A stretch of DNA of 43,723 bases from an uncultured Clostridia bacterium (GTDB lineage Bacteria; Bacillota; Clostridia; Christensenellales; UBA1242). Each line of letters starts with the position of its first letter. Positions within the stretch are counted from its first letter, which is position 1. Where the stretch lies: assembly GCA_947625165.1 (NCBI GenBank), contig CANQNH010000003.1, positions 1 through 43,723 of the forward strand, given 5' to 3'. The notes under the pieces are model-generated. The model was given only the letters and a program-made list of their open reading frames with translations, made no database searches and had not been told where the DNA came from. This document shows, in pieces, positions 1-43,723 of the stretch. The position numbers and the translations under genes are program-made.

Positions 1-2169
1 AACTTTTGTGTTGTCGCTTATGTATTTATAAGGCATCGCCGTTGAAAGCAAAGCTTCACCATTGATGACAAAATCGGATTGCTCTGTTCCCAAAAGTTGA
101 ACTCCCTTTGGCAACAAACTTTCTTTATAGGTGCTGTCAATGATGTTTCCAGCGGCATTTCTTGCCTGCACCAACTCGCCAGAGTTGTTGACAAGCAAAC
201 GATAGTCACCTTCCATAAAGTCGGCAAGCGAATATTCCTGCCTTGATGCAGGAATGTGATAGAAGAACCCTGCACCCGATGAGGCCGTGCCGCCGCGAAC
301 AAAGGTCTCATACCCCGTCGATTGAACTGCACCATCAAGAGTGATGTCACCATTGGAGGTGGTGTTAAGGCCTGTGAAAGCAAACAGAGTTCCACTTTCT
401 TTAACCCCGACCGAACTTATGTCCAGTCCAGAAGCATCCGCACAGTTGATGATGTATGTGTTCCCATTTGTTGCGCCAACAAGAGCACCCGGCTTGACAC
501 CGGATGAATAGTTAAGTTTGCGATATTCGCCAACGGTCAAATTTTTGATGACGGCATTGGTCACCTTGCCAAAAAGTCCAACATAGATGAAACTTTCTTG
601 CAACGAGCAGGAAATGTTCTTCACAGTGTGTCCATTTCCATCAAAAACGCCATTGAAACCTTGATACGATTTTGAAATTCCAATTGGTTGCCAAGTTTTT
701 CCGGTCAGGTCAATATCGCTTGTCAGCATGTAATATTGCCCCGGTGTTTGATTGGAAGAGTTATATTTTTTTGCCACAAAAGCAAGTTCTTCCGCCGTGT
801 TGACCAAATATGGAGAGGTGGCAGTTCCAGAGCCTTGAAGGGAGGAAACATATCCACTCCAAGTGTTGTCAAAACTCAAAGTTTCAAGTTCCACAAGAAA
901 AGCAAACCCTTTGTTGAAACCGGTTTTAACATTCCAAGTGCTTGTTTGACCGATTTCCCAATACAAACTCTCCTCTTCGAGAGGATTTGCTTGGTCAAAC
1001 CAGAAATCGTGGTTGATGTAAAATTCCGGCGTTTTTGCCAACATTGGCAGATTTCGTTCATAAGAGTTCTCACTTTCAGTGTCATAGCCAATCACTGCTT
1101 GGGAAAGGTCAATCGAAGCACCCTGCGTGCCAACAACCTTGCCAGGTTTGGTTGTTCCGCTGATTTGTCCCGCAGAAAAGCAGAAAGAAAGCATTTGGTT
1201 GCTTTTTGTTTGTTTTCCGATGATGCCACCGCAATCTCCGCCGTCAAGACCAGCGTTGATGTTTCCACCATTAAAGCATTCAGTCAATGTCAGTTGCCCA
1301 GCCAAAGTTCCGATAAGTCCACCAATGTCTGCAACACTTGATGCGGACAGGTTGCCGGTGTTGTACGCCTGACTTGTTGTGGATTTTACGCCAGTTTGAA
1401 TTTGTCCAATCAGTCCTCCAACCGAGCCGCTTGCACTTGAAACAAGCCCCGTGTTGCCAACAGTGGTCAAATTAATTTCTCCAGTTGTGGCAATTCCAAC
1501 AATGCCGCCGCAAGAGCCCGTGCCATTTGAAATGTTGACGGTGGATTTGCTGGTTGAAATGTTCACAATGCCGCTTGTGCTTCCAACAAGTCCGCCAATA
1601 TTTGCTCCTGACGAGATGTTTCCAGAAACTGAACATCTTTCAATTTCGCCGCCCGAGAAACTTCCAGCAATTCCGCCGACATTGTTGCCAGACGAAATGT
1701 CAATATTCTTAAGATGAAGATTTTCAATTTTTCCACCTGAAATTTTTCCAAAGAAACCAACATCACCAGAGGAAGAAGAGATTTTGATGTTGTAAATTGA
1801 GTGTCCATTTCCGTCAAATGTCCCTTGGAAAGAGCCTGTGGAGGAAGACGGCGTGATTGGAGCCCATTCAATCCCAGCAAGGTCAACATCTGTTTCCAGA
1901 ATGATTGTTGAGCCAGAATAGGACACATAACTGCCAGATGACCCACGCACCTGCTGAGCAAAGTATGCAAGCCCTCCTGCAGATTGTATGTAATATGTGT
2001 TTGCAACGCCCGCCGAAACAAAGCCACTCTCGTCTGCCTTGCCATCCCAAACGTCTGCTGTTCCACCATCAGCGGAAACAACACCACCCAAGTTCAAGTC
2101 AAGATTGAGAAAAACCCCGCAAAAAGCGAGTGCAAAAACCAAAAACAAAAAGAATGATTTTTTCTTCAT
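1..2169 (-). CDS. Secreted/surface GLUG-motif (Gly-rich beta-repeat) protein, partial (3' end runs off the window; absent from the ORF track because no stop is included)
   Basis: Manual translation of the minus frame from ATG 2169 (RBS GGAGAGGAAGG) gives MKKKSFFLFLVFALAFCGVFL... (signal peptide) and stays open to base 1. It has repeated NVGGIAG/NIGGLVG/SVGGLIG/DCGGIIG motifs and two FDGNGH(S/T) domains, one preceded by GSGTATSPYLVNTAEELA. Confidence 0.85.
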   Translation of the reverse strand, partial: MKKKSFFLFLVFALAFCGVFLNLDLNLGGVVSADGGTADVWDGKADESGFVSAGVANTYYIQSAGGLAYFAQQVRGSSGSYVSYSGSTIILETDVDLAGIEWAPITPSSSTGSFQGTFDGNGHSIYNIKISSSSGDVGFFGKISGGKIENLHLKNIDISSGNNVGGIAGSFSGGEIERCSVSGNISSGANIGGLVGSTSGIVNISTSKSTVNISNGTGSCGGIVGIATTGEINLTTVGNTGLVSSASGSVGGLIGQIQTGVKSTTSQAYNTGNLSASSVADIGGLIGTLAGQLTLTECFNGGNINAGLDGGDCGGIIGKQTKSNQMLSFCFSAGQISGTTKPGKVVGTQGASIDLSQAVIGYDTESENSYERNLPMLAKTPEFYINHDFWFDQANPLEEESLYWEIGQTSTWNVKTGFNKGFAFLVELETLSFDNTWSGYVSSLQGSGTATSPYLVNTAEELAFVAKKYNSSNQTPGQYYMLTSDIDLTGKTWQPIGISKSYQGFNGVFDGNGHTVKNISCSLQESFIYVGLFGKVTNAVIKNLTVGEYRKLNYSSGVKPGALVGATNGNTYIINCADASGLDISSVGVKESGTLFAFTGLNTTSNGDITLDGAVQSTGYETFVRGGTASSGAGFFYHIPASRQEYSLADFMEGDYRLLVNNSGELVQARNAAGNIIDSTYKESLLPKGVQLLGTEQSDFVINGEALLSTAMPYKYISDNTKV

Positions 2170-2218
2170 ACCTTCCTCTCCAAACTTTCAGGACACCCCC
2201 GAAAAAATGTTCAAACAA

Positions 2219-2247
2219 AGTATAGCATTTTTTGGAGCCAGACGCAA
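2219..2247 (-). promoter_or_regulatory. Putative sigma-A promoter of the GLUG protein gene
   Basis: Minus strand TTGCGT-17 bp-TATACT with an extended -10 (TGc). Confidence 0.5.
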
Positions 2248-2339
2248 ACAAAAGTGGGCAAATTATAAAAATATTATATATATAGCAACAAAAAATAACC
2301 GCAAATTTCAAATATTTTTTCGCCCGTAAATATATGTGA

Positions 2340-2810
2340 TTAAGGCGCTTGAAAATTTTTGAAAATTCAAAAAAATAAAGACAAGAGCAAAAAATTTGTT
2401 TTTTTTCAGTTTTTTTCAGTTTTTCCAGTGTTTTTTTTATAATTTTTTGTATTTTTTCCATTTTTTCACAATTCTTTATGCCCCTCACTCAACCCCATTT
2501 TTCCACTTTTCCCTATTCCAAAAATTTGTCAAATCCCAGCCCACCAAGTCGCAGCCAAAAGCAAAACAAAAAAACAAGCCCAAATTCTTGAAGATTTGAA
2601 AAAATTTTCAGACACTCCTCCCAGAAACAAGTTTCACAGCAAATCGATTGCAGAATTTTTTGATGTTTTAGGTGGAAAAAATTTTTATTTTTTTATTTTG
2701 CAAAAAAAAGGAAAAACAACAAAAAAACACAAAAAATTCAATTTTTTGCGTTTTTTTAACCATTTTTTGCTGTTTTTTTGAGATTTTTGCTATTTTTTCA
2801 AAAATTTATA
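2340..2810. repeat. Phased A/T-tract low-complexity intergenic DNA (~10 bp period)
   Basis: Tract starts at 2702, 2712, 2721, 2731 (A) and 2742, 2751, 2763, 2773, 2784, 2793 (T). A second T-tract run lies at about 2399-2466. Confidence 0.8.
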
Positions 2811-3848
2811 ATAATCCAATCCCATCGCATCTTTCATATTTTTCAGTGTTTTTGCAGCAACTTCGCTTGCTTTTTTTGAGTTCTCAAAAAGCATTTCATA
2901 GATTGCATCAATGTTTTTTTCAAGTTCTTTTCGTTTTTGTCTGATTGGCTCAAGCAGTTCTTGCAAGATGTTGTTCAAAAACAATTTGATTTTCACATCG
3001 CCAAGCCCACCTTTGCGATAATGTGCTTTCAGTTCTTCCAAATTGGCATATTCAGGCAAATATCTCCCAAAATGCTCATCTTTGCAAAAAGCGTCAAGAT
3101 ATTCAAACACAACATTCCCCTCAACTTTTCCTGGGTCGGTCACTTTGATGTGATTTGGATCGGTGTATGCACTCATAACTTTTTGCTTGACAACTTCCGG
3201 TTCATCCTTCAAAAAGATGCAATTTCCAAGACTTTTGCTCATTTTTGCAGCCCCATCAAGCCCCACAAGCCTGCCACACACCTTTTTCTCTGGCAAAAGC
3301 GCATTTGGTGCTGCAAAAACCTCTTTGCCATATGTGCTGTGGAATGTGCGCAAGATTTCACGCGTTTGCTCAATCATTGGCAGTTGGTCCTCACCCACAG
3401 GAACTATTGTTGTTCCAAAAGCCAAAATGTCGGCAGCCTGACTGATTGGATAACACAAAAAACCGACAGGAATTGAGGCGTTGAAACCTCGCAATTTCAG
3501 TTCGTCCTTGACTGTTGGATTTCTGTTCAACCTGGCAACTGTGACAAGGTTCATAAAATACATCGTCATCTCGGCAAGTTCAGGCACTTGCGACTGAATG
3601 AAAATGTCAACTTTGTTTGGGTCGATGCCGGCAGAGAGATAGTCAATTGCAACTTGAACAATGTTGTTCTTCACTTTGTCAACATTGTCAGCATTGTCAG
3701 TCAGTGCTTGCGTGTCGGCAATCATAATATAAAATTTTTCATAGCCGCCTTCTTCTTGCAATTTCAGTCTGTTTGCAACAGAGCCGACATAATGACCAAG
3801 ATGCAAATTCCCTGTTGGGCGGTCACCCGTCAAAATTATTTTTTTCAT
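2790..3848 (-). CDS. trpS: Tryptophanyl-tRNA synthetase
   Basis: MKKIILTGDRPTGNLHLGH (HIGH-like), YPISQAADI, VPVGEDQ and KMSKS motifs. Start moved to ATG 3848 because the ORF-track N-terminal extension is translated A/T-tract DNA. Confidence 0.97.
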   Translation of the reverse strand: MKKIILTGDRPTGNLHLGHYVGSVANRLKLQEEGGYEKFYIMIADTQALTDNADNVDKVKNNIVQVAIDYLSAGIDPNKVDIFIQSQVPELAEMTMYFMNLVTVARLNRNPTVKDELKLRGFNASIPVGFLCYPISQAADILAFGTTIVPVGEDQLPMIEQTREILRTFHSTYGKEVFAAPNALLPEKKVCGRLVGLDGAAKMSKSLGNCIFLKDEPEVVKQKVMSAYTDPNHIKVTDPGKVEGNVVFEYLDAFCKDEHFGRYLPEYANLEELKAHYRKGGLGDVKIKLFLNNILQELLEPIRQKRKELEKNIDAIYEMLFENSKKASEVAAKTLKNMKDAMGLDYYKFLKK

Positions 3849-4007
3849 AGAATTCTCCGAATGGAAAAATATCTCAAAATTTTCAAAAAAATGCAAAAAA
3901 ATTGTTTTTTTTATTATTTTTTTTGATTTTTTTGTTAATTTTATCAAATTTTTTTCAGCAATTTTTGTTTTCTTGCTTTTTTTGAAATTGATTATATTTT
4001 TCAAAAA

Positions 4008-5639
4008 TCAAACTATTGCACAAATTCTGCGCAGAACTTCCTTTTCTCCAAGGATTGTCATAATTTCATAAAGGTCTGGAGAGTTTTTGCGCCCCGTTAT
4101 CGCAACGCGGATATATTCGCACACTTTCGCAACATTGCCCAGATATTTTTCTGGGTTCTTCTTGAAATCCGCATTGTCTGTGGCATAGCCAAGTTCGCCC
4201 GCCATCTTCTTAACGTTGTCAAACCACGCGTCTTTTGTGTCCAAAACCAAATATTCTTTATATGCCCTCAAAACCTTTTCAAAATTTTTGCGTTCACTTT
4301 CTTCAATCTCAAAGGTTTTTGGTGCGCCAAACATATAGTCAAAAAGTTCAAAAAACATACTCCACTTAAAGATATCCTTTCGCGGCTTTGGCTTTTCGCG
4401 GTCAATGTTGAGGACTTTCATCACATAATCTTTCTGCTTTTCAAGATACTCAACATTCTCAAGGGAATATCCTTTCGCCCAATGAAGAAGATAGTCATAA
4501 CACTGCTGCGCTGTGAGTTTTGAAATGGCATCTTTTGAGATGTCGTTCAGTTTGTTGAAATCAAAAATTGGTGTGACCGTGGTGATTTTGAAGCCATCAA
4601 ACGCAAATTCTCTGAAATCCGCGTTTGGATTTTTCTTCCTCCAAATTTCAAAATTGGAATTGATAAGGTTGAGAAGATATTCCACAACGGCGGTTTTGTC
4701 ATAGCCCTCTTTTTCAAAGAAACGCATATCCATTTCTGGATCTTTGCGCTTTGAAAGTTTTCTGCGATTGCCTTTTTCGTTGAATTTGTATATGAGCGGA
4801 GTGTGAATATACTTTGGCTGTTTGAAGCCAAGCGCCTCAAAAATTTCGGCGTGAAGAGGATATGACGGCAACCACTCTTCCCCCCTCACAACAACCGTTG
4901 TGCCCATCAGAGTGTCGTCAATTGGGTGCGCAAAATGATAGGTTGGCAAGCCGTCAGTTTTAAGAAGAATTGCGTCCTTGCTGTTTTGCAAAATCTCAAT
5001 TTCTCCTCTGCTTCCATCTTGAAATTTGATTTTCTTCTTGCCGTCACCACTCGACTTTATTCTTATCGCAAATTTTTTGCCATCTTTCAAATTTTGTTCA
5101 ACTTGCTCATAGGTCAAATTTCGGCAAGGATCTTTCTCTTCCAAAACGCCCTGCGCAAAATTCTTTTCTCGTTTCTGTTTGACATCGTCAAGTCCATCCG
5201 TTTTCTTGCAAAAACAAGGAAAAGCCTTGCCCTCTGCCACAAGTTTTTTTGCATAAGCGCGATAGATTTCCTTTCTTTCGGTCTGATAGTATGGGCCATA
5301 ATCGCCAACAGTCACTCCGCCTTTGAGTTCATATTCGTCAGGTGTGAAGCCATAGCCGGTCAAAACATCCATAATGACAGCACTTGCGCCCAAAACTTCT
5401 CGTTTTTGGTCGGTGTCCTCAATTCTTAGATAGAACACCCCGCCGCTTTGCTTGGCAATGCTATAGTCAATCAACACCTGAAAAAAACCTCCAAGATGCA
5501 TAAAGCCGGTTGGGCTTGGCGCAAACCTTGTCACCTGCGCACCGGCAGCAAGTTTTCTTTTGGGATATTTTTTCTCAATTTCTTCAACCGTCAACTTCAC
5601 ATCCGGAAAAAGTAAATCCGCCAATTTTTTGTTATCCAT
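4008..5639 (-). CDS. gltX: Glutamyl-tRNA synthetase (long clostridial form)
   Basis: TRFAPSPTGFMHLGG, LRIEDTD, YHFAHPIDD, VVRGEEW and KLSKRK motifs. AAGGAG RBS before ATG 5639. Confidence 0.96.
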   Translation of the reverse strand: MDNKKLADLLFPDVKLTVEEIEKKYPKRKLAAGAQVTRFAPSPTGFMHLGGFFQVLIDYSIAKQSGGVFYLRIEDTDQKREVLGASAVIMDVLTGYGFTPDEYELKGGVTVGDYGPYYQTERKEIYRAYAKKLVAEGKAFPCFCKKTDGLDDVKQKREKNFAQGVLEEKDPCRNLTYEQVEQNLKDGKKFAIRIKSSGDGKKKIKFQDGSRGEIEILQNSKDAILLKTDGLPTYHFAHPIDDTLMGTTVVVRGEEWLPSYPLHAEIFEALGFKQPKYIHTPLIYKFNEKGNRRKLSKRKDPEMDMRFFEKEGYDKTAVVEYLLNLINSNFEIWRKKNPNADFREFAFDGFKITTVTPIFDFNKLNDISKDAISKLTAQQCYDYLLHWAKGYSLENVEYLEKQKDYVMKVLNIDREKPKPRKDIFKWSMFFELFDYMFGAPKTFEIEESERKNFEKVLRAYKEYLVLDTKDAWFDNVKKMAGELGYATDNADFKKNPEKYLGNVAKVCEYIRVAITGRKNSPDLYEIMTILGEKEVLRRICAIV

Positions 5640-5752
5640 TTTTTCTCCTTGTTTCACAAATTTTTGAGTTTTTTGCGAAAAAATTGGTTTTTTTTGCCAA
5701 TTTTTCATCATTTTTTACTTCTTTTTTGAGTTTTTTTGATTTTCTTCGCTTT

Positions 5753-6856
5753 TTACACACAAATTATGCCTTGAACATAATTAAGAAATCCAATCGCCGT
5801 GCAAGACAAAAATTGTGTGCATTTTTCGATGTAAATCTCCACAAATTTGTTGGCTTTCTTATATTCCTCAAGCACACCTTTATATTTGACATCCCAATTT
5901 TTGAAGTTGATGCCTCTCACCGATTTGATATAATCTTGTTGTTCGACTGCGAAATCTTTTGCTTGAGCAATCAGATCTTCAAGTTTATTACTTGCCTTGC
6001 ACTCTTTTGCAAGTAAGGTGTTTTTAATGTTGTTGTTGAAAAGATTTTTTGCCAAATCCAACAACTTGTTTCCCTCTGTTTTGGCATCTGCAAGAACGGG
6101 ATCCCAATTCATTTCATCGTGCACTTGAACGTAAGTCAATTCGGTGTATATCGGCAGCACTCTGACACGCAAATAGTCCCTGATGATTTCACTGTCTGTC
6201 TTTGTTCCACTTTTTGCCAAAGTGTCCAATATGCTGGATTTTTCAAGCACATTTGCCATTGAATTTGCCAAATTCACACATTTCTCGATGAGCGTCCCAT
6301 AAGATTTTTTGAAAAGTCTGACAATCTCTTTTGCATCAATGCTGTCGGTGTTGCCCGGATGATACACAAAATGGTCAACCAACTCTCGCCTTTCAGAAAC
6401 AAATTGTGGAATATATGAAATGACCGCTTTTATTTTTGCGTCAACATCGTTGATTGCTGATTTTGTTGCTGCATTAAGATTTGTTGGCAATGCCAAGATT
6501 GATGTTCGAGCCTGTCCGTCAATAAAGTCGTTTGCAATCGCCAGAATATAGTTGTATTTCGTTTCAAGTTCTCCATAAAATGCATCGGAAGCATCGTTTT
6601 TCACCGCAGTATCAACCGAAGTGCCATATGCGAGCTTATATTTTGTCGAAAAATTTGGGCTGACCTTTTCAAGCGGAGCGTTGCTGAAAACATCATTGCC
6701 CGAAGTGGAATATTTTTCATATGTCTGATCAAGGTCTTCAAAAGTTTCGGCAAGCGCCTTGATTGAAACATCTCCGCATCCCGAAAGCCCCACAAGAGAA
6801 AAAGCACAAATCACCAAAACGAAAACCAAAAGCAGCGATTTTATTTTTGTCTTCAT
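5753..6856 (-). CDS. Uncharacterised lipoprotein, predicted mostly helical
   Basis: 367 aa ORF with RBS AGGAGGG, a basic N-terminus, a hydrophobic stretch and lipobox LSG-C. Confidence 0.8.
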   Translation of the reverse strand: MKTKIKSLLLVFVLVICAFSLVGLSGCGDVSIKALAETFEDLDQTYEKYSTSGNDVFSNAPLEKVSPNFSTKYKLAYGTSVDTAVKNDASDAFYGELETKYNYILAIANDFIDGQARTSILALPTNLNAATKSAINDVDAKIKAVISYIPQFVSERRELVDHFVYHPGNTDSIDAKEIVRLFKKSYGTLIEKCVNLANSMANVLEKSSILDTLAKSGTKTDSEIIRDYLRVRVLPIYTELTYVQVHDEMNWDPVLADAKTEGNKLLDLAKNLFNNNIKNTLLAKECKASNKLEDLIAQAKDFAVEQQDYIKSVRGINFKNWDVKYKGVLEEYKKANKFVEIYIEKCTQFLSCTAIGFLNYVQGIICV

Positions 6857-6869
6857 AAGTCAACCCTCC

Positions 6870-7682
6870 TTACGCCAATGTTCCACTCAGGAACTGTTGA
6901 TATTCTTGTGAGGTTTTTCCGTTTTCGCCCAAAGAAATGATTTTTTCAATCTTGGCTTTCAAAGTATCGTTGTAATTATATCTAATGATTTTTTTCTCGC
7001 CTTCCACCGACATATAAGATTGGGCAAGTTTGTTCAACTGTGCACCCCCTGTGGTTTTGTCCGCACTTTTAACATCTTTGAGCGCATCTTGAACCGCCAT
7101 AAACAAAACTTTTGCGAAATCATTGTTAAGCAGTTTTGACACAACACAAGTTTGATAAATCTCACACAAATAATAAAGTGCATCGGCGGTCTGGTTCATC
7201 ATTTTCTGAACATCACCACAACGCTCGTTCCAAGTTGAAGCCTGCCAATAGTGACTTGAGCCAGCGCCTTCCATCGTGTCGTTGATGAAAGTTTGAAGCT
7301 GTGTTGCCAATTTTCCAGCCGAACTGAAATTGTCTTGCACTTTTTTGCGATTGTCGCGATAAGTTTTGGTGTATTGCGTGAAAACAATTTGTCTGCGGAA
7401 AAACTGCCCCACAGTCTCGGCTGCCTCGAAAAAGGTTTGATAGTCCTCAATTTTGTCTTTCTCAGACGCAAGTTCGGTCTTTGTCGCCATATCTTTGAGA
7501 TAGGCATCCATCTCTGTGTTTGCAGTGTTTTTTGCACTGAGATAGCCAGTGTCTGTGACATTTGCAACAAACTGCGCAAGTTCGGCAGTGTTCCGTCCAG
7601 CAAACAAACTGAAAAACACATATCCCAGCGCCGCCCCAACAAGCACAAGAGCAATGACAACCCAAACGACTTTTTTCTTCAT
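6870..7682 (-). CDS. Uncharacterised protein with an N-terminal membrane anchor/signal
   Basis: 270 aa, MKKKVVWVVIALVLVGAALGYVFFSLF. The start overlaps the dnaB stop (ATGA). Confidence 0.8.
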   Translation of the reverse strand: MKKKVVWVVIALVLVGAALGYVFFSLFAGRNTAELAQFVANVTDTGYLSAKNTANTEMDAYLKDMATKTELASEKDKIEDYQTFFEAAETVGQFFRRQIVFTQYTKTYRDNRKKVQDNFSSAGKLATQLQTFINDTMEGAGSSHYWQASTWNERCGDVQKMMNQTADALYYLCEIYQTCVVSKLLNNDFAKVLFMAVQDALKDVKSADKTTGGAQLNKLAQSYMSVEGEKKIIRYNYNDTLKAKIEKIISLGENGKTSQEYQQFLSGTLA

Positions 7683-9061
7683 TCTTCCTCCTTTTGTTCA
7701 ACAACAATTTTCTCTTTCGGATTGAGATATGTTGTGTATTCTCCAACCCAACGGAGTTTGATTTCGCCCGTCTGACCATTTCTGTGTTTTGCGATGTTCA
7801 GATAGACAGTGCCCGGCTCGTCCTCCGGTTTGGCATCGTTATACTTTGCAGGATTATACAAAAACAAAACGATGTCCGCATCTTGCTCGATTGAGCCGGA
7901 CTCTCGAAGGTCGGCCATAATTGGTCGATGGTCTTCACGAAGGTCTGGCCCACGGTTGAGTTGCGCAAGCAGCAAAACCGGCACATTCAACTCTTTTGCC
8001 ATCTGCTTCAAGGTTTTTGTGATTTGAGTGACTTCCTGAGTTCTGCTTTCGGCACGTTTTTCCCGTTTGTCGTTGGCACTGTTCAGGTTCATCAGGGTCA
8101 AATAGTCAATCACAACCATATCAAGCCCTTCGGTGAGTTTCAGTTTTTGGCATTTGGTTCGGATTTCAAAAGGTGAAATGCCTGCGGATGGGTCGATGTA
8201 AATCCCTGAGCCCGACAATTTTTTCTCCGCCGTCCAAACTCGCTTCCACTCCTCGTTTGAGATGTTGCCATTCAAGATTTTTTTCAGTTCAACTTTCGAA
8301 ACTGACGAAAGCGACCTTGCCATAAGTTGTTCTCTGGACATTTCCAAAGAAAAAACCGCAATTTTCTTGTTCATATTCAGCGCTGCATTGACGGCAATAT
8401 TCATCGCAAACGAGGTTTTCCCCACGCCTGGTCTGGCGGCCAAAATGATGAGGTCGCTGTTTTGCAGTCCGTTTGTGATTTCGTCAAACTCGGCATAGCC
8501 GGTTGGGATGCCGCGCATCTTGCCTTGATTTTCGGCAAGATAGGAAATTTGTTTCAAAAGGTTTGCCATCGCGCCGCCCGGTCTTCCAACTTGTTCAAGG
8601 TCGGTTTTCATATCTTTTTGCGACAGATTGAAGATTTCTTTTTCGGCAAAGCGCAAAGCCTCTGTTCCGTCCTGACAATCAAAAGCGTTGTTGATCACCT
8701 TTTGAGATGTTGCAATCACCTTTCGTTTTATGGATGCTTCCTTAACATTGTCTTGATAGTGCTGATAGTTTGCTGCAGAAGGCACGCAGTTTGTCAGCAT
8801 TGTGATATAGTCAATTCCGCCAACAAGGTCCAACTTCTTTTCAATTTCAAGTTGATTGACAAGCGTCACAAAGTCAACTGGGATGCTTTTGACAAAAATC
8901 TCTTGCATACTTTTGTATATGTTTTTGTGCGCTTCGCTATAAAAATCCTCTGGCATAACATCGCTCAAAATCTCTCTTTGGCTTTCGTTGTCCAACAGGA
9001 TGCAGCCCAAAAGCGCTTGCTCGGATTCCAGGCTGTTTGGCAAAATTTTGTATTCTGACAT
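7679..9061 (-). CDS. dnaB: Replicative DNA helicase
   Basis: LPNSLESEQALLG N-terminus, Walker A AARPGVGKT, FSLEM, VIDYL, DLRESGSIEQDAD and IAKHRNG motifs. RBS GAGGGGAGG before ATG 9061. Confidence 0.97.
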   Translation of the reverse strand: MSEYKILPNSLESEQALLGCILLDNESQREILSDVMPEDFYSEAHKNIYKSMQEIFVKSIPVDFVTLVNQLEIEKKLDLVGGIDYITMLTNCVPSAANYQHYQDNVKEASIKRKVIATSQKVINNAFDCQDGTEALRFAEKEIFNLSQKDMKTDLEQVGRPGGAMANLLKQISYLAENQGKMRGIPTGYAEFDEITNGLQNSDLIILAARPGVGKTSFAMNIAVNAALNMNKKIAVFSLEMSREQLMARSLSSVSKVELKKILNGNISNEEWKRVWTAEKKLSGSGIYIDPSAGISPFEIRTKCQKLKLTEGLDMVVIDYLTLMNLNSANDKREKRAESRTQEVTQITKTLKQMAKELNVPVLLLAQLNRGPDLREDHRPIMADLRESGSIEQDADIVLFLYNPAKYNDAKPEDEPGTVYLNIAKHRNGQTGEIKLRWVGEYTTYLNPKEKIVVEQKEEE

Positions 9062-9083
9062 CGTTTGTCCTCCCCTCGTCCCG

Positions 9084-9335
9084 TCACTCTGCAAACGGGT
9101 CTTTTTTCTTTTTCAGGCGTTCTTTTTTCTTGTTGTCAATTTTTGAGAAAACCCAAAGATAGAAAAAATATAAAATCAAAAGCATCACCACAAGCACCAA
9201 TATGTTTGCCCACATCGGCACTTTTGCCCAAATCAGCAAAACTGCAACAACAAGTGATGGCACCAAAACAATAAGCAAAAAAAGCCCAATTCTTTTGATT
9301 TGTCTTTTCAGTTCCTGCTTTTCCGTGCTTTTCAT
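9084..9335 (-). CDS. Small two-TM membrane protein
   Basis: 83 aa with two hydrophobic segments, a basic tail ending KKKDPFAE, and a consensus promoter directly upstream. Confidence 0.75.
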   Translation of the reverse strand: MKSTEKQELKRQIKRIGLFLLIVLVPSLVVAVLLIWAKVPMWANILVLVVMLLILYFFYLWVFSKIDNKKKERLKKKKDPFAE

Positions 9336-9341
9336 AACGAT

Positions 9342-9370
9342 AGTATAACAGCAAAACCAAACTTTGTCAA
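9342..9370 (-). promoter_or_regulatory. Sigma-A promoter, probably giving a leaderless transcript for the dnaB operon
   Basis: TTGACA-17 bp-TATACT, then 6 nt, then ATG 9335. No Shine-Dalgarno sequence. Confidence 0.7.
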
Positions 9371-9409
9371 ACTTTATTCAAAATCGCAAAACTTTTTTGA
9401 GGAACAAAG

Positions 9410-9434
9410 AAAAAAAATAACCCAAAAGGGTTAT
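9410..9434 (-). terminator. Weak intrinsic terminator after typA
   Basis: ATAACCC-AAAA-GGGTTAT hairpin overlapping the stop codon, followed by a T-run on the minus strand. Confidence 0.5.
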
Positions 9435-11263
9435 ATTTCTCCGCGCAACATTTTTCCGCGTTCACGCAGACGCATATTGTGGTCAAGGATGATTTTTCGG
9501 ATGCGAATGGACTTTGGTGTCACTTCCAAATATTCATCATCGCCCAAAAATTCGATGCAATCCTCAAGGCTCATATTGCGTGGCGGCGTCAGACGAAGAG
9601 CCTCGTCACTTCCGCTTGCACGCATATTGGAAAGATGTTTCATTTTGCAGACATTGACAACAATATCTCCGCCCTTTGGGTTTGAGCCAACAACCATTCC
9701 GCCATAAACCGCAACGCCAGGGCCGATGAACAATTCGCCGCGCTCCTGCGCATTGAACAAGCCATAGACAATCGCTTTACCCTCTTCGTGCGCAATCAAA
9801 GAGCCATAGTCACGGCGATTTATCTCACCTTTGTATGGCATATAGTCATAGAAAATTGAATTGATGATGCCCTCGCCACGCGTGTCAGTCAGATATTCAC
9901 TCTTGAAGCCAAACAGCCCGCGAGAAGGAATTAAAAACTCCATTCTCATTCTGTTTCCGTGCGGTGTCATTCCTTGCAACTCGCCCTTTCGAACACCCAT
10001 TTTGTTCATAACAACACCCACGCAGTCCTCTGGAACATCCAAGAAAAGCCTGTCGATTGGCTCACATTTGATGCCATCAATCGTCTTGATCAGCACTTTT
10101 GGCTGGCTGACTTGAAACTCATAACCATCACGGCGCATATTCTCAATCAGAATTGAAAGGTGCATCTCGCCGCGCCCGCGCACTTTGAATTTTTCCGCCG
10201 TGTCGCCATCTTCCACCCTCAAAGACAAATCCTTGACAGCCTCTTTATACAGCCTGTCACGCAAATGCCTTGATGTCACAAACTTTCCCTCTCTGCCAGC
10301 AAACGGACTGTCGTTGACCATAAATGTCATCTCCACGCTTGGCTCTGCAATCTTGACAAACTCAATCGGCTCAACTGCACTGTCATCGCAAATTGTGTCA
10401 CCAATTGTCACATCCTCCAAACCAGCAACGCACACAATTTCACCAACTTTGGCACTGTCAACAGGAATGCGTTTCAGCCCCTCATAAACAAACAGACTGA
10501 CAATTTTTGAACGCACCTTTTTGCTTTCATCGTGGAAATTGCAAACCGTCACGCTTTGTCCAACCTTGATGACACCGCGCTCAACCTTTCCAACCGCAAG
10601 TTTGCCGACATAGTCATTATGCTCTGCGGCAGAAACAAGCATTTTCAGTGGTGCGTTTTCATCGCCCTGTGGTGCAGGAATATGTTTCAAAATGGTGTCA
10701 AAAAGCGGCTTCATATCAGTGCCCTGACTGTTCATATCCAAAGATGCAACACCCAGCCTTGCCGATGCAAAAACAAATGGCGAATTGAGTTGTTCTTCGT
10801 CAGCGTCAAGTTCCAAGAACAGTTCCAAAACCTCGTCAACAACCTCTTTCACGCGGGCATCAGAGCGGTCAATCTTGTTGACCACAACGACAACCTTAAG
10901 CCCAAGTGACAGCGCTTTTTCAAGCACAAATCGAGTTTGTGGCATTGGACCTTCAAACGCATCCACAACAAGCAAAACGCCATCAACCATTTTCAAAACG
11001 CGTTCAACTTCGCCACCAAAATCGGCGTGACCAGGGGTGTCAACAACATTGATTTTGACGCCATCATAAAAACAAGAGGTGTTTTTTGACAAAATTGTGA
11101 TGCCACGCTCTCTTTCAAGTGCGTTGCTGTCCATAACTCTGTCCTCAACAACCTGATTGTCACGAAAAACATTCCCTTGTTTCAAAAGTTCGTTCACAAG
11201 AGAGGTTTTACCGTGGTCAACGTGGGCAATTATTGCAACATTTCTGATATTTTTGTTTTCCAT
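9431..11263 (-). CDS. typA: Translational GTPase TypA/BipA
   Basis: IRNVAIIAHVDHGKT, ERERGITILSK, DTPGHADFGGEVERVL, GRGEMHLSILIENMRR and EVTPKSIRIRK motifs. Confidence 0.97.
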   Translation of the reverse strand: MENKNIRNVAIIAHVDHGKTSLVNELLKQGNVFRDNQVVEDRVMDSNALERERGITILSKNTSCFYDGVKINVVDTPGHADFGGEVERVLKMVDGVLLVVDAFEGPMPQTRFVLEKALSLGLKVVVVVNKIDRSDARVKEVVDEVLELFLELDADEEQLNSPFVFASARLGVASLDMNSQGTDMKPLFDTILKHIPAPQGDENAPLKMLVSAAEHNDYVGKLAVGKVERGVIKVGQSVTVCNFHDESKKVRSKIVSLFVYEGLKRIPVDSAKVGEIVCVAGLEDVTIGDTICDDSAVEPIEFVKIAEPSVEMTFMVNDSPFAGREGKFVTSRHLRDRLYKEAVKDLSLRVEDGDTAEKFKVRGRGEMHLSILIENMRRDGYEFQVSQPKVLIKTIDGIKCEPIDRLFLDVPEDCVGVVMNKMGVRKGELQGMTPHGNRMRMEFLIPSRGLFGFKSEYLTDTRGEGIINSIFYDYMPYKGEINRRDYGSLIAHEEGKAIVYGLFNAQERGELFIGPGVAVYGGMVVGSNPKGGDIVVNVCKMKHLSNMRASGSDEALRLTPPRNMSLEDCIEFLGDDEYLEVTPKSIRIRKIILDHNMRLRERGKMLRGEI

Positions 11264-11528
11264 AAGTCAAAGTGTCCTTTTTTGTTCTTTTGTAAGCAAC
11301 TTGTTTATTATAGCACTTTTACAGCAAAAAAACAAGGCTCAAAAGCCTTTTTGAAGAAAAAATTTGAAAAAAAACAATGTTTTTTTGCTCAACACAAGCA
11401 TTTTCAACATAATAAAAAGCATTCTTTTGAATTTTGGAAACCAAAAACAAACGGCAATTTTATGTGAAAGGCAATTTTGTGTTCAATGTCAGTTTTTATT
11501 TTTCAATGTCAAATTTTCAAGGCGAAAT

Positions 11529-12398
11529 TCATTTTGTCCTTATCTCAAACTTGCCAGCACACTTCTTTTTCATCACAAAATAGGCTGTCACCATTGTTGC
11601 AAGTGTCACAACAACCGCTGAGGCATACCAAACAGGCACATTTGGATGCGATGTGAAAAACACAATCTTGTTGTCAGTTTCAATCTGCGACTTGGTTTTG
11701 ACAAACACATTGTGATGAAAATTTTGGTCGTCATAGACAAGTTCCGATTTGAGCGATGTCTGATTTGTGGCATAGTCATAGATGAAAACGCTGTCATCAA
11801 AAATGCTATCAAACGAATTTGGAATTGAAAGAAATTTTGCCCACGAGGAAAGCGCAAGCAAATTGACTTGTTTCAAGTTTTCGGCACTCTCTGCACTGCT
11901 GATTGGAAAGGTTGTTTGGATTTGAGTTTTTCTTATGAAAAATCCACTCTCAACAGGTTTTTCGGTTTTTTGCTCTTCGCCCTCACCCTCTTCAGTGTCA
12001 CCGCCAAAAAATTTTTGTTGCGCCTCAAGATTGTTAAAAACGATTGAAAAGCCAATGCCGTCAACATCAGAAAAATATGCCACATTTCCAACCTTTGCCC
12101 CATCTGTCACCCTTTCTTTGTTTTGCTCGGCAAGCGCGTTGACATAGGTTGAAAGAAACAGTCGATAGGTCTTGATTTGTTCCTCATCAAGCCCTCTTTC
12201 TTCAAATTTTTCACTGTTCACGGGGAAGATGTAGGACACAGCAATCTTGCCCGAGCCGTCCGCTTGCCTGAGAATGCGAAAAGCGTCTTTTTCAAACACT
12301 TTTGACATGTCCGCACGGTTCTGAGTGCAGCCAGCCAAAGAGAAAACGCACAACGCACAAAAGAGGAATGAAAAAAGAGCATAAAAGGTTTTCTTCAT
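11529..12398 (-). CDS. Lipoprotein with an additional C-terminal TM anchor
   Basis: Lipobox LAG-C near the N-terminus. C-terminal WYASAVVVTLATMVTAYFVM followed by KKK. Confidence 0.8.
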   Translation of the reverse strand: MKKTFYALFSFLFCALCVFSLAGCTQNRADMSKVFEKDAFRILRQADGSGKIAVSYIFPVNSEKFEERGLDEEQIKTYRLFLSTYVNALAEQNKERVTDGAKVGNVAYFSDVDGIGFSIVFNNLEAQQKFFGGDTEEGEGEEQKTEKPVESGFFIRKTQIQTTFPISSAESAENLKQVNLLALSSWAKFLSIPNSFDSIFDDSVFIYDYATNQTSLKSELVYDDQNFHHNVFVKTKSQIETDNKIVFFTSHPNVPVWYASAVVVTLATMVTAYFVMKKKCAGKFEIRTK

Positions 12399-12441
12399 AC
12401 CTTATTTATACTCTTTTTCAATCTGCATTATTCTTTGATTT

Positions 12442-15400
12442 TCAGCCAACAGATTTGGTTGTGGCATAGCCAGAGCCATCGTCCACAGTCATTGTGGATA
12501 TGCCACTGACTGTTGGCACTTTTGTGCTTTGGGTTTGCAAATCAAAGACACCTTTTTGAAGCACAACCACACCGCCAGCAAAACAGGTCATTGAGTTGGA
12601 TTTTGTTGCATTGACTGAGATTGTTGCATTATTCTCTGCCTTAATATTGCCACCTATATTTGAAATGGCAATTCCTGCAATTTGAATGCCGCTTGCACCC
12701 GTTGCAGAAAGCACCATTTTGAGCGAAGCCGTTTCGGCGGTCGAACAATCTTCAAGGGTTGCATAGTTTGTGTAAACAAGCCCAGCAAAGAAAATGTTTT
12801 GCGCTCTGCCACTGTCTTGAATTTCTGTTTGTGCGTTGAATTTGCAGTTTTTCAAAGTGCCACGATTGACTGACACAACACCGCTGTATGACATTGTCAG
12901 CACGGTGGAAGATGCAACATAGCCAACAAAGTTTGTGGAAAATTCATCAATTTCAACACCTTCAATCACACCGCTGTTGGAAATGGCAATGGCTGAAATC
13001 AGCGTTCTGTCCTGAATTGTGGCGCTGCTTTGGAAATTGGCTTTTATGTGCAAGTTTTGAATTTGCGCGCCCTGTCTGATTTCTCTGAAAAGTGCTGTTG
13101 CGTTTTTAAAGCTGAATTTTGTTTCGTTTCCATCAGAAATCGCCGTGTCTGTGTTTCTGACATCAAGAGTGCTGTCAAGTCTTTCCACCCCACTTGAAGT
13201 GAACGAAACTGTGTTTCCATTTCCAAGCAAAATTCCGTCAAAAGCGCCGTCAACATAGATGCCGCTGAAATCAAGTTGCAAGCCATCATCACCTTCCGGC
13301 TCAAGAGAGAAGTAATATCTCGTTTCCTCATCTTTATGCTGCAAGCCAGCGGTTGTGTATTCGTTCAAATCCTTGCTCATACGGTGCTTGATGTTTGCAA
13401 ACTGCTGTGCGGTTTTGATGACATATGGGTTTGCGCTCGTGCCTTGCCCTTCTGCAAAAAGGTTGAACTCAACGCTGTCAGTTGAGCCATTCCCGTCCGC
13501 ATCCGTTTCGTCAACATACGAAAGTTCGTCACTTTGGATGCTGGTTTGATTGAGTTTGATGCGAAGTTTCAATTTGACGGTTGCAACGATTGTCGGTTTG
13601 AAGGTGCTTTCTTTGATTGTGTAAGTTCGCACTTCCTGAGCATCACCGATGATGTAAGTTGCCTCAACAACAAATGTTGGTTTCTCAATCTTGCTTGCCG
13701 AAACTCTGAACAACTCACCTTCAATTTCAACAATGGCATTTTCGCCCTGATTTTCAACAACTTTGACAAGTGCGCTGCCATCAAAAGTCTTGGTTTTTTG
13801 CGCTCCGTCCTCGCCCATATCTTCTTGAATTTCTTTCTTGAAATCTGTGCGTTTCACAAAGTAGAACGCCCCGTCTTTGATGATTTTGATATGGTCTTTT
13901 TCAGCAACATCCTCAGCAACATTCAAAACTTCGCCGCTTTCCACAGTTTTCTCAGACGGAGTTTCAAGGTCGTCCTCATTTTCATAGAGCGGGCAAGTTG
14001 CATTTGCGGTGTAAACATATTTCATCTGCTGTGCTGTGACAACCGAGTTGAACGAATTGAAAGGATAGTCCCACGAGAACTCTTGCTCCTCGTCGTCCCA
14101 AGCAATTTTGACATTTTCAACACTCGTGCGATGCAACATAAACGCCTCACTTCTGTTGCTGTTCAATTTCCCTTCACAGCGAACTTCAAACCAAACTTTT
14201 GATGTGTCCTCGCTGGTGATGATGACATAGTCCTCAACATAGCCGTCCGGCCAGGAAACGCTTTCCGTGTTGACGCTGTCTTTCATAATGTAGAGTTTGT
14301 TTTTCGAACTTGTGAAAACAATTTCGCGCTCGGCTGAGCCGTTGAGTGCGTTCAAATCTTCAAAATGAGCCACAATTTCATTTTGCTGACTGTCTGGGCG
14401 TGTGAAATAATTCTCAAATGAGATGTATTCGTTGCCCGACATGGTCAAAACTTCAAAATCTGTGCCCAAAATGCCAGTCAGTTTTGTGAACTGCCCAGAC
14501 CTTGCAACAGAATTGATGAGTTGCCTGTCTGGATTTCCAGAACCAATCACAACATAAACTTGCAAAGTGCTTATTCCTTCAGGGATTGTTCTTTCGCCCG
14601 GAGTTTCCGCGAATGTGATTGTGAAAGTTCCATCAGCATAGGTGATTGTCTTTGTTCCAACATATTCTCTTCCATTCTCGTCAGCCACAACAAAGCGGAA
14701 ATAGTTTTCCAGATTGTTCTCTGTCAGCGTGTCGCCGGCAACAGAGGTGACGGCTGGGGTGTAAGTCCACGACAACAGTCCGTTTTCATTGACACTCAAA
14801 CTGCCCTCATCAATAGGCTTGATGCGTTTAAGTCCAGAAAGAACAGCCCCCTCGCTCATTAAACTTTCAAAATTGGAGTTGGCATATTTTGTGTGTCCGC
14901 CTGCAAATCCGCCCTCAACAAGCGGAACCTCATTTGAGCCAGAAAGCAGTGCCACTGCCTGAACGGTGACCTTATAAAGCACATCTTCGCGGTCAAGTTC
15001 AGGTTTTTCTTTGACGTTCAGAAAGTCAAACACAATCTTTCCGTCTTTTTCAAGCGCGGTGTAGAAAGTTTCAATGTCGTCTTCCGTTCCAACTCTTGTT
15101 TCAACATTTTCAACTTCGTTTGTGGTGTATCTCTCCACGCGGATTTTGTAAACATCTTGTGCACTTTCAGGGATTTTCAACGATGAGCCATCAATCTCAC
15201 GCCCCACAACAGTGTCAAAATTCAGAAGCCCGCCCACAATCTGCATTGTTTCTTGGACAACTTTGTCAAGCATCACGGCTGGAAGCGCACCAACATTGCT
15301 CTTCACAACAACGCCTTCCGTGCGTGCCTCACCTGTGGCAACGTCCACACATTCAAGGTCTTTGATGTAGTATGCACTTGAAGAGCCGTTTGTTTTCTTT

Positions 15401-18400
15401 TTGAATGTTGCCGTTGAGCCAAGACTTTCGGCATAGAAATTTTTGGCATTAAACTCTGTGGCTTTAAACGCAGCCTCAGGGGTTTCTGGGTCAAGCCCCG
15501 GAACGATGCCTGTTTCATATTCAAATCCGAAATATTTTTCCTCGTCACACACTTGAAGATAGGTCAAACCGATGGTGGAAACATCGTTATAGAGGTTGTA
15601 AACATATTTGTCGGTGTCGGAATAGCTGTTTGCAAGATATGTCCTGTTCTGCTCGTCGCCCTTGATGAACAGATGCCCAAGCTTGTTTTGAAGTTGTGGA
15701 GCATACAGCTTGAACACATTTTGAATTTGCAGCATATCGCTGTCAACATAGATGGTGTTCCCTGTGACACCGCCAATCAAAAGGAAGCGTATGTATTCAT
15801 AAAGTCCAGCACCAGAAGCCTCTGTGCCATCCATTCCGCTCAAAGAGAAAGTTGGATTTGTCAAGTCGCCAGAAACACGCGTTGACTCCTCAGTTGCACG
15901 ATTTTGTTTGTAAATCACATAGGTGTCACGATTTTGTTGTGTCTGCCAATAGAATTGCCCATCTCTGATGCCAAATTGTGTCAGTTCCAAGAACGTCATT
16001 GCAAACATTTCTGATTTGCTGGACAGGGAATAGTCCGTGCCAATCGCACAAATCTGGAATTGTTTTGGCTCAACTTTGTCAATTTCACTTTCAAATCTGC
16101 CAAGCAGCGAGTCTCCACTGTTATAGTTGATGTAAAATTCAAGTGTGTCGCCATTGTCTGTGACTGTCGCGGTTGTTGAAAGTGCTGTGTTTGACAAACA
16201 TTGAAGCCTCCACCCGCCTGACTGAACAAGTGTGTAATACGATTCGCCAACTTTGAGATAATAGCCGGTTGCATCAATTTGTGTGTAAGCAGAAGAGGAT
16301 GAAGAGTATGTCCAAACCTTACTCTTTTTGACAGTCACTTTGAGGGCTTTGGTATAGTCCTGAGATTTCTCTTGGTCAACCGTGATTGTCACATCAGGCT
16401 CGCCATTGATGTATATTTCATTCTTACCCAAACTGTTCTCATATTCATACATATAAGAATTAAGTGAGAATGCATTGCCAAGCAAGCAATATTCCATCTT
16501 ATATTTTCCTGCCTGCAAAGTGTTGAGATAGTCATCCACAAACAGAGCCGGCCCGCCAAGTCCTGCAGATGCGCGTTCAATTCTTTCATAGAAGTTTGCA
16601 AGGGTTGCCTTGCTTGATCCAAGCGTTGTTGCTTCAACAAGGGCATCAATTCGATCTTTGAGATTGCCAGATGCGTTGCGGGAATAGAAATCAATAAGAT
16701 TTGACACAAGTTCGACAATCGGCACATCATATGAGCGCGCATAACCCTGCACTCCGCCGCCTTCCGCAAGAGGAGTGAACCTCAGTCGCAGGAAGAGCAT
16801 ATTTTCTTCAAGCAAATCTTTGAGTGTGAAGGTGAAAGGCTCTTCAAAAATTGTATCCTCGCTGGCAAGCTCTTCCGCAATCATGGACAAACTTCTTGCC
16901 TCGCTTGGCTCTTCCGTCAAAAGTTTGAAGAATTTGCCATCTTTGTTCCAATCGATAAACAGTCTGCCATCATCGATCTGAATGACCGAGGTTTGAACTT
17001 TGTTTTTTCTGACTTTGATTGGCAAGCCACTGACATCACTATAGAATGTCAGTGCAGACGAAACGACCGACAGATTTGAAGTGTCCTCGCAAATTGCTTG
17101 CACTGCAACATAGATTGAAGTGTCATCGCAGAACATTTTTGAGGTGTCCACAGTTGTCGTTTTGGTCTTGATGTGTGCCCAAGCAACAGGCGACGAGCCG
17201 CCGATGGATGCAACGAAATAGACATAATATTGTTCAGCGTCAACGCCCTCCCAAGTCAAATTTCCACCTCTTATCATCAACGATGTGACATTCGCATAGC
17301 GGAAGAATTTGAAAGGTTTGCCCGATTTGTCAGTTTTGAGCCAATCCGAAACACAGAATTTTGTTTTCGTTCCAACTTTTGCAAATTCAAGTTCGAAATA
17401 GCCCGAACGACCTTCCAGCTTTTCATTGTTAAACACATCCACAAGGTTCACAGCAAAGGTTGTTTCAAAGTATGGGTTTGAAAGAGCCTGCTCTTTTGAA
17501 ACAAAAACGGTTTGCACAAAATCATCTTGTTTCACTTTCACATAGAAGCCCGATGTCAAGAAACCACCAACCATGTCTTCCTCATCGTCATCATTTCCAA
17601 ACAAAACATAGGTGTTCACAAAGTCTTCTTGAATGTCGCCATCACCCTTGTTTTTCGCATCTGTCCCAAGTTTGACAACTTCTTGGAATTGAATGTCTGA
17701 GATGTATGAAAATTCATATTTCGCCGCCTTGGATGCAAGATAGAGCGCTTCCGGCGTGCTTTGCTTGTATGCCCAGAAAGTCAGGCTCATATTTTCGGTC
17801 ATCTCAACACTCCAACCGCTGTCACTGAGCGCGGTGAGGATGTCAAGAAGCGAATATCGAAAATCCACGCCAACACCAGAGGTTGATGTGATGCCGCCGG
17901 TCAGTTCGATTGAAACAACTTCCTCTTTGTCCAAACTTTGTTTGTTTCTTCCAACATACAAGAAATTGTTTTCGTCAAGAGTGTCCAAAGTGAATGTTAT
18001 GCCATCTGGATGGTCTGGGTCGTGCTGAATTTGCAAGATGTCGTTGACTTTATAGAAGCCAAAATCGCCAAATGAGGAATATGGCATCGAATCAAGCAAG
18101 AAGTTTGCACCAGAGGCAGCTCCCTCGCCAATGATGACCACTTCAACATAAAATGCCTGCGCGGACTCTTCTTTAAGATCAATTTCCAAAAGCACCGTTG
18201 TGGAGTTGACAACTGTTGTGGTTTTCCAACTCTGAATTGGTCTTGTTTCCAAGCCGTCAACAATCACATAGCGATACATCAACTTTTGCCCTTCTTCAAG
18301 CCCTGCCAGATAAACCCTTCCCATCGAAACGGAAACATCTTCTTTGCGGATTGGATTTCCCACAATTGTTGCATTGAATGTGCAGGCATGAGAGTTGTTG

Positions 18401-21400
18401 AAATTTTCCCCGTCACCAACCGCAACAAGTTCGAAAAACACTTGGCAATCCTCTTCCAAATCCTCTCTTGAGAATTTGTTTTCGCCAATCAGGTTTTCAT
18501 AGGTCTCGCCAAAAATTTCATAGAGAGTTCTCTTCACCAAACCGCCAGAGTTGGTGTTGTCGGTTTGATATTCATAAACAAGGTCGCCCTTTTCTCCGTC
18601 AACAACTTTGTAGGTGCGCAAAATGTAGCCCTGCGCATTGTCAACGACTTTCCACACAAGGCGCATCTCGTCATCGCTGCGCTCAATTTTGATTGTGTCC
18701 GCATCCACGCTTTCAAGCCTCTTCATTGTGAAAAGAACTTCTTTTTCAACAGATGAAACATAATATTTTGTCTGAGTTGAAATCACTTCCGTTTCGTGCG
18801 TTGCCATAACTTTCAAGTTGAATTGTCCATTTTCCCAATTGTCTGGCGCATCAAACACAAAACGTCCTTCACCATTTGCTTTGACAACATAGATTTCCGC
18901 ACCATTCTTGACAAAATATGCCACTTTGCCATCGCGACCTCCGGTGATTTCAAAGCCGTTGACCGTGCGCGAAATGTTGGCATCACTGACACTTGCCAGC
19001 ACCTCAAACGGCTCACTTTCAACCATTCCCGATGCGTTCACTTGCGTTCCGCCAACTGATGCAAGAAAATATTTTGAATTTTGCGCGCTGTTGTTGACAA
19101 ACGCACTCAATTTGATTTGCCCGCCAGATGCAAGGTTTTCGTTGAACCACTCGCTTTGTGTCGTTCCAAGGTCATATTCAAACAGTCCCTCACTGCCGTC
19201 AACTTCCCCAGAGAATGTCACAAAGAATGCCTTTGAAGTTGTGATTGTTGGGGATGAGCTTTCGCCGCTGAAAATGTCCACTTTCAAAACAACGCCTTCG
19301 GCAAGTTCTTCCAAAAACTCCTCGGAATATGTGAACTGCACCACTTTGCCAAAGCCAATTTGGTCTGGCTTGAAGGTGACGCCGCTCAAATCGTGCGCGC
19401 GTTTAAGTGTGAGAACATATGCTGACGAAGGCAGCAGCGCGTGAGCATTGTCGCCCTCGCTGACAGCATAGATTTCAAATTTGAGGTCGTTTTCTGTGGT
19501 GAGATAGTTTGCGATTTCTGCGCTTGAAAGTGTGACATCATATGCCTCACCGGCATTGCTTGCTGTGACTTTGCGCAAATATTCTCTTCCTGTGGATGCA
19601 ACGCGATATATTTCAAAAGTTCCGTTTCCGCCATAGTTTCCTTTCAAAGACAATTTCACATCTGGATGTTGTGCATTGAGAGGGTCAGATTTTTCATAAA
19701 CATATTCCAACGCGGAAAGTTCTGGCATCGCAAGTTTTTGCGTGACTGCCGAAGCATTGTAAATATAATGGTTGCACTCGCCAGCGCCCTCATCCACAGT
19801 GTTGAGCAATTTTTGTGCATCGGCATAGAAAACATCGCCTGCCACAACAGAGTATGCCCCCAAATGCGCTGAAAGGCTGACAGTGATTTCGCCTGCCTGA
19901 AATTCTTGCAAATCTTGCAACAACTGCTGAGCATTTTCATCTTCGGCATCCGTCAAATTGACACTTGTTTTGGTGGTTTTGAAGGTTGCAATTCTTCCTG
20001 CCGTATCCTTGAAAATCAAAACATATTCAAGTGATGGCAGGTTTTTGCCAACGCCGTATTCTTTCCAAGACACAACATTTCCTTCAAATGTGATGGTGTC
20101 ATTTTCAGGTTTCACACCCTCATCATTCATCGCTTTTGCTGTCCAAGACGCCTTTTCGCTGTTGATATAATAGGTTGTGCAAAGCAGTTTGCCCGCCTCT
20201 TCTTGCTCTGGATGTTCCTTTTCCTCCACCTTTTGTCCAATGATGGTGAAGTCATATGGATTTTCCGTTCCTTCAATTTTCACTTTGCCCGAAGTTGAAT
20301 TTTCGCTCAAAACTCTGCTGCCATATTCCACCTTGACCGCTGTTGAAAAGTCAATTTCTGGTGCAACATAGGCAAGTTCCGCAAGGTCAGTCAATGTCAC
20401 TTTGTCAAGAGGTCTCAATTTGTAAATCTTCACAAGTGACGATGCGTTTGATGTCAAATATTGCGGATGCGAAACTTTGACATAGAAGGTGAAGAATTGC
20501 CCAACAGTTTTGTGCTCGCTTGTGAAGTTTGTGAAAGAGTTTGTGGAAACACTTTCAAGCAAAGTGTCCTCGCCACTTTCAGAACGAACATAGATTTCAT
20601 ATTGCACGTTTGCAAGTTGAGGCGCGCCCAAAGGTTCGCCACCAACTGCGGCGCTGTTCCAAGAAAGAGTGTAGTTCTGCCCCTCATAATCAAAAGTCGG
20701 AACAACCTCATCAAACTTTTTCACTTCCACAAAATCCTCTTCGTTTGCCGTCTTTGCAAACAAGGAAGAAATTTGCACAAAGGTTGAGCCTTCGCTGTCG
20801 CGTTCAGTGTTTTGATAAGCAAACACTCTGAATTTGATGGAGTTTGCTTGCGCAAAGACAGAACTCAAATCCTCCACTTCGTTCAGTTTGTCAATGAAAC
20901 TTTGAATGTTGATTGAAATTTTGTTTCCTTCCAAAAGTTCCTCAACATAATCCACCTTCACACCAAACTCACCCGAATGCCGATCAACCGTCACTTTCTC
21001 CGTTTCAAAACGAACGGTGAATTTGTTTGTGTCACCATTAACGCCCGTGCAGTCAATGTCAACAACATAATATGCCGTTGCAGTTGCTTGGTCGTGCTCA
21101 AAAACAAGTTTCCCACTTTCAAATTGCAAATTGGTCGGGTTGGAAAGTCGCTGGAATGCGATGTTTGACTTTCCACTTTCCAAAAAGACATTCAGTTCGG
21201 TTTCGTCTTCACTTTCCGTCTTTTCAATTTCAAAATAGTTCCCCTCTTTCTTTGAGCCATTCAGCGTGATGTCCAACGAGAATTTGACAAAATTTCCCTC
21301 GTCATCAACAATCTTGATTGTGGCATCCTCAGTGCTGTTTGCAAGCAATTTGTCACCTTTGGAAACAACAATCTCGCTGACACCCTTTGTTTTTCTGATT

Positions 21401-23973
21401 GTCACTTGTTCGGTGCGGTTGTCAATTTCAAGGTCGGCATATTTCACCTTTGCCAAGTGAGTGACTTGCAAAACAATTTCGCCGGTCAAATAAAGCCTTT
21501 CATCAGCATTCTTTGCCCGAACTTTCAGTTTGACAACCCCCTCTTCATCAAAACCTTCCGTCAAAACAAGTTTGATGCTTTCCGCTTCCTGAACATTCAC
21601 TGTTTCGGCACATTTTGTCGAAACCCCGTCATCCTCGCCGGCAACCGCAAAGGCCTCCACAGCCGTCACATTTTCGTCAAGACTTGAAAGTTCAACAAAA
21701 AAGCCCGTTGCCTTGGTCAACCCCTGTTCTTTCAAACTTTCGTCAAAGCCAAACTTAAAGTTTTCTGCATCAAAAACAAACTCAATTTGTTTTGCAACAC
21801 AAATTTTTTCTTTCAATCCGCCAGATGACAAGGTTACATTCTCATTGTTGCTGATGGCAAAAACTTCAACATAATAATAGCCTTCGTGTTCAAACTCAAA
21901 TGTGTTTGTGGAGCAGGTTTCAACGGTCATCTCTTTGCTCGTCAGCCCTTTTGACAAATCACAAGCCTCAAAAGCCGCCTTATCCGGTTTTCCGTCAGCA
22001 GTGACAAATTCATAATATTCCAACCGATATTCATTTGCGCCCGCAACCTGTCCCCAAATGTATGTCAGTTGTGTTTCATCATCTCTGGCAACAGAGGTTG
22101 GCGTTTTCAAAATTTGCAGTTCTTTTTCAGTTCCAGACTTAATCACAAACTCTTCTTCACCGGCAACCGCAACAACACGAAGCCGAAACTGCTCGTTCAC
22201 TGGCGAAAGCGCTGTTTCAATGCGAGAGGAAAGTTCAATCTTCACCTGTCCATCTTCTTGAATTTGGACAGTGTAAAGTGGTTGCACTGTTTCGCCAACA
22301 ACATTTTCAAAACTTTCCCCATTCCACCTTTGAAGTTCATAGTCTGTGGCATTCTCCACCGCTTCAAACGAGAAAACCGATTTTCCATTTTCATATTTGT
22401 GCAGAATGCCGTCCGAAATTTGAGCAAGTTTGACAAATGTCAATTCCTCGCTTTCTGCGGAGTTCAAAACATATGCATCACTTCCCGAAACCTCGTTTTG
22501 CTGCTGCGTTGGCATCTGTTTGATGCTGACCGTTTCTTTTCCAACATCACCAAACGCGAACGCTGTTTCAGCGCTTGCCGCCCCTTGCATAAAACCATCG
22601 CCCGTCACACCCAAACGCTCAATTCCAAGCCTTGTCGAAACAAGTGGTGCGTTTGCAGTGACCGTCAAATTTATGCTGTCTCCGTTGATTTCGTTTTCTT
22701 TCGCAGTGGCGCTTTCAACTTTTGGCAGTTTATAAATCCTGTCAAACACAACCTCGTTGCTGTGATAGAAATATTTTTCCTCAACCTTTTTCGTGTTTGA
22801 GGCGACAACAGAAAGTTTCCAAATCCCCGCTGCCAAATCAGGAAGGTCGGTGAGAATGGTTGCATCACTGTTTTCAAATGTATGCTTTGACGACGTCACC
22901 TCTGTTGATGCCGTGAGAACATATTTCTCCGCTTTTTCATCAGTTTGAATTTGAATGCGTCCGCCATAAGTGCTTGAAAAATCATAGGTTGCATTTGGAG
23001 TGGCAAGTTTTTCAATGTTCAAAACTTCGCTTTCGCGCGCCCACTTTTCCCCAGTGGCATCAAACACCACAACCGAAACCGTTGCAGTTGTGCCAGGCTC
23101 AATCGCGTCAAAATAAGCCGACAAATCCATTTCGGTTTCTTCGGTCAGCTCGCCAAGTTCTCTGCCGTTCATTCGGACTTTATATTTCGCATTATCACCA
23201 GCAACAACACTGCTCCAAGACAATTTGCCTGTTTCGCCATCCCACGAAATTCCGCCGTTTTCAACAGTCAGTTCTGGCATAAATCCAAAGAAGAATGTTT
23301 GAGGGGTCACCACTTCGCTGTCATCAAAATAGCCCAATTTTTCGGCCTTGAAAGTCAAGCGATATTCTCCCACATCGGTCAAAACAAGTTTGTTTGGAGT
23401 TTCGCCATCGCCAGACGCCACCACTCTTTGATAGAAATCCTCCGAGCCCACAGTGACATCAGGATTTTCAGCATTATGTAAGATTTTTTGTCCCTCAACG
23501 ATGTATGCCTTTGCAAAGGTTGGGTCGCTTTGAGAGGTGTCAGTTTCAAACATTCCAAAACTTTCGTCCCAAGTTATCACCGCAACATCTTCGTTGTTTT
23601 CGTCTTTCTGAATTTCCATCTTGAAATTTGATGGCGCTTCAAATGGTTTGGCAACAACCACTTTCATCGAGGCAAGAGAGTTTTTGTTGAAAGTCGCATA
23701 GACTGTTGTGACACCAGACTTTTTCGCTTTAAACCCACCATCAACTTTCTCAAAAAGAGTGTCGTTTGAAAAACGATAGCCGATTTCATCTTTTTCGGCG
23801 TTCTTCAAATTCAAAAGATTGCCGAAGTCCATAACAAAATCTTGGTTGGAAAGATAGACAACCACTTCATCCTGCACAAAGTTTGCTTCGACTTTTTTCA
23901 GCGAGCACGCCATAAGCATACCCGACAAGGCGAGCATAAACACCGACATCAAAACAGCACAAAACCTTTTCAT
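12442..23973 (-). CDS. Giant (~3840 aa) surface lipoprotein with many beta-sandwich (FN3-like) repeats and a C-terminal GLUG-associated-type region
   Basis: Single 11.5 kb ORF. RBS GAAGAGG favours ATG 23973 (MKRFCAVL...LMA-C lipobox). Recurrent KLxxP and WxxVxxAxxY motifs, and C-terminal FAEGQGTSANPYVIKTAQQF and FDGILLGNG. Confidence 0.85.
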   Translation of the reverse strand: MKRFCAVLMSVFMLALSGMLMACSLKKVEANFVQDEVVVYLSNQDFVMDFGNLLNLKNAEKDEIGYRFSNDTLFEKVDGGFKAKKSGVTTVYATFNKNSLASMKVVVAKPFEAPSNFKMEIQKDENNEDVAVITWDESFGMFETDTSQSDPTFAKAYIVEGQKILHNAENPDVTVGSEDFYQRVVASGDGETPNKLVLTDVGEYRLTFKAEKLGYFDDSEVVTPQTFFFGFMPELTVENGGISWDGETGKLSWSSVVAGDNAKYKVRMNGRELGELTEETEMDLSAYFDAIEPGTTATVSVVVFDATGEKWARESEVLNIEKLATPNATYDFSSTYGGRIQIQTDEKAEKYVLTASTEVTSSKHTFENSDATILTDLPDLAAGIWKLSVVASNTKKVEEKYFYHSNEVVFDRIYKLPKVESATAKENEINGDSINLTVTANAPLVSTRLGIERLGVTGDGFMQGAASAETAFAFGDVGKETVSIKQMPTQQQNEVSGSDAYVLNSAESEELTFVKLAQISDGILHKYENGKSVFSFEAVENATDYELQRWNGESFENVVGETVQPLYTVQIQEDGQVKIELSSRIETALSPVNEQFRLRVVAVAGEEEFVIKSGTEKELQILKTPTSVARDDETQLTYIWGQVAGANEYRLEYYEFVTADGKPDKAAFEACDLSKGLTSKEMTVETCSTNTFEFEHEGYYYVEVFAISNNENVTLSSGGLKEKICVAKQIEFVFDAENFKFGFDESLKEQGLTKATGFFVELSSLDENVTAVEAFAVAGEDDGVSTKCAETVNVQEAESIKLVLTEGFDEEGVVKLKVRAKNADERLYLTGEIVLQVTHLAKVKYADLEIDNRTEQVTIRKTKGVSEIVVSKGDKLLANSTEDATIKIVDDEGNFVKFSLDITLNGSKKEGNYFEIEKTESEDETELNVFLESGKSNIAFQRLSNPTNLQFESGKLVFEHDQATATAYYVVDIDCTGVNGDTNKFTVRFETEKVTVDRHSGEFGVKVDYVEELLEGNKISINIQSFIDKLNEVEDLSSVFAQANSIKFRVFAYQNTERDSEGSTFVQISSLFAKTANEEDFVEVKKFDEVVPTFDYEGQNYTLSWNSAAVGGEPLGAPQLANVQYEIYVRSESGEDTLLESVSTNSFTNFTSEHKTVGQFFTFYVKVSHPQYLTSNASSLVKIYKLRPLDKVTLTDLAELAYVAPEIDFSTAVKVEYGSRVLSENSTSGKVKIEGTENPYDFTIIGQKVEEKEHPEQEEAGKLLCTTYYINSEKASWTAKAMNDEGVKPENDTITFEGNVVSWKEYGVGKNLPSLEYVLIFKDTAGRIATFKTTKTSVNLTDAEDENAQQLLQDLQEFQAGEITVSLSAHLGAYSVVAGDVFYADAQKLLNTVDEGAGECNHYIYNASAVTQKLAMPELSALEYVYEKSDPLNAQHPDVKLSLKGNYGGNGTFEIYRVASTGREYLRKVTASNAGEAYDVTLSSAEIANYLTTENDLKFEIYAVSEGDNAHALLPSSAYVLTLKRAHDLSGVTFKPDQIGFGKVVQFTYSEEFLEELAEGVVLKVDIFSGESSSPTITTSKAFFVTFSGEVDGSEGLFEYDLGTTQSEWFNENLASGGQIKLSAFVNNSAQNSKYFLASVGGTQVNASGMVESEPFEVLASVSDANISRTVNGFEITGGRDGKVAYFVKNGAEIYVVKANGEGRFVFDAPDNWENGQFNLKVMATHETEVISTQTKYYVSSVEKEVLFTMKRLESVDADTIKIERSDDEMRLVWKVVDNAQGYILRTYKVVDGEKGDLVYEYQTDNTNSGGLVKRTLYEIFGETYENLIGENKFSREDLEEDCQVFFELVAVGDGENFNNSHACTFNATIVGNPIRKEDVSVSMGRVYLAGLEEGQKLMYRYVIVDGLETRPIQSWKTTTVVNSTTVLLEIDLKEESAQAFYVEVVIIGEGAASGANFLLDSMPYSSFGDFGFYKVNDILQIQHDPDHPDGITFTLDTLDENNFLYVGRNKQSLDKEEVVSIELTGGITSTSGVGVDFRYSLLDILTALSDSGWSVEMTENMSLTFWAYKQSTPEALYLASKAAKYEFSYISDIQFQEVVKLGTDAKNKGDGDIQEDFVNTYVLFGNDDDEEDMVGGFLTSGFYVKVKQDDFVQTVFVSKEQALSNPYFETTFAVNLVDVFNNEKLEGRSGYFELEFAKVGTKTKFCVSDWLKTDKSGKPFKFFRYANVTSLMIRGGNLTWEGVDAEQYYVYFVASIGGSSPVAWAHIKTKTTTVDTSKMFCDDTSIYVAVQAICEDTSNLSVVSSALTFYSDVSGLPIKVRKNKVQTSVIQIDDGRLFIDWNKDGKFFKLLTEEPSEARSLSMIAEELASEDTIFEEPFTFTLKDLLEENMLFLRLRFTPLAEGGGVQGYARSYDVPIVELVSNLIDFYSRNASGNLKDRIDALVEATTLGSSKATLANFYERIERASAGLGGPALFVDDYLNTLQAGKYKMEYCLLGNAFSLNSYMYEYENSLGKNEIYINGEPDVTITVDQEKSQDYTKALKVTVKKSKVWTYSSSSSAYTQIDATGYYLKVGESYYTLVQSGGWRLQCLSNTALSTTATVTDNGDTLEFYINYNSGDSLLGRFESEIDKVEPKQFQICAIGTDYSLSSKSEMFAMTFLELTQFGIRDGQFYWQTQQNRDTYVIYKQNRATEESTRVSGDLTNPTFSLSGMDGTEASGAGLYEYIRFLLIGGVTGNTIYVDSDMLQIQNVFKLYAPQLQNKLGHLFIKGDEQNRTYLANSYSDTDKYVYNLYNDVSTIGLTYLQVCDEEKYFGFEYETGIVPGLDPETPEAAFKATEFNAKNFYAESLGSTATFKKKTNGSSSAYYIKDLECVDVATGEARTEGVVVKSNVGALPAVMLDKVVQETMQIVGGLLNFDTVVGREIDGSSLKIPESAQDVYKIRVERYTTNEVENVETRVGTEDDIETFYTALEKDGKIVFDFLNVKEKPELDREDVLYKVTVQAVALLSGSNEVPLVEGGFAGGHTKYANSNFESLMSEGAVLSGLKRIKPIDEGSLSVNENGLLSWTYTPAVTSVAGDTLTENNLENYFRFVVADENGREYVGTKTITYADGTFTITFAETPGERTIPEGISTLQVYVVIGSGNPDRQLINSVARSGQFTKLTGILGTDFEVLTMSGNEYISFENYFTRPDSQQNEIVAHFEDLNALNGSAEREIVFTSSKNKLYIMKDSVNTESVSWPDGYVEDYVIITSEDTSKVWFEVRCEGKLNSNRSEAFMLHRTSVENVKIAWDDEEQEFSWDYPFNSFNSVVTAQQMKYVYTANATCPLYENEDDLETPSEKTVESGEVLNVAEDVAEKDHIKIIKDGAFYFVKRTDFKKEIQEDMGEDGAQKTKTFDGSALVKVVENQGENAIVEIEGELFRVSASKIEKPTFVVEATYIIGDAQEVRTYTIKESTFKPTIVATVKLKLRIKLNQTSIQSDELSYVDETDADGNGSTDSVEFNLFAEGQGTSANPYVIKTAQQFANIKHRMSKDLNEYTTAGLQHKDEETRYYFSLEPEGDDGLQLDFSGIYVDGAFDGILLGNGNTVSFTSSGVERLDSTLDVRNTDTAISDGNETKFSFKNATALFREIRQGAQIQNLHIKANFQSSATIQDRTLISAIAISNSGVIEGVEIDEFSTNFVGYVASSTVLTMSYSGVVSVNRGTLKNCKFNAQTEIQDSGRAQNIFFAGLVYTNYATLEDCSTAETASLKMVLSATGASGIQIAGIAISNIGGNIKAENNATISVNATKSNSMTCFAGGVVVLQKGVFDLQTQSTKVPTVSGISTMTVDDGSGYATTKSVG

Positions 23974-24169
23974 AAAAAACCTCTTCAACATTTTGAGAAT
24001 TTTCTTTCGGATGGTCGCGTCAAAACTACTTGTTTTTATTTTAACACTTTTGGTTTGAATTTATCAAATAAAAACACGAAATAAATTATATAAAAATAAA
24101 GACATTTTTTCTCGCCGTTTTGTGAACAAACCACCACATCTCAAAAAAGTTTTTCTGTTCGATTTTTAA

Positions 24170-24335
24170 AGGCAGAAAAATCAATCAAAAACACAACAAA
24201 TTTTTAAGAAAACAAACAAAAGCAAAAAAACAAAAAAATAAAAAAATTCAAAAAAAATGCGTTTTTTTACAATTTTTTACGCATTTTTTAATAATTTTTT
24301 CAACTTTTTCATTTTTCACATATTTTTTCACCATA
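24170..24335. repeat. Phased A-arm/T-arm pseudo-palindrome
   Basis: A-tracts run up to AAAAAAATGCGTTTTTTT (about 24251-24268), then T-tracts start at 24262, 24273, 24284, 24295 and 24305. Confidence 0.75.
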
Positions 24336-24358
24336 GAAAATCGGATGGAAAAATAGTT

Positions 24359-25177
24359 TCAAAATGTTCTCCATTTTGGCAATTTTTCAAAAGTCTGGTT
24401 GTTCAAACTTTCCAGCTTAACCCAATCAAATTTCAACCGATAGCAGCACAATTTTTGATGATTTTGTCCAAATTTTTTGTTGTCGCTGTTCTTGCCATAT
24501 TTGCCATCACCCATAATTGGAAAGCCCAAAAATGCAAGATGCGCCCTGATTTGATGCGTTCTGCCGGTCAACAATTCCACCTCAAGCACACTTGTCTCGT
24601 TGCCCGCTTTGAGCGTTTTGATTTTTGTTGAAATTGGCAAAGAGTTTTTGACAGGTCGGTCAAAAATTTTCACAAAGGATTTGTCGCTGTCTTTCACCAA
24701 AAAAGCATCAAAAGTTTTGTCCACATCAAGCCTGCCAATCACTTCTGTGAGATAAAATTTGTGAATTTTGTGATTTTTTATGGCATTTTTAAGCAATTTT
24801 TCGCTTTTTTCATTTTTTGCAAAAACAACAAGCCCTTCTGTGTTGCGGTCCAGACGATGCACTGCAACGGCTTTGACAACTCCTTCAACACCATTTTCGC
24901 CCTGCGTTTCAATTCCTGCGTGCTTAAAAACAATGATGCAATCATCGTCCTCAAAGACCCTTTCAACTTTCTTTTCCAAGATATCTGGCAGAAAGTAACA
25001 AATCACCGTCTGCCCCGCACAAACCAAAACATCGTCTTTCACAGCAACGCCGTCAACCCGAACATCTTTGCTACGCAGCATCTTTCGGGCATCAGAAAAA
25101 GAAAATCCGCAATCTTGCAGAATAGCACTGATTTTTTTTGTTTTTTCGACTATAATTTCCTTTTTGTTCATATACAT
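24359..25177 (-). CDS. RluA-family (RluC/RluD-like) RNA pseudouridine synthase with an N-terminal S4-like domain
   Basis: VHRLDRNTEGL catalytic motif, LLTGRTHQIRAHL and PIMGDGKYG. Confidence 0.93.
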   Translation of the reverse strand: MYMNKKEIIVEKTKKISAILQDCGFSFSDARKMLRSKDVRVDGVAVKDDVLVCAGQTVICYFLPDILEKKVERVFEDDDCIIVFKHAGIETQGENGVEGVVKAVAVHRLDRNTEGLVVFAKNEKSEKLLKNAIKNHKIHKFYLTEVIGRLDVDKTFDAFLVKDSDKSFVKIFDRPVKNSLPISTKIKTLKAGNETSVLEVELLTGRTHQIRAHLAFLGFPIMGDGKYGKNSDNKKFGQNHQKLCCYRLKFDWVKLESLNNQTFEKLPKWRTF

Positions 25178-25251
25178 AAGTTGAGAAAATTGTTTTTCTT
25201 CAAAGAAAATTTAGCATATTTTTTGCATTTTTGCAAGCAAAAGGAGAAAAT

Positions 25252-25500
25252 ATGGAAACAATTTTGATTGAGGACAGAAAAAAACTGATAATCAAGGGCG
25301 CAACACGGGTGCTTTCATCAACAAACACTCAAGCCGTTGTTGAACTTGGCGGAACAAACATCGTTGTTTCTGGGACAAACATTGAAGTGACAAAACTTGA
25401 CCTTGAAAACAAAGAGGTTTGTTTTTCTGGCAGCTTCACCGCGCTGAAATATGCACAAAAAACAGAGAAAACAAATTTGTTGAAAAGGCTGTTTAAATAA
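25252..25500 (+). CDS. yabP: YabP/YqfC-family sporulation protein
   Basis: AAGGAG RBS and ATG 25252. METILIEDRKKLIIKG...IEVTKLDLENKEV...TNLLKRLFK matches the YabP pattern, and a yabQ-like gene follows. Confidence 0.8.
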   Translation: METILIEDRKKLIIKGATRVLSSTNTQAVVELGGTNIVVSGTNIEVTKLDLENKEVCFSGSFTALKYAQKTEKTNLLKRLFK

Positions 25501-25502
25501 GT

Positions 25503-25883
25503 ATGTTGTATGAAACACTTGCCCAGCCAACGATATTTTTTTGCATATGTTTGGGCGGATTTTTTTCTGGAATAATTTTTGACCTAAAAACGATTTTGAC
25601 AACTTTTTTCAAAAAAAATCGTTTTTTTTGCCATTTTTTTATGTTTTTGGCATCATTTTTTGTGATTTTTCTGTTTTTTGTTTTAAATTTGAAACTTAAT
25701 TTTGGTGAATTTCGGCTTTACACCGTCTTCACATTTTTGCTTGCTTTTTGCATTGAGCGCTTCTTTGTTTCCAATTTTGTTGCAAAACCCGTCGCCAAGT
25801 GTTACAATATCATCAAAGGAAAAATCAATGAGCGAAGAACAGCAAGAGCAAAAAAAAATCAAACTGAAAATTGTCAAAACTGA
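25503..25883 (+). CDS. yabQ: Spore cortex biosynthesis protein YabQ-like
   Basis: Q...FF...LGGFFSGIIFD start, NFGEFRLY motif, multi-TM profile and position after yabP. Confidence 0.75.
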   Translation: MLYETLAQPTIFFCICLGGFFSGIIFDLKTILTTFFKKNRFFCHFFMFLASFFVIFLFFVLNLKLNFGEFRLYTVFTFLLAFCIERFFVSNFVAKPVAKCYNIIKGKINERRTARAKKNQTENCQN

Positions 25884-26187
25884 CACTCCTGACGAGCAAG
25901 CACTCGCAGAAAAAAAAACGACAATCAAATTGTCTGTCAGGGCAAAAGATGACGATTTGCAATCTGACAAAAAAAATTCCGAAAACGAAAATCAAACAAA
26001 CGAGAACAAAAAAGGCTCGGCCTTCAAAATTACGGCAATCGTTTTGACAACAATTCTTGTTGTTGCCATCATCGTTCAAATCTGCGTTATGGTTTGGCTC
26101 AAATTCTCAACAGACAACTTGAAAAACAAAAATGACAAAATTCCTCCTGTGGAAGATGCCTCATACAGTCTTTTTGTTGACGAATAG
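25828..26187 (+). CDS. Small bitopic membrane protein at the divIC position
   Basis: AAAGGA RBS and ATG 25828 (MSEEQQEQ...). Charged N-terminus, one TM segment (AFKITAIVLTTILVVAIIVQICVMVWL) and a short C-tail. Confidence 0.65.
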   Translation: MSEEQQEQKKIKLKIVKTDTPDEQALAEKKTTIKLSVRAKDDDLQSDKKNSENENQTNENKKGSAFKITAIVLTTILVVAIIVQICVMVWLKFSTDNLKNKNDKIPPVEDASYSLFVDE

Positions 26188-26189
26188 GG

Positions 26190-26855
26190 TCAATAGAACA
26201 GACCAACGATTTTTGAAAGCAAATTTTCATATAAAAAATTGGAAATTTGTCCGCTTCTCACAAATTGCAAAAGCCCCTCGCTTAAGATGATGTTTGAAAG
26301 CATAGTAAGCGAGAAAAAGACAATTCCAAACACAATCATCCCTTTCAAAAGCCCTAAAACACCGCCCAAAATGCGATTTCCAACCGAAAACCCGCATTTT
26401 TTTATTAATTTGTTCAGAAAAAGACGCAAAATTTTCAACAAAATTTCAAAAACAATAAAAACAATCAGAAAAAGCACCACTTTGATGAGAATTGTTGAGA
26501 TTGTTGGTGCAAGAATTTGCCCAGCGGTCAAAGTTCCGTCAAAAAAGATGTTTCCAATCAATTTTGAGATGAAAAAGGAAAAAAGTGTGCCAAATTTAGT
26601 CGCTGAAAGCGCAAATTCCAAATCTTCAACGCTGGCAAAATTCCCCTTGACAAGACCATCAAACAGTCCGCCAAGCGTTTCTTTGACAAAATCACCGCAA
26701 TAGTTTTCTGCAATTGGCAAAAATTGATGCATAAGTTGCAAAGAAATCAATGCCACCACAAATGTGCCAACAAGAGAAAACAGCGTTGAAACAAACCCTT
26801 TCAAACACCCACGAACAAAATAGAATGCCAAAATCAAAAGAAGGACAAAATCCAC
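26190..26855 (-). CDS. cvpA: CvpA (colicin V production) family membrane protein
   Basis: DFVLLLILAFYFVRGCLKGFV N-terminus and NRILGGVLGLLKG motif. Confidence 0.85.
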   Translation of the reverse strand: MDFVLLLILAFYFVRGCLKGFVSTLFSLVGTFVVALISLQLMHQFLPIAENYCGDFVKETLGGLFDGLVKGNFASVEDLEFALSATKFGTLFSFFISKLIGNIFFDGTLTAGQILAPTISTILIKVVLFLIVFIVFEILLKILRLFLNKLIKKCGFSVGNRILGGVLGLLKGMIVFGIVFFSLTMLSNIILSEGLLQFVRSGQISNFLYENLLSKIVGLFY

Positions 26856-27043
26856 ATCTCAATTTTTGACTTTTTGTGCTCTTTGCAAACACTTTGAGTA
26901 AAATTTTTGCGATTTTCAAAAAAATGTTTTTGAATGTTTTAAAATATATTTTCTGTTTTTTATTTTTTTCATTTTTCAAAAAAATTGTTTTTTGCACCCA
27001 ATTAACACTATTTTCAATAAAAAAACGAGGTTTTGCTTAAAAC

Positions 27044-27598
27044 TCATTTTTCTTCATTGGAAACTTGATGCTCTTGCGCATCATCCACTGTTTGTGATTG
27101 AACATCTTCCAAAATTTGTGGCTCAGCATCTTCCAACACCTCTTTTTCATCAATGCTTATCGTTTGGACAAAGTCCCAGAGAGGTTGCATTGTCTTGTCC
27201 ACAAGGTCAACATAGACGCATCGCCCCTGAAAAACACCACGATTTCCACGATACAAGTTGAAGCCTTGATATTCCGGAACAACTTCAAACACAAGTTCAT
27301 CAAAAAGCAAGTCGTTGATTTCACACGGACGCTCAAATTTCAAAGAGACATATGTCCCTTCTTGGATTTTTTGTTGAAAATCATTTTCAAACATCACGGC
27401 AAGAGAAGGCAGCGTGTGAGAACCTTCAAAAAGTGAAGCCACTTGCATTTTCAAATCTTCTTGCTGCTGGGCACTTAAAACAATCTCTTGTCCATCAACA
27501 AGAAGGCTGGTGTTTTGCGCAAATGGTATTGCATCCGTTGCTTGAAAAAACGACATAATCATCATTGGCACTCCGAAAACAAAAAACAGAAACCTCAT
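27044..27598 (-). CDS. Hypothetical protein with a hydrophobic N-terminus and acidic tail
   Basis: 184 aa ORF with strong RBS GGAGGGTG and normal coding composition. Confidence 0.7.
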   Translation of the reverse strand: MRFLFFVFGVPMMIMSFFQATDAIPFAQNTSLLVDGQEIVLSAQQQEDLKMQVASLFEGSHTLPSLAVMFENDFQQKIQEGTYVSLKFERPCEINDLLFDELVFEVVPEYQGFNLYRGNRGVFQGRCVYVDLVDKTMQPLWDFVQTISIDEKEVLEDAEPQILEDVQSQTVDDAQEHQVSNEEK

Positions 27599-27619
27599 TT
27601 TTCACCCTCCCAAATTTTT

Positions 27620-27790
27620 GTTTAGTTTGTGAAAAACACAATTTTTAATTCGGTTTTTTCTGTTTTTTGCGATTATTTTTTGATTTTTTTCACATTTTTT
27701 TGCTTTTTTATGATTTTATTACTTTATTTTTCCAATTCTCAAATTTATTTTTTGTTGTGTTTTTTTGTCTGCGAAAATTTTTCTTCATCT
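27620..27790. repeat. Phased T-tract intergenic DNA
   Basis: T-tract starts at 27642, 27654, 27663, 27676, 27684, 27695, 27704 and 27714. Confidence 0.75.
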
Positions 27791-27812
27791 GCATATTTTT
27801 GCGCGAGAAATT

Positions 27813-29603
27813 TTATGCTTCCTCAAATTGACTGTTATAGAGGTCCGCATAGAAACCGCCTGCTTTCAACAGTTCCTCGTGGTTGCCGCTTTCGATTATG
27901 TCACCATCTTTCAGCACCAAAATCATATCGGCATTTTTGATTGTGGACAATCTGTGCGCAATTATGAAAGATGTGCGCCCCTCCATCACTTTGTCCATCG
28001 CCTCTTGCAACAAGACCTCTGTGCGTGTGTCAACCGAACTTGTTGCCTCGTCCAAAATCATCATCGGCTTGTTTTCAATCATTGTCCTGGCAATCGTCAA
28101 AAGTTGCTTTTGCCCTGCCGACAAATTGACAGCATCGTCAATCACGGTGTCATAGCCCTTTGAAAGCGTTTGAATGAAATGGTCAATCCCCACCTTTTTG
28201 CAGGCGTCCACAATTTGTTCGTCGGAAACGCCAACAGTGTTATAGCGCAAATTTTCTTTTATTGTCCCTTCAAACAGCCAAGTGTCCTGCAAAACCATTC
28301 CAAACAAGTTGTGAACATTGTCACGAGTTATGTCCTTTGTGGAAACGCCATCAATCTTGATGTCTCCGCTGTTGACCTCATAAAAGCGCATCAGCAAGTT
28401 GACCAAAGTGGTTTTGCCCGCCCCTGTCGGCCCAACGATTGCCACTTTTTCGCCGGCTCTTATTTTTGCAGAAAAACCTTTGATAATGATTTTGTTGGGA
28501 TTATAGCCAAACACAACATTGTCAAATTCAACATCTCCCTTCACATTGTCCAGCACAAGAGTTTTTCCGCTTTCGTCAGCGAGTTCTTTTTCTTCCAAAA
28601 AGTCGAAAACGCGGTTTGCTGCCGCAGATGTGGCCTGCAAATTGGTGAGCGCTTGTGCGATTTGCGAAAGCGGATTTGAAAACAGTCGAACATAAATCAT
28701 AAATGCGGATATTATGCCGATATACTCAATGCCACCATAATGAAGCGCCAAAACCGCACCCACAATGCAAACTGCGACATAGCCAAAATTGCCGACAAAG
28801 CCCATTATCGGCCCCATCACGCCAGAAATGAATTGTGACTTCCAACCACTTGTGAACAGGCGCTTGTTTATTTTGTCAAACTCGTCGCCCATCTCTTTTT
28901 TGGCATTGAAAAGTTGCACAACATTATGCCCAGAATACACTTCTTCGATATGCGCATTCAGTTGCCCAAGATTTCTTTGGTTTTGGTTGAAATATTTTTG
29001 TGCGCGGGTCATAAAAATCAACGAAAACGCAAAGCCAATCACGGTTGCAGCAATCACGGTGAGTGCCAAAATCCAATCGGTGACAAACATCATAATCAGC
29101 ACGCCGGCAAACAGCAAAACGCTGTGGAAGAGTGTGCCTATGCTTTCGTTCAGGCTTTGCCCAACGCGGTCAACATCGTTTGTGACCCGGCTGAGAACAT
29201 CACCAAACATATTTGTGTCAAAATAGTTGAGAGGCAGTCTGTTGATTTTTTGCGAGATGTCGCGTCTGAATTTTTTGGAAAGGTTTTGCGTCACTGTTGT
29301 CAGCACAAATTGTTGAAAATAGGACAAAACCGCCCCGACAGAATATATGCACACAAGGAAAATTCCAATTTTTCCGACAGCAGCAAAGTCAACTCCGCCA
29401 GATCTCAGACCAGTTGCAACAAGTGTGATGAGGTCTTGAATTTTGTTTGGCCCGATGATTTGAAAGGTGACACCAATTGCGCCAAACACCATTGACAGAG
29501 CAATCCACCACCAATATTTTTTGCAATAGAAGAAAAGTTTTTTCATTGACTTTTTGAAAGAGCCCTTCTCCGCCTTTTCGGCGACCATCATTCTTCTTGG
29601 CAT
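27813..29603 (-). CDS. Heterodimeric ABC exporter subunit (TMD+NBD, consensus catalytic site)
   Basis: GPTGAGKT, LSAGQKQ, ILDEATS and IIAHRLS motifs. Start MPRRMMV at 29603 with RBS AAGGAGG, 1 bp after the upstream partner. Confidence 0.93.
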   Translation of the reverse strand: MPRRMMVAEKAEKGSFKKSMKKLFFYCKKYWWWIALSMVFGAIGVTFQIIGPNKIQDLITLVATGLRSGGVDFAAVGKIGIFLVCIYSVGAVLSYFQQFVLTTVTQNLSKKFRRDISQKINRLPLNYFDTNMFGDVLSRVTNDVDRVGQSLNESIGTLFHSVLLFAGVLIMMFVTDWILALTVIAATVIGFAFSLIFMTRAQKYFNQNQRNLGQLNAHIEEVYSGHNVVQLFNAKKEMGDEFDKINKRLFTSGWKSQFISGVMGPIMGFVGNFGYVAVCIVGAVLALHYGGIEYIGIISAFMIYVRLFSNPLSQIAQALTNLQATSAAANRVFDFLEEKELADESGKTLVLDNVKGDVEFDNVVFGYNPNKIIIKGFSAKIRAGEKVAIVGPTGAGKTTLVNLLMRFYEVNSGDIKIDGVSTKDITRDNVHNLFGMVLQDTWLFEGTIKENLRYNTVGVSDEQIVDACKKVGIDHFIQTLSKGYDTVIDDAVNLSAGQKQLLTIARTMIENKPMMILDEATSSVDTRTEVLLQEAMDKVMEGRTSFIIAHRLSTIKNADMILVLKDGDIIESGNHEELLKAGGFYADLYNSQFEEA

Positions 29604-29604
29604 A

Positions 29605-31329
29605 TCACAGTTCCTCCTTTGAAAGTTGTGAAAGGGCGATTTCCTGATAGACCGGACAGGTTTTGAGAAGTTCCTCGTGCGTGCCAATTCCAACCATATT
29701 CCCATTGTCAAGCACAATGATTTTGTCCGCATCTTTGATTGTGCCGATGCGCTGCGCAACGATGAATTTTGTTGTTTTTGCAGTGTGTTTTTTCAGTGCA
29801 GAACGAAGTTTGCGGTCGGTTTTATAGTCCAGCGCCGAAAAACTGTCGTCAAAAATGAATATTTCTGGGTTTCTTGCAACGGCGCGCGCAATTGAAATTC
29901 TTTGTTTTTGTCCGCCAGAAACATTTGTTCCGCCCTGAGCGATGTCGCTGTCAATTCCGTTGCCCATTCGCGAAACGAAGTTGGATGCCTGAGCAACAGA
30001 AAGCGCATCTTTCACACCTTCATCGTCTGCGTTGTTGTCGCCAAAATTGACGTTGCTTTTCACAGTGCCTTTGAAAAGAACCCCGCGCTGCGGAACATAG
30101 CCAATCTTTTTGTTGAGCGCCTCAAAATCATAGTCCTTCACATCAACTCCGTCCAAAAGAACTCTGCCTTCCGTGGCATCATACAGCCTTGGAATAAGGT
30201 TGATGAGTGTGCTTTTTCCGCTTCCCGTGCTGCCAATGAAAGCCACCGTTTCGCCCTCGTTTGCGGTGAAAGAGATGTTGTGCAGCACATATTCGTCCGC
30301 ATCAGGATATTTGAACGAAACATTTTCAAACACAACGCTGGCTTTCCCGTCTGGGTTTTCGTCAGTGTATCTGCCCGGAACGATGCTGTCCTTGGTGTCC
30401 AGCACCTCGTTTATTCTCTTTGCCGAAACAAGAACTCTCGGCATCAAGATGAAAATCATAATCAGCAGCATAAACGCCATTATGACTTGCATTGAATAGG
30501 ACATATATTTTGTTATCGACCCAATTTCCAGCGGCGATTTGATGATGTATGCCCCAATCCAGTTGATTGCAAGCCCAAGCCCACTCATCAAAAGGTTCAT
30601 TCCGGGGTTCATTATGCCCATAACTCTGTTGGCAAACAGCGTTGTTTTTGTGATTTCGTTGTTCTGTTTTTCAAATTTTGCGTTTTGATATTCCTCCGCG
30701 TTGGATGCACGCACAACTCTGATGCCCGTCAAATTTTCTCTTGTCACGCGGTTGATGTTGTCCATCATCGTTTGGATTTTTTTGAATTTTGGAATTGCCA
30801 AGCACACAATGAGAAGCACCATAAGCACAAGTATGCAAATCACTGTTGCGGTTGCTGTTGTCCACTGCCAACTGACATTCACAATTTTGGTTATTGTCCA
30901 AATTGCCATAATCGGCGCTTTTATGAGTGCTTGCAAGCCCATCGCGATGAAAAACTGCACGTTCATAATGTCATTTGTGGTGCGAGTGATGAGGCTTGCT
31001 GTGGAAAATTTGTTGATTTCGGCAAGCGAAAAGTTTTGGATTTTGTCATAGACTTTTCTTCGCAAATTGTAAGTCAATCTTGACGCAACATTTGCCACCA
31101 AAAAGCCAACCGCGATTGCGCTTCCCAAACTGCCAAAGGCGCAAGCAAGCATAAGCGCGCCATTTATGAGAATGGTGTTAAGGTCAATATCCCCCATAAT
31201 TCCGTTCACCAAATTTTCACTGTATGTTGGCATTGTCAGGTCAAGCCAGACTTGAAAAATGACCAGCCCCACAATCAGCGCCATAAAAATATAGTCAATT
31301 GGTTTTAAGTTTTTCAACAATTTAAACAT
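29605..31329 (-). CDS. Heterodimeric ABC exporter subunit (TMD+NBD, degenerate site)
   Basis: GSTGSGKS, VSGGQKQR, IFDDSFSALD (Walker B Glu->Asp) and IVAQR (His->Gln), typical of TM287/288-like pairs. RBS AGGAGG before ATG 31329. Confidence 0.93.
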   Translation of the reverse strand: MFKLLKNLKPIDYIFMALIVGLVIFQVWLDLTMPTYSENLVNGIMGDIDLNTILINGALMLACAFGSLGSAIAVGFLVANVASRLTYNLRRKVYDKIQNFSLAEINKFSTASLITRTTNDIMNVQFFIAMGLQALIKAPIMAIWTITKIVNVSWQWTTATATVICILVLMVLLIVCLAIPKFKKIQTMMDNINRVTRENLTGIRVVRASNAEEYQNAKFEKQNNEITKTTLFANRVMGIMNPGMNLLMSGLGLAINWIGAYIIKSPLEIGSITKYMSYSMQVIMAFMLLIMIFILMPRVLVSAKRINEVLDTKDSIVPGRYTDENPDGKASVVFENVSFKYPDADEYVLHNISFTANEGETVAFIGSTGSGKSTLINLIPRLYDATEGRVLLDGVDVKDYDFEALNKKIGYVPQRGVLFKGTVKSNVNFGDNNADDEGVKDALSVAQASNFVSRMGNGIDSDIAQGGTNVSGGQKQRISIARAVARNPEIFIFDDSFSALDYKTDRKLRSALKKHTAKTTKFIVAQRIGTIKDADKIIVLDNGNMVGIGTHEELLKTCPVYQEIALSQLSKEEL

Positions 31330-31693
31330 AAACACCTCCTGCAAAAAGCAAACGCCATTGCCCAATGTGAACAAACTTAAACAGCATATATTATATAACA
31401 AATATTTTCACAAAGCAAACAAAAAACAGCAAAAAGCCTTTGAGAAAAGGGCAACAATTTATAGATATGAAAATGCTGCCCAAATGTGACAAAGTTGGCA
31501 AAAATTTTGACACGAAGTTTGTTGCCTCAGATGGCAGAAGAGAAATCTTTTGGCGTAAAGAAAAAAAAGAAGGCTTTTTCACCTTCTCTTTTAAAATTTT
31601 CAAGCAGAAATCACCACAAGCATCATTTTTCAAAACAAATTTCCCAAATTTTCCGCTTGTCAAACAAGTGCTGTGGAAAGGAACGCTCTCGCC

Positions 31694-32992
31694 CTAATTT
31701 CCAGAAACCTGCTGAAACGAAGAGCCGTTTTGCAGATATGGAAAACCGCTTGTCAAAGGTTTGATGGACATTGTGAGTGTCGTTCTGTTGAAAGTTTCAA
31801 ACTTGACAAGTTGGTCTTTTTGCAAAGTGACAACAACTTTGATATAGTCGTCAACAGCCCTTGAAAGTTCCACTTCAAAAATGTCTTCTCCATTTTTGCG
31901 TTCCCACTTGATATGCTTGTCCAAAAGAGGATTTTGAGCAAACAAACTGTCAAAATAGTCTTTCAAATCAAGGTTCTGAAAAGCCAGCACTTTTTCAACA
32001 GCCTCTTTTGCGCGTTTGATTGGCTGATTTTTGTTGTCCTTGTCCAAAACAATTTCATCATAGAGCGCAGAAATTTTGTTGTCTTTTGCCTCATCTTCGT
32101 CAAATTGATAGTATATTCTTCCAGTTTCCAACCAAATCTTTTCGTTTGTGGCGTGATACAAACTTTCGCCGCCCGTTCTTTCGAGATAGACATCTTTTGC
32201 CACCCCGTCAAATTTGGCCTTGCCGTTTGTCTGGGCGTTGCTGGAATAATAGTCAAAGCCTTCTGCGGTGAAGTTTTTGCCTAAGGTTGCAAGAAAATCG
32301 GAAAACTTTTCTTCGTCAAGAAGCGAGCCATCTGCATAGCCCGAAAAATCAGGAAACTGCATAGACCCCTCAAAAGTGGAGATTTCCACAGTTGTTTCTC
32401 CATCAACGTTGTGCTGTGTGTGATTGACAATTTTCACAAGTTGCTTGTCAACAAAATCCACTTTCAAATTTTGAGTGCAAACCAAGTCCCTGGCATTTGC
32501 TTCAAAATTGACAGCATTTCCATCTTCGGTTTTGACAAGCGAATGTTCATTTTTGTTTCCCATCGTTTTCAAAGTGTCAGAAACATAGGCATAAGCATCA
32601 TCAAAAATCGAAACAAACTCGGTCAAATCGTCCCAATCTTCCTCGAAATATGGCAGAAAAAACTTTTCGCTTGTGGCGGAATTGGAATAATAAATTGTGC
32701 CATCGGTCAACCACCATCCTCGCGTGTTCTGCCCCTGAGCAACCACAACTGAGAACTGCGGCTTGTTTGTGTCTGGATTTCCCAAGGCATTCTTTTCATA
32801 CGAAAAGTGTGCCGTCACTGACCGATTTGTGCCACTTTCGGAATAGGTCATCGTTTGAAATTTTGTTGAAACACCCTTGCTTTTTGCATAAGAGGTGAAC
32901 GCATCAGAAAATCCACCTCCGCACGCTGTCAGCATCAAGCCCAGCCCAAAGGTCAAAACCAGTGTCGCACAAATGCTCAAAAACTTTTTCAT
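31694..32992 (-). CDS. Lipoprotein with two diverged tandem domains
   Basis: MKKFLSI...LTA-C lipobox. Paired motifs WLTDGTIYY/WLETGRIYY and DKQLVKI/KDQLVKF. Confidence 0.8.
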   Translation of the reverse strand: MKKFLSICATLVLTFGLGLMLTACGGGFSDAFTSYAKSKGVSTKFQTMTYSESGTNRSVTAHFSYEKNALGNPDTNKPQFSVVVAQGQNTRGWWLTDGTIYYSNSATSEKFFLPYFEEDWDDLTEFVSIFDDAYAYVSDTLKTMGNKNEHSLVKTEDGNAVNFEANARDLVCTQNLKVDFVDKQLVKIVNHTQHNVDGETTVEISTFEGSMQFPDFSGYADGSLLDEEKFSDFLATLGKNFTAEGFDYYSSNAQTNGKAKFDGVAKDVYLERTGGESLYHATNEKIWLETGRIYYQFDEDEAKDNKISALYDEIVLDKDNKNQPIKRAKEAVEKVLAFQNLDLKDYFDSLFAQNPLLDKHIKWERKNGEDIFEVELSRAVDDYIKVVVTLQKDQLVKFETFNRTTLTMSIKPLTSGFPYLQNGSSFQQVSGN

Positions 32993-33024
32993 AGTTTTCC
33001 TCTCAGAAAAATCAATTTGAATTT

Positions 33025-33052
33025 ATTATATCACAAAACATCAAAATGTCAA
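33025..33052 (-). promoter_or_regulatory. Consensus sigma-A promoter
   Basis: TTGACA-16 bp-TATAAT with extended TG, about 30 nt upstream of ATG 32992. Confidence 0.75.
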
Positions 33053-33165
33053 CCTCGTTTTCAAACTTTCGTGACTTCTTGCCCTCACAAATCTGATTGC
33101 TCGGACCTCATCGCTTAAAATTTGCACAAACCAAAAAACCAACTTGCCACCTCTTTTTCCACCCA

Positions 33166-33198
33166 ACAAAAAAAATCCCTGCTTTTAAGCAAGGATTT
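33166..33198 (-). terminator. Intrinsic terminator
   Basis: AAATCCCTGCTT-TT-AAGCAAGGATTT near-perfect hairpin with a T-run on the minus strand. Confidence 0.7.
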
Positions 33199-33211
33199 AT
33201 TCTTTTATTTT

Positions 33212-34852
33212 TTAGGCATTTGCTGTGACTGTCCAAACACTTTGGCTTTCACTTGAAGAATAGCCTTGAGGAAGATAAGATGTTTTTCCGTCATCATTGT
33301 GAAGGTCAGCCGGATTAAATCCGTGGAATTTTCCGCCTTTAACAACAATGGTGGCTGTGCCTGCCTTAGCGTTTTCGTTTTTGCAGTTCAAGAGGAAATT
33401 TTTATTTCCATCTGTTAACTGTTTGATGTCAAATTCTCCGCCGTTGATTGTGCAGGTTCCTTCGAAAACATAAATCGCGTGCATATTTCCAACAAATTTG
33501 CCGTTTTCAATTGTCAGTTCGCCGCCGCCAACAACATCAAGAGCATAGACATCATTTTCGAGTGCATCAAATTCGCCGTTTCCTGTCACTGTCAGTTGCC
33601 CGCCTTCCTTGACGCTGACCAGTGACCATCTGTCATTTTCAGAGCCTGCCTCTTCGTGCCAAATTGCAATTGTGTTTGAAATCTTGTGTCCAGCAAGGTC
33701 AAGTGTGACATTTTTGTTTGTCACAACAAAATTTTTGTTTGCATCTGTCATTACGATGTCGCTTGTGAGAACAACATAGGCATTGTCGTGATTAAGTGCT
33801 GCTTCAAGAGTTGCTGCATCGTTTGCATAGTAACGATTTTCATCAACTTTAACTGTCCAAACATCATTATTATCTTCAGCTTCATCAGTTGTTTTTTCAG
33901 ATATGAAACCATCAACTAAATAACTTTCTTTTCCGTCATCATTTTTAAGGTCAGCTGGGTTAAAACCGTGGAATACTCCGCCTTTAACAACGATTTTTGC
34001 ATCTCCAGACTGTGCTTTTTCATTTTTGCAGTTAATCAAAAAGTCTTTTGTGCCATTATTTGCCAATTGCTTAACATCAAATTCTCCGCCATTGATTGTG
34101 CAAGTTCCTTCAAAAACATAAACCGCGTGCACATTGCCAACAAATTTGCCGTTTTCAATTGTCAATTCGCCGCCGCCAACAACGTCAAGAGCATAGACAT
34201 CATCTTTGAGTGCATCAAATTCGCCATTTCCTTTCACTGTCAATTTTCCATTGGCTTTAACACTGACAAGTGACCATTTGTCATTTTCAGAGCCTGTCTC
34301 TTCGTGCCAAAATGCAACAGTGTTTGAAATTTTGTGTCCAGCAAGGTCAAGAGTGAACTCTTTTGTCACTGCGACTGTGCTTGTCAAAACAACATCATCT
34401 GTCAATTTTGCAGAAGAATAGTGTTGAAGTGCTTTTTGAAGTTCAGCCTCGTTGGAAACAAGGGCAACCCCTGCTTCTTCTTTCAAATATGTGACTTCAA
34501 CATCGTAAGTCGTTTCAAAAAATTCCTCTTCCGCATACTCATATTTGACTGTGACAGTGTATGTTCCAATTTCAGAGAAAGCGCTGTTTGCAGCAACCTT
34601 TGTTTCTCCTTTGACAGCCTCGCTTATTGTCACTTTTTCGTCAAGTTCAAGGTCTTTTTCAGTTTTGTTGTCATAAACTGCCTTAACCTTCAAGCCCTCT
34701 GTTGTGAAATTCTCGCCCGTCACAAACGCTGTGTGAGCATCTTGTGTGTCAACCCTTATGCCTGTGAGTTTTGGCTCTCCACACGCAGTGAGAGCAATCC
34801 CTCCCACCAAAAGAAAACAAAAGCAAGCCAAAATTGATAAAAACTTTTTCAT
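33212..34852 (-). CDS. Lipoprotein with an Ig-like (Big-type) domain plus two near-identical beta-rich domains
   Basis: Lipobox LTA-C, Ig-like segment FVTGENFTTEGLKVKAVY...GTYTVTVKY, and a duplicated TLDLAGHKISNT...GFNPADL domain. Confidence 0.85.
   Translation of the reverse strand: MKKFLSILACFCFLLVGGIALTACGEPKLTGIRVDTQDAHTAFVTGENFTTEGLKVKAVYDNKTEKDLELDEKVTISEAVKGETKVAANSAFSEIGTYTVTVKYEYAEEEFFETTYDVEVTYLKEEAGVALVSNEAELQKALQHYSSAKLTDDVVLTSTVAVTKEFTLDLAGHKISNTVAFWHEETGSENDKWSLVSVKANGKLTVKGNGEFDALKDDVYALDVVGGGELTIENGKFVGNVHAVYVFEGTCTINGGEFDVKQLANNGTKDFLINCKNEKAQSGDAKIVVKGGVFHGFNPADLKNDDGKESYLVDGFISEKTTDEAEDNNDVWTVKVDENRYYANDAATLEAALNHDNAYVVLTSDIVMTDANKNFVVTNKNVTLDLAGHKISNTIAIWHEEAGSENDRWSLVSVKEGGQLTVTGNGEFDALENDVYALDVVGGGELTIENGKFVGNMHAIYVFEGTCTINGGEFDIKQLTDGNKNFLLNCKNENAKAGTATIVVKGGKFHGFNPADLHNDDGKTSYLPQGYSSSESQSVWTVTANA
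33280..34353 (-). repeat. Intragenic tandem duplication, offset about 648 bp
   Basis: TTGTGTCCAGCAAGGTCAAG occurs at both 33684 and 34332, with long near-identical stretches alongside. Confidence 0.9.
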
Positions 34853-34926
34853 AAAACCTCCTCAATTTTCTTATGCAGTGACTTTGGATTTGGCAATTCC
34901 GCCCTCCACTTTTCACCTATGTTGAA

Positions 34927-34956
34927 ATTGTATCACGGGGGGGGAGTTCTTGTCAA
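34927..34956 (-). promoter_or_regulatory. Sigma-A promoter with a C8 homopolymer in the spacer
   Basis: TTGACA-agaactCCCCCCCCgtga-TACAAT, an 18 bp spacer with an extended -10. Confidence 0.75.
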
Positions 34957-35321
34957 ATTTTTTTCAAAGAAAACAAAAAATTTTTCTTTACTGCAAAAAT
35001 TTGCGAAAAGTCACCGAATTTCAATCCATAGTTTGCGCCAGATGCCAAATTCTATGCAATTTTTATGGTTATTATGTCCGCAAACTCAATCAAACAATCC
35101 CTTGTGCTTCTTTAAATTGAAAAATATTGATATATATGTCATAATTTTATGTTTATTTTGCATCACTTCACATATTTGCATCGCTTCGATATCCAAAAAC
35201 CTGCCAGCAAAGAAAATTCCGCTTTCAGCAACAAATTCTGTCACATTTTTTTGAGGACAAAAATAAATTGATAATGTGCAAACGATTGCACAAATACATA
35301 AGATTTTTTTAGGAGGCACAA

Positions 35322-35540
35322 ATGAACTTTTTTGGAGGCTCAAATTGTGGCGAAGTTGGAAACGGCTGCGGCGGATGTGACTGCTGCTCTCTCATCTTCC
35401 TTCTTCTGCTCTTGCAAAACTGCGGCTGTGGCGGTGGTTTTGGCGGGTTCAAAGGCGGACAAATCTGCATTGACTGCGAAACACTGCTCCTCTTGATTTT
35501 GTTGTCTGGCTTCGGCAGTGGCTGCGGCTGCAACAAATGA
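35322..35540 (+). CDS. Small Cys/Gly-rich protein with two DC-x-x-(L/I)-rich hydrophobic repeats (clostridial chorion-like high-cysteine type; probable spore protein)
   Basis: Perfect AGGAGG RBS, 72 aa, repeats DCCSLIFLLLLL and DCETLLLLILL, own terminator. Confidence 0.8.
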   Translation: MNFFGGSNCGEVGNGCGGCDCCSLIFLLLLLQNCGCGGGFGGFKGGQICIDCETLLLLILLSGFGSGCGCNK

Positions 35541-35559
35541 TGTTTGCTTGCGGTTTTGA

Positions 35560-35597
35560 AAAATCTCCCCCTGAATTTTGGGGGATTTTTTCTTTTT
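35560..35597 (+). terminator. Intrinsic terminator
   Basis: AAAATCTCCCC...GGGGGATTTTT followed by a T-rich tail. Confidence 0.65.
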
Positions 35598-35880
35598 CAC
35601 ACAATTTTGTTCTTTTCAACCTCTCCTTGCCTTGACAAAAGCAAATTTTGAAATTGTGAAAAAAAAGAAGAAATTATTCAAAAATTGCCTCTTTGAAAGA
35701 AAAAATTGCAAATTTTTGCTTGTATTCGCTGAAAATTCGCTTGATTTTCTTTTCTTTTTGTTGTATCATAACAATGAAAAATGATTTGAAAGCAACCTTT
35801 TGACCAAACCCAAAAACATTTTCAAGAAGTTTGCAGGGTTTCACAGGACATTCCATTTCAAATCAAAACGGAGGTTTTCT

Positions 35881-36276
35881 ATGAGCATTGAATCAAAATT
35901 TGGTGAAGGCGCAGAACTTTTGTGGCAAGACAGAAAAAGATATTTCGGGCTTCCACTTTCTTTCACAAGATACAGCCTTGTGAAAAAGCCGGGTGCATGG
36001 GTCAAACTTTTCTTGAATGTTGGCTTTTTGTCAAATATGGTGGATGAGGTCAACGCATACCGCATTTGCGACATCAATCTTCGTCAATCACTGCTTGGCA
36101 AAATGTTCAACTATGGCACAGTGACCGTTTTCAGCAGTGACGAAAGCAAGCCAACACTTCTGTTGCAAAACATCAAAAATCCATATCAAGTGCGTGACCT
36201 GATTTCAAGTGTTGCAGAAGAACAACGCAGAATAAACAACATCAGAATGACAGAGTTCCACGGACACGACCAATAA
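35881..36276 (+). CDS. Bacterial PH-domain protein (bPH_2/DUF304-like)
   Basis: GGAGG RBS and ATG 35881. LWQDRKR..GLPLSFTRY, YRICDINLRQSLLGKMFNYGTV and LQNIKNP pattern. Confidence 0.8.
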   Translation: MSIESKFGEGAELLWQDRKRYFGLPLSFTRYSLVKKPGAWVKLFLNVGFLSNMVDEVNAYRICDINLRQSLLGKMFNYGTVTVFSSDESKPTLLLQNIKNPYQVRDLISSVAEEQRRINNIRMTEFHGHDQ

Positions 36277-36357
36277 GACTTGTCAGAACGACGGCTGACG
36301 CAACAATAAAAATTCTCAGCAACCAACAAATCAGAAAAAATTTGCGTGATGAACAAC

Positions 36358-36383
36358 AAAAGACGGGCGTCCGTCTTTTTTTT
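36358..36383 (+). terminator. Intrinsic terminator
   Basis: AAAAGACGG-GCGT-CCGTCTTTT followed by Ts. Confidence 0.8.
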
Positions 36384-36489
36384 GTAGTTATTTCACTTTC
36401 CTTATTTTTGTTTTTTGTCAATTCTTGAAGCAAAAAATTCAAAACAGAAAATTCTTCCTTGAAAAATTAAATAAATTTTGAAAAATTGG

Positions 36490-36518
36490 TTGACAATCAG
36501 GAATATTTATGTTAAAAT
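36490..36518 (+). promoter_or_regulatory. Sigma-A promoter of tRNA-Ala
   Basis: TTGACA-17 bp-TAAAAT with extended TG and an A-rich upstream element. Confidence 0.8.
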
Positions 36519-36537
36519 GCAAGAGCATCAGTTTTTT

Positions 36538-36613
36538 GGGGGTGTGGCTCAGTTGGTAGAGCATCTGCCTTGCAAGCAGAGGGTCAGCGGTTCGAATCCG
36601 CTCATCTCCACCA
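36538..36613 (+). tRNA. tRNA-Ala (anticodon TGC)
   Basis: 76 nt cloverleaf with acceptor stem GGGGGTG/CATCTCC including G3:U70, D-arm GCTCAGTTGGTAGAGC, anticodon loop TTTGCAA-type TGC, GGTTCGAATCC and an encoded CCA. Confidence 0.98.
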
Positions 36614-36623
36614 GTAGTGGTTG

Positions 36624-36662
36624 AAGAACACAGCGTGTACAATACGTTGTGTTCTTTTTTTT
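36624..36662 (+). terminator. Terminator after the tRNA
   Basis: AAGAACACAGCGT-loop-ACGTTGTGTTCTT followed by a T-run. Confidence 0.8.
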
Positions 36663-36693
36663 AAAATTTTCGTTTGTGTTTCATTTTGTGAAG

Positions 36694-36722
36694 AAATTAT
36701 CGTCAAAATTATCGTCAAAATT
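36694..36722 (+). repeat. 12-bp tandem direct repeat (AAATTATCGTCA x2.4)
   Basis: Copies at 36694-36705 and 36706-36717, plus a partial copy at 36718-36722. Confidence 0.85.
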
Positions 36723-36774
36723 CAAGTATAAATCATCTCACGCCTACGATTTTTTCTAGCAAAACAACAACAAA

Positions 36775-36796
36775 AAAAGTGGATTTCTCCACTTTT
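36775..36796 (-). terminator. Terminator after mscL, possibly bidirectional
   Basis: AAAAGTGGA-TTTC-TCCACTTTT hairpin. Confidence 0.7.
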
Positions 36797-36813
36797 CGTT
36801 TTGCCTTTTTGTT

Positions 36814-37392
36814 TTATTTTGCAGATTTTGTTTCGTTTTGTTTCTTCAGCTCTTCCAAAATGCCTTCCAAAAGTTCTTCCTGAGTTGGTTTTGGTGGTGG
36901 TGGAACTTCTTTTGTTTTTTCGCGAAGTTCAAGAGTTGCCCTCTTCACTTCGTTGTGGTCACGCATATTGACACCCTGTTCTTTCAAAACTTTTTTCTCT
37001 TCTTTTGTTGGCTGACCTTCAGTTGCCTTCTTTGCAATGTTGCGTGCATTCATTGCCACTTTCAAAATGATGAAAAGCACAAGTGCAATCAACAAGAAGT
37101 CCAAGATTGCTGTGATGAATGCGCCCCAATCAATGTATATTGTGTGCGACCAGTCAATCACCTGCTTCGCCTCGTCAAGATATGCCGGCTCGCCCAAAAT
37201 GGTGTAGGCGCTTTCAAGACCGCCTGCCCCAGCCAAAGCCCAATTGATGAGTGGCATCAAAATTTTGTTTGTCAGCGCTGTGACAATTGCACTGAACGCC
37301 CCGCCAATGATGACGCCGACAGCAAGATCAAGAATGTTTCCGCGTGAAATGAACGCTTTGAAATCTGCAAAAAACTTTTTTATTCTGTTCAT
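36814..37392 (-). CDS. mscL: Large-conductance mechanosensitive channel
   Basis: [45 protein letters not shown] and PTQEELL..I..EL motifs. AGGAG RBS before ATG 37392. Confidence 0.93.
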
Positions 37393-37496
37393 AATTTTTC
37401 TCCTATGTTTATCATATAACATTTGCCTCGAAAAAAGCAAACGAAATCAAACAAAAATATGTTTTTTCTGAAGCATTTTTTTCTCTACGCAATGTC

Positions 37497-39488
37497 CTAT
37501 GCAATTCCGATATACTTCAAAGTCAGTTCTTGCGCGTCTTCTTCAGAAGCGCCATATTGATATCCTGCAACGGTCAATTGATAAACAACATTGTTGTCTG
37601 ATCGCTCAGGATGCGAACCCTCACACACCAATTCGTTGAAAAACTCAAAATCTTCGGCATACACGCTTGACAAAATTGAGAATTTCAGATATATCACATC
37701 TCCGTCTTTGACCGCAACAGTCACAGGTTGTCCTTTGCTGAGAACGCTGTATTGCAAATCCTCAACGTTTCCGCTGTCTCCGTCCAAGACTGCATATTGC
37801 ACACTTGAATAGGCAGAAAGGACACGGTCAGGGACATCAAACCCAAGTTTGACAAATTTGGAATATCTTTTAAATTGGTTGAACACAAATTCAACATCTT
37901 CAGTGGCCACAAATTCAATACGGAATTTGTCGAATTTGGCAGTTGTTCTGTTGAAGGTCGCTTTAAATGTGCGCCCGTCACCCAAGTCACACTCCACATC
38001 CTCTTTCTTTTCAAAATCGTTTGTCTGCTCTGAAAGAATTGTTTTCAAATTGAAAAGTTCTGTTTCTGGACCCACGCCTTTCTGAACTGAAACGGAATAA
38101 TCATAAATGTCATAGCCAAAATTATACGCGTTTCTGTCAGCATCATAGGCATATTCCCACAAAATCGCGTTCTTTAATTGCTCATTTGTAAGCGCATTGC
38201 CATCATCGTCCTTTGCAAGCACAGAATTGAGATCTCCACCTGTGGAAACCGTTTTGAAATATGGGGTGAAACAATATCTGTTTGAGCCGTTTTCCTGCGT
38301 TGTGATTGAATAGGTCAGTTTGTGAGTGTTGGAAAGTTGTATTCCTTTCACTGATATTGCAAAACAATTCCCCCACTCATAATCGGAATCCGAAACTTTC
38401 CAATCGTCAGGCGTTTTTGCCTGAACTTCAAACGTCAAAAGATCATCTGTCTGCGTTTTTGGGGAAAGTTTTTTGTCGTTTATGTAAACTTCCATTCCTT
38501 CATAGTTGGCATAAGAAGTGTTTGTTTTTTTCACGGAAAATTGAAGAAGGTCGTTGTATATCGCAAAATCTGGCAGACCTGTCACGTCATACACCAAATT
38601 CTCCTCTGGCGCAATCACTTCAAATTGCTTATATTCCACCTTGCTGAAATCGACCAACAGTGTCCACTCCGCTTCTTTTGCAACCTCTTCGCCCATGTCA
38701 ACAACGTAATACACAAATTGATTGTGGATTGAAGATGTGTCATTGTTTTGTATGAACGAAGCAACACATTTCTTTGTGCCGTCTGCCGCTTGAAGCACAA
38801 ATGGCGAATTTTCAACAGTCAAATTCCACTCAGGAAGTTGAATGATGTCACCGCCGACAAACCTTATTCTGAAACTCTGAAATTTGTTCAAAACAGGGTC
38901 AGTTTCCTCTTTGTCAAATTCGTGTGTGAAATTCTTTTCGCCCGCGCCTGCAAGAAAAGTGCCAAGGTTGACATAATCCTTGCCGTCCTCATTTTCAAAG
39001 CAGATCTCCGTCAAATTCAGTTTCTGATTGGTTTCTTCGTCAGTTTCTTCGTTGTAAACTTTCTGCAAATTGAATTTTGTGGAAATTTCTCTCACGCCGC
39101 TCACAACAATATCATAATCTTTCTTCACTCTGCCAAACAAAAAGTTGGCATAAAGCGTTTTTCCATTTTTCACATCAAAACTTTTTTTATTGAGATTTTG
39201 TGTTTCTCCGTTCACTTCAACGCAAAGCCCAGAAAGGTCATATCCCTCTTCTGCACAACGAATTTCCACCGTTATATTTGAATTTCTGCTGACAACATAG
39301 TTTTGTTTATTGTCCTCAGGCTGCCCCATCAAAATTCTTTCATCATCCAAAATTGTGACGGTGACCGGCGCAGCGTTGTTTTCAACGGAAATATTGAATG
39401 TGTCCCTCTGACCGAAACACCCTGTCAGTGCAAGCCCTGACACAAAAAGCACAAAACACATTGCAATGCTCAAAACGAGTTTTTTCAT
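37497..39488 (-). CDS. Large beta-rich lipoprotein of unknown function
   Basis: GGAGG RBS, ATG 39488, MKKLVLSIAMCF...LTG-C lipobox, 663 aa. Confidence 0.8.
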   Translation of the reverse strand: MKKLVLSIAMCFVLFVSGLALTGCFGQRDTFNISVENNAAPVTVTILDDERILMGQPEDNKQNYVVSRNSNITVEIRCAEEGYDLSGLCVEVNGETQNLNKKSFDVKNGKTLYANFLFGRVKKDYDIVVSGVREISTKFNLQKVYNEETDEETNQKLNLTEICFENEDGKDYVNLGTFLAGAGEKNFTHEFDKEETDPVLNKFQSFRIRFVGGDIIQLPEWNLTVENSPFVLQAADGTKKCVASFIQNNDTSSIHNQFVYYVVDMGEEVAKEAEWTLLVDFSKVEYKQFEVIAPEENLVYDVTGLPDFAIYNDLLQFSVKKTNTSYANYEGMEVYINDKKLSPKTQTDDLLTFEVQAKTPDDWKVSDSDYEWGNCFAISVKGIQLSNTHKLTYSITTQENGSNRYCFTPYFKTVSTGGDLNSVLAKDDDGNALTNEQLKNAILWEYAYDADRNAYNFGYDIYDYSVSVQKGVGPETELFNLKTILSEQTNDFEKKEDVECDLGDGRTFKATFNRTTAKFDKFRIEFVATEDVEFVFNQFKRYSKFVKLGFDVPDRVLSAYSSVQYAVLDGDSGNVEDLQYSVLSKGQPVTVAVKDGDVIYLKFSILSSVYAEDFEFFNELVCEGSHPERSDNNVVYQLTVAGYQYGASEEDAQELTLKYIGIA

Positions 39489-39663
39489 AAATCCTCCAAA
39501 ACAGATTTTCCAAAGCAAACACAAAGCAGGATGTGACATCTTATTGATATATTTTATCACAAAAACAAATCTTTACAAAACAAACTAGCAAATTTTTTCG
39601 GCTTTTTCAGAAGAATTGTAAAACCTTTCGGCACAATCCTGTGCTTTTAAAGCACCTTTCTGC

Positions 39664-39693
39664 TTGACAAAAATCGACATAAAAAGATATAAT
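39664..39693 (+). promoter_or_regulatory. Sigma-A promoter
   Basis: TTGACA-18 bp-TATAAT upstream of the GAGGT RBS and ATG 39729. Confidence 0.7.
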
Positions 39694-39728
39694 CTTCACA
39701 GAAAGACAATCTTGAAGAGGTAAGTTTG

Positions 39729-40805
39729 ATGACAACCGCACTTTTTATAGGCAGATTTGCACCATCACACAAAGGACATATTGATGTAATAATGCACCTT
39801 CTCGACAACTTCGACAATGTTGTGATTGGGCTTGGAAGTTGCTATGAAGCAGGGTCAAGCAGACATCCGCTGCTTGCAGTGTTCAGAGAAAAAATGCTGC
39901 TTCTCAGCATTCAGGAAAGAGGCGGTGATTTGTCACGGGTCAAAGTGGTTTATTTGGAGGACCACCCAAAGTTTGAAGATTGGCTCAGCGATGTGCTTGA
40001 GGTCTGCAATCTTTTCAATGTCACGCATTTCATAACGGGCAACAAAGAGGAGATTTTGGATGTTCTTTCCACAAAAAACATCAACCTGCCTTTCAAGTTC
40101 ATCAATCCGGAACTAACAAGCAATTTTTCCTTTCACGCCACGGAACTGAGGAACGCCATTCGGGACGGCGATTTTCAAAAAATGAAAGAAATTGCTTCCT
40201 ATGGCACATTGATGTTGATGGGCAACGTTGACGGACTGAATGGAATGCGCTTGGCACTTGAAAATTCGGGCAGGCTTTTCAATGTTGGAAGGCAGACAGT
40301 TGACCTGGTTTTCACGCTTCAAGAACGCGCACTTTCAACAACTGGTGATGCACACTATGACACCTATGTTTTGTGTGGCTATCGCCCAAAGGACAAAGAG
40401 GACTACCCCAACTTTTTGGGGCTTGTTGGCGATATGATAAACAAATTTGAATCGCCAATATCAGCAGTTTTGCGCGCCCTCAAACAGAGGACAAACATTG
40501 ATGCAACATTGGAAATGAACACCACTGAGCCTGCAATTCTGACTCTCAAAACAGATAACAAACCAGTGCTTGCGGAGTTGAAATTTTTGGAACTATACAC
40601 CGACAAACAGCATTCTGGAAGTCACGGCGGTTCAAGCCAAGCCTTTCACATAAACATCGTTGGCGAAAGAAATATGTTTGACAACATTTTGAAAAAAGGC
40701 AGATTTTCATTTATGCCAGCGGAAAAAGCGCTTGAAATCGGCCTTGCTTATCAACAAACAGAAATGCTTGCTGATGCCCTAAACAAACTTAAACATTATG
40801 CTTAA
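39729..40805 (+). CDS. NadM-type NMN adenylyltransferase fused to a degenerate Nudix domain
   Basis: GRFAPSHKGH (HxGH), IGLGS..HPL..FREKML and HATELRN motifs. The C-terminal part has TVDLVF and a Nudix-box-like GDMINKFESPISAVLRALKQRTNI. Confidence 0.8.
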   Translation: MTTALFIGRFAPSHKGHIDVIMHLLDNFDNVVIGLGSCYEAGSSRHPLLAVFREKMLLLSIQERGGDLSRVKVVYLEDHPKFEDWLSDVLEVCNLFNVTHFITGNKEEILDVLSTKNINLPFKFINPELTSNFSFHATELRNAIRDGDFQKMKEIASYGTLMLMGNVDGLNGMRLALENSGRLFNVGRQTVDLVFTLQERALSTTGDAHYDTYVLCGYRPKDKEDYPNFLGLVGDMINKFESPISAVLRALKQRTNIDATLEMNTTEPAILTLKTDNKPVLAELKFLELYTDKQHSGSHGGSSQAFHINIVGERNMFDNILKKGRFSFMPAEKALEIGLAYQQTEMLADALNKLKHYA

Positions 40806-40809
40806 AAAG

Positions 40810-40985
40810 CACCCCTCAAAAAAAACAAATTTGAAAAACAAATAAACAAAAATTTTGAAAGACGCAAAACAAGAAAAAAGAATTAAAAAACAAATAAAAA
40901 TAACAAAAAAAGCGAAAAATCCAACAAAAAATCAAAAAAAATGCAACAAATTTTGCATTTTTTCTTATTTTTTTTGTTTTTGCTG
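40810..40985. repeat. Phased A-tract array ending in an AAAAATGCAA/TTGCATTTTT palindrome
   Basis: One A-tract in nearly every 10-nt block from 40881 to 40941, then an inverted repeat centred near 40949. Confidence 0.7.
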
Positions 40986-41774
40986 CAAATTTTCTGCAAC
41001 TTCTGGGATTGGAATTGGTTTTAAATTTGCTTGGCGCTTTTCCACAATTTCTTGTGTTGGCATATTCAAAAATTTGTAGTATTCATCAAAATCTCCCAAA
41101 ATCGCATATGAGGACATATAGTTGCTGTCAGTGGCATTTGAAAGGAGTTTGTTTCCTCCCTTTGCAAGACTTTTCATATAGTCCTTCAAATAGACAGGCC
41201 CAAAATCATCTTTGTCTTGCAAAAAATCGCCCTCTTTGCAGTGTATCATCGAAGAAATGTCGATGATGATTGGCTGGTCTGTGAATGTTATTGCATTGAC
41301 TGCGTGCCCCATTTGTTTGCCGCCCATCTCCACTCTGCAACCAACATAGTGGCAAAGTGGCGCATCTTTTGTGTGAAGATAGTCAATCAGTGTCAAAAGT
41401 GCAAATGCCTGAGCAAACTGCTGACAAACGCCCTTTCCGGTTGTCAGAAGCCTTGCAAGTGAAGTTTCGTTCTCTTCAAAACTTTCTGCTTTGAAAGGCT
41501 TAATTTCTTTTTGCTTGCCAAGAGCAAACTGCTCGACAAAATAGTCCATATATCTTGCCTTCCTTGACAAAATTTCATCTCTCTGTTTTTTGTCATATGA
41601 AAAGTGTTCCACAAAAAAGTTGATATAAGCCGTCAACCTCTCTGTCATTTCCAGCCCTTGAAACTGCTCGAAAACAGCGGTGAGAAAATTCTTCACAAAT
41701 TCTTTTCGTGTTTTGCCCTCAATTCTTTTGCCGTCAACATCTCCAACAAAAATGTCAGTTTTGTTTTCTTCCAT
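40965..41774 (-). CDS. Cytoplasmic transglutaminase-like (Cys-His-Asp) protein
   Basis: TGKGVCQQFAQAFALL ... GHAVNAI ... IIIDIS motif order. No signal peptide. Confidence 0.7.
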   Translation of the reverse strand: MEENKTDIFVGDVDGKRIEGKTRKEFVKNFLTAVFEQFQGLEMTERLTAYINFFVEHFSYDKKQRDEILSRKARYMDYFVEQFALGKQKEIKPFKAESFEENETSLARLLTTGKGVCQQFAQAFALLTLIDYLHTKDAPLCHYVGCRVEMGGKQMGHAVNAITFTDQPIIIDISSMIHCKEGDFLQDKDDFGPVYLKDYMKSLAKGGNKLLSNATDSNYMSSYAILGDFDEYYKFLNMPTQEIVEKRQANLKPIPIPEVAENLQQKQKK

Positions 41775-41780
41775 AAAGAA

Positions 41781-41809
41781 AGCATATCACAAACTCACAA
41801 AAAATGCAA
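41781..41809 (-). promoter_or_regulatory. Promoter probably giving a leaderless transcript
   Basis: TTGCAT-17 bp-TATGCT (extended TG), then 6 nt, then ATG 41774. No SD sequence. Confidence 0.6.
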
Positions 41810-42010
41810 GGCAAAAATTCCTTTTTGCCAAAAATTGCACTTTTTTGTTGCATTTTTTATGTTTTTTGCCATTTTTTTGCGTTTTTTTGAATTTTTGTTT
41901 GTTTTTTATGTTATTTTTGCTTTTATTTTTTTGTTAAACTTTCTACTGTTTCTATTTTTCTACATTTGTTTTTTTCTCAAACCTTCTTGTTTTAATTTTT
42001 TTATGCTCTT
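41810..42010. repeat. Phased T-tract array
   Basis: T-tract starts at 41853, 41862, 41872, 41882, 41892, 41902 and 41914. Confidence 0.8.
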
Positions 42011-42033
42011 TTGAGGTCATTTGTCGAAACTTT

Positions 42034-42501
42034 TCAAGACCTTTCAATAACACCGCAGGCAATTTTTTGACCGGAATTTCCCGCAGGTTGAGAAGTGAAG
42101 TCGTCTGGTTGCAGATGAATGACAACCGTCTTGCCAACAATCTCGCTGACGGAAAATCTGTCAGTGTAGAAAACCAAAAACGCCTCGCCTTCCGATGAAA
42201 AGAGCGGCGGCATATCTCCGGCGTGGCTTGGGTGCGGCTGATTGTTTGGATTGAAATGCCCACCCGTCAGCGCAAAATCATCCTTGCAAGACCCACCCTC
42301 GTGAATGTGAAATCCAAAAATTTGCGGCTCTTTGCTTGGCAGGCCCTCAACTTCTGCAACCACCAAAACGCCCTTTTTTAAGGAATAAAATTCCACAACT
42401 CCCAAAATTTTTGGAAACGCGGTCCCGCCTCGGACAACCGAATATGCACTTGGCATCGCTTTGCCAATATACTCAAAAATGCTCTTGTCAACCCTTTTCA
42501 T
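42034..42501 (-). CDS. sodC: Cu/Zn superoxide dismutase family protein without a signal peptide
   Basis: GFHIHEGGSC, GGHFNP, HPSHAGDMPPL, VVIH..PDDF and GNSGQKIACGVI motifs. GGAGG RBS before ATG 42501. Confidence 0.9.
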   Translation of the reverse strand: MKRVDKSIFEYIGKAMPSAYSVVRGGTAFPKILGVVEFYSLKKGVLVVAEVEGLPSKEPQIFGFHIHEGGSCKDDFALTGGHFNPNNQPHPSHAGDMPPLFSSEGEAFLVFYTDRFSVSEIVGKTVVIHLQPDDFTSQPAGNSGQKIACGVIERS

Positions 42502-42579
42502 TTGAAAAAACCTCCAAAATTTCAAATTTTCTGCAATTTTTTATATGTATTTTTTGAAATTTTTGATTTTTTGCAAAAT

Positions 42580-42612
42580 TTGTTGACAAATCAACAATTT
42601 TGGTGCTACTCT
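42580..42612 (+). promoter_or_regulatory. Promoter of marR-degV with an overlapping palindromic operator
   Basis: TTGACA (42583)-18 bp-TACTCT. The inverted repeat TTGTTGA-caaa-TCAACAA (42580-42597) covers the -35. Confidence 0.65.
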
Positions 42613-42637
42613 TGTTTTGGTTCAGAAGGAGTTTTTT

Positions 42638-43072
42638 ATGCAAAACAGATACAAAAATTTTTCGCAACTGATTTTAAACATTTCAAGACAAATCCAAAAA
42701 ATCAAAAACATTGAAATGCAAAAACTTGGCTTCAAAGGCAGTCAAGTTGAAGTTTTGTTCACGCTATATCAAAAATCTGGTGCAACATCAACAGAACTTG
42801 CCGCTGAGTGTGGCGAAGACAAAGCCGCCATTTCGCGCACAATCAAAGAGCTCGCTTTGCGGAATTTGGTTTGTGAAGAAGACAATCCCGCCCAAAAATA
42901 TCGAAAAAAAATCTTGCTCACAAAAGAAGGCGAAGAAGTTGGAAAACACATCACTGACAAAATTTCTTCCTTCGTGGAGATTGGCAGCGCGGGAGTTTCA
43001 GACAAAGACAGAGAAAAACTTTATTGCGTCTTGAAAAAAATCACAACAAATTTGGATGGTTTTTGCAACTGA
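42638..43072 (+). CDS. MarR-family transcriptional regulator
   Basis: AAGGAG RBS and ATG 42638. wHTH segment TSTELAAECGEDKAAISRTIKELALRNLV...YRKKILLTKEG. Confidence 0.9.
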   Translation: MQNRYKNFSQLILNISRQIQKIKNIEMQKLGFKGSQVEVLFTLYQKSGATSTELAAECGEDKAAISRTIKELALRNLVCEEDNPAQKYRKKILLTKEGEEVGKHITDKISSFVEIGSAGVSDKDREKLYCVLKKITTNLDGFCN

Positions 43073-43117
43073 CATTTGTTTGGACAACAAACTTCTGAGT
43101 TTTGAAAGGAGTGTTAA

Positions 43118-43723
43118 ATGGTCAAAATTTTGATTGACAGCGCCTCGGACATCGACCAAAAAGAAGCCGATGAACTTGGTGTTTCTTTGATTGCGATGGA
43201 GGTTCGCTTTGGCGAGCAACTTTTTTTGGATGGGGTCAACTTGTCGCATCGTGAATTTTTTGAAAAACTGATTGAGAGTGATGAACTGCCCAAAACCTCG
43301 CAAATAAACGAATTTTGCTTTGAAAAGGCTTTTGCAGACTTAACAAAAAATGGTGACGAAGTGATTGCGATAACACTTTCCTCCAAACTTTCCGGCACAA
43401 ACGCCTCTGCCAAATCTGCCGCAAAAAAGTTTGGCAGCAAAGTTTTTGTTGTGGACAGTTTGAATGCCTGCATTGGCGAGCGCATTTTATGTTTCTATGC
43501 TCTCAGATTGATTAAAGAGGGCTTGTCTGCGAAAGACATCGTTGAAAAACTTGAAGAGAAAAAACACAAAATTCAACTTCTTGCGCTGCTTGACACACTG
43601 AAATATCTCAAAAAGGGTGGGCGAATTTCCACCCTGGCTGCCATAACAGGCGAAGTTTTGGCAATCAAGCCTGTTGTTTCCGTTGTTGAAGGCGAAGTGA
43701 AACTTGTTGGCAAGGCGGTCGGC
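43118..43723 (+). CDS. DegV/FakB-family fatty-acid-binding protein, partial (runs off the window)
   Basis: Manual translation from ATG 43118 (RBS AAGGAG): MVKILIDSASDI...LPKTSQ...ITLSSKLSGT...VVDS...DTLKYLKKGGRIS...IKPV. Confidence 0.92.
   Translation, partial: MVKILIDSASDIDQKEADELGVSLIAMEVRFGEQLFLDGVNLSHREFFEKLIESDELPKTSQINEFCFEKAFADLTKNGDEVIAITLSSKLSGTNASAKSAAKKFGSKVFVVDSLNACIGERILCFYALRLIKEGLSAKDIVEKLEEKKHKIQLLALLDTLKYLKKGGRISTLAAITGEVLAIKPVVSVVEGEVKLVGKAVG

Follow-up and report, generated by a model that had tools for sequence, protein, structure and literature searches.

The DNA analysed here (the window, 43,723 nucleotides) comes from an uncultured gut Clostridia bacterium with a genome of 1.04 Mb (82% complete), and it contains series of A- and T-tracts set about one helical turn apart. 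Under the rule that the starts of A4+/T4+ tracts lie 9-12 bp apart, these series form the arrays collected in Table 1. The array at 2702-2798 adjoins a tRNA synthetase gene: its first tracts, in the sense of that upstream gene, overlap the final codons (stop codon at 2790-2792, - strand), and the codons for the C-terminal KFLKK and the stop already belong to the array. The ten tract starts that the initial annotation had given for it (2702, 2712, 2721, 2731, 2742, 2751, 2763, 2773, 2784 and 2793) proved exact, with a mean step of 10.1 bp. At 2389-2466, the seven T-tracts of the + strand read as A-tracts on the sense strand of the gene at 1-2169, and the array sits ~150-250 bp upstream of the best promoter-like site (predicted, and read from a scan). 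The array at 3885-3955 is placed between the GluRS-like gene (4008-5639, - strand) and the Trp/Tyr-family synthetase gene (2790-3848, - strand).

Table 1. Phased arrays and adjoining features in the window. Bend angles are predictions of the bending model, and the values after "vs" are those of token-shuffled sequences.
Feature	Position	Strand	Details
10-tract phased array	2702-2798		4 A-tracts then 6 T-tracts (+ strand); bend 156 degrees vs 54±26, 0/200 shuffles as curved
Terminator-like core at A-to-T switch	2721-2750	-	predicted A.U-rich hairpin 2728-2750, then U7 2721-2727
8-tract phased array	2389-2466		1 A then 7 T (+ strand); bend 151 degrees vs 49±23
7-tract phased array	3885-3955		bend 128 degrees vs 40±20
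6 phased T-tracts	5701-5754		upstream of GluRS-like gene; span 5645-5754 bends 153 degrees vs 54±27
7-tract phased array	24240-24309		2 A then 5 T; span 24220-24330 bends 135 degrees vs 55±26
6-tract phased array	25611-25670		new relative to the initial annotation
Two 4-tract arrays	27632-27668 and 27684-27717		span 27642-27720 bends 120 degrees, 1% of shuffles as curved
6 phased A-tracts	40874-40931		between convergent genes; span 40850-40945 bends 111 degrees, 1% of shuffles as curved
9-tract phased array	41830-41918		1 A then 8 T; bend 169 degrees vs 56±29
5-tract phased array	42495-42542		new relative to the initial annotation
Flanking gene, class-I tRNA synthetase, Trp/Tyr family, 352 aa	2790-3848	-	Pfam tRNA-synt_1b, E 3.8e-55

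Nine arrays had originally been listed, as helix-phased DNA. Under a bending model whose angles are all predictions, eight of them are both phased and strongly curved, with bends of 111-169 degrees where shuffles give about 50±25, while the ninth, 26900-26995, fails: it holds no array of at least four tracts and is straight by the model (18 degrees). In the window as a whole the sole Rfam match at gathering score was a tRNA, and a search of 2100-2900 at a loose E-value returned sub-threshold matches of chance level only.

That the arrays are an assembly or homopolymer artefact, an outcome foreseen from the start as a possible refutation, is exceedingly improbable. The genome was binned from a metagenome, in 56 contigs, and depth spikes at 2335-2501 and 3838-4004 come from stray contigs drawn by low-complexity DNA; yet the arrays are present in independent contigs of two studies, and the pattern is carried by all 81 genus genomes sampled. 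In a run of one study, which may be the genome's own assembly sample, the contigs were identical across 2612-2820, and the second study supplied a 4,938-nt contig, ~97% alike, that covers 2432-5714 with no indel listed within 2702-2798. Among the sequencing runs listed as carrying this part of the window, none is recorded as RNA.

Phasing, curvature and junction spacing

Genome-wide, the phasing of the tracts goes far beyond chance. The main null re-placed the tracts at random within each 200-bp block, with their number and lengths kept (200 runs): against it, 99 arrays of at least six tracts were found (null: 10.7±3.1, maximum 21) and 41 of at least eight (null: 1.1±1.0, maximum 4), the latter holding 8-14 tracts, with 14 the longest. 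Moreover, the local spectral power of crude intergenic DNA peaked at 1.59 at 10.3 bp, compared with 1.05±0.034 in 100 nulls and with a highest null power of 1.41 anywhere between 8 and 13 bp. Thus the comparison with tract-length-keeping nulls, suggested in the initial annotation, yielded both a significant 10.3-bp peak and an excess of arrays. The array period is 10.2-10.4 bp, and the lag histogram has maxima near 10, 21, 31, 41, 51-52 and 62. The 99 arrays of at least six tracts span 53-134 bp (median 69), which does not agree with the 100-400 bp spacers that had been envisaged.

Two other measures were set aside. A token shuffle (of A-, T- and C/G-runs) was rejected as a null: runs of the same letter merge in it and give more and longer tracts. 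The T5-triple pattern, observed 1009 times in phase and 127 times out of phase, came to 1207±71 and 1154±83 in these shuffles. Its inflated counts are therefore conservative for the excess at 9-12 bp, but they overstate the shortfall at other spacings, where runs of at least four tracts numbered 148 against 420 (5-8 bp) and 44 against 128 (13-16 bp). A PerPlot-like AA/TT index (lags 30-100) was dropped, its top peak having strayed to unrelated periods on 100-kb samples; for the genome as a whole its value was 5.0 (at 10.35 bp), for intergenic DNA 6.8 (10.55 bp) and for coding DNA 3.4 (11.85 bp), none of them comparable with published thresholds.

Within the arrays, centre-to-centre spacing was 10.34 bp for A-A (n=207) and 10.32 bp for T-T neighbours (n=272), 11.05 bp for A-to-T (n=95) and 9.77 bp for T-to-A (n=62). 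With nearest neighbours excluded (lags 14-66), the phase shift was +1.09±0.12 bp for A-to-T, -1.59±0.46 bp for T-to-A and -0.04±0.16 bp for A-A. In a wedge model, curvature is maximal at junction spacings of 10 bp (same letter), 11 bp (A-to-T) and 9 bp (T-to-A). Offsets of about +1 bp at A-to-T and about -1 bp at T-to-A junctions are what coherent bending requires: the arrays are tuned so that their bends add up. Such offsets are a purely sequence-based sign that bending itself is being kept, not just A/T richness or the growth of a repeat.

The initial annotation had proposed that curved spacers position a histone-like or DNA-wrapping protein, as a new bacterial chromatin system. A period near 10 bp, the presence of arrays at gene boundaries and the two HU-family genes of the genome speak for such a protein, which nevertheless appears very unlikely on several counts: i) the helical repeat of the arrays is 10.31 bp by the model, so that their 10.3-bp period is the intrinsic repeat of these A-rich sequences and no wrapped state is needed; ii) the arrays mostly measure 53-134 bp; iii) CBFD_NFYB_HMF, Histone, DUF1931, Alba and H-NS had no match in the genome, although at 82% completeness a missing gene for a wrapping protein is no proof of absence; iv) no plain lysine-rich H1-like ORF stood out among the most K-rich ORFs. 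As candidates for an H1-like protein, the latter were rejected, since they look either spurious or like ordinary proteins whose ends are K-rich.

Neutral mutation, in which A-runs would grow into arrays wherever this is tolerated, by slippage or by duplication of units of 10-11 or 21 bp and with no selection on shape, is more plausible than a wrapping protein and still unlikely. Next-but-one linkers were identical in 7 of 263 pairs (1.7±1.3 by chance), and TRF reported periods of 20-21 (rows with scores of 30-84 and matches of 65-100%). The linkers of LigD are longer and array-like here and short in the 62%-identical G003 orthologue, array density ranges 25-fold within the genus, and in another strain one array has had 68 bases replaced by 69 different ones; all of these would suit neutral growth. 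On the other hand, neighbouring linkers are no more alike than chance allows (identical in 3 of 340 pairs, 2.2±1.5 expected), as the first description of differing linkers had it, and the arrays are therefore not tandem copies or minisatellites. Slippage should moreover spread any spacing, yet tract runs at 5-8 and 13-20 bp are fewer than in the (inflated) token shuffle, and 9-12 bp is the only spacing at which long runs are seen. Finally, the +1.09 and -1.59 bp shifts match the bending optimum, for which duplication gives no reason.

Gene boundaries, transcription signals and protein linkers

Spectral power at the period was 1.60 in crude intergenic DNA and 1.06 in crude coding DNA, in keeping with the enrichment outside genes noted at the outset, and 74 of the 99 arrays lie outside ORFs of at least 150 aa. 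The idea of dedicated gene-boundary spacers fared less well: the other 25 arrays lie inside such ORFs, and an array of at least four tracts occurs in 22-36% of the gaps of 80-600 bp, in every gene orientation, so that most gene boundaries have none. Arrays were found in 12 of 107 divergent, 12 of 101 convergent and 46 of 427 tandem gaps; these equal rates tie them neither to terminators alone nor to promoters alone.

Some arrays run in frame within protein linkers, such as those of LigD, a P-type ATPase, a MiaB-like enzyme and Fmt, which suggests that a constraint on DNA shape can mould the linkers of proteins. Stop-free A-tract arrays also inflate ORFs, and annotation has to allow for this: the long ORF extensions over 3885-3955 are non-coding, judged by Pfam domain starts.

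At the A-to-T switch of 2702-2798, the RNA of 2715-2762 (- strand) is predicted to form an 18-pair hairpin (-14.4 kcal/mol, z -4.2, with 0 of 200 shuffles as stable). The predicted hairpin at 2728-2750 with its U7 lies 40 nt past the stop codon; its stem is A.U except for CGC/GUG (three G-C or G.U pairs) and is not G+C-rich, and a simple scan that required three G-C pairs found no terminator on the - strand of 2170-2800. In 197 of 656 genes, the 120 nt past the stop contain a hairpin and a T-run of five or more. Aligned on these 197 hairpins, A-tracts have maxima near -21, -29, -39, -50, -60, -68 and -78, and T-tracts near +13, +23, +33, +44 and +54. Tandem gaps show the same polarity: A-then-T arrays outnumber T-then-A arrays 14 to 1, the sense strand carries 219 A-tracts against 123 T-tracts, and an A-tract comes first in 36 of 46 arrays. 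Relatives have terminators made of A-tract, hairpin and T-tract at six or more of the 11 orthologous gene ends compared (by eye). Judged by sequence, the sense-strand order past the stop (A-tracts, hairpin, T-tracts) is the layout of a two-way intrinsic terminator. Inside arrays, hairpins of at least four pairs with at least two G-C were not enriched before the first T-tract after an A-tract (13/145, against 52/410 before inner T-tracts), and a permutation of complementary flanks at 2,195 A-to-T junctions genome-wide, coding DNA included, was negative (7.1% vs 7.6%).

Aligned on 41 predicted promoters (consensus matches, some of which may themselves consist of array sequence), tracts have maxima near -42, -52, -62 and -72. 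The scan of 2000-6000 gave 15 promoter-like sites (7.0±2.5 in shuffles) and four terminator-like sites (3.6±2.1); by these predicted sites, neither 2702-2798 nor 2389-2466 is adjacent to a -35 box.

The arrays could then be a by-product only, two-way terminator tracts and promoter upstream A-tracts packed into short spacers with no architectural role. Phasing aligned on both signals, the 14-to-1 polarity in tandem gaps, the predicted hairpin and U7 at 2721-2750 and the plain terminators of relatives at the same gene end all point that way. So does Rho, whose RNA-binding domain scored above cut-off in 10 of 12 other families of the order and in none of the 19 genus genomes: where Rho is not found, the load on intrinsic terminators would be greater. 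Even so, we regard a pure by-product as somewhat unlikely: i) a single U-tract suffices for a terminator and two or three tracts for a promoter, yet 41 arrays run to 8-14 tracts; ii) arrays are as frequent in divergent gaps, where no terminator is called for, as in convergent gaps, where no promoter is; iii) the in-frame linker arrays lie far from both signals; iv) the junction offsets fit bending, and termination does not predict them.

Distribution in the genus and proposed role

Three in-phase T5 runs occur 965 times in this genome, the highest count of 81 genus genomes sampled; the other 80 have 37-811, and the maximum among 150 other phylum genomes is 177. In density the array pattern here is ~9 times that of the richest of these 150, and the ratio of in-phase to out-of-phase triples is 965:129, against 177:134, 126:83 and 102:70 in the three richest of them. 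The suggestion that the pattern is a trait of the lineage has thus held, since it runs through the genus. At 80 loci around BipA in relatives, arrays of at least six tracts showed a weak excess (40 in 1.49 Mb, against 20.4 in the inflated token shuffle). One genus member, G005 (27% GC), showed no periodic peak, which together with the 25-fold range in density argues against an indispensable role.

We consider it probable that the arrays are shape-selected, protein-free curved DNA, extended from terminator and promoter tracts and acting as boundary pieces between transcription units. An array of A- and T-runs one helical turn (~10.3 bp) apart would bend 50-130 bp by ~110-170 degrees with no protein bound, and terminator and promoter tracts would have been extended under selection for this shape. 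The resulting fixed bends would serve as DNA-encoded boundary pieces between transcription units, in several possible ways: i) they may set the position of DNA loops or supercoil tips; ii) they may offer HU a preferred site; iii) they may assist RNA polymerase at promoters; iv) they may back up weak A.U-rich terminators in both directions. A wrapping protein would be unnecessary.

A more far-reaching and distinctly tentative reading is that DNA shape has partly replaced lost protein factors, the arrays providing protein-independent boundaries, a two-sided stop to transcription and the pinning of supercoil tips, and that the same pressure also keeps the in-frame arrays in the linkers of LigD, the P-type ATPase, the MiaB-like enzyme and Fmt. 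It draws on Rho, which was not found in the genus, and on H-NS, histone-fold and Alba proteins, which were not found in this genome. Its genomes being of ~1 Mb, with Rho undetected, nucleoid proteins few and array density differing 25-fold between sister species, the genus forms a natural test set, in which the gain and loss of arrays can be related to gene content, terminator strength and gene order.

Comparison with known systems

In Firmicute sigma-A promoters, A/T tracts about one turn apart lie just upstream of the -35 box and form curved DNA. Upstream phased A-tracts or curved DNA are reportedly found in the promoters treated by Helmann in 1995, in Bacillus phage promoters and in the Clostridium perfringens plc promoter. 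The tract maxima from -42 to -72 at the 41 predicted promoters may resemble this arrangement; unlike it, most long arrays here are not promoter-proximal, and 2702-2798 adjoins a stop codon. With two-way intrinsic terminators the arrays share the series of A-tracts, hairpin and T-tracts past stop codons. They differ from them in stems that can be nearly pure A.U and in single A- and U-tracts that have been multiplied into phased series.

Two eukaryotic counterparts are the periodic An/Tn clusters (PATCs) of Caenorhabditis elegans and the bent region of kinetoplast minicircles. Their setting is introns or minicircles, and they function together with nucleosomes or kinetoplast packing. A 2026 preprint (10.64898/2026.08.08.743475) is said to deal with the origin of PATCs. 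The arrays here are like both in their long helically phased A/T series, their strong intrinsic (here predicted) bends and sequences that differ between copies. Unlike the arrays, PATCs and minicircle bends have no known tie to bacterial terminators or promoters.

The closest relatives are bacterial. Periodic A-tracts concentrated in intergenic DNA have already been published (PMC516772, PMC4761138, PMC3431218), and a place at DNA loop tips has been proposed for clusters of ~100 bp (Tolstorukov et al. 2005, cited in PMC4761138). As far as the available text of these accounts goes (Hosid et al. 2004, PMC516772; the Mrazek group, PMC3372288, PMC3431218, PMC3940949), the arrays agree with them in A/T runs at the helical period, in a cluster size on the scale of 100 bp, in a signal that lies outside genes and fades within ~100-150 bp, and in an intensity that varies widely between genomes; the published clusters are taken as intrinsic curvature, with proposed roles at loop tips, in nucleoid packing and in transcription. 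The role of bacterial A-tract periodicity is described there as still open (PMC3431218, PMC3940949). In period (10.2-10.4 bp) the arrays differ from E. coli and H. influenzae, for which ~11 bp has been reported, and the density is extreme here, with 965 in-phase triples per 1.04 Mb and arrays of up to 14 tracts. The accessible portions of published accounts of bacterial A-tract clusters contain neither the terminator-related A-then-T polarity nor in-frame linker arrays.

A 2026 preprint (10.64898/2026.10.21.760802), built on a genomic language model, describes in its available part 32 clusters from intergenic DNA in which A/T runs recur at 10-11 nt, and sets them aside as curvature-related A-tracts, not RNA elements. 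The arrays match these clusters, which come from prokaryotic intergenic regions, in their runs of 4-6 A or T at intervals of 10-11 nt; polarity, junction phase and lineage distribution are analysed here, and that part of the preprint holds no such analysis or taxa. Phased A-tract clusters in bacterial intergenic DNA being already in print, to judge from these sources, the arrays do not form the undescribed system for which they had first been taken: they are an extreme, unusually dense case of known phased A-tract clusters and not a new chromatin system.

Spacing of the tract arrays

Scanning positions 2300-2900 for A4+/T4+ tracts recovered exactly the ten tract starts proposed in the initial annotation (2702, 2712, 2721, 2731, 2742, 2751, 2763, 2773, 2784 and 2793), and another tract series at 2389-2466. 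Requiring 9-12 bp between tract starts yields eleven arrays of 4-10 tracts each in the window: seven of the eight other places listed initially contain arrays, 26900-26995 has none that qualifies, and two further arrays had been missed (table).

The host genome bin comprises 1.04 Mb in 56 contigs (39.8% G+C, 82% completeness), one of which, 43.7 kb long, makes up the window in full. An older null, built from shuffled homopolymer runs, inflates the number of tracts because same-letter runs merge in the shuffles; it was therefore replaced by random re-placement of tracts within each 200-bp block, with their number and lengths kept (200 genomes). Genome-wide, arrays of at least five, six and eight tracts numbered 153, 99 and 41, against 40.1±5.7, 10.7±3.1 and 1.1±1.0 under re-placement. 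The proposed near-10-bp period likewise stood out from length-preserving shuffles: in crude intergenic DNA the local spectrum of tract centres reached a power of 1.59 at 10.3 bp (null 1.05±0.034), and under the older homopolymer-shuffle null the power was 1.60 in intergenic versus 1.06 in coding DNA. Lags between tracts peaked near 10, 21, 31, 41, 51-52 and 62 bp; runs of tracts spaced 5-8, 13-16 or 17-20 bp apart were fewer than in the token shuffles, whose counts are inflated.

The linkers between tracts do differ, as first described: neighbouring linkers were identical in 3 of 340 pairs (expected 2.2±1.5) and next-but-one linkers in 7 of 263 (expected 1.7±1.3), and TRF gave periods of 20-21. 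The arrays are therefore not tandem copies, although slight signs of duplication in 21-bp units are present.

Contigs from two studies carry the arrays, which are thus no assembly or homopolymer artefact: those of one study, whose run may be the source sample, are identical to the window over 2612-2820, 3777-3941 and 5522-5913, and a contig of the second, ~97% alike, covers 2432-5714 with no indel listed within 2702-2798. In the strain of this second contig, 68 bases at 2363-2432, in the region of the 2389-2466 array, are swapped for 69 others between collinear flanks, so the sequence there has turned over with its length kept. In rabbit-gut metagenomes, contig depth spikes at the arrays in 2335-2501 and 3838-4004, where many short contigs from elsewhere match the array sequence only, which suggests that look-alike arrays are common in this habitat. 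Between the 2389-2466 and 2702-2798 arrays lies a 620-bp spacer whose middle (2470-2650) is not tract-like and yielded no ORF, Rfam match or nameable feature; it could represent a decayed gene or a small RNA that escaped annotation.

Predicted bending and helical phase

Curvature was predicted with a wedge model, under which a synthetic in-phase array was curved and an out-of-phase one straight. Eight of the nine stretches listed initially are predicted to bend by 111-169 degrees (shuffled, ~50±25 degrees), while 26900-26995 is predicted to be straight (18 degrees). Within arrays, centre-to-centre spacing was 10.3 bp for A-A and T-T neighbours, 11.05 bp at A-to-T junctions and 9.77 bp at T-to-A junctions. 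The shift persisted at lags of 14-66 with nearest neighbours excluded (A-to-T, +1.09±0.12 bp; T-to-A, -1.59±0.46 bp), and A-A pairs were unshifted (-0.04±0.16). In the wedge model, curvature was optimal at junction spacings of 10 bp (A-A), 11 bp (A-to-T) and 9 bp (T-to-A). These sequence-internal offsets are the strongest evidence for bent DNA, and they fit the established view that A-tract bends have their centre displaced slightly from the middle of the run toward its 3' end. Array spacing is tuned to coherent bending, and selection on the DNA shape of the arrays is well supported.

The helical repeat of the model across the 99 arrays of at least six tracts was 10.31 bp, the same as the observed period; the near-10-bp period therefore requires no wrapped or histone-bound state. 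A search for histone-fold or unusual nucleoid proteins, as suggested initially, gave no match to CBFD_NFYB_HMF, Histone, DUF1931, Alba or H-NS in the 82% complete genome, which encodes two HU genes. Genes of the window are ordinary bacterial ones (Trp/Tyr-family synthetase, GluRS-like, DnaB, BipA, ABC transporters, MscL and Cu/Zn SOD), and BipA relatives at 80-94% identity belong to uncultured gut Clostridia bins, one labelled Candidatus Caccovivens. A quarter of the contig is taken up by one uninterrupted reading frame of 3,849 aa (12442-23991, reverse strand). Elsewhere in the genome, two small ORFs with long lysine- or glutamate-rich N-terminal extensions (G000:C6:19220-19594 and G000:C54:1549-1887, by genome and contig) resemble, by eye, a subunit of a membrane translocase and a ribosomal protein.

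Arrays at gene boundaries and within reading frames

With crude gene calling, arrays of at least six tracts (99 in all) fall into tandem (46, among 427 gene pairs), convergent (12, among 101) and divergent (12, among 107) gaps, contig ends (4) and ORFs of at least 150 aa (25). Arrays of at least four tracts occur in 22-36% of 80-600-bp gaps in all three orientations, in 50% of convergent gaps of 300-600 bp, and in none of 166 gaps under 40 bp. Under a simple classification, 28 arrays run A-then-T versus 7 T-then-A; scored by halves, the ratio was 14:1 in tandem, 3:0 in convergent and 4:2 in divergent gaps. Oriented by their flanking genes, the 46 arrays in tandem gaps contain 219 A-tracts versus 123 T-tracts, and in 36 of them the first tract is A.

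Of 656 genes, 197 carry, no more than 120 nt past the stop, a hairpin and then a run of five or more T. Aligned on these sites, occupancy by A-tracts oscillates on the upstream side and occupancy by T-tracts on the downstream side, the period being ~10 bp over at least five turns. The main array has this layout (table), and in the whole 111-nt stretch A-tracts can pair with U-tracts (-26.1 kcal/mol, z -2.9). By eye, the equivalent gene end in at least six of eleven relatives has an A-tract, hairpin, T-tract terminator, flanked by one to five phased tracts. An A-then-T order would present a hairpin and then U-tracts to polymerase from both directions, and a T-then-A order from neither; a terminator readable from both sides would explain the polarity. 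A simple link of this sort gained no support from two tests: short G-C-containing hairpins were not enriched at A-to-T junctions versus elsewhere within arrays, and a flank-complementarity test at these junctions was negative. At 41 consensus-predicted promoters, some of which may be array sequence, tract occupancy peaks near -42, -52, -62 and -72, similar to the phased upstream tracts of Firmicute promoters. The arrays appear to be built around terminators and predicted promoters. Their bends may act as boundaries or insulators, position loops or supercoils, or serve HU docking, and the arrays may provide back-up termination.

In-frame arrays are sense-strand A-tracts translated as lysine-rich stretches. 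A Pfam scan of 10 of the 25 array-containing ORFs identified several genuine proteins of more than one domain in which the array lies precisely between domains or in a loop (table). Other cases resemble spurious 5' extensions or tails at the C-terminus, as A-tract arrays have no stop codons. Arrays of either tract type hold few stop codons, and ORF finders run genes through them; small spurious ORFs, for example at 26692-26997 and 41604-42014, overlie arrays. In the longest ORFs of the synthetase genes (2790-4004 and 4008-5711), Pfam domains begin 55-60 residues in. LigD of the genus fuses ligase, polymerase and phosphoesterase domains in one frame of ~810-860 aa; in an out-group genome (G023:C7:15662-17390) the ligase and primase-polymerase parts are separate adjacent ORFs. 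The first LigD linker holds 7-residue (21-nt) repeats in the studied genome, whereas the orthologue of a genus relative, G003, at 62% identity, has a short one, so arrays expand and contract over the time scale of species in the genus.

Arrays and array-bearing proteins
Feature	Position	Content or context	Basis
Main array, reverse-strand order	2702-2798	stop codon of Trp/Tyr-family synthetase gene 2790-2792, six A-tracts, hairpin 2728-2750 (18 pairs, A.U-rich, -14.4 kcal/mol, z -4.2, predicted), U7, three further U-tracts	folding
Additional array	25611-25670		9-12 bp rule
Additional array	42495-42542		9-12 bp rule
LigD, G000:C22:11830-14361 (-)	residues 190-209, 536-559	between phosphoesterase, ligase and primase-polymerase domains	Pfam
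P-type ATPase		between HMA domain and pump	Pfam
MiaB-like enzyme		between UPF0004 and radical-SAM domains	Pfam
ZIP transporter	residues 136-154	inside Zip family match	Pfam
Fmt		inside C-terminal domain	Pfam

Density in the genus and relation to known curved DNA

Density was measured by counting, over both strands, triples of T5 runs at a spacing of 9-11 bp, with 14-16 bp as the out-of-phase control. The studied genome holds 965 in-phase triples in 1.04 Mb (control 129), the highest count; 80 other genus genomes hold 37-811 (next 811, 778, 602 and 584), and in 150 genomes spread over 128 further genera of the phylum the count is 0-177, the three richest having 177, 126 and 102 in phase versus 134, 83 and 70 out of phase. 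A 10.3-10.4-bp peak (power 1.38-1.65) is present in 100-kb samples of three close members of the genus and absent from a 27%-GC member; in other families of the order three of four genomes lack a peak and one has a weak one. None of 19 genomes of the genus had a Rho RNA-binding domain scoring above cut-off, versus 10 of 12 from other families of the order, all sampled genomes and several incomplete. The arrays belong to a genus with small genomes in whose sampled members Rho was not found.

Keyword searches of the open-access literature returned no description of the genus and no report of the junction offsets, terminator-centred polarity or in-frame arrays. In published work, A-tract periodicity across >1,000 prokaryotic chromosomes is strong yet very uneven, seldom reaching past ~150 bp (PMC3431218, PMC3372288), and is linked to nucleoid proteins (PMC3940949); A-tract clusters of ~100 bp have been proposed at loop apexes (Tolstorukov 2005, as cited in PMC4761138), Atzinger and Lawrence question whether supercoiling explains the difference between 10 and 11 bp (PMC7537859), and a 2026 preprint sets aside as curvature 32 intergenic clusters in which runs of 4-6 A or T recur every 10-11 nt (10.64898/2026.10.21.760802). 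Periodic A-tract clusters having already been published, the analysis does not support the undescribed chromatin-organising system proposed initially: the arrays belong to a known type of intrinsically curved DNA, here at extreme density and spilling into protein linkers.
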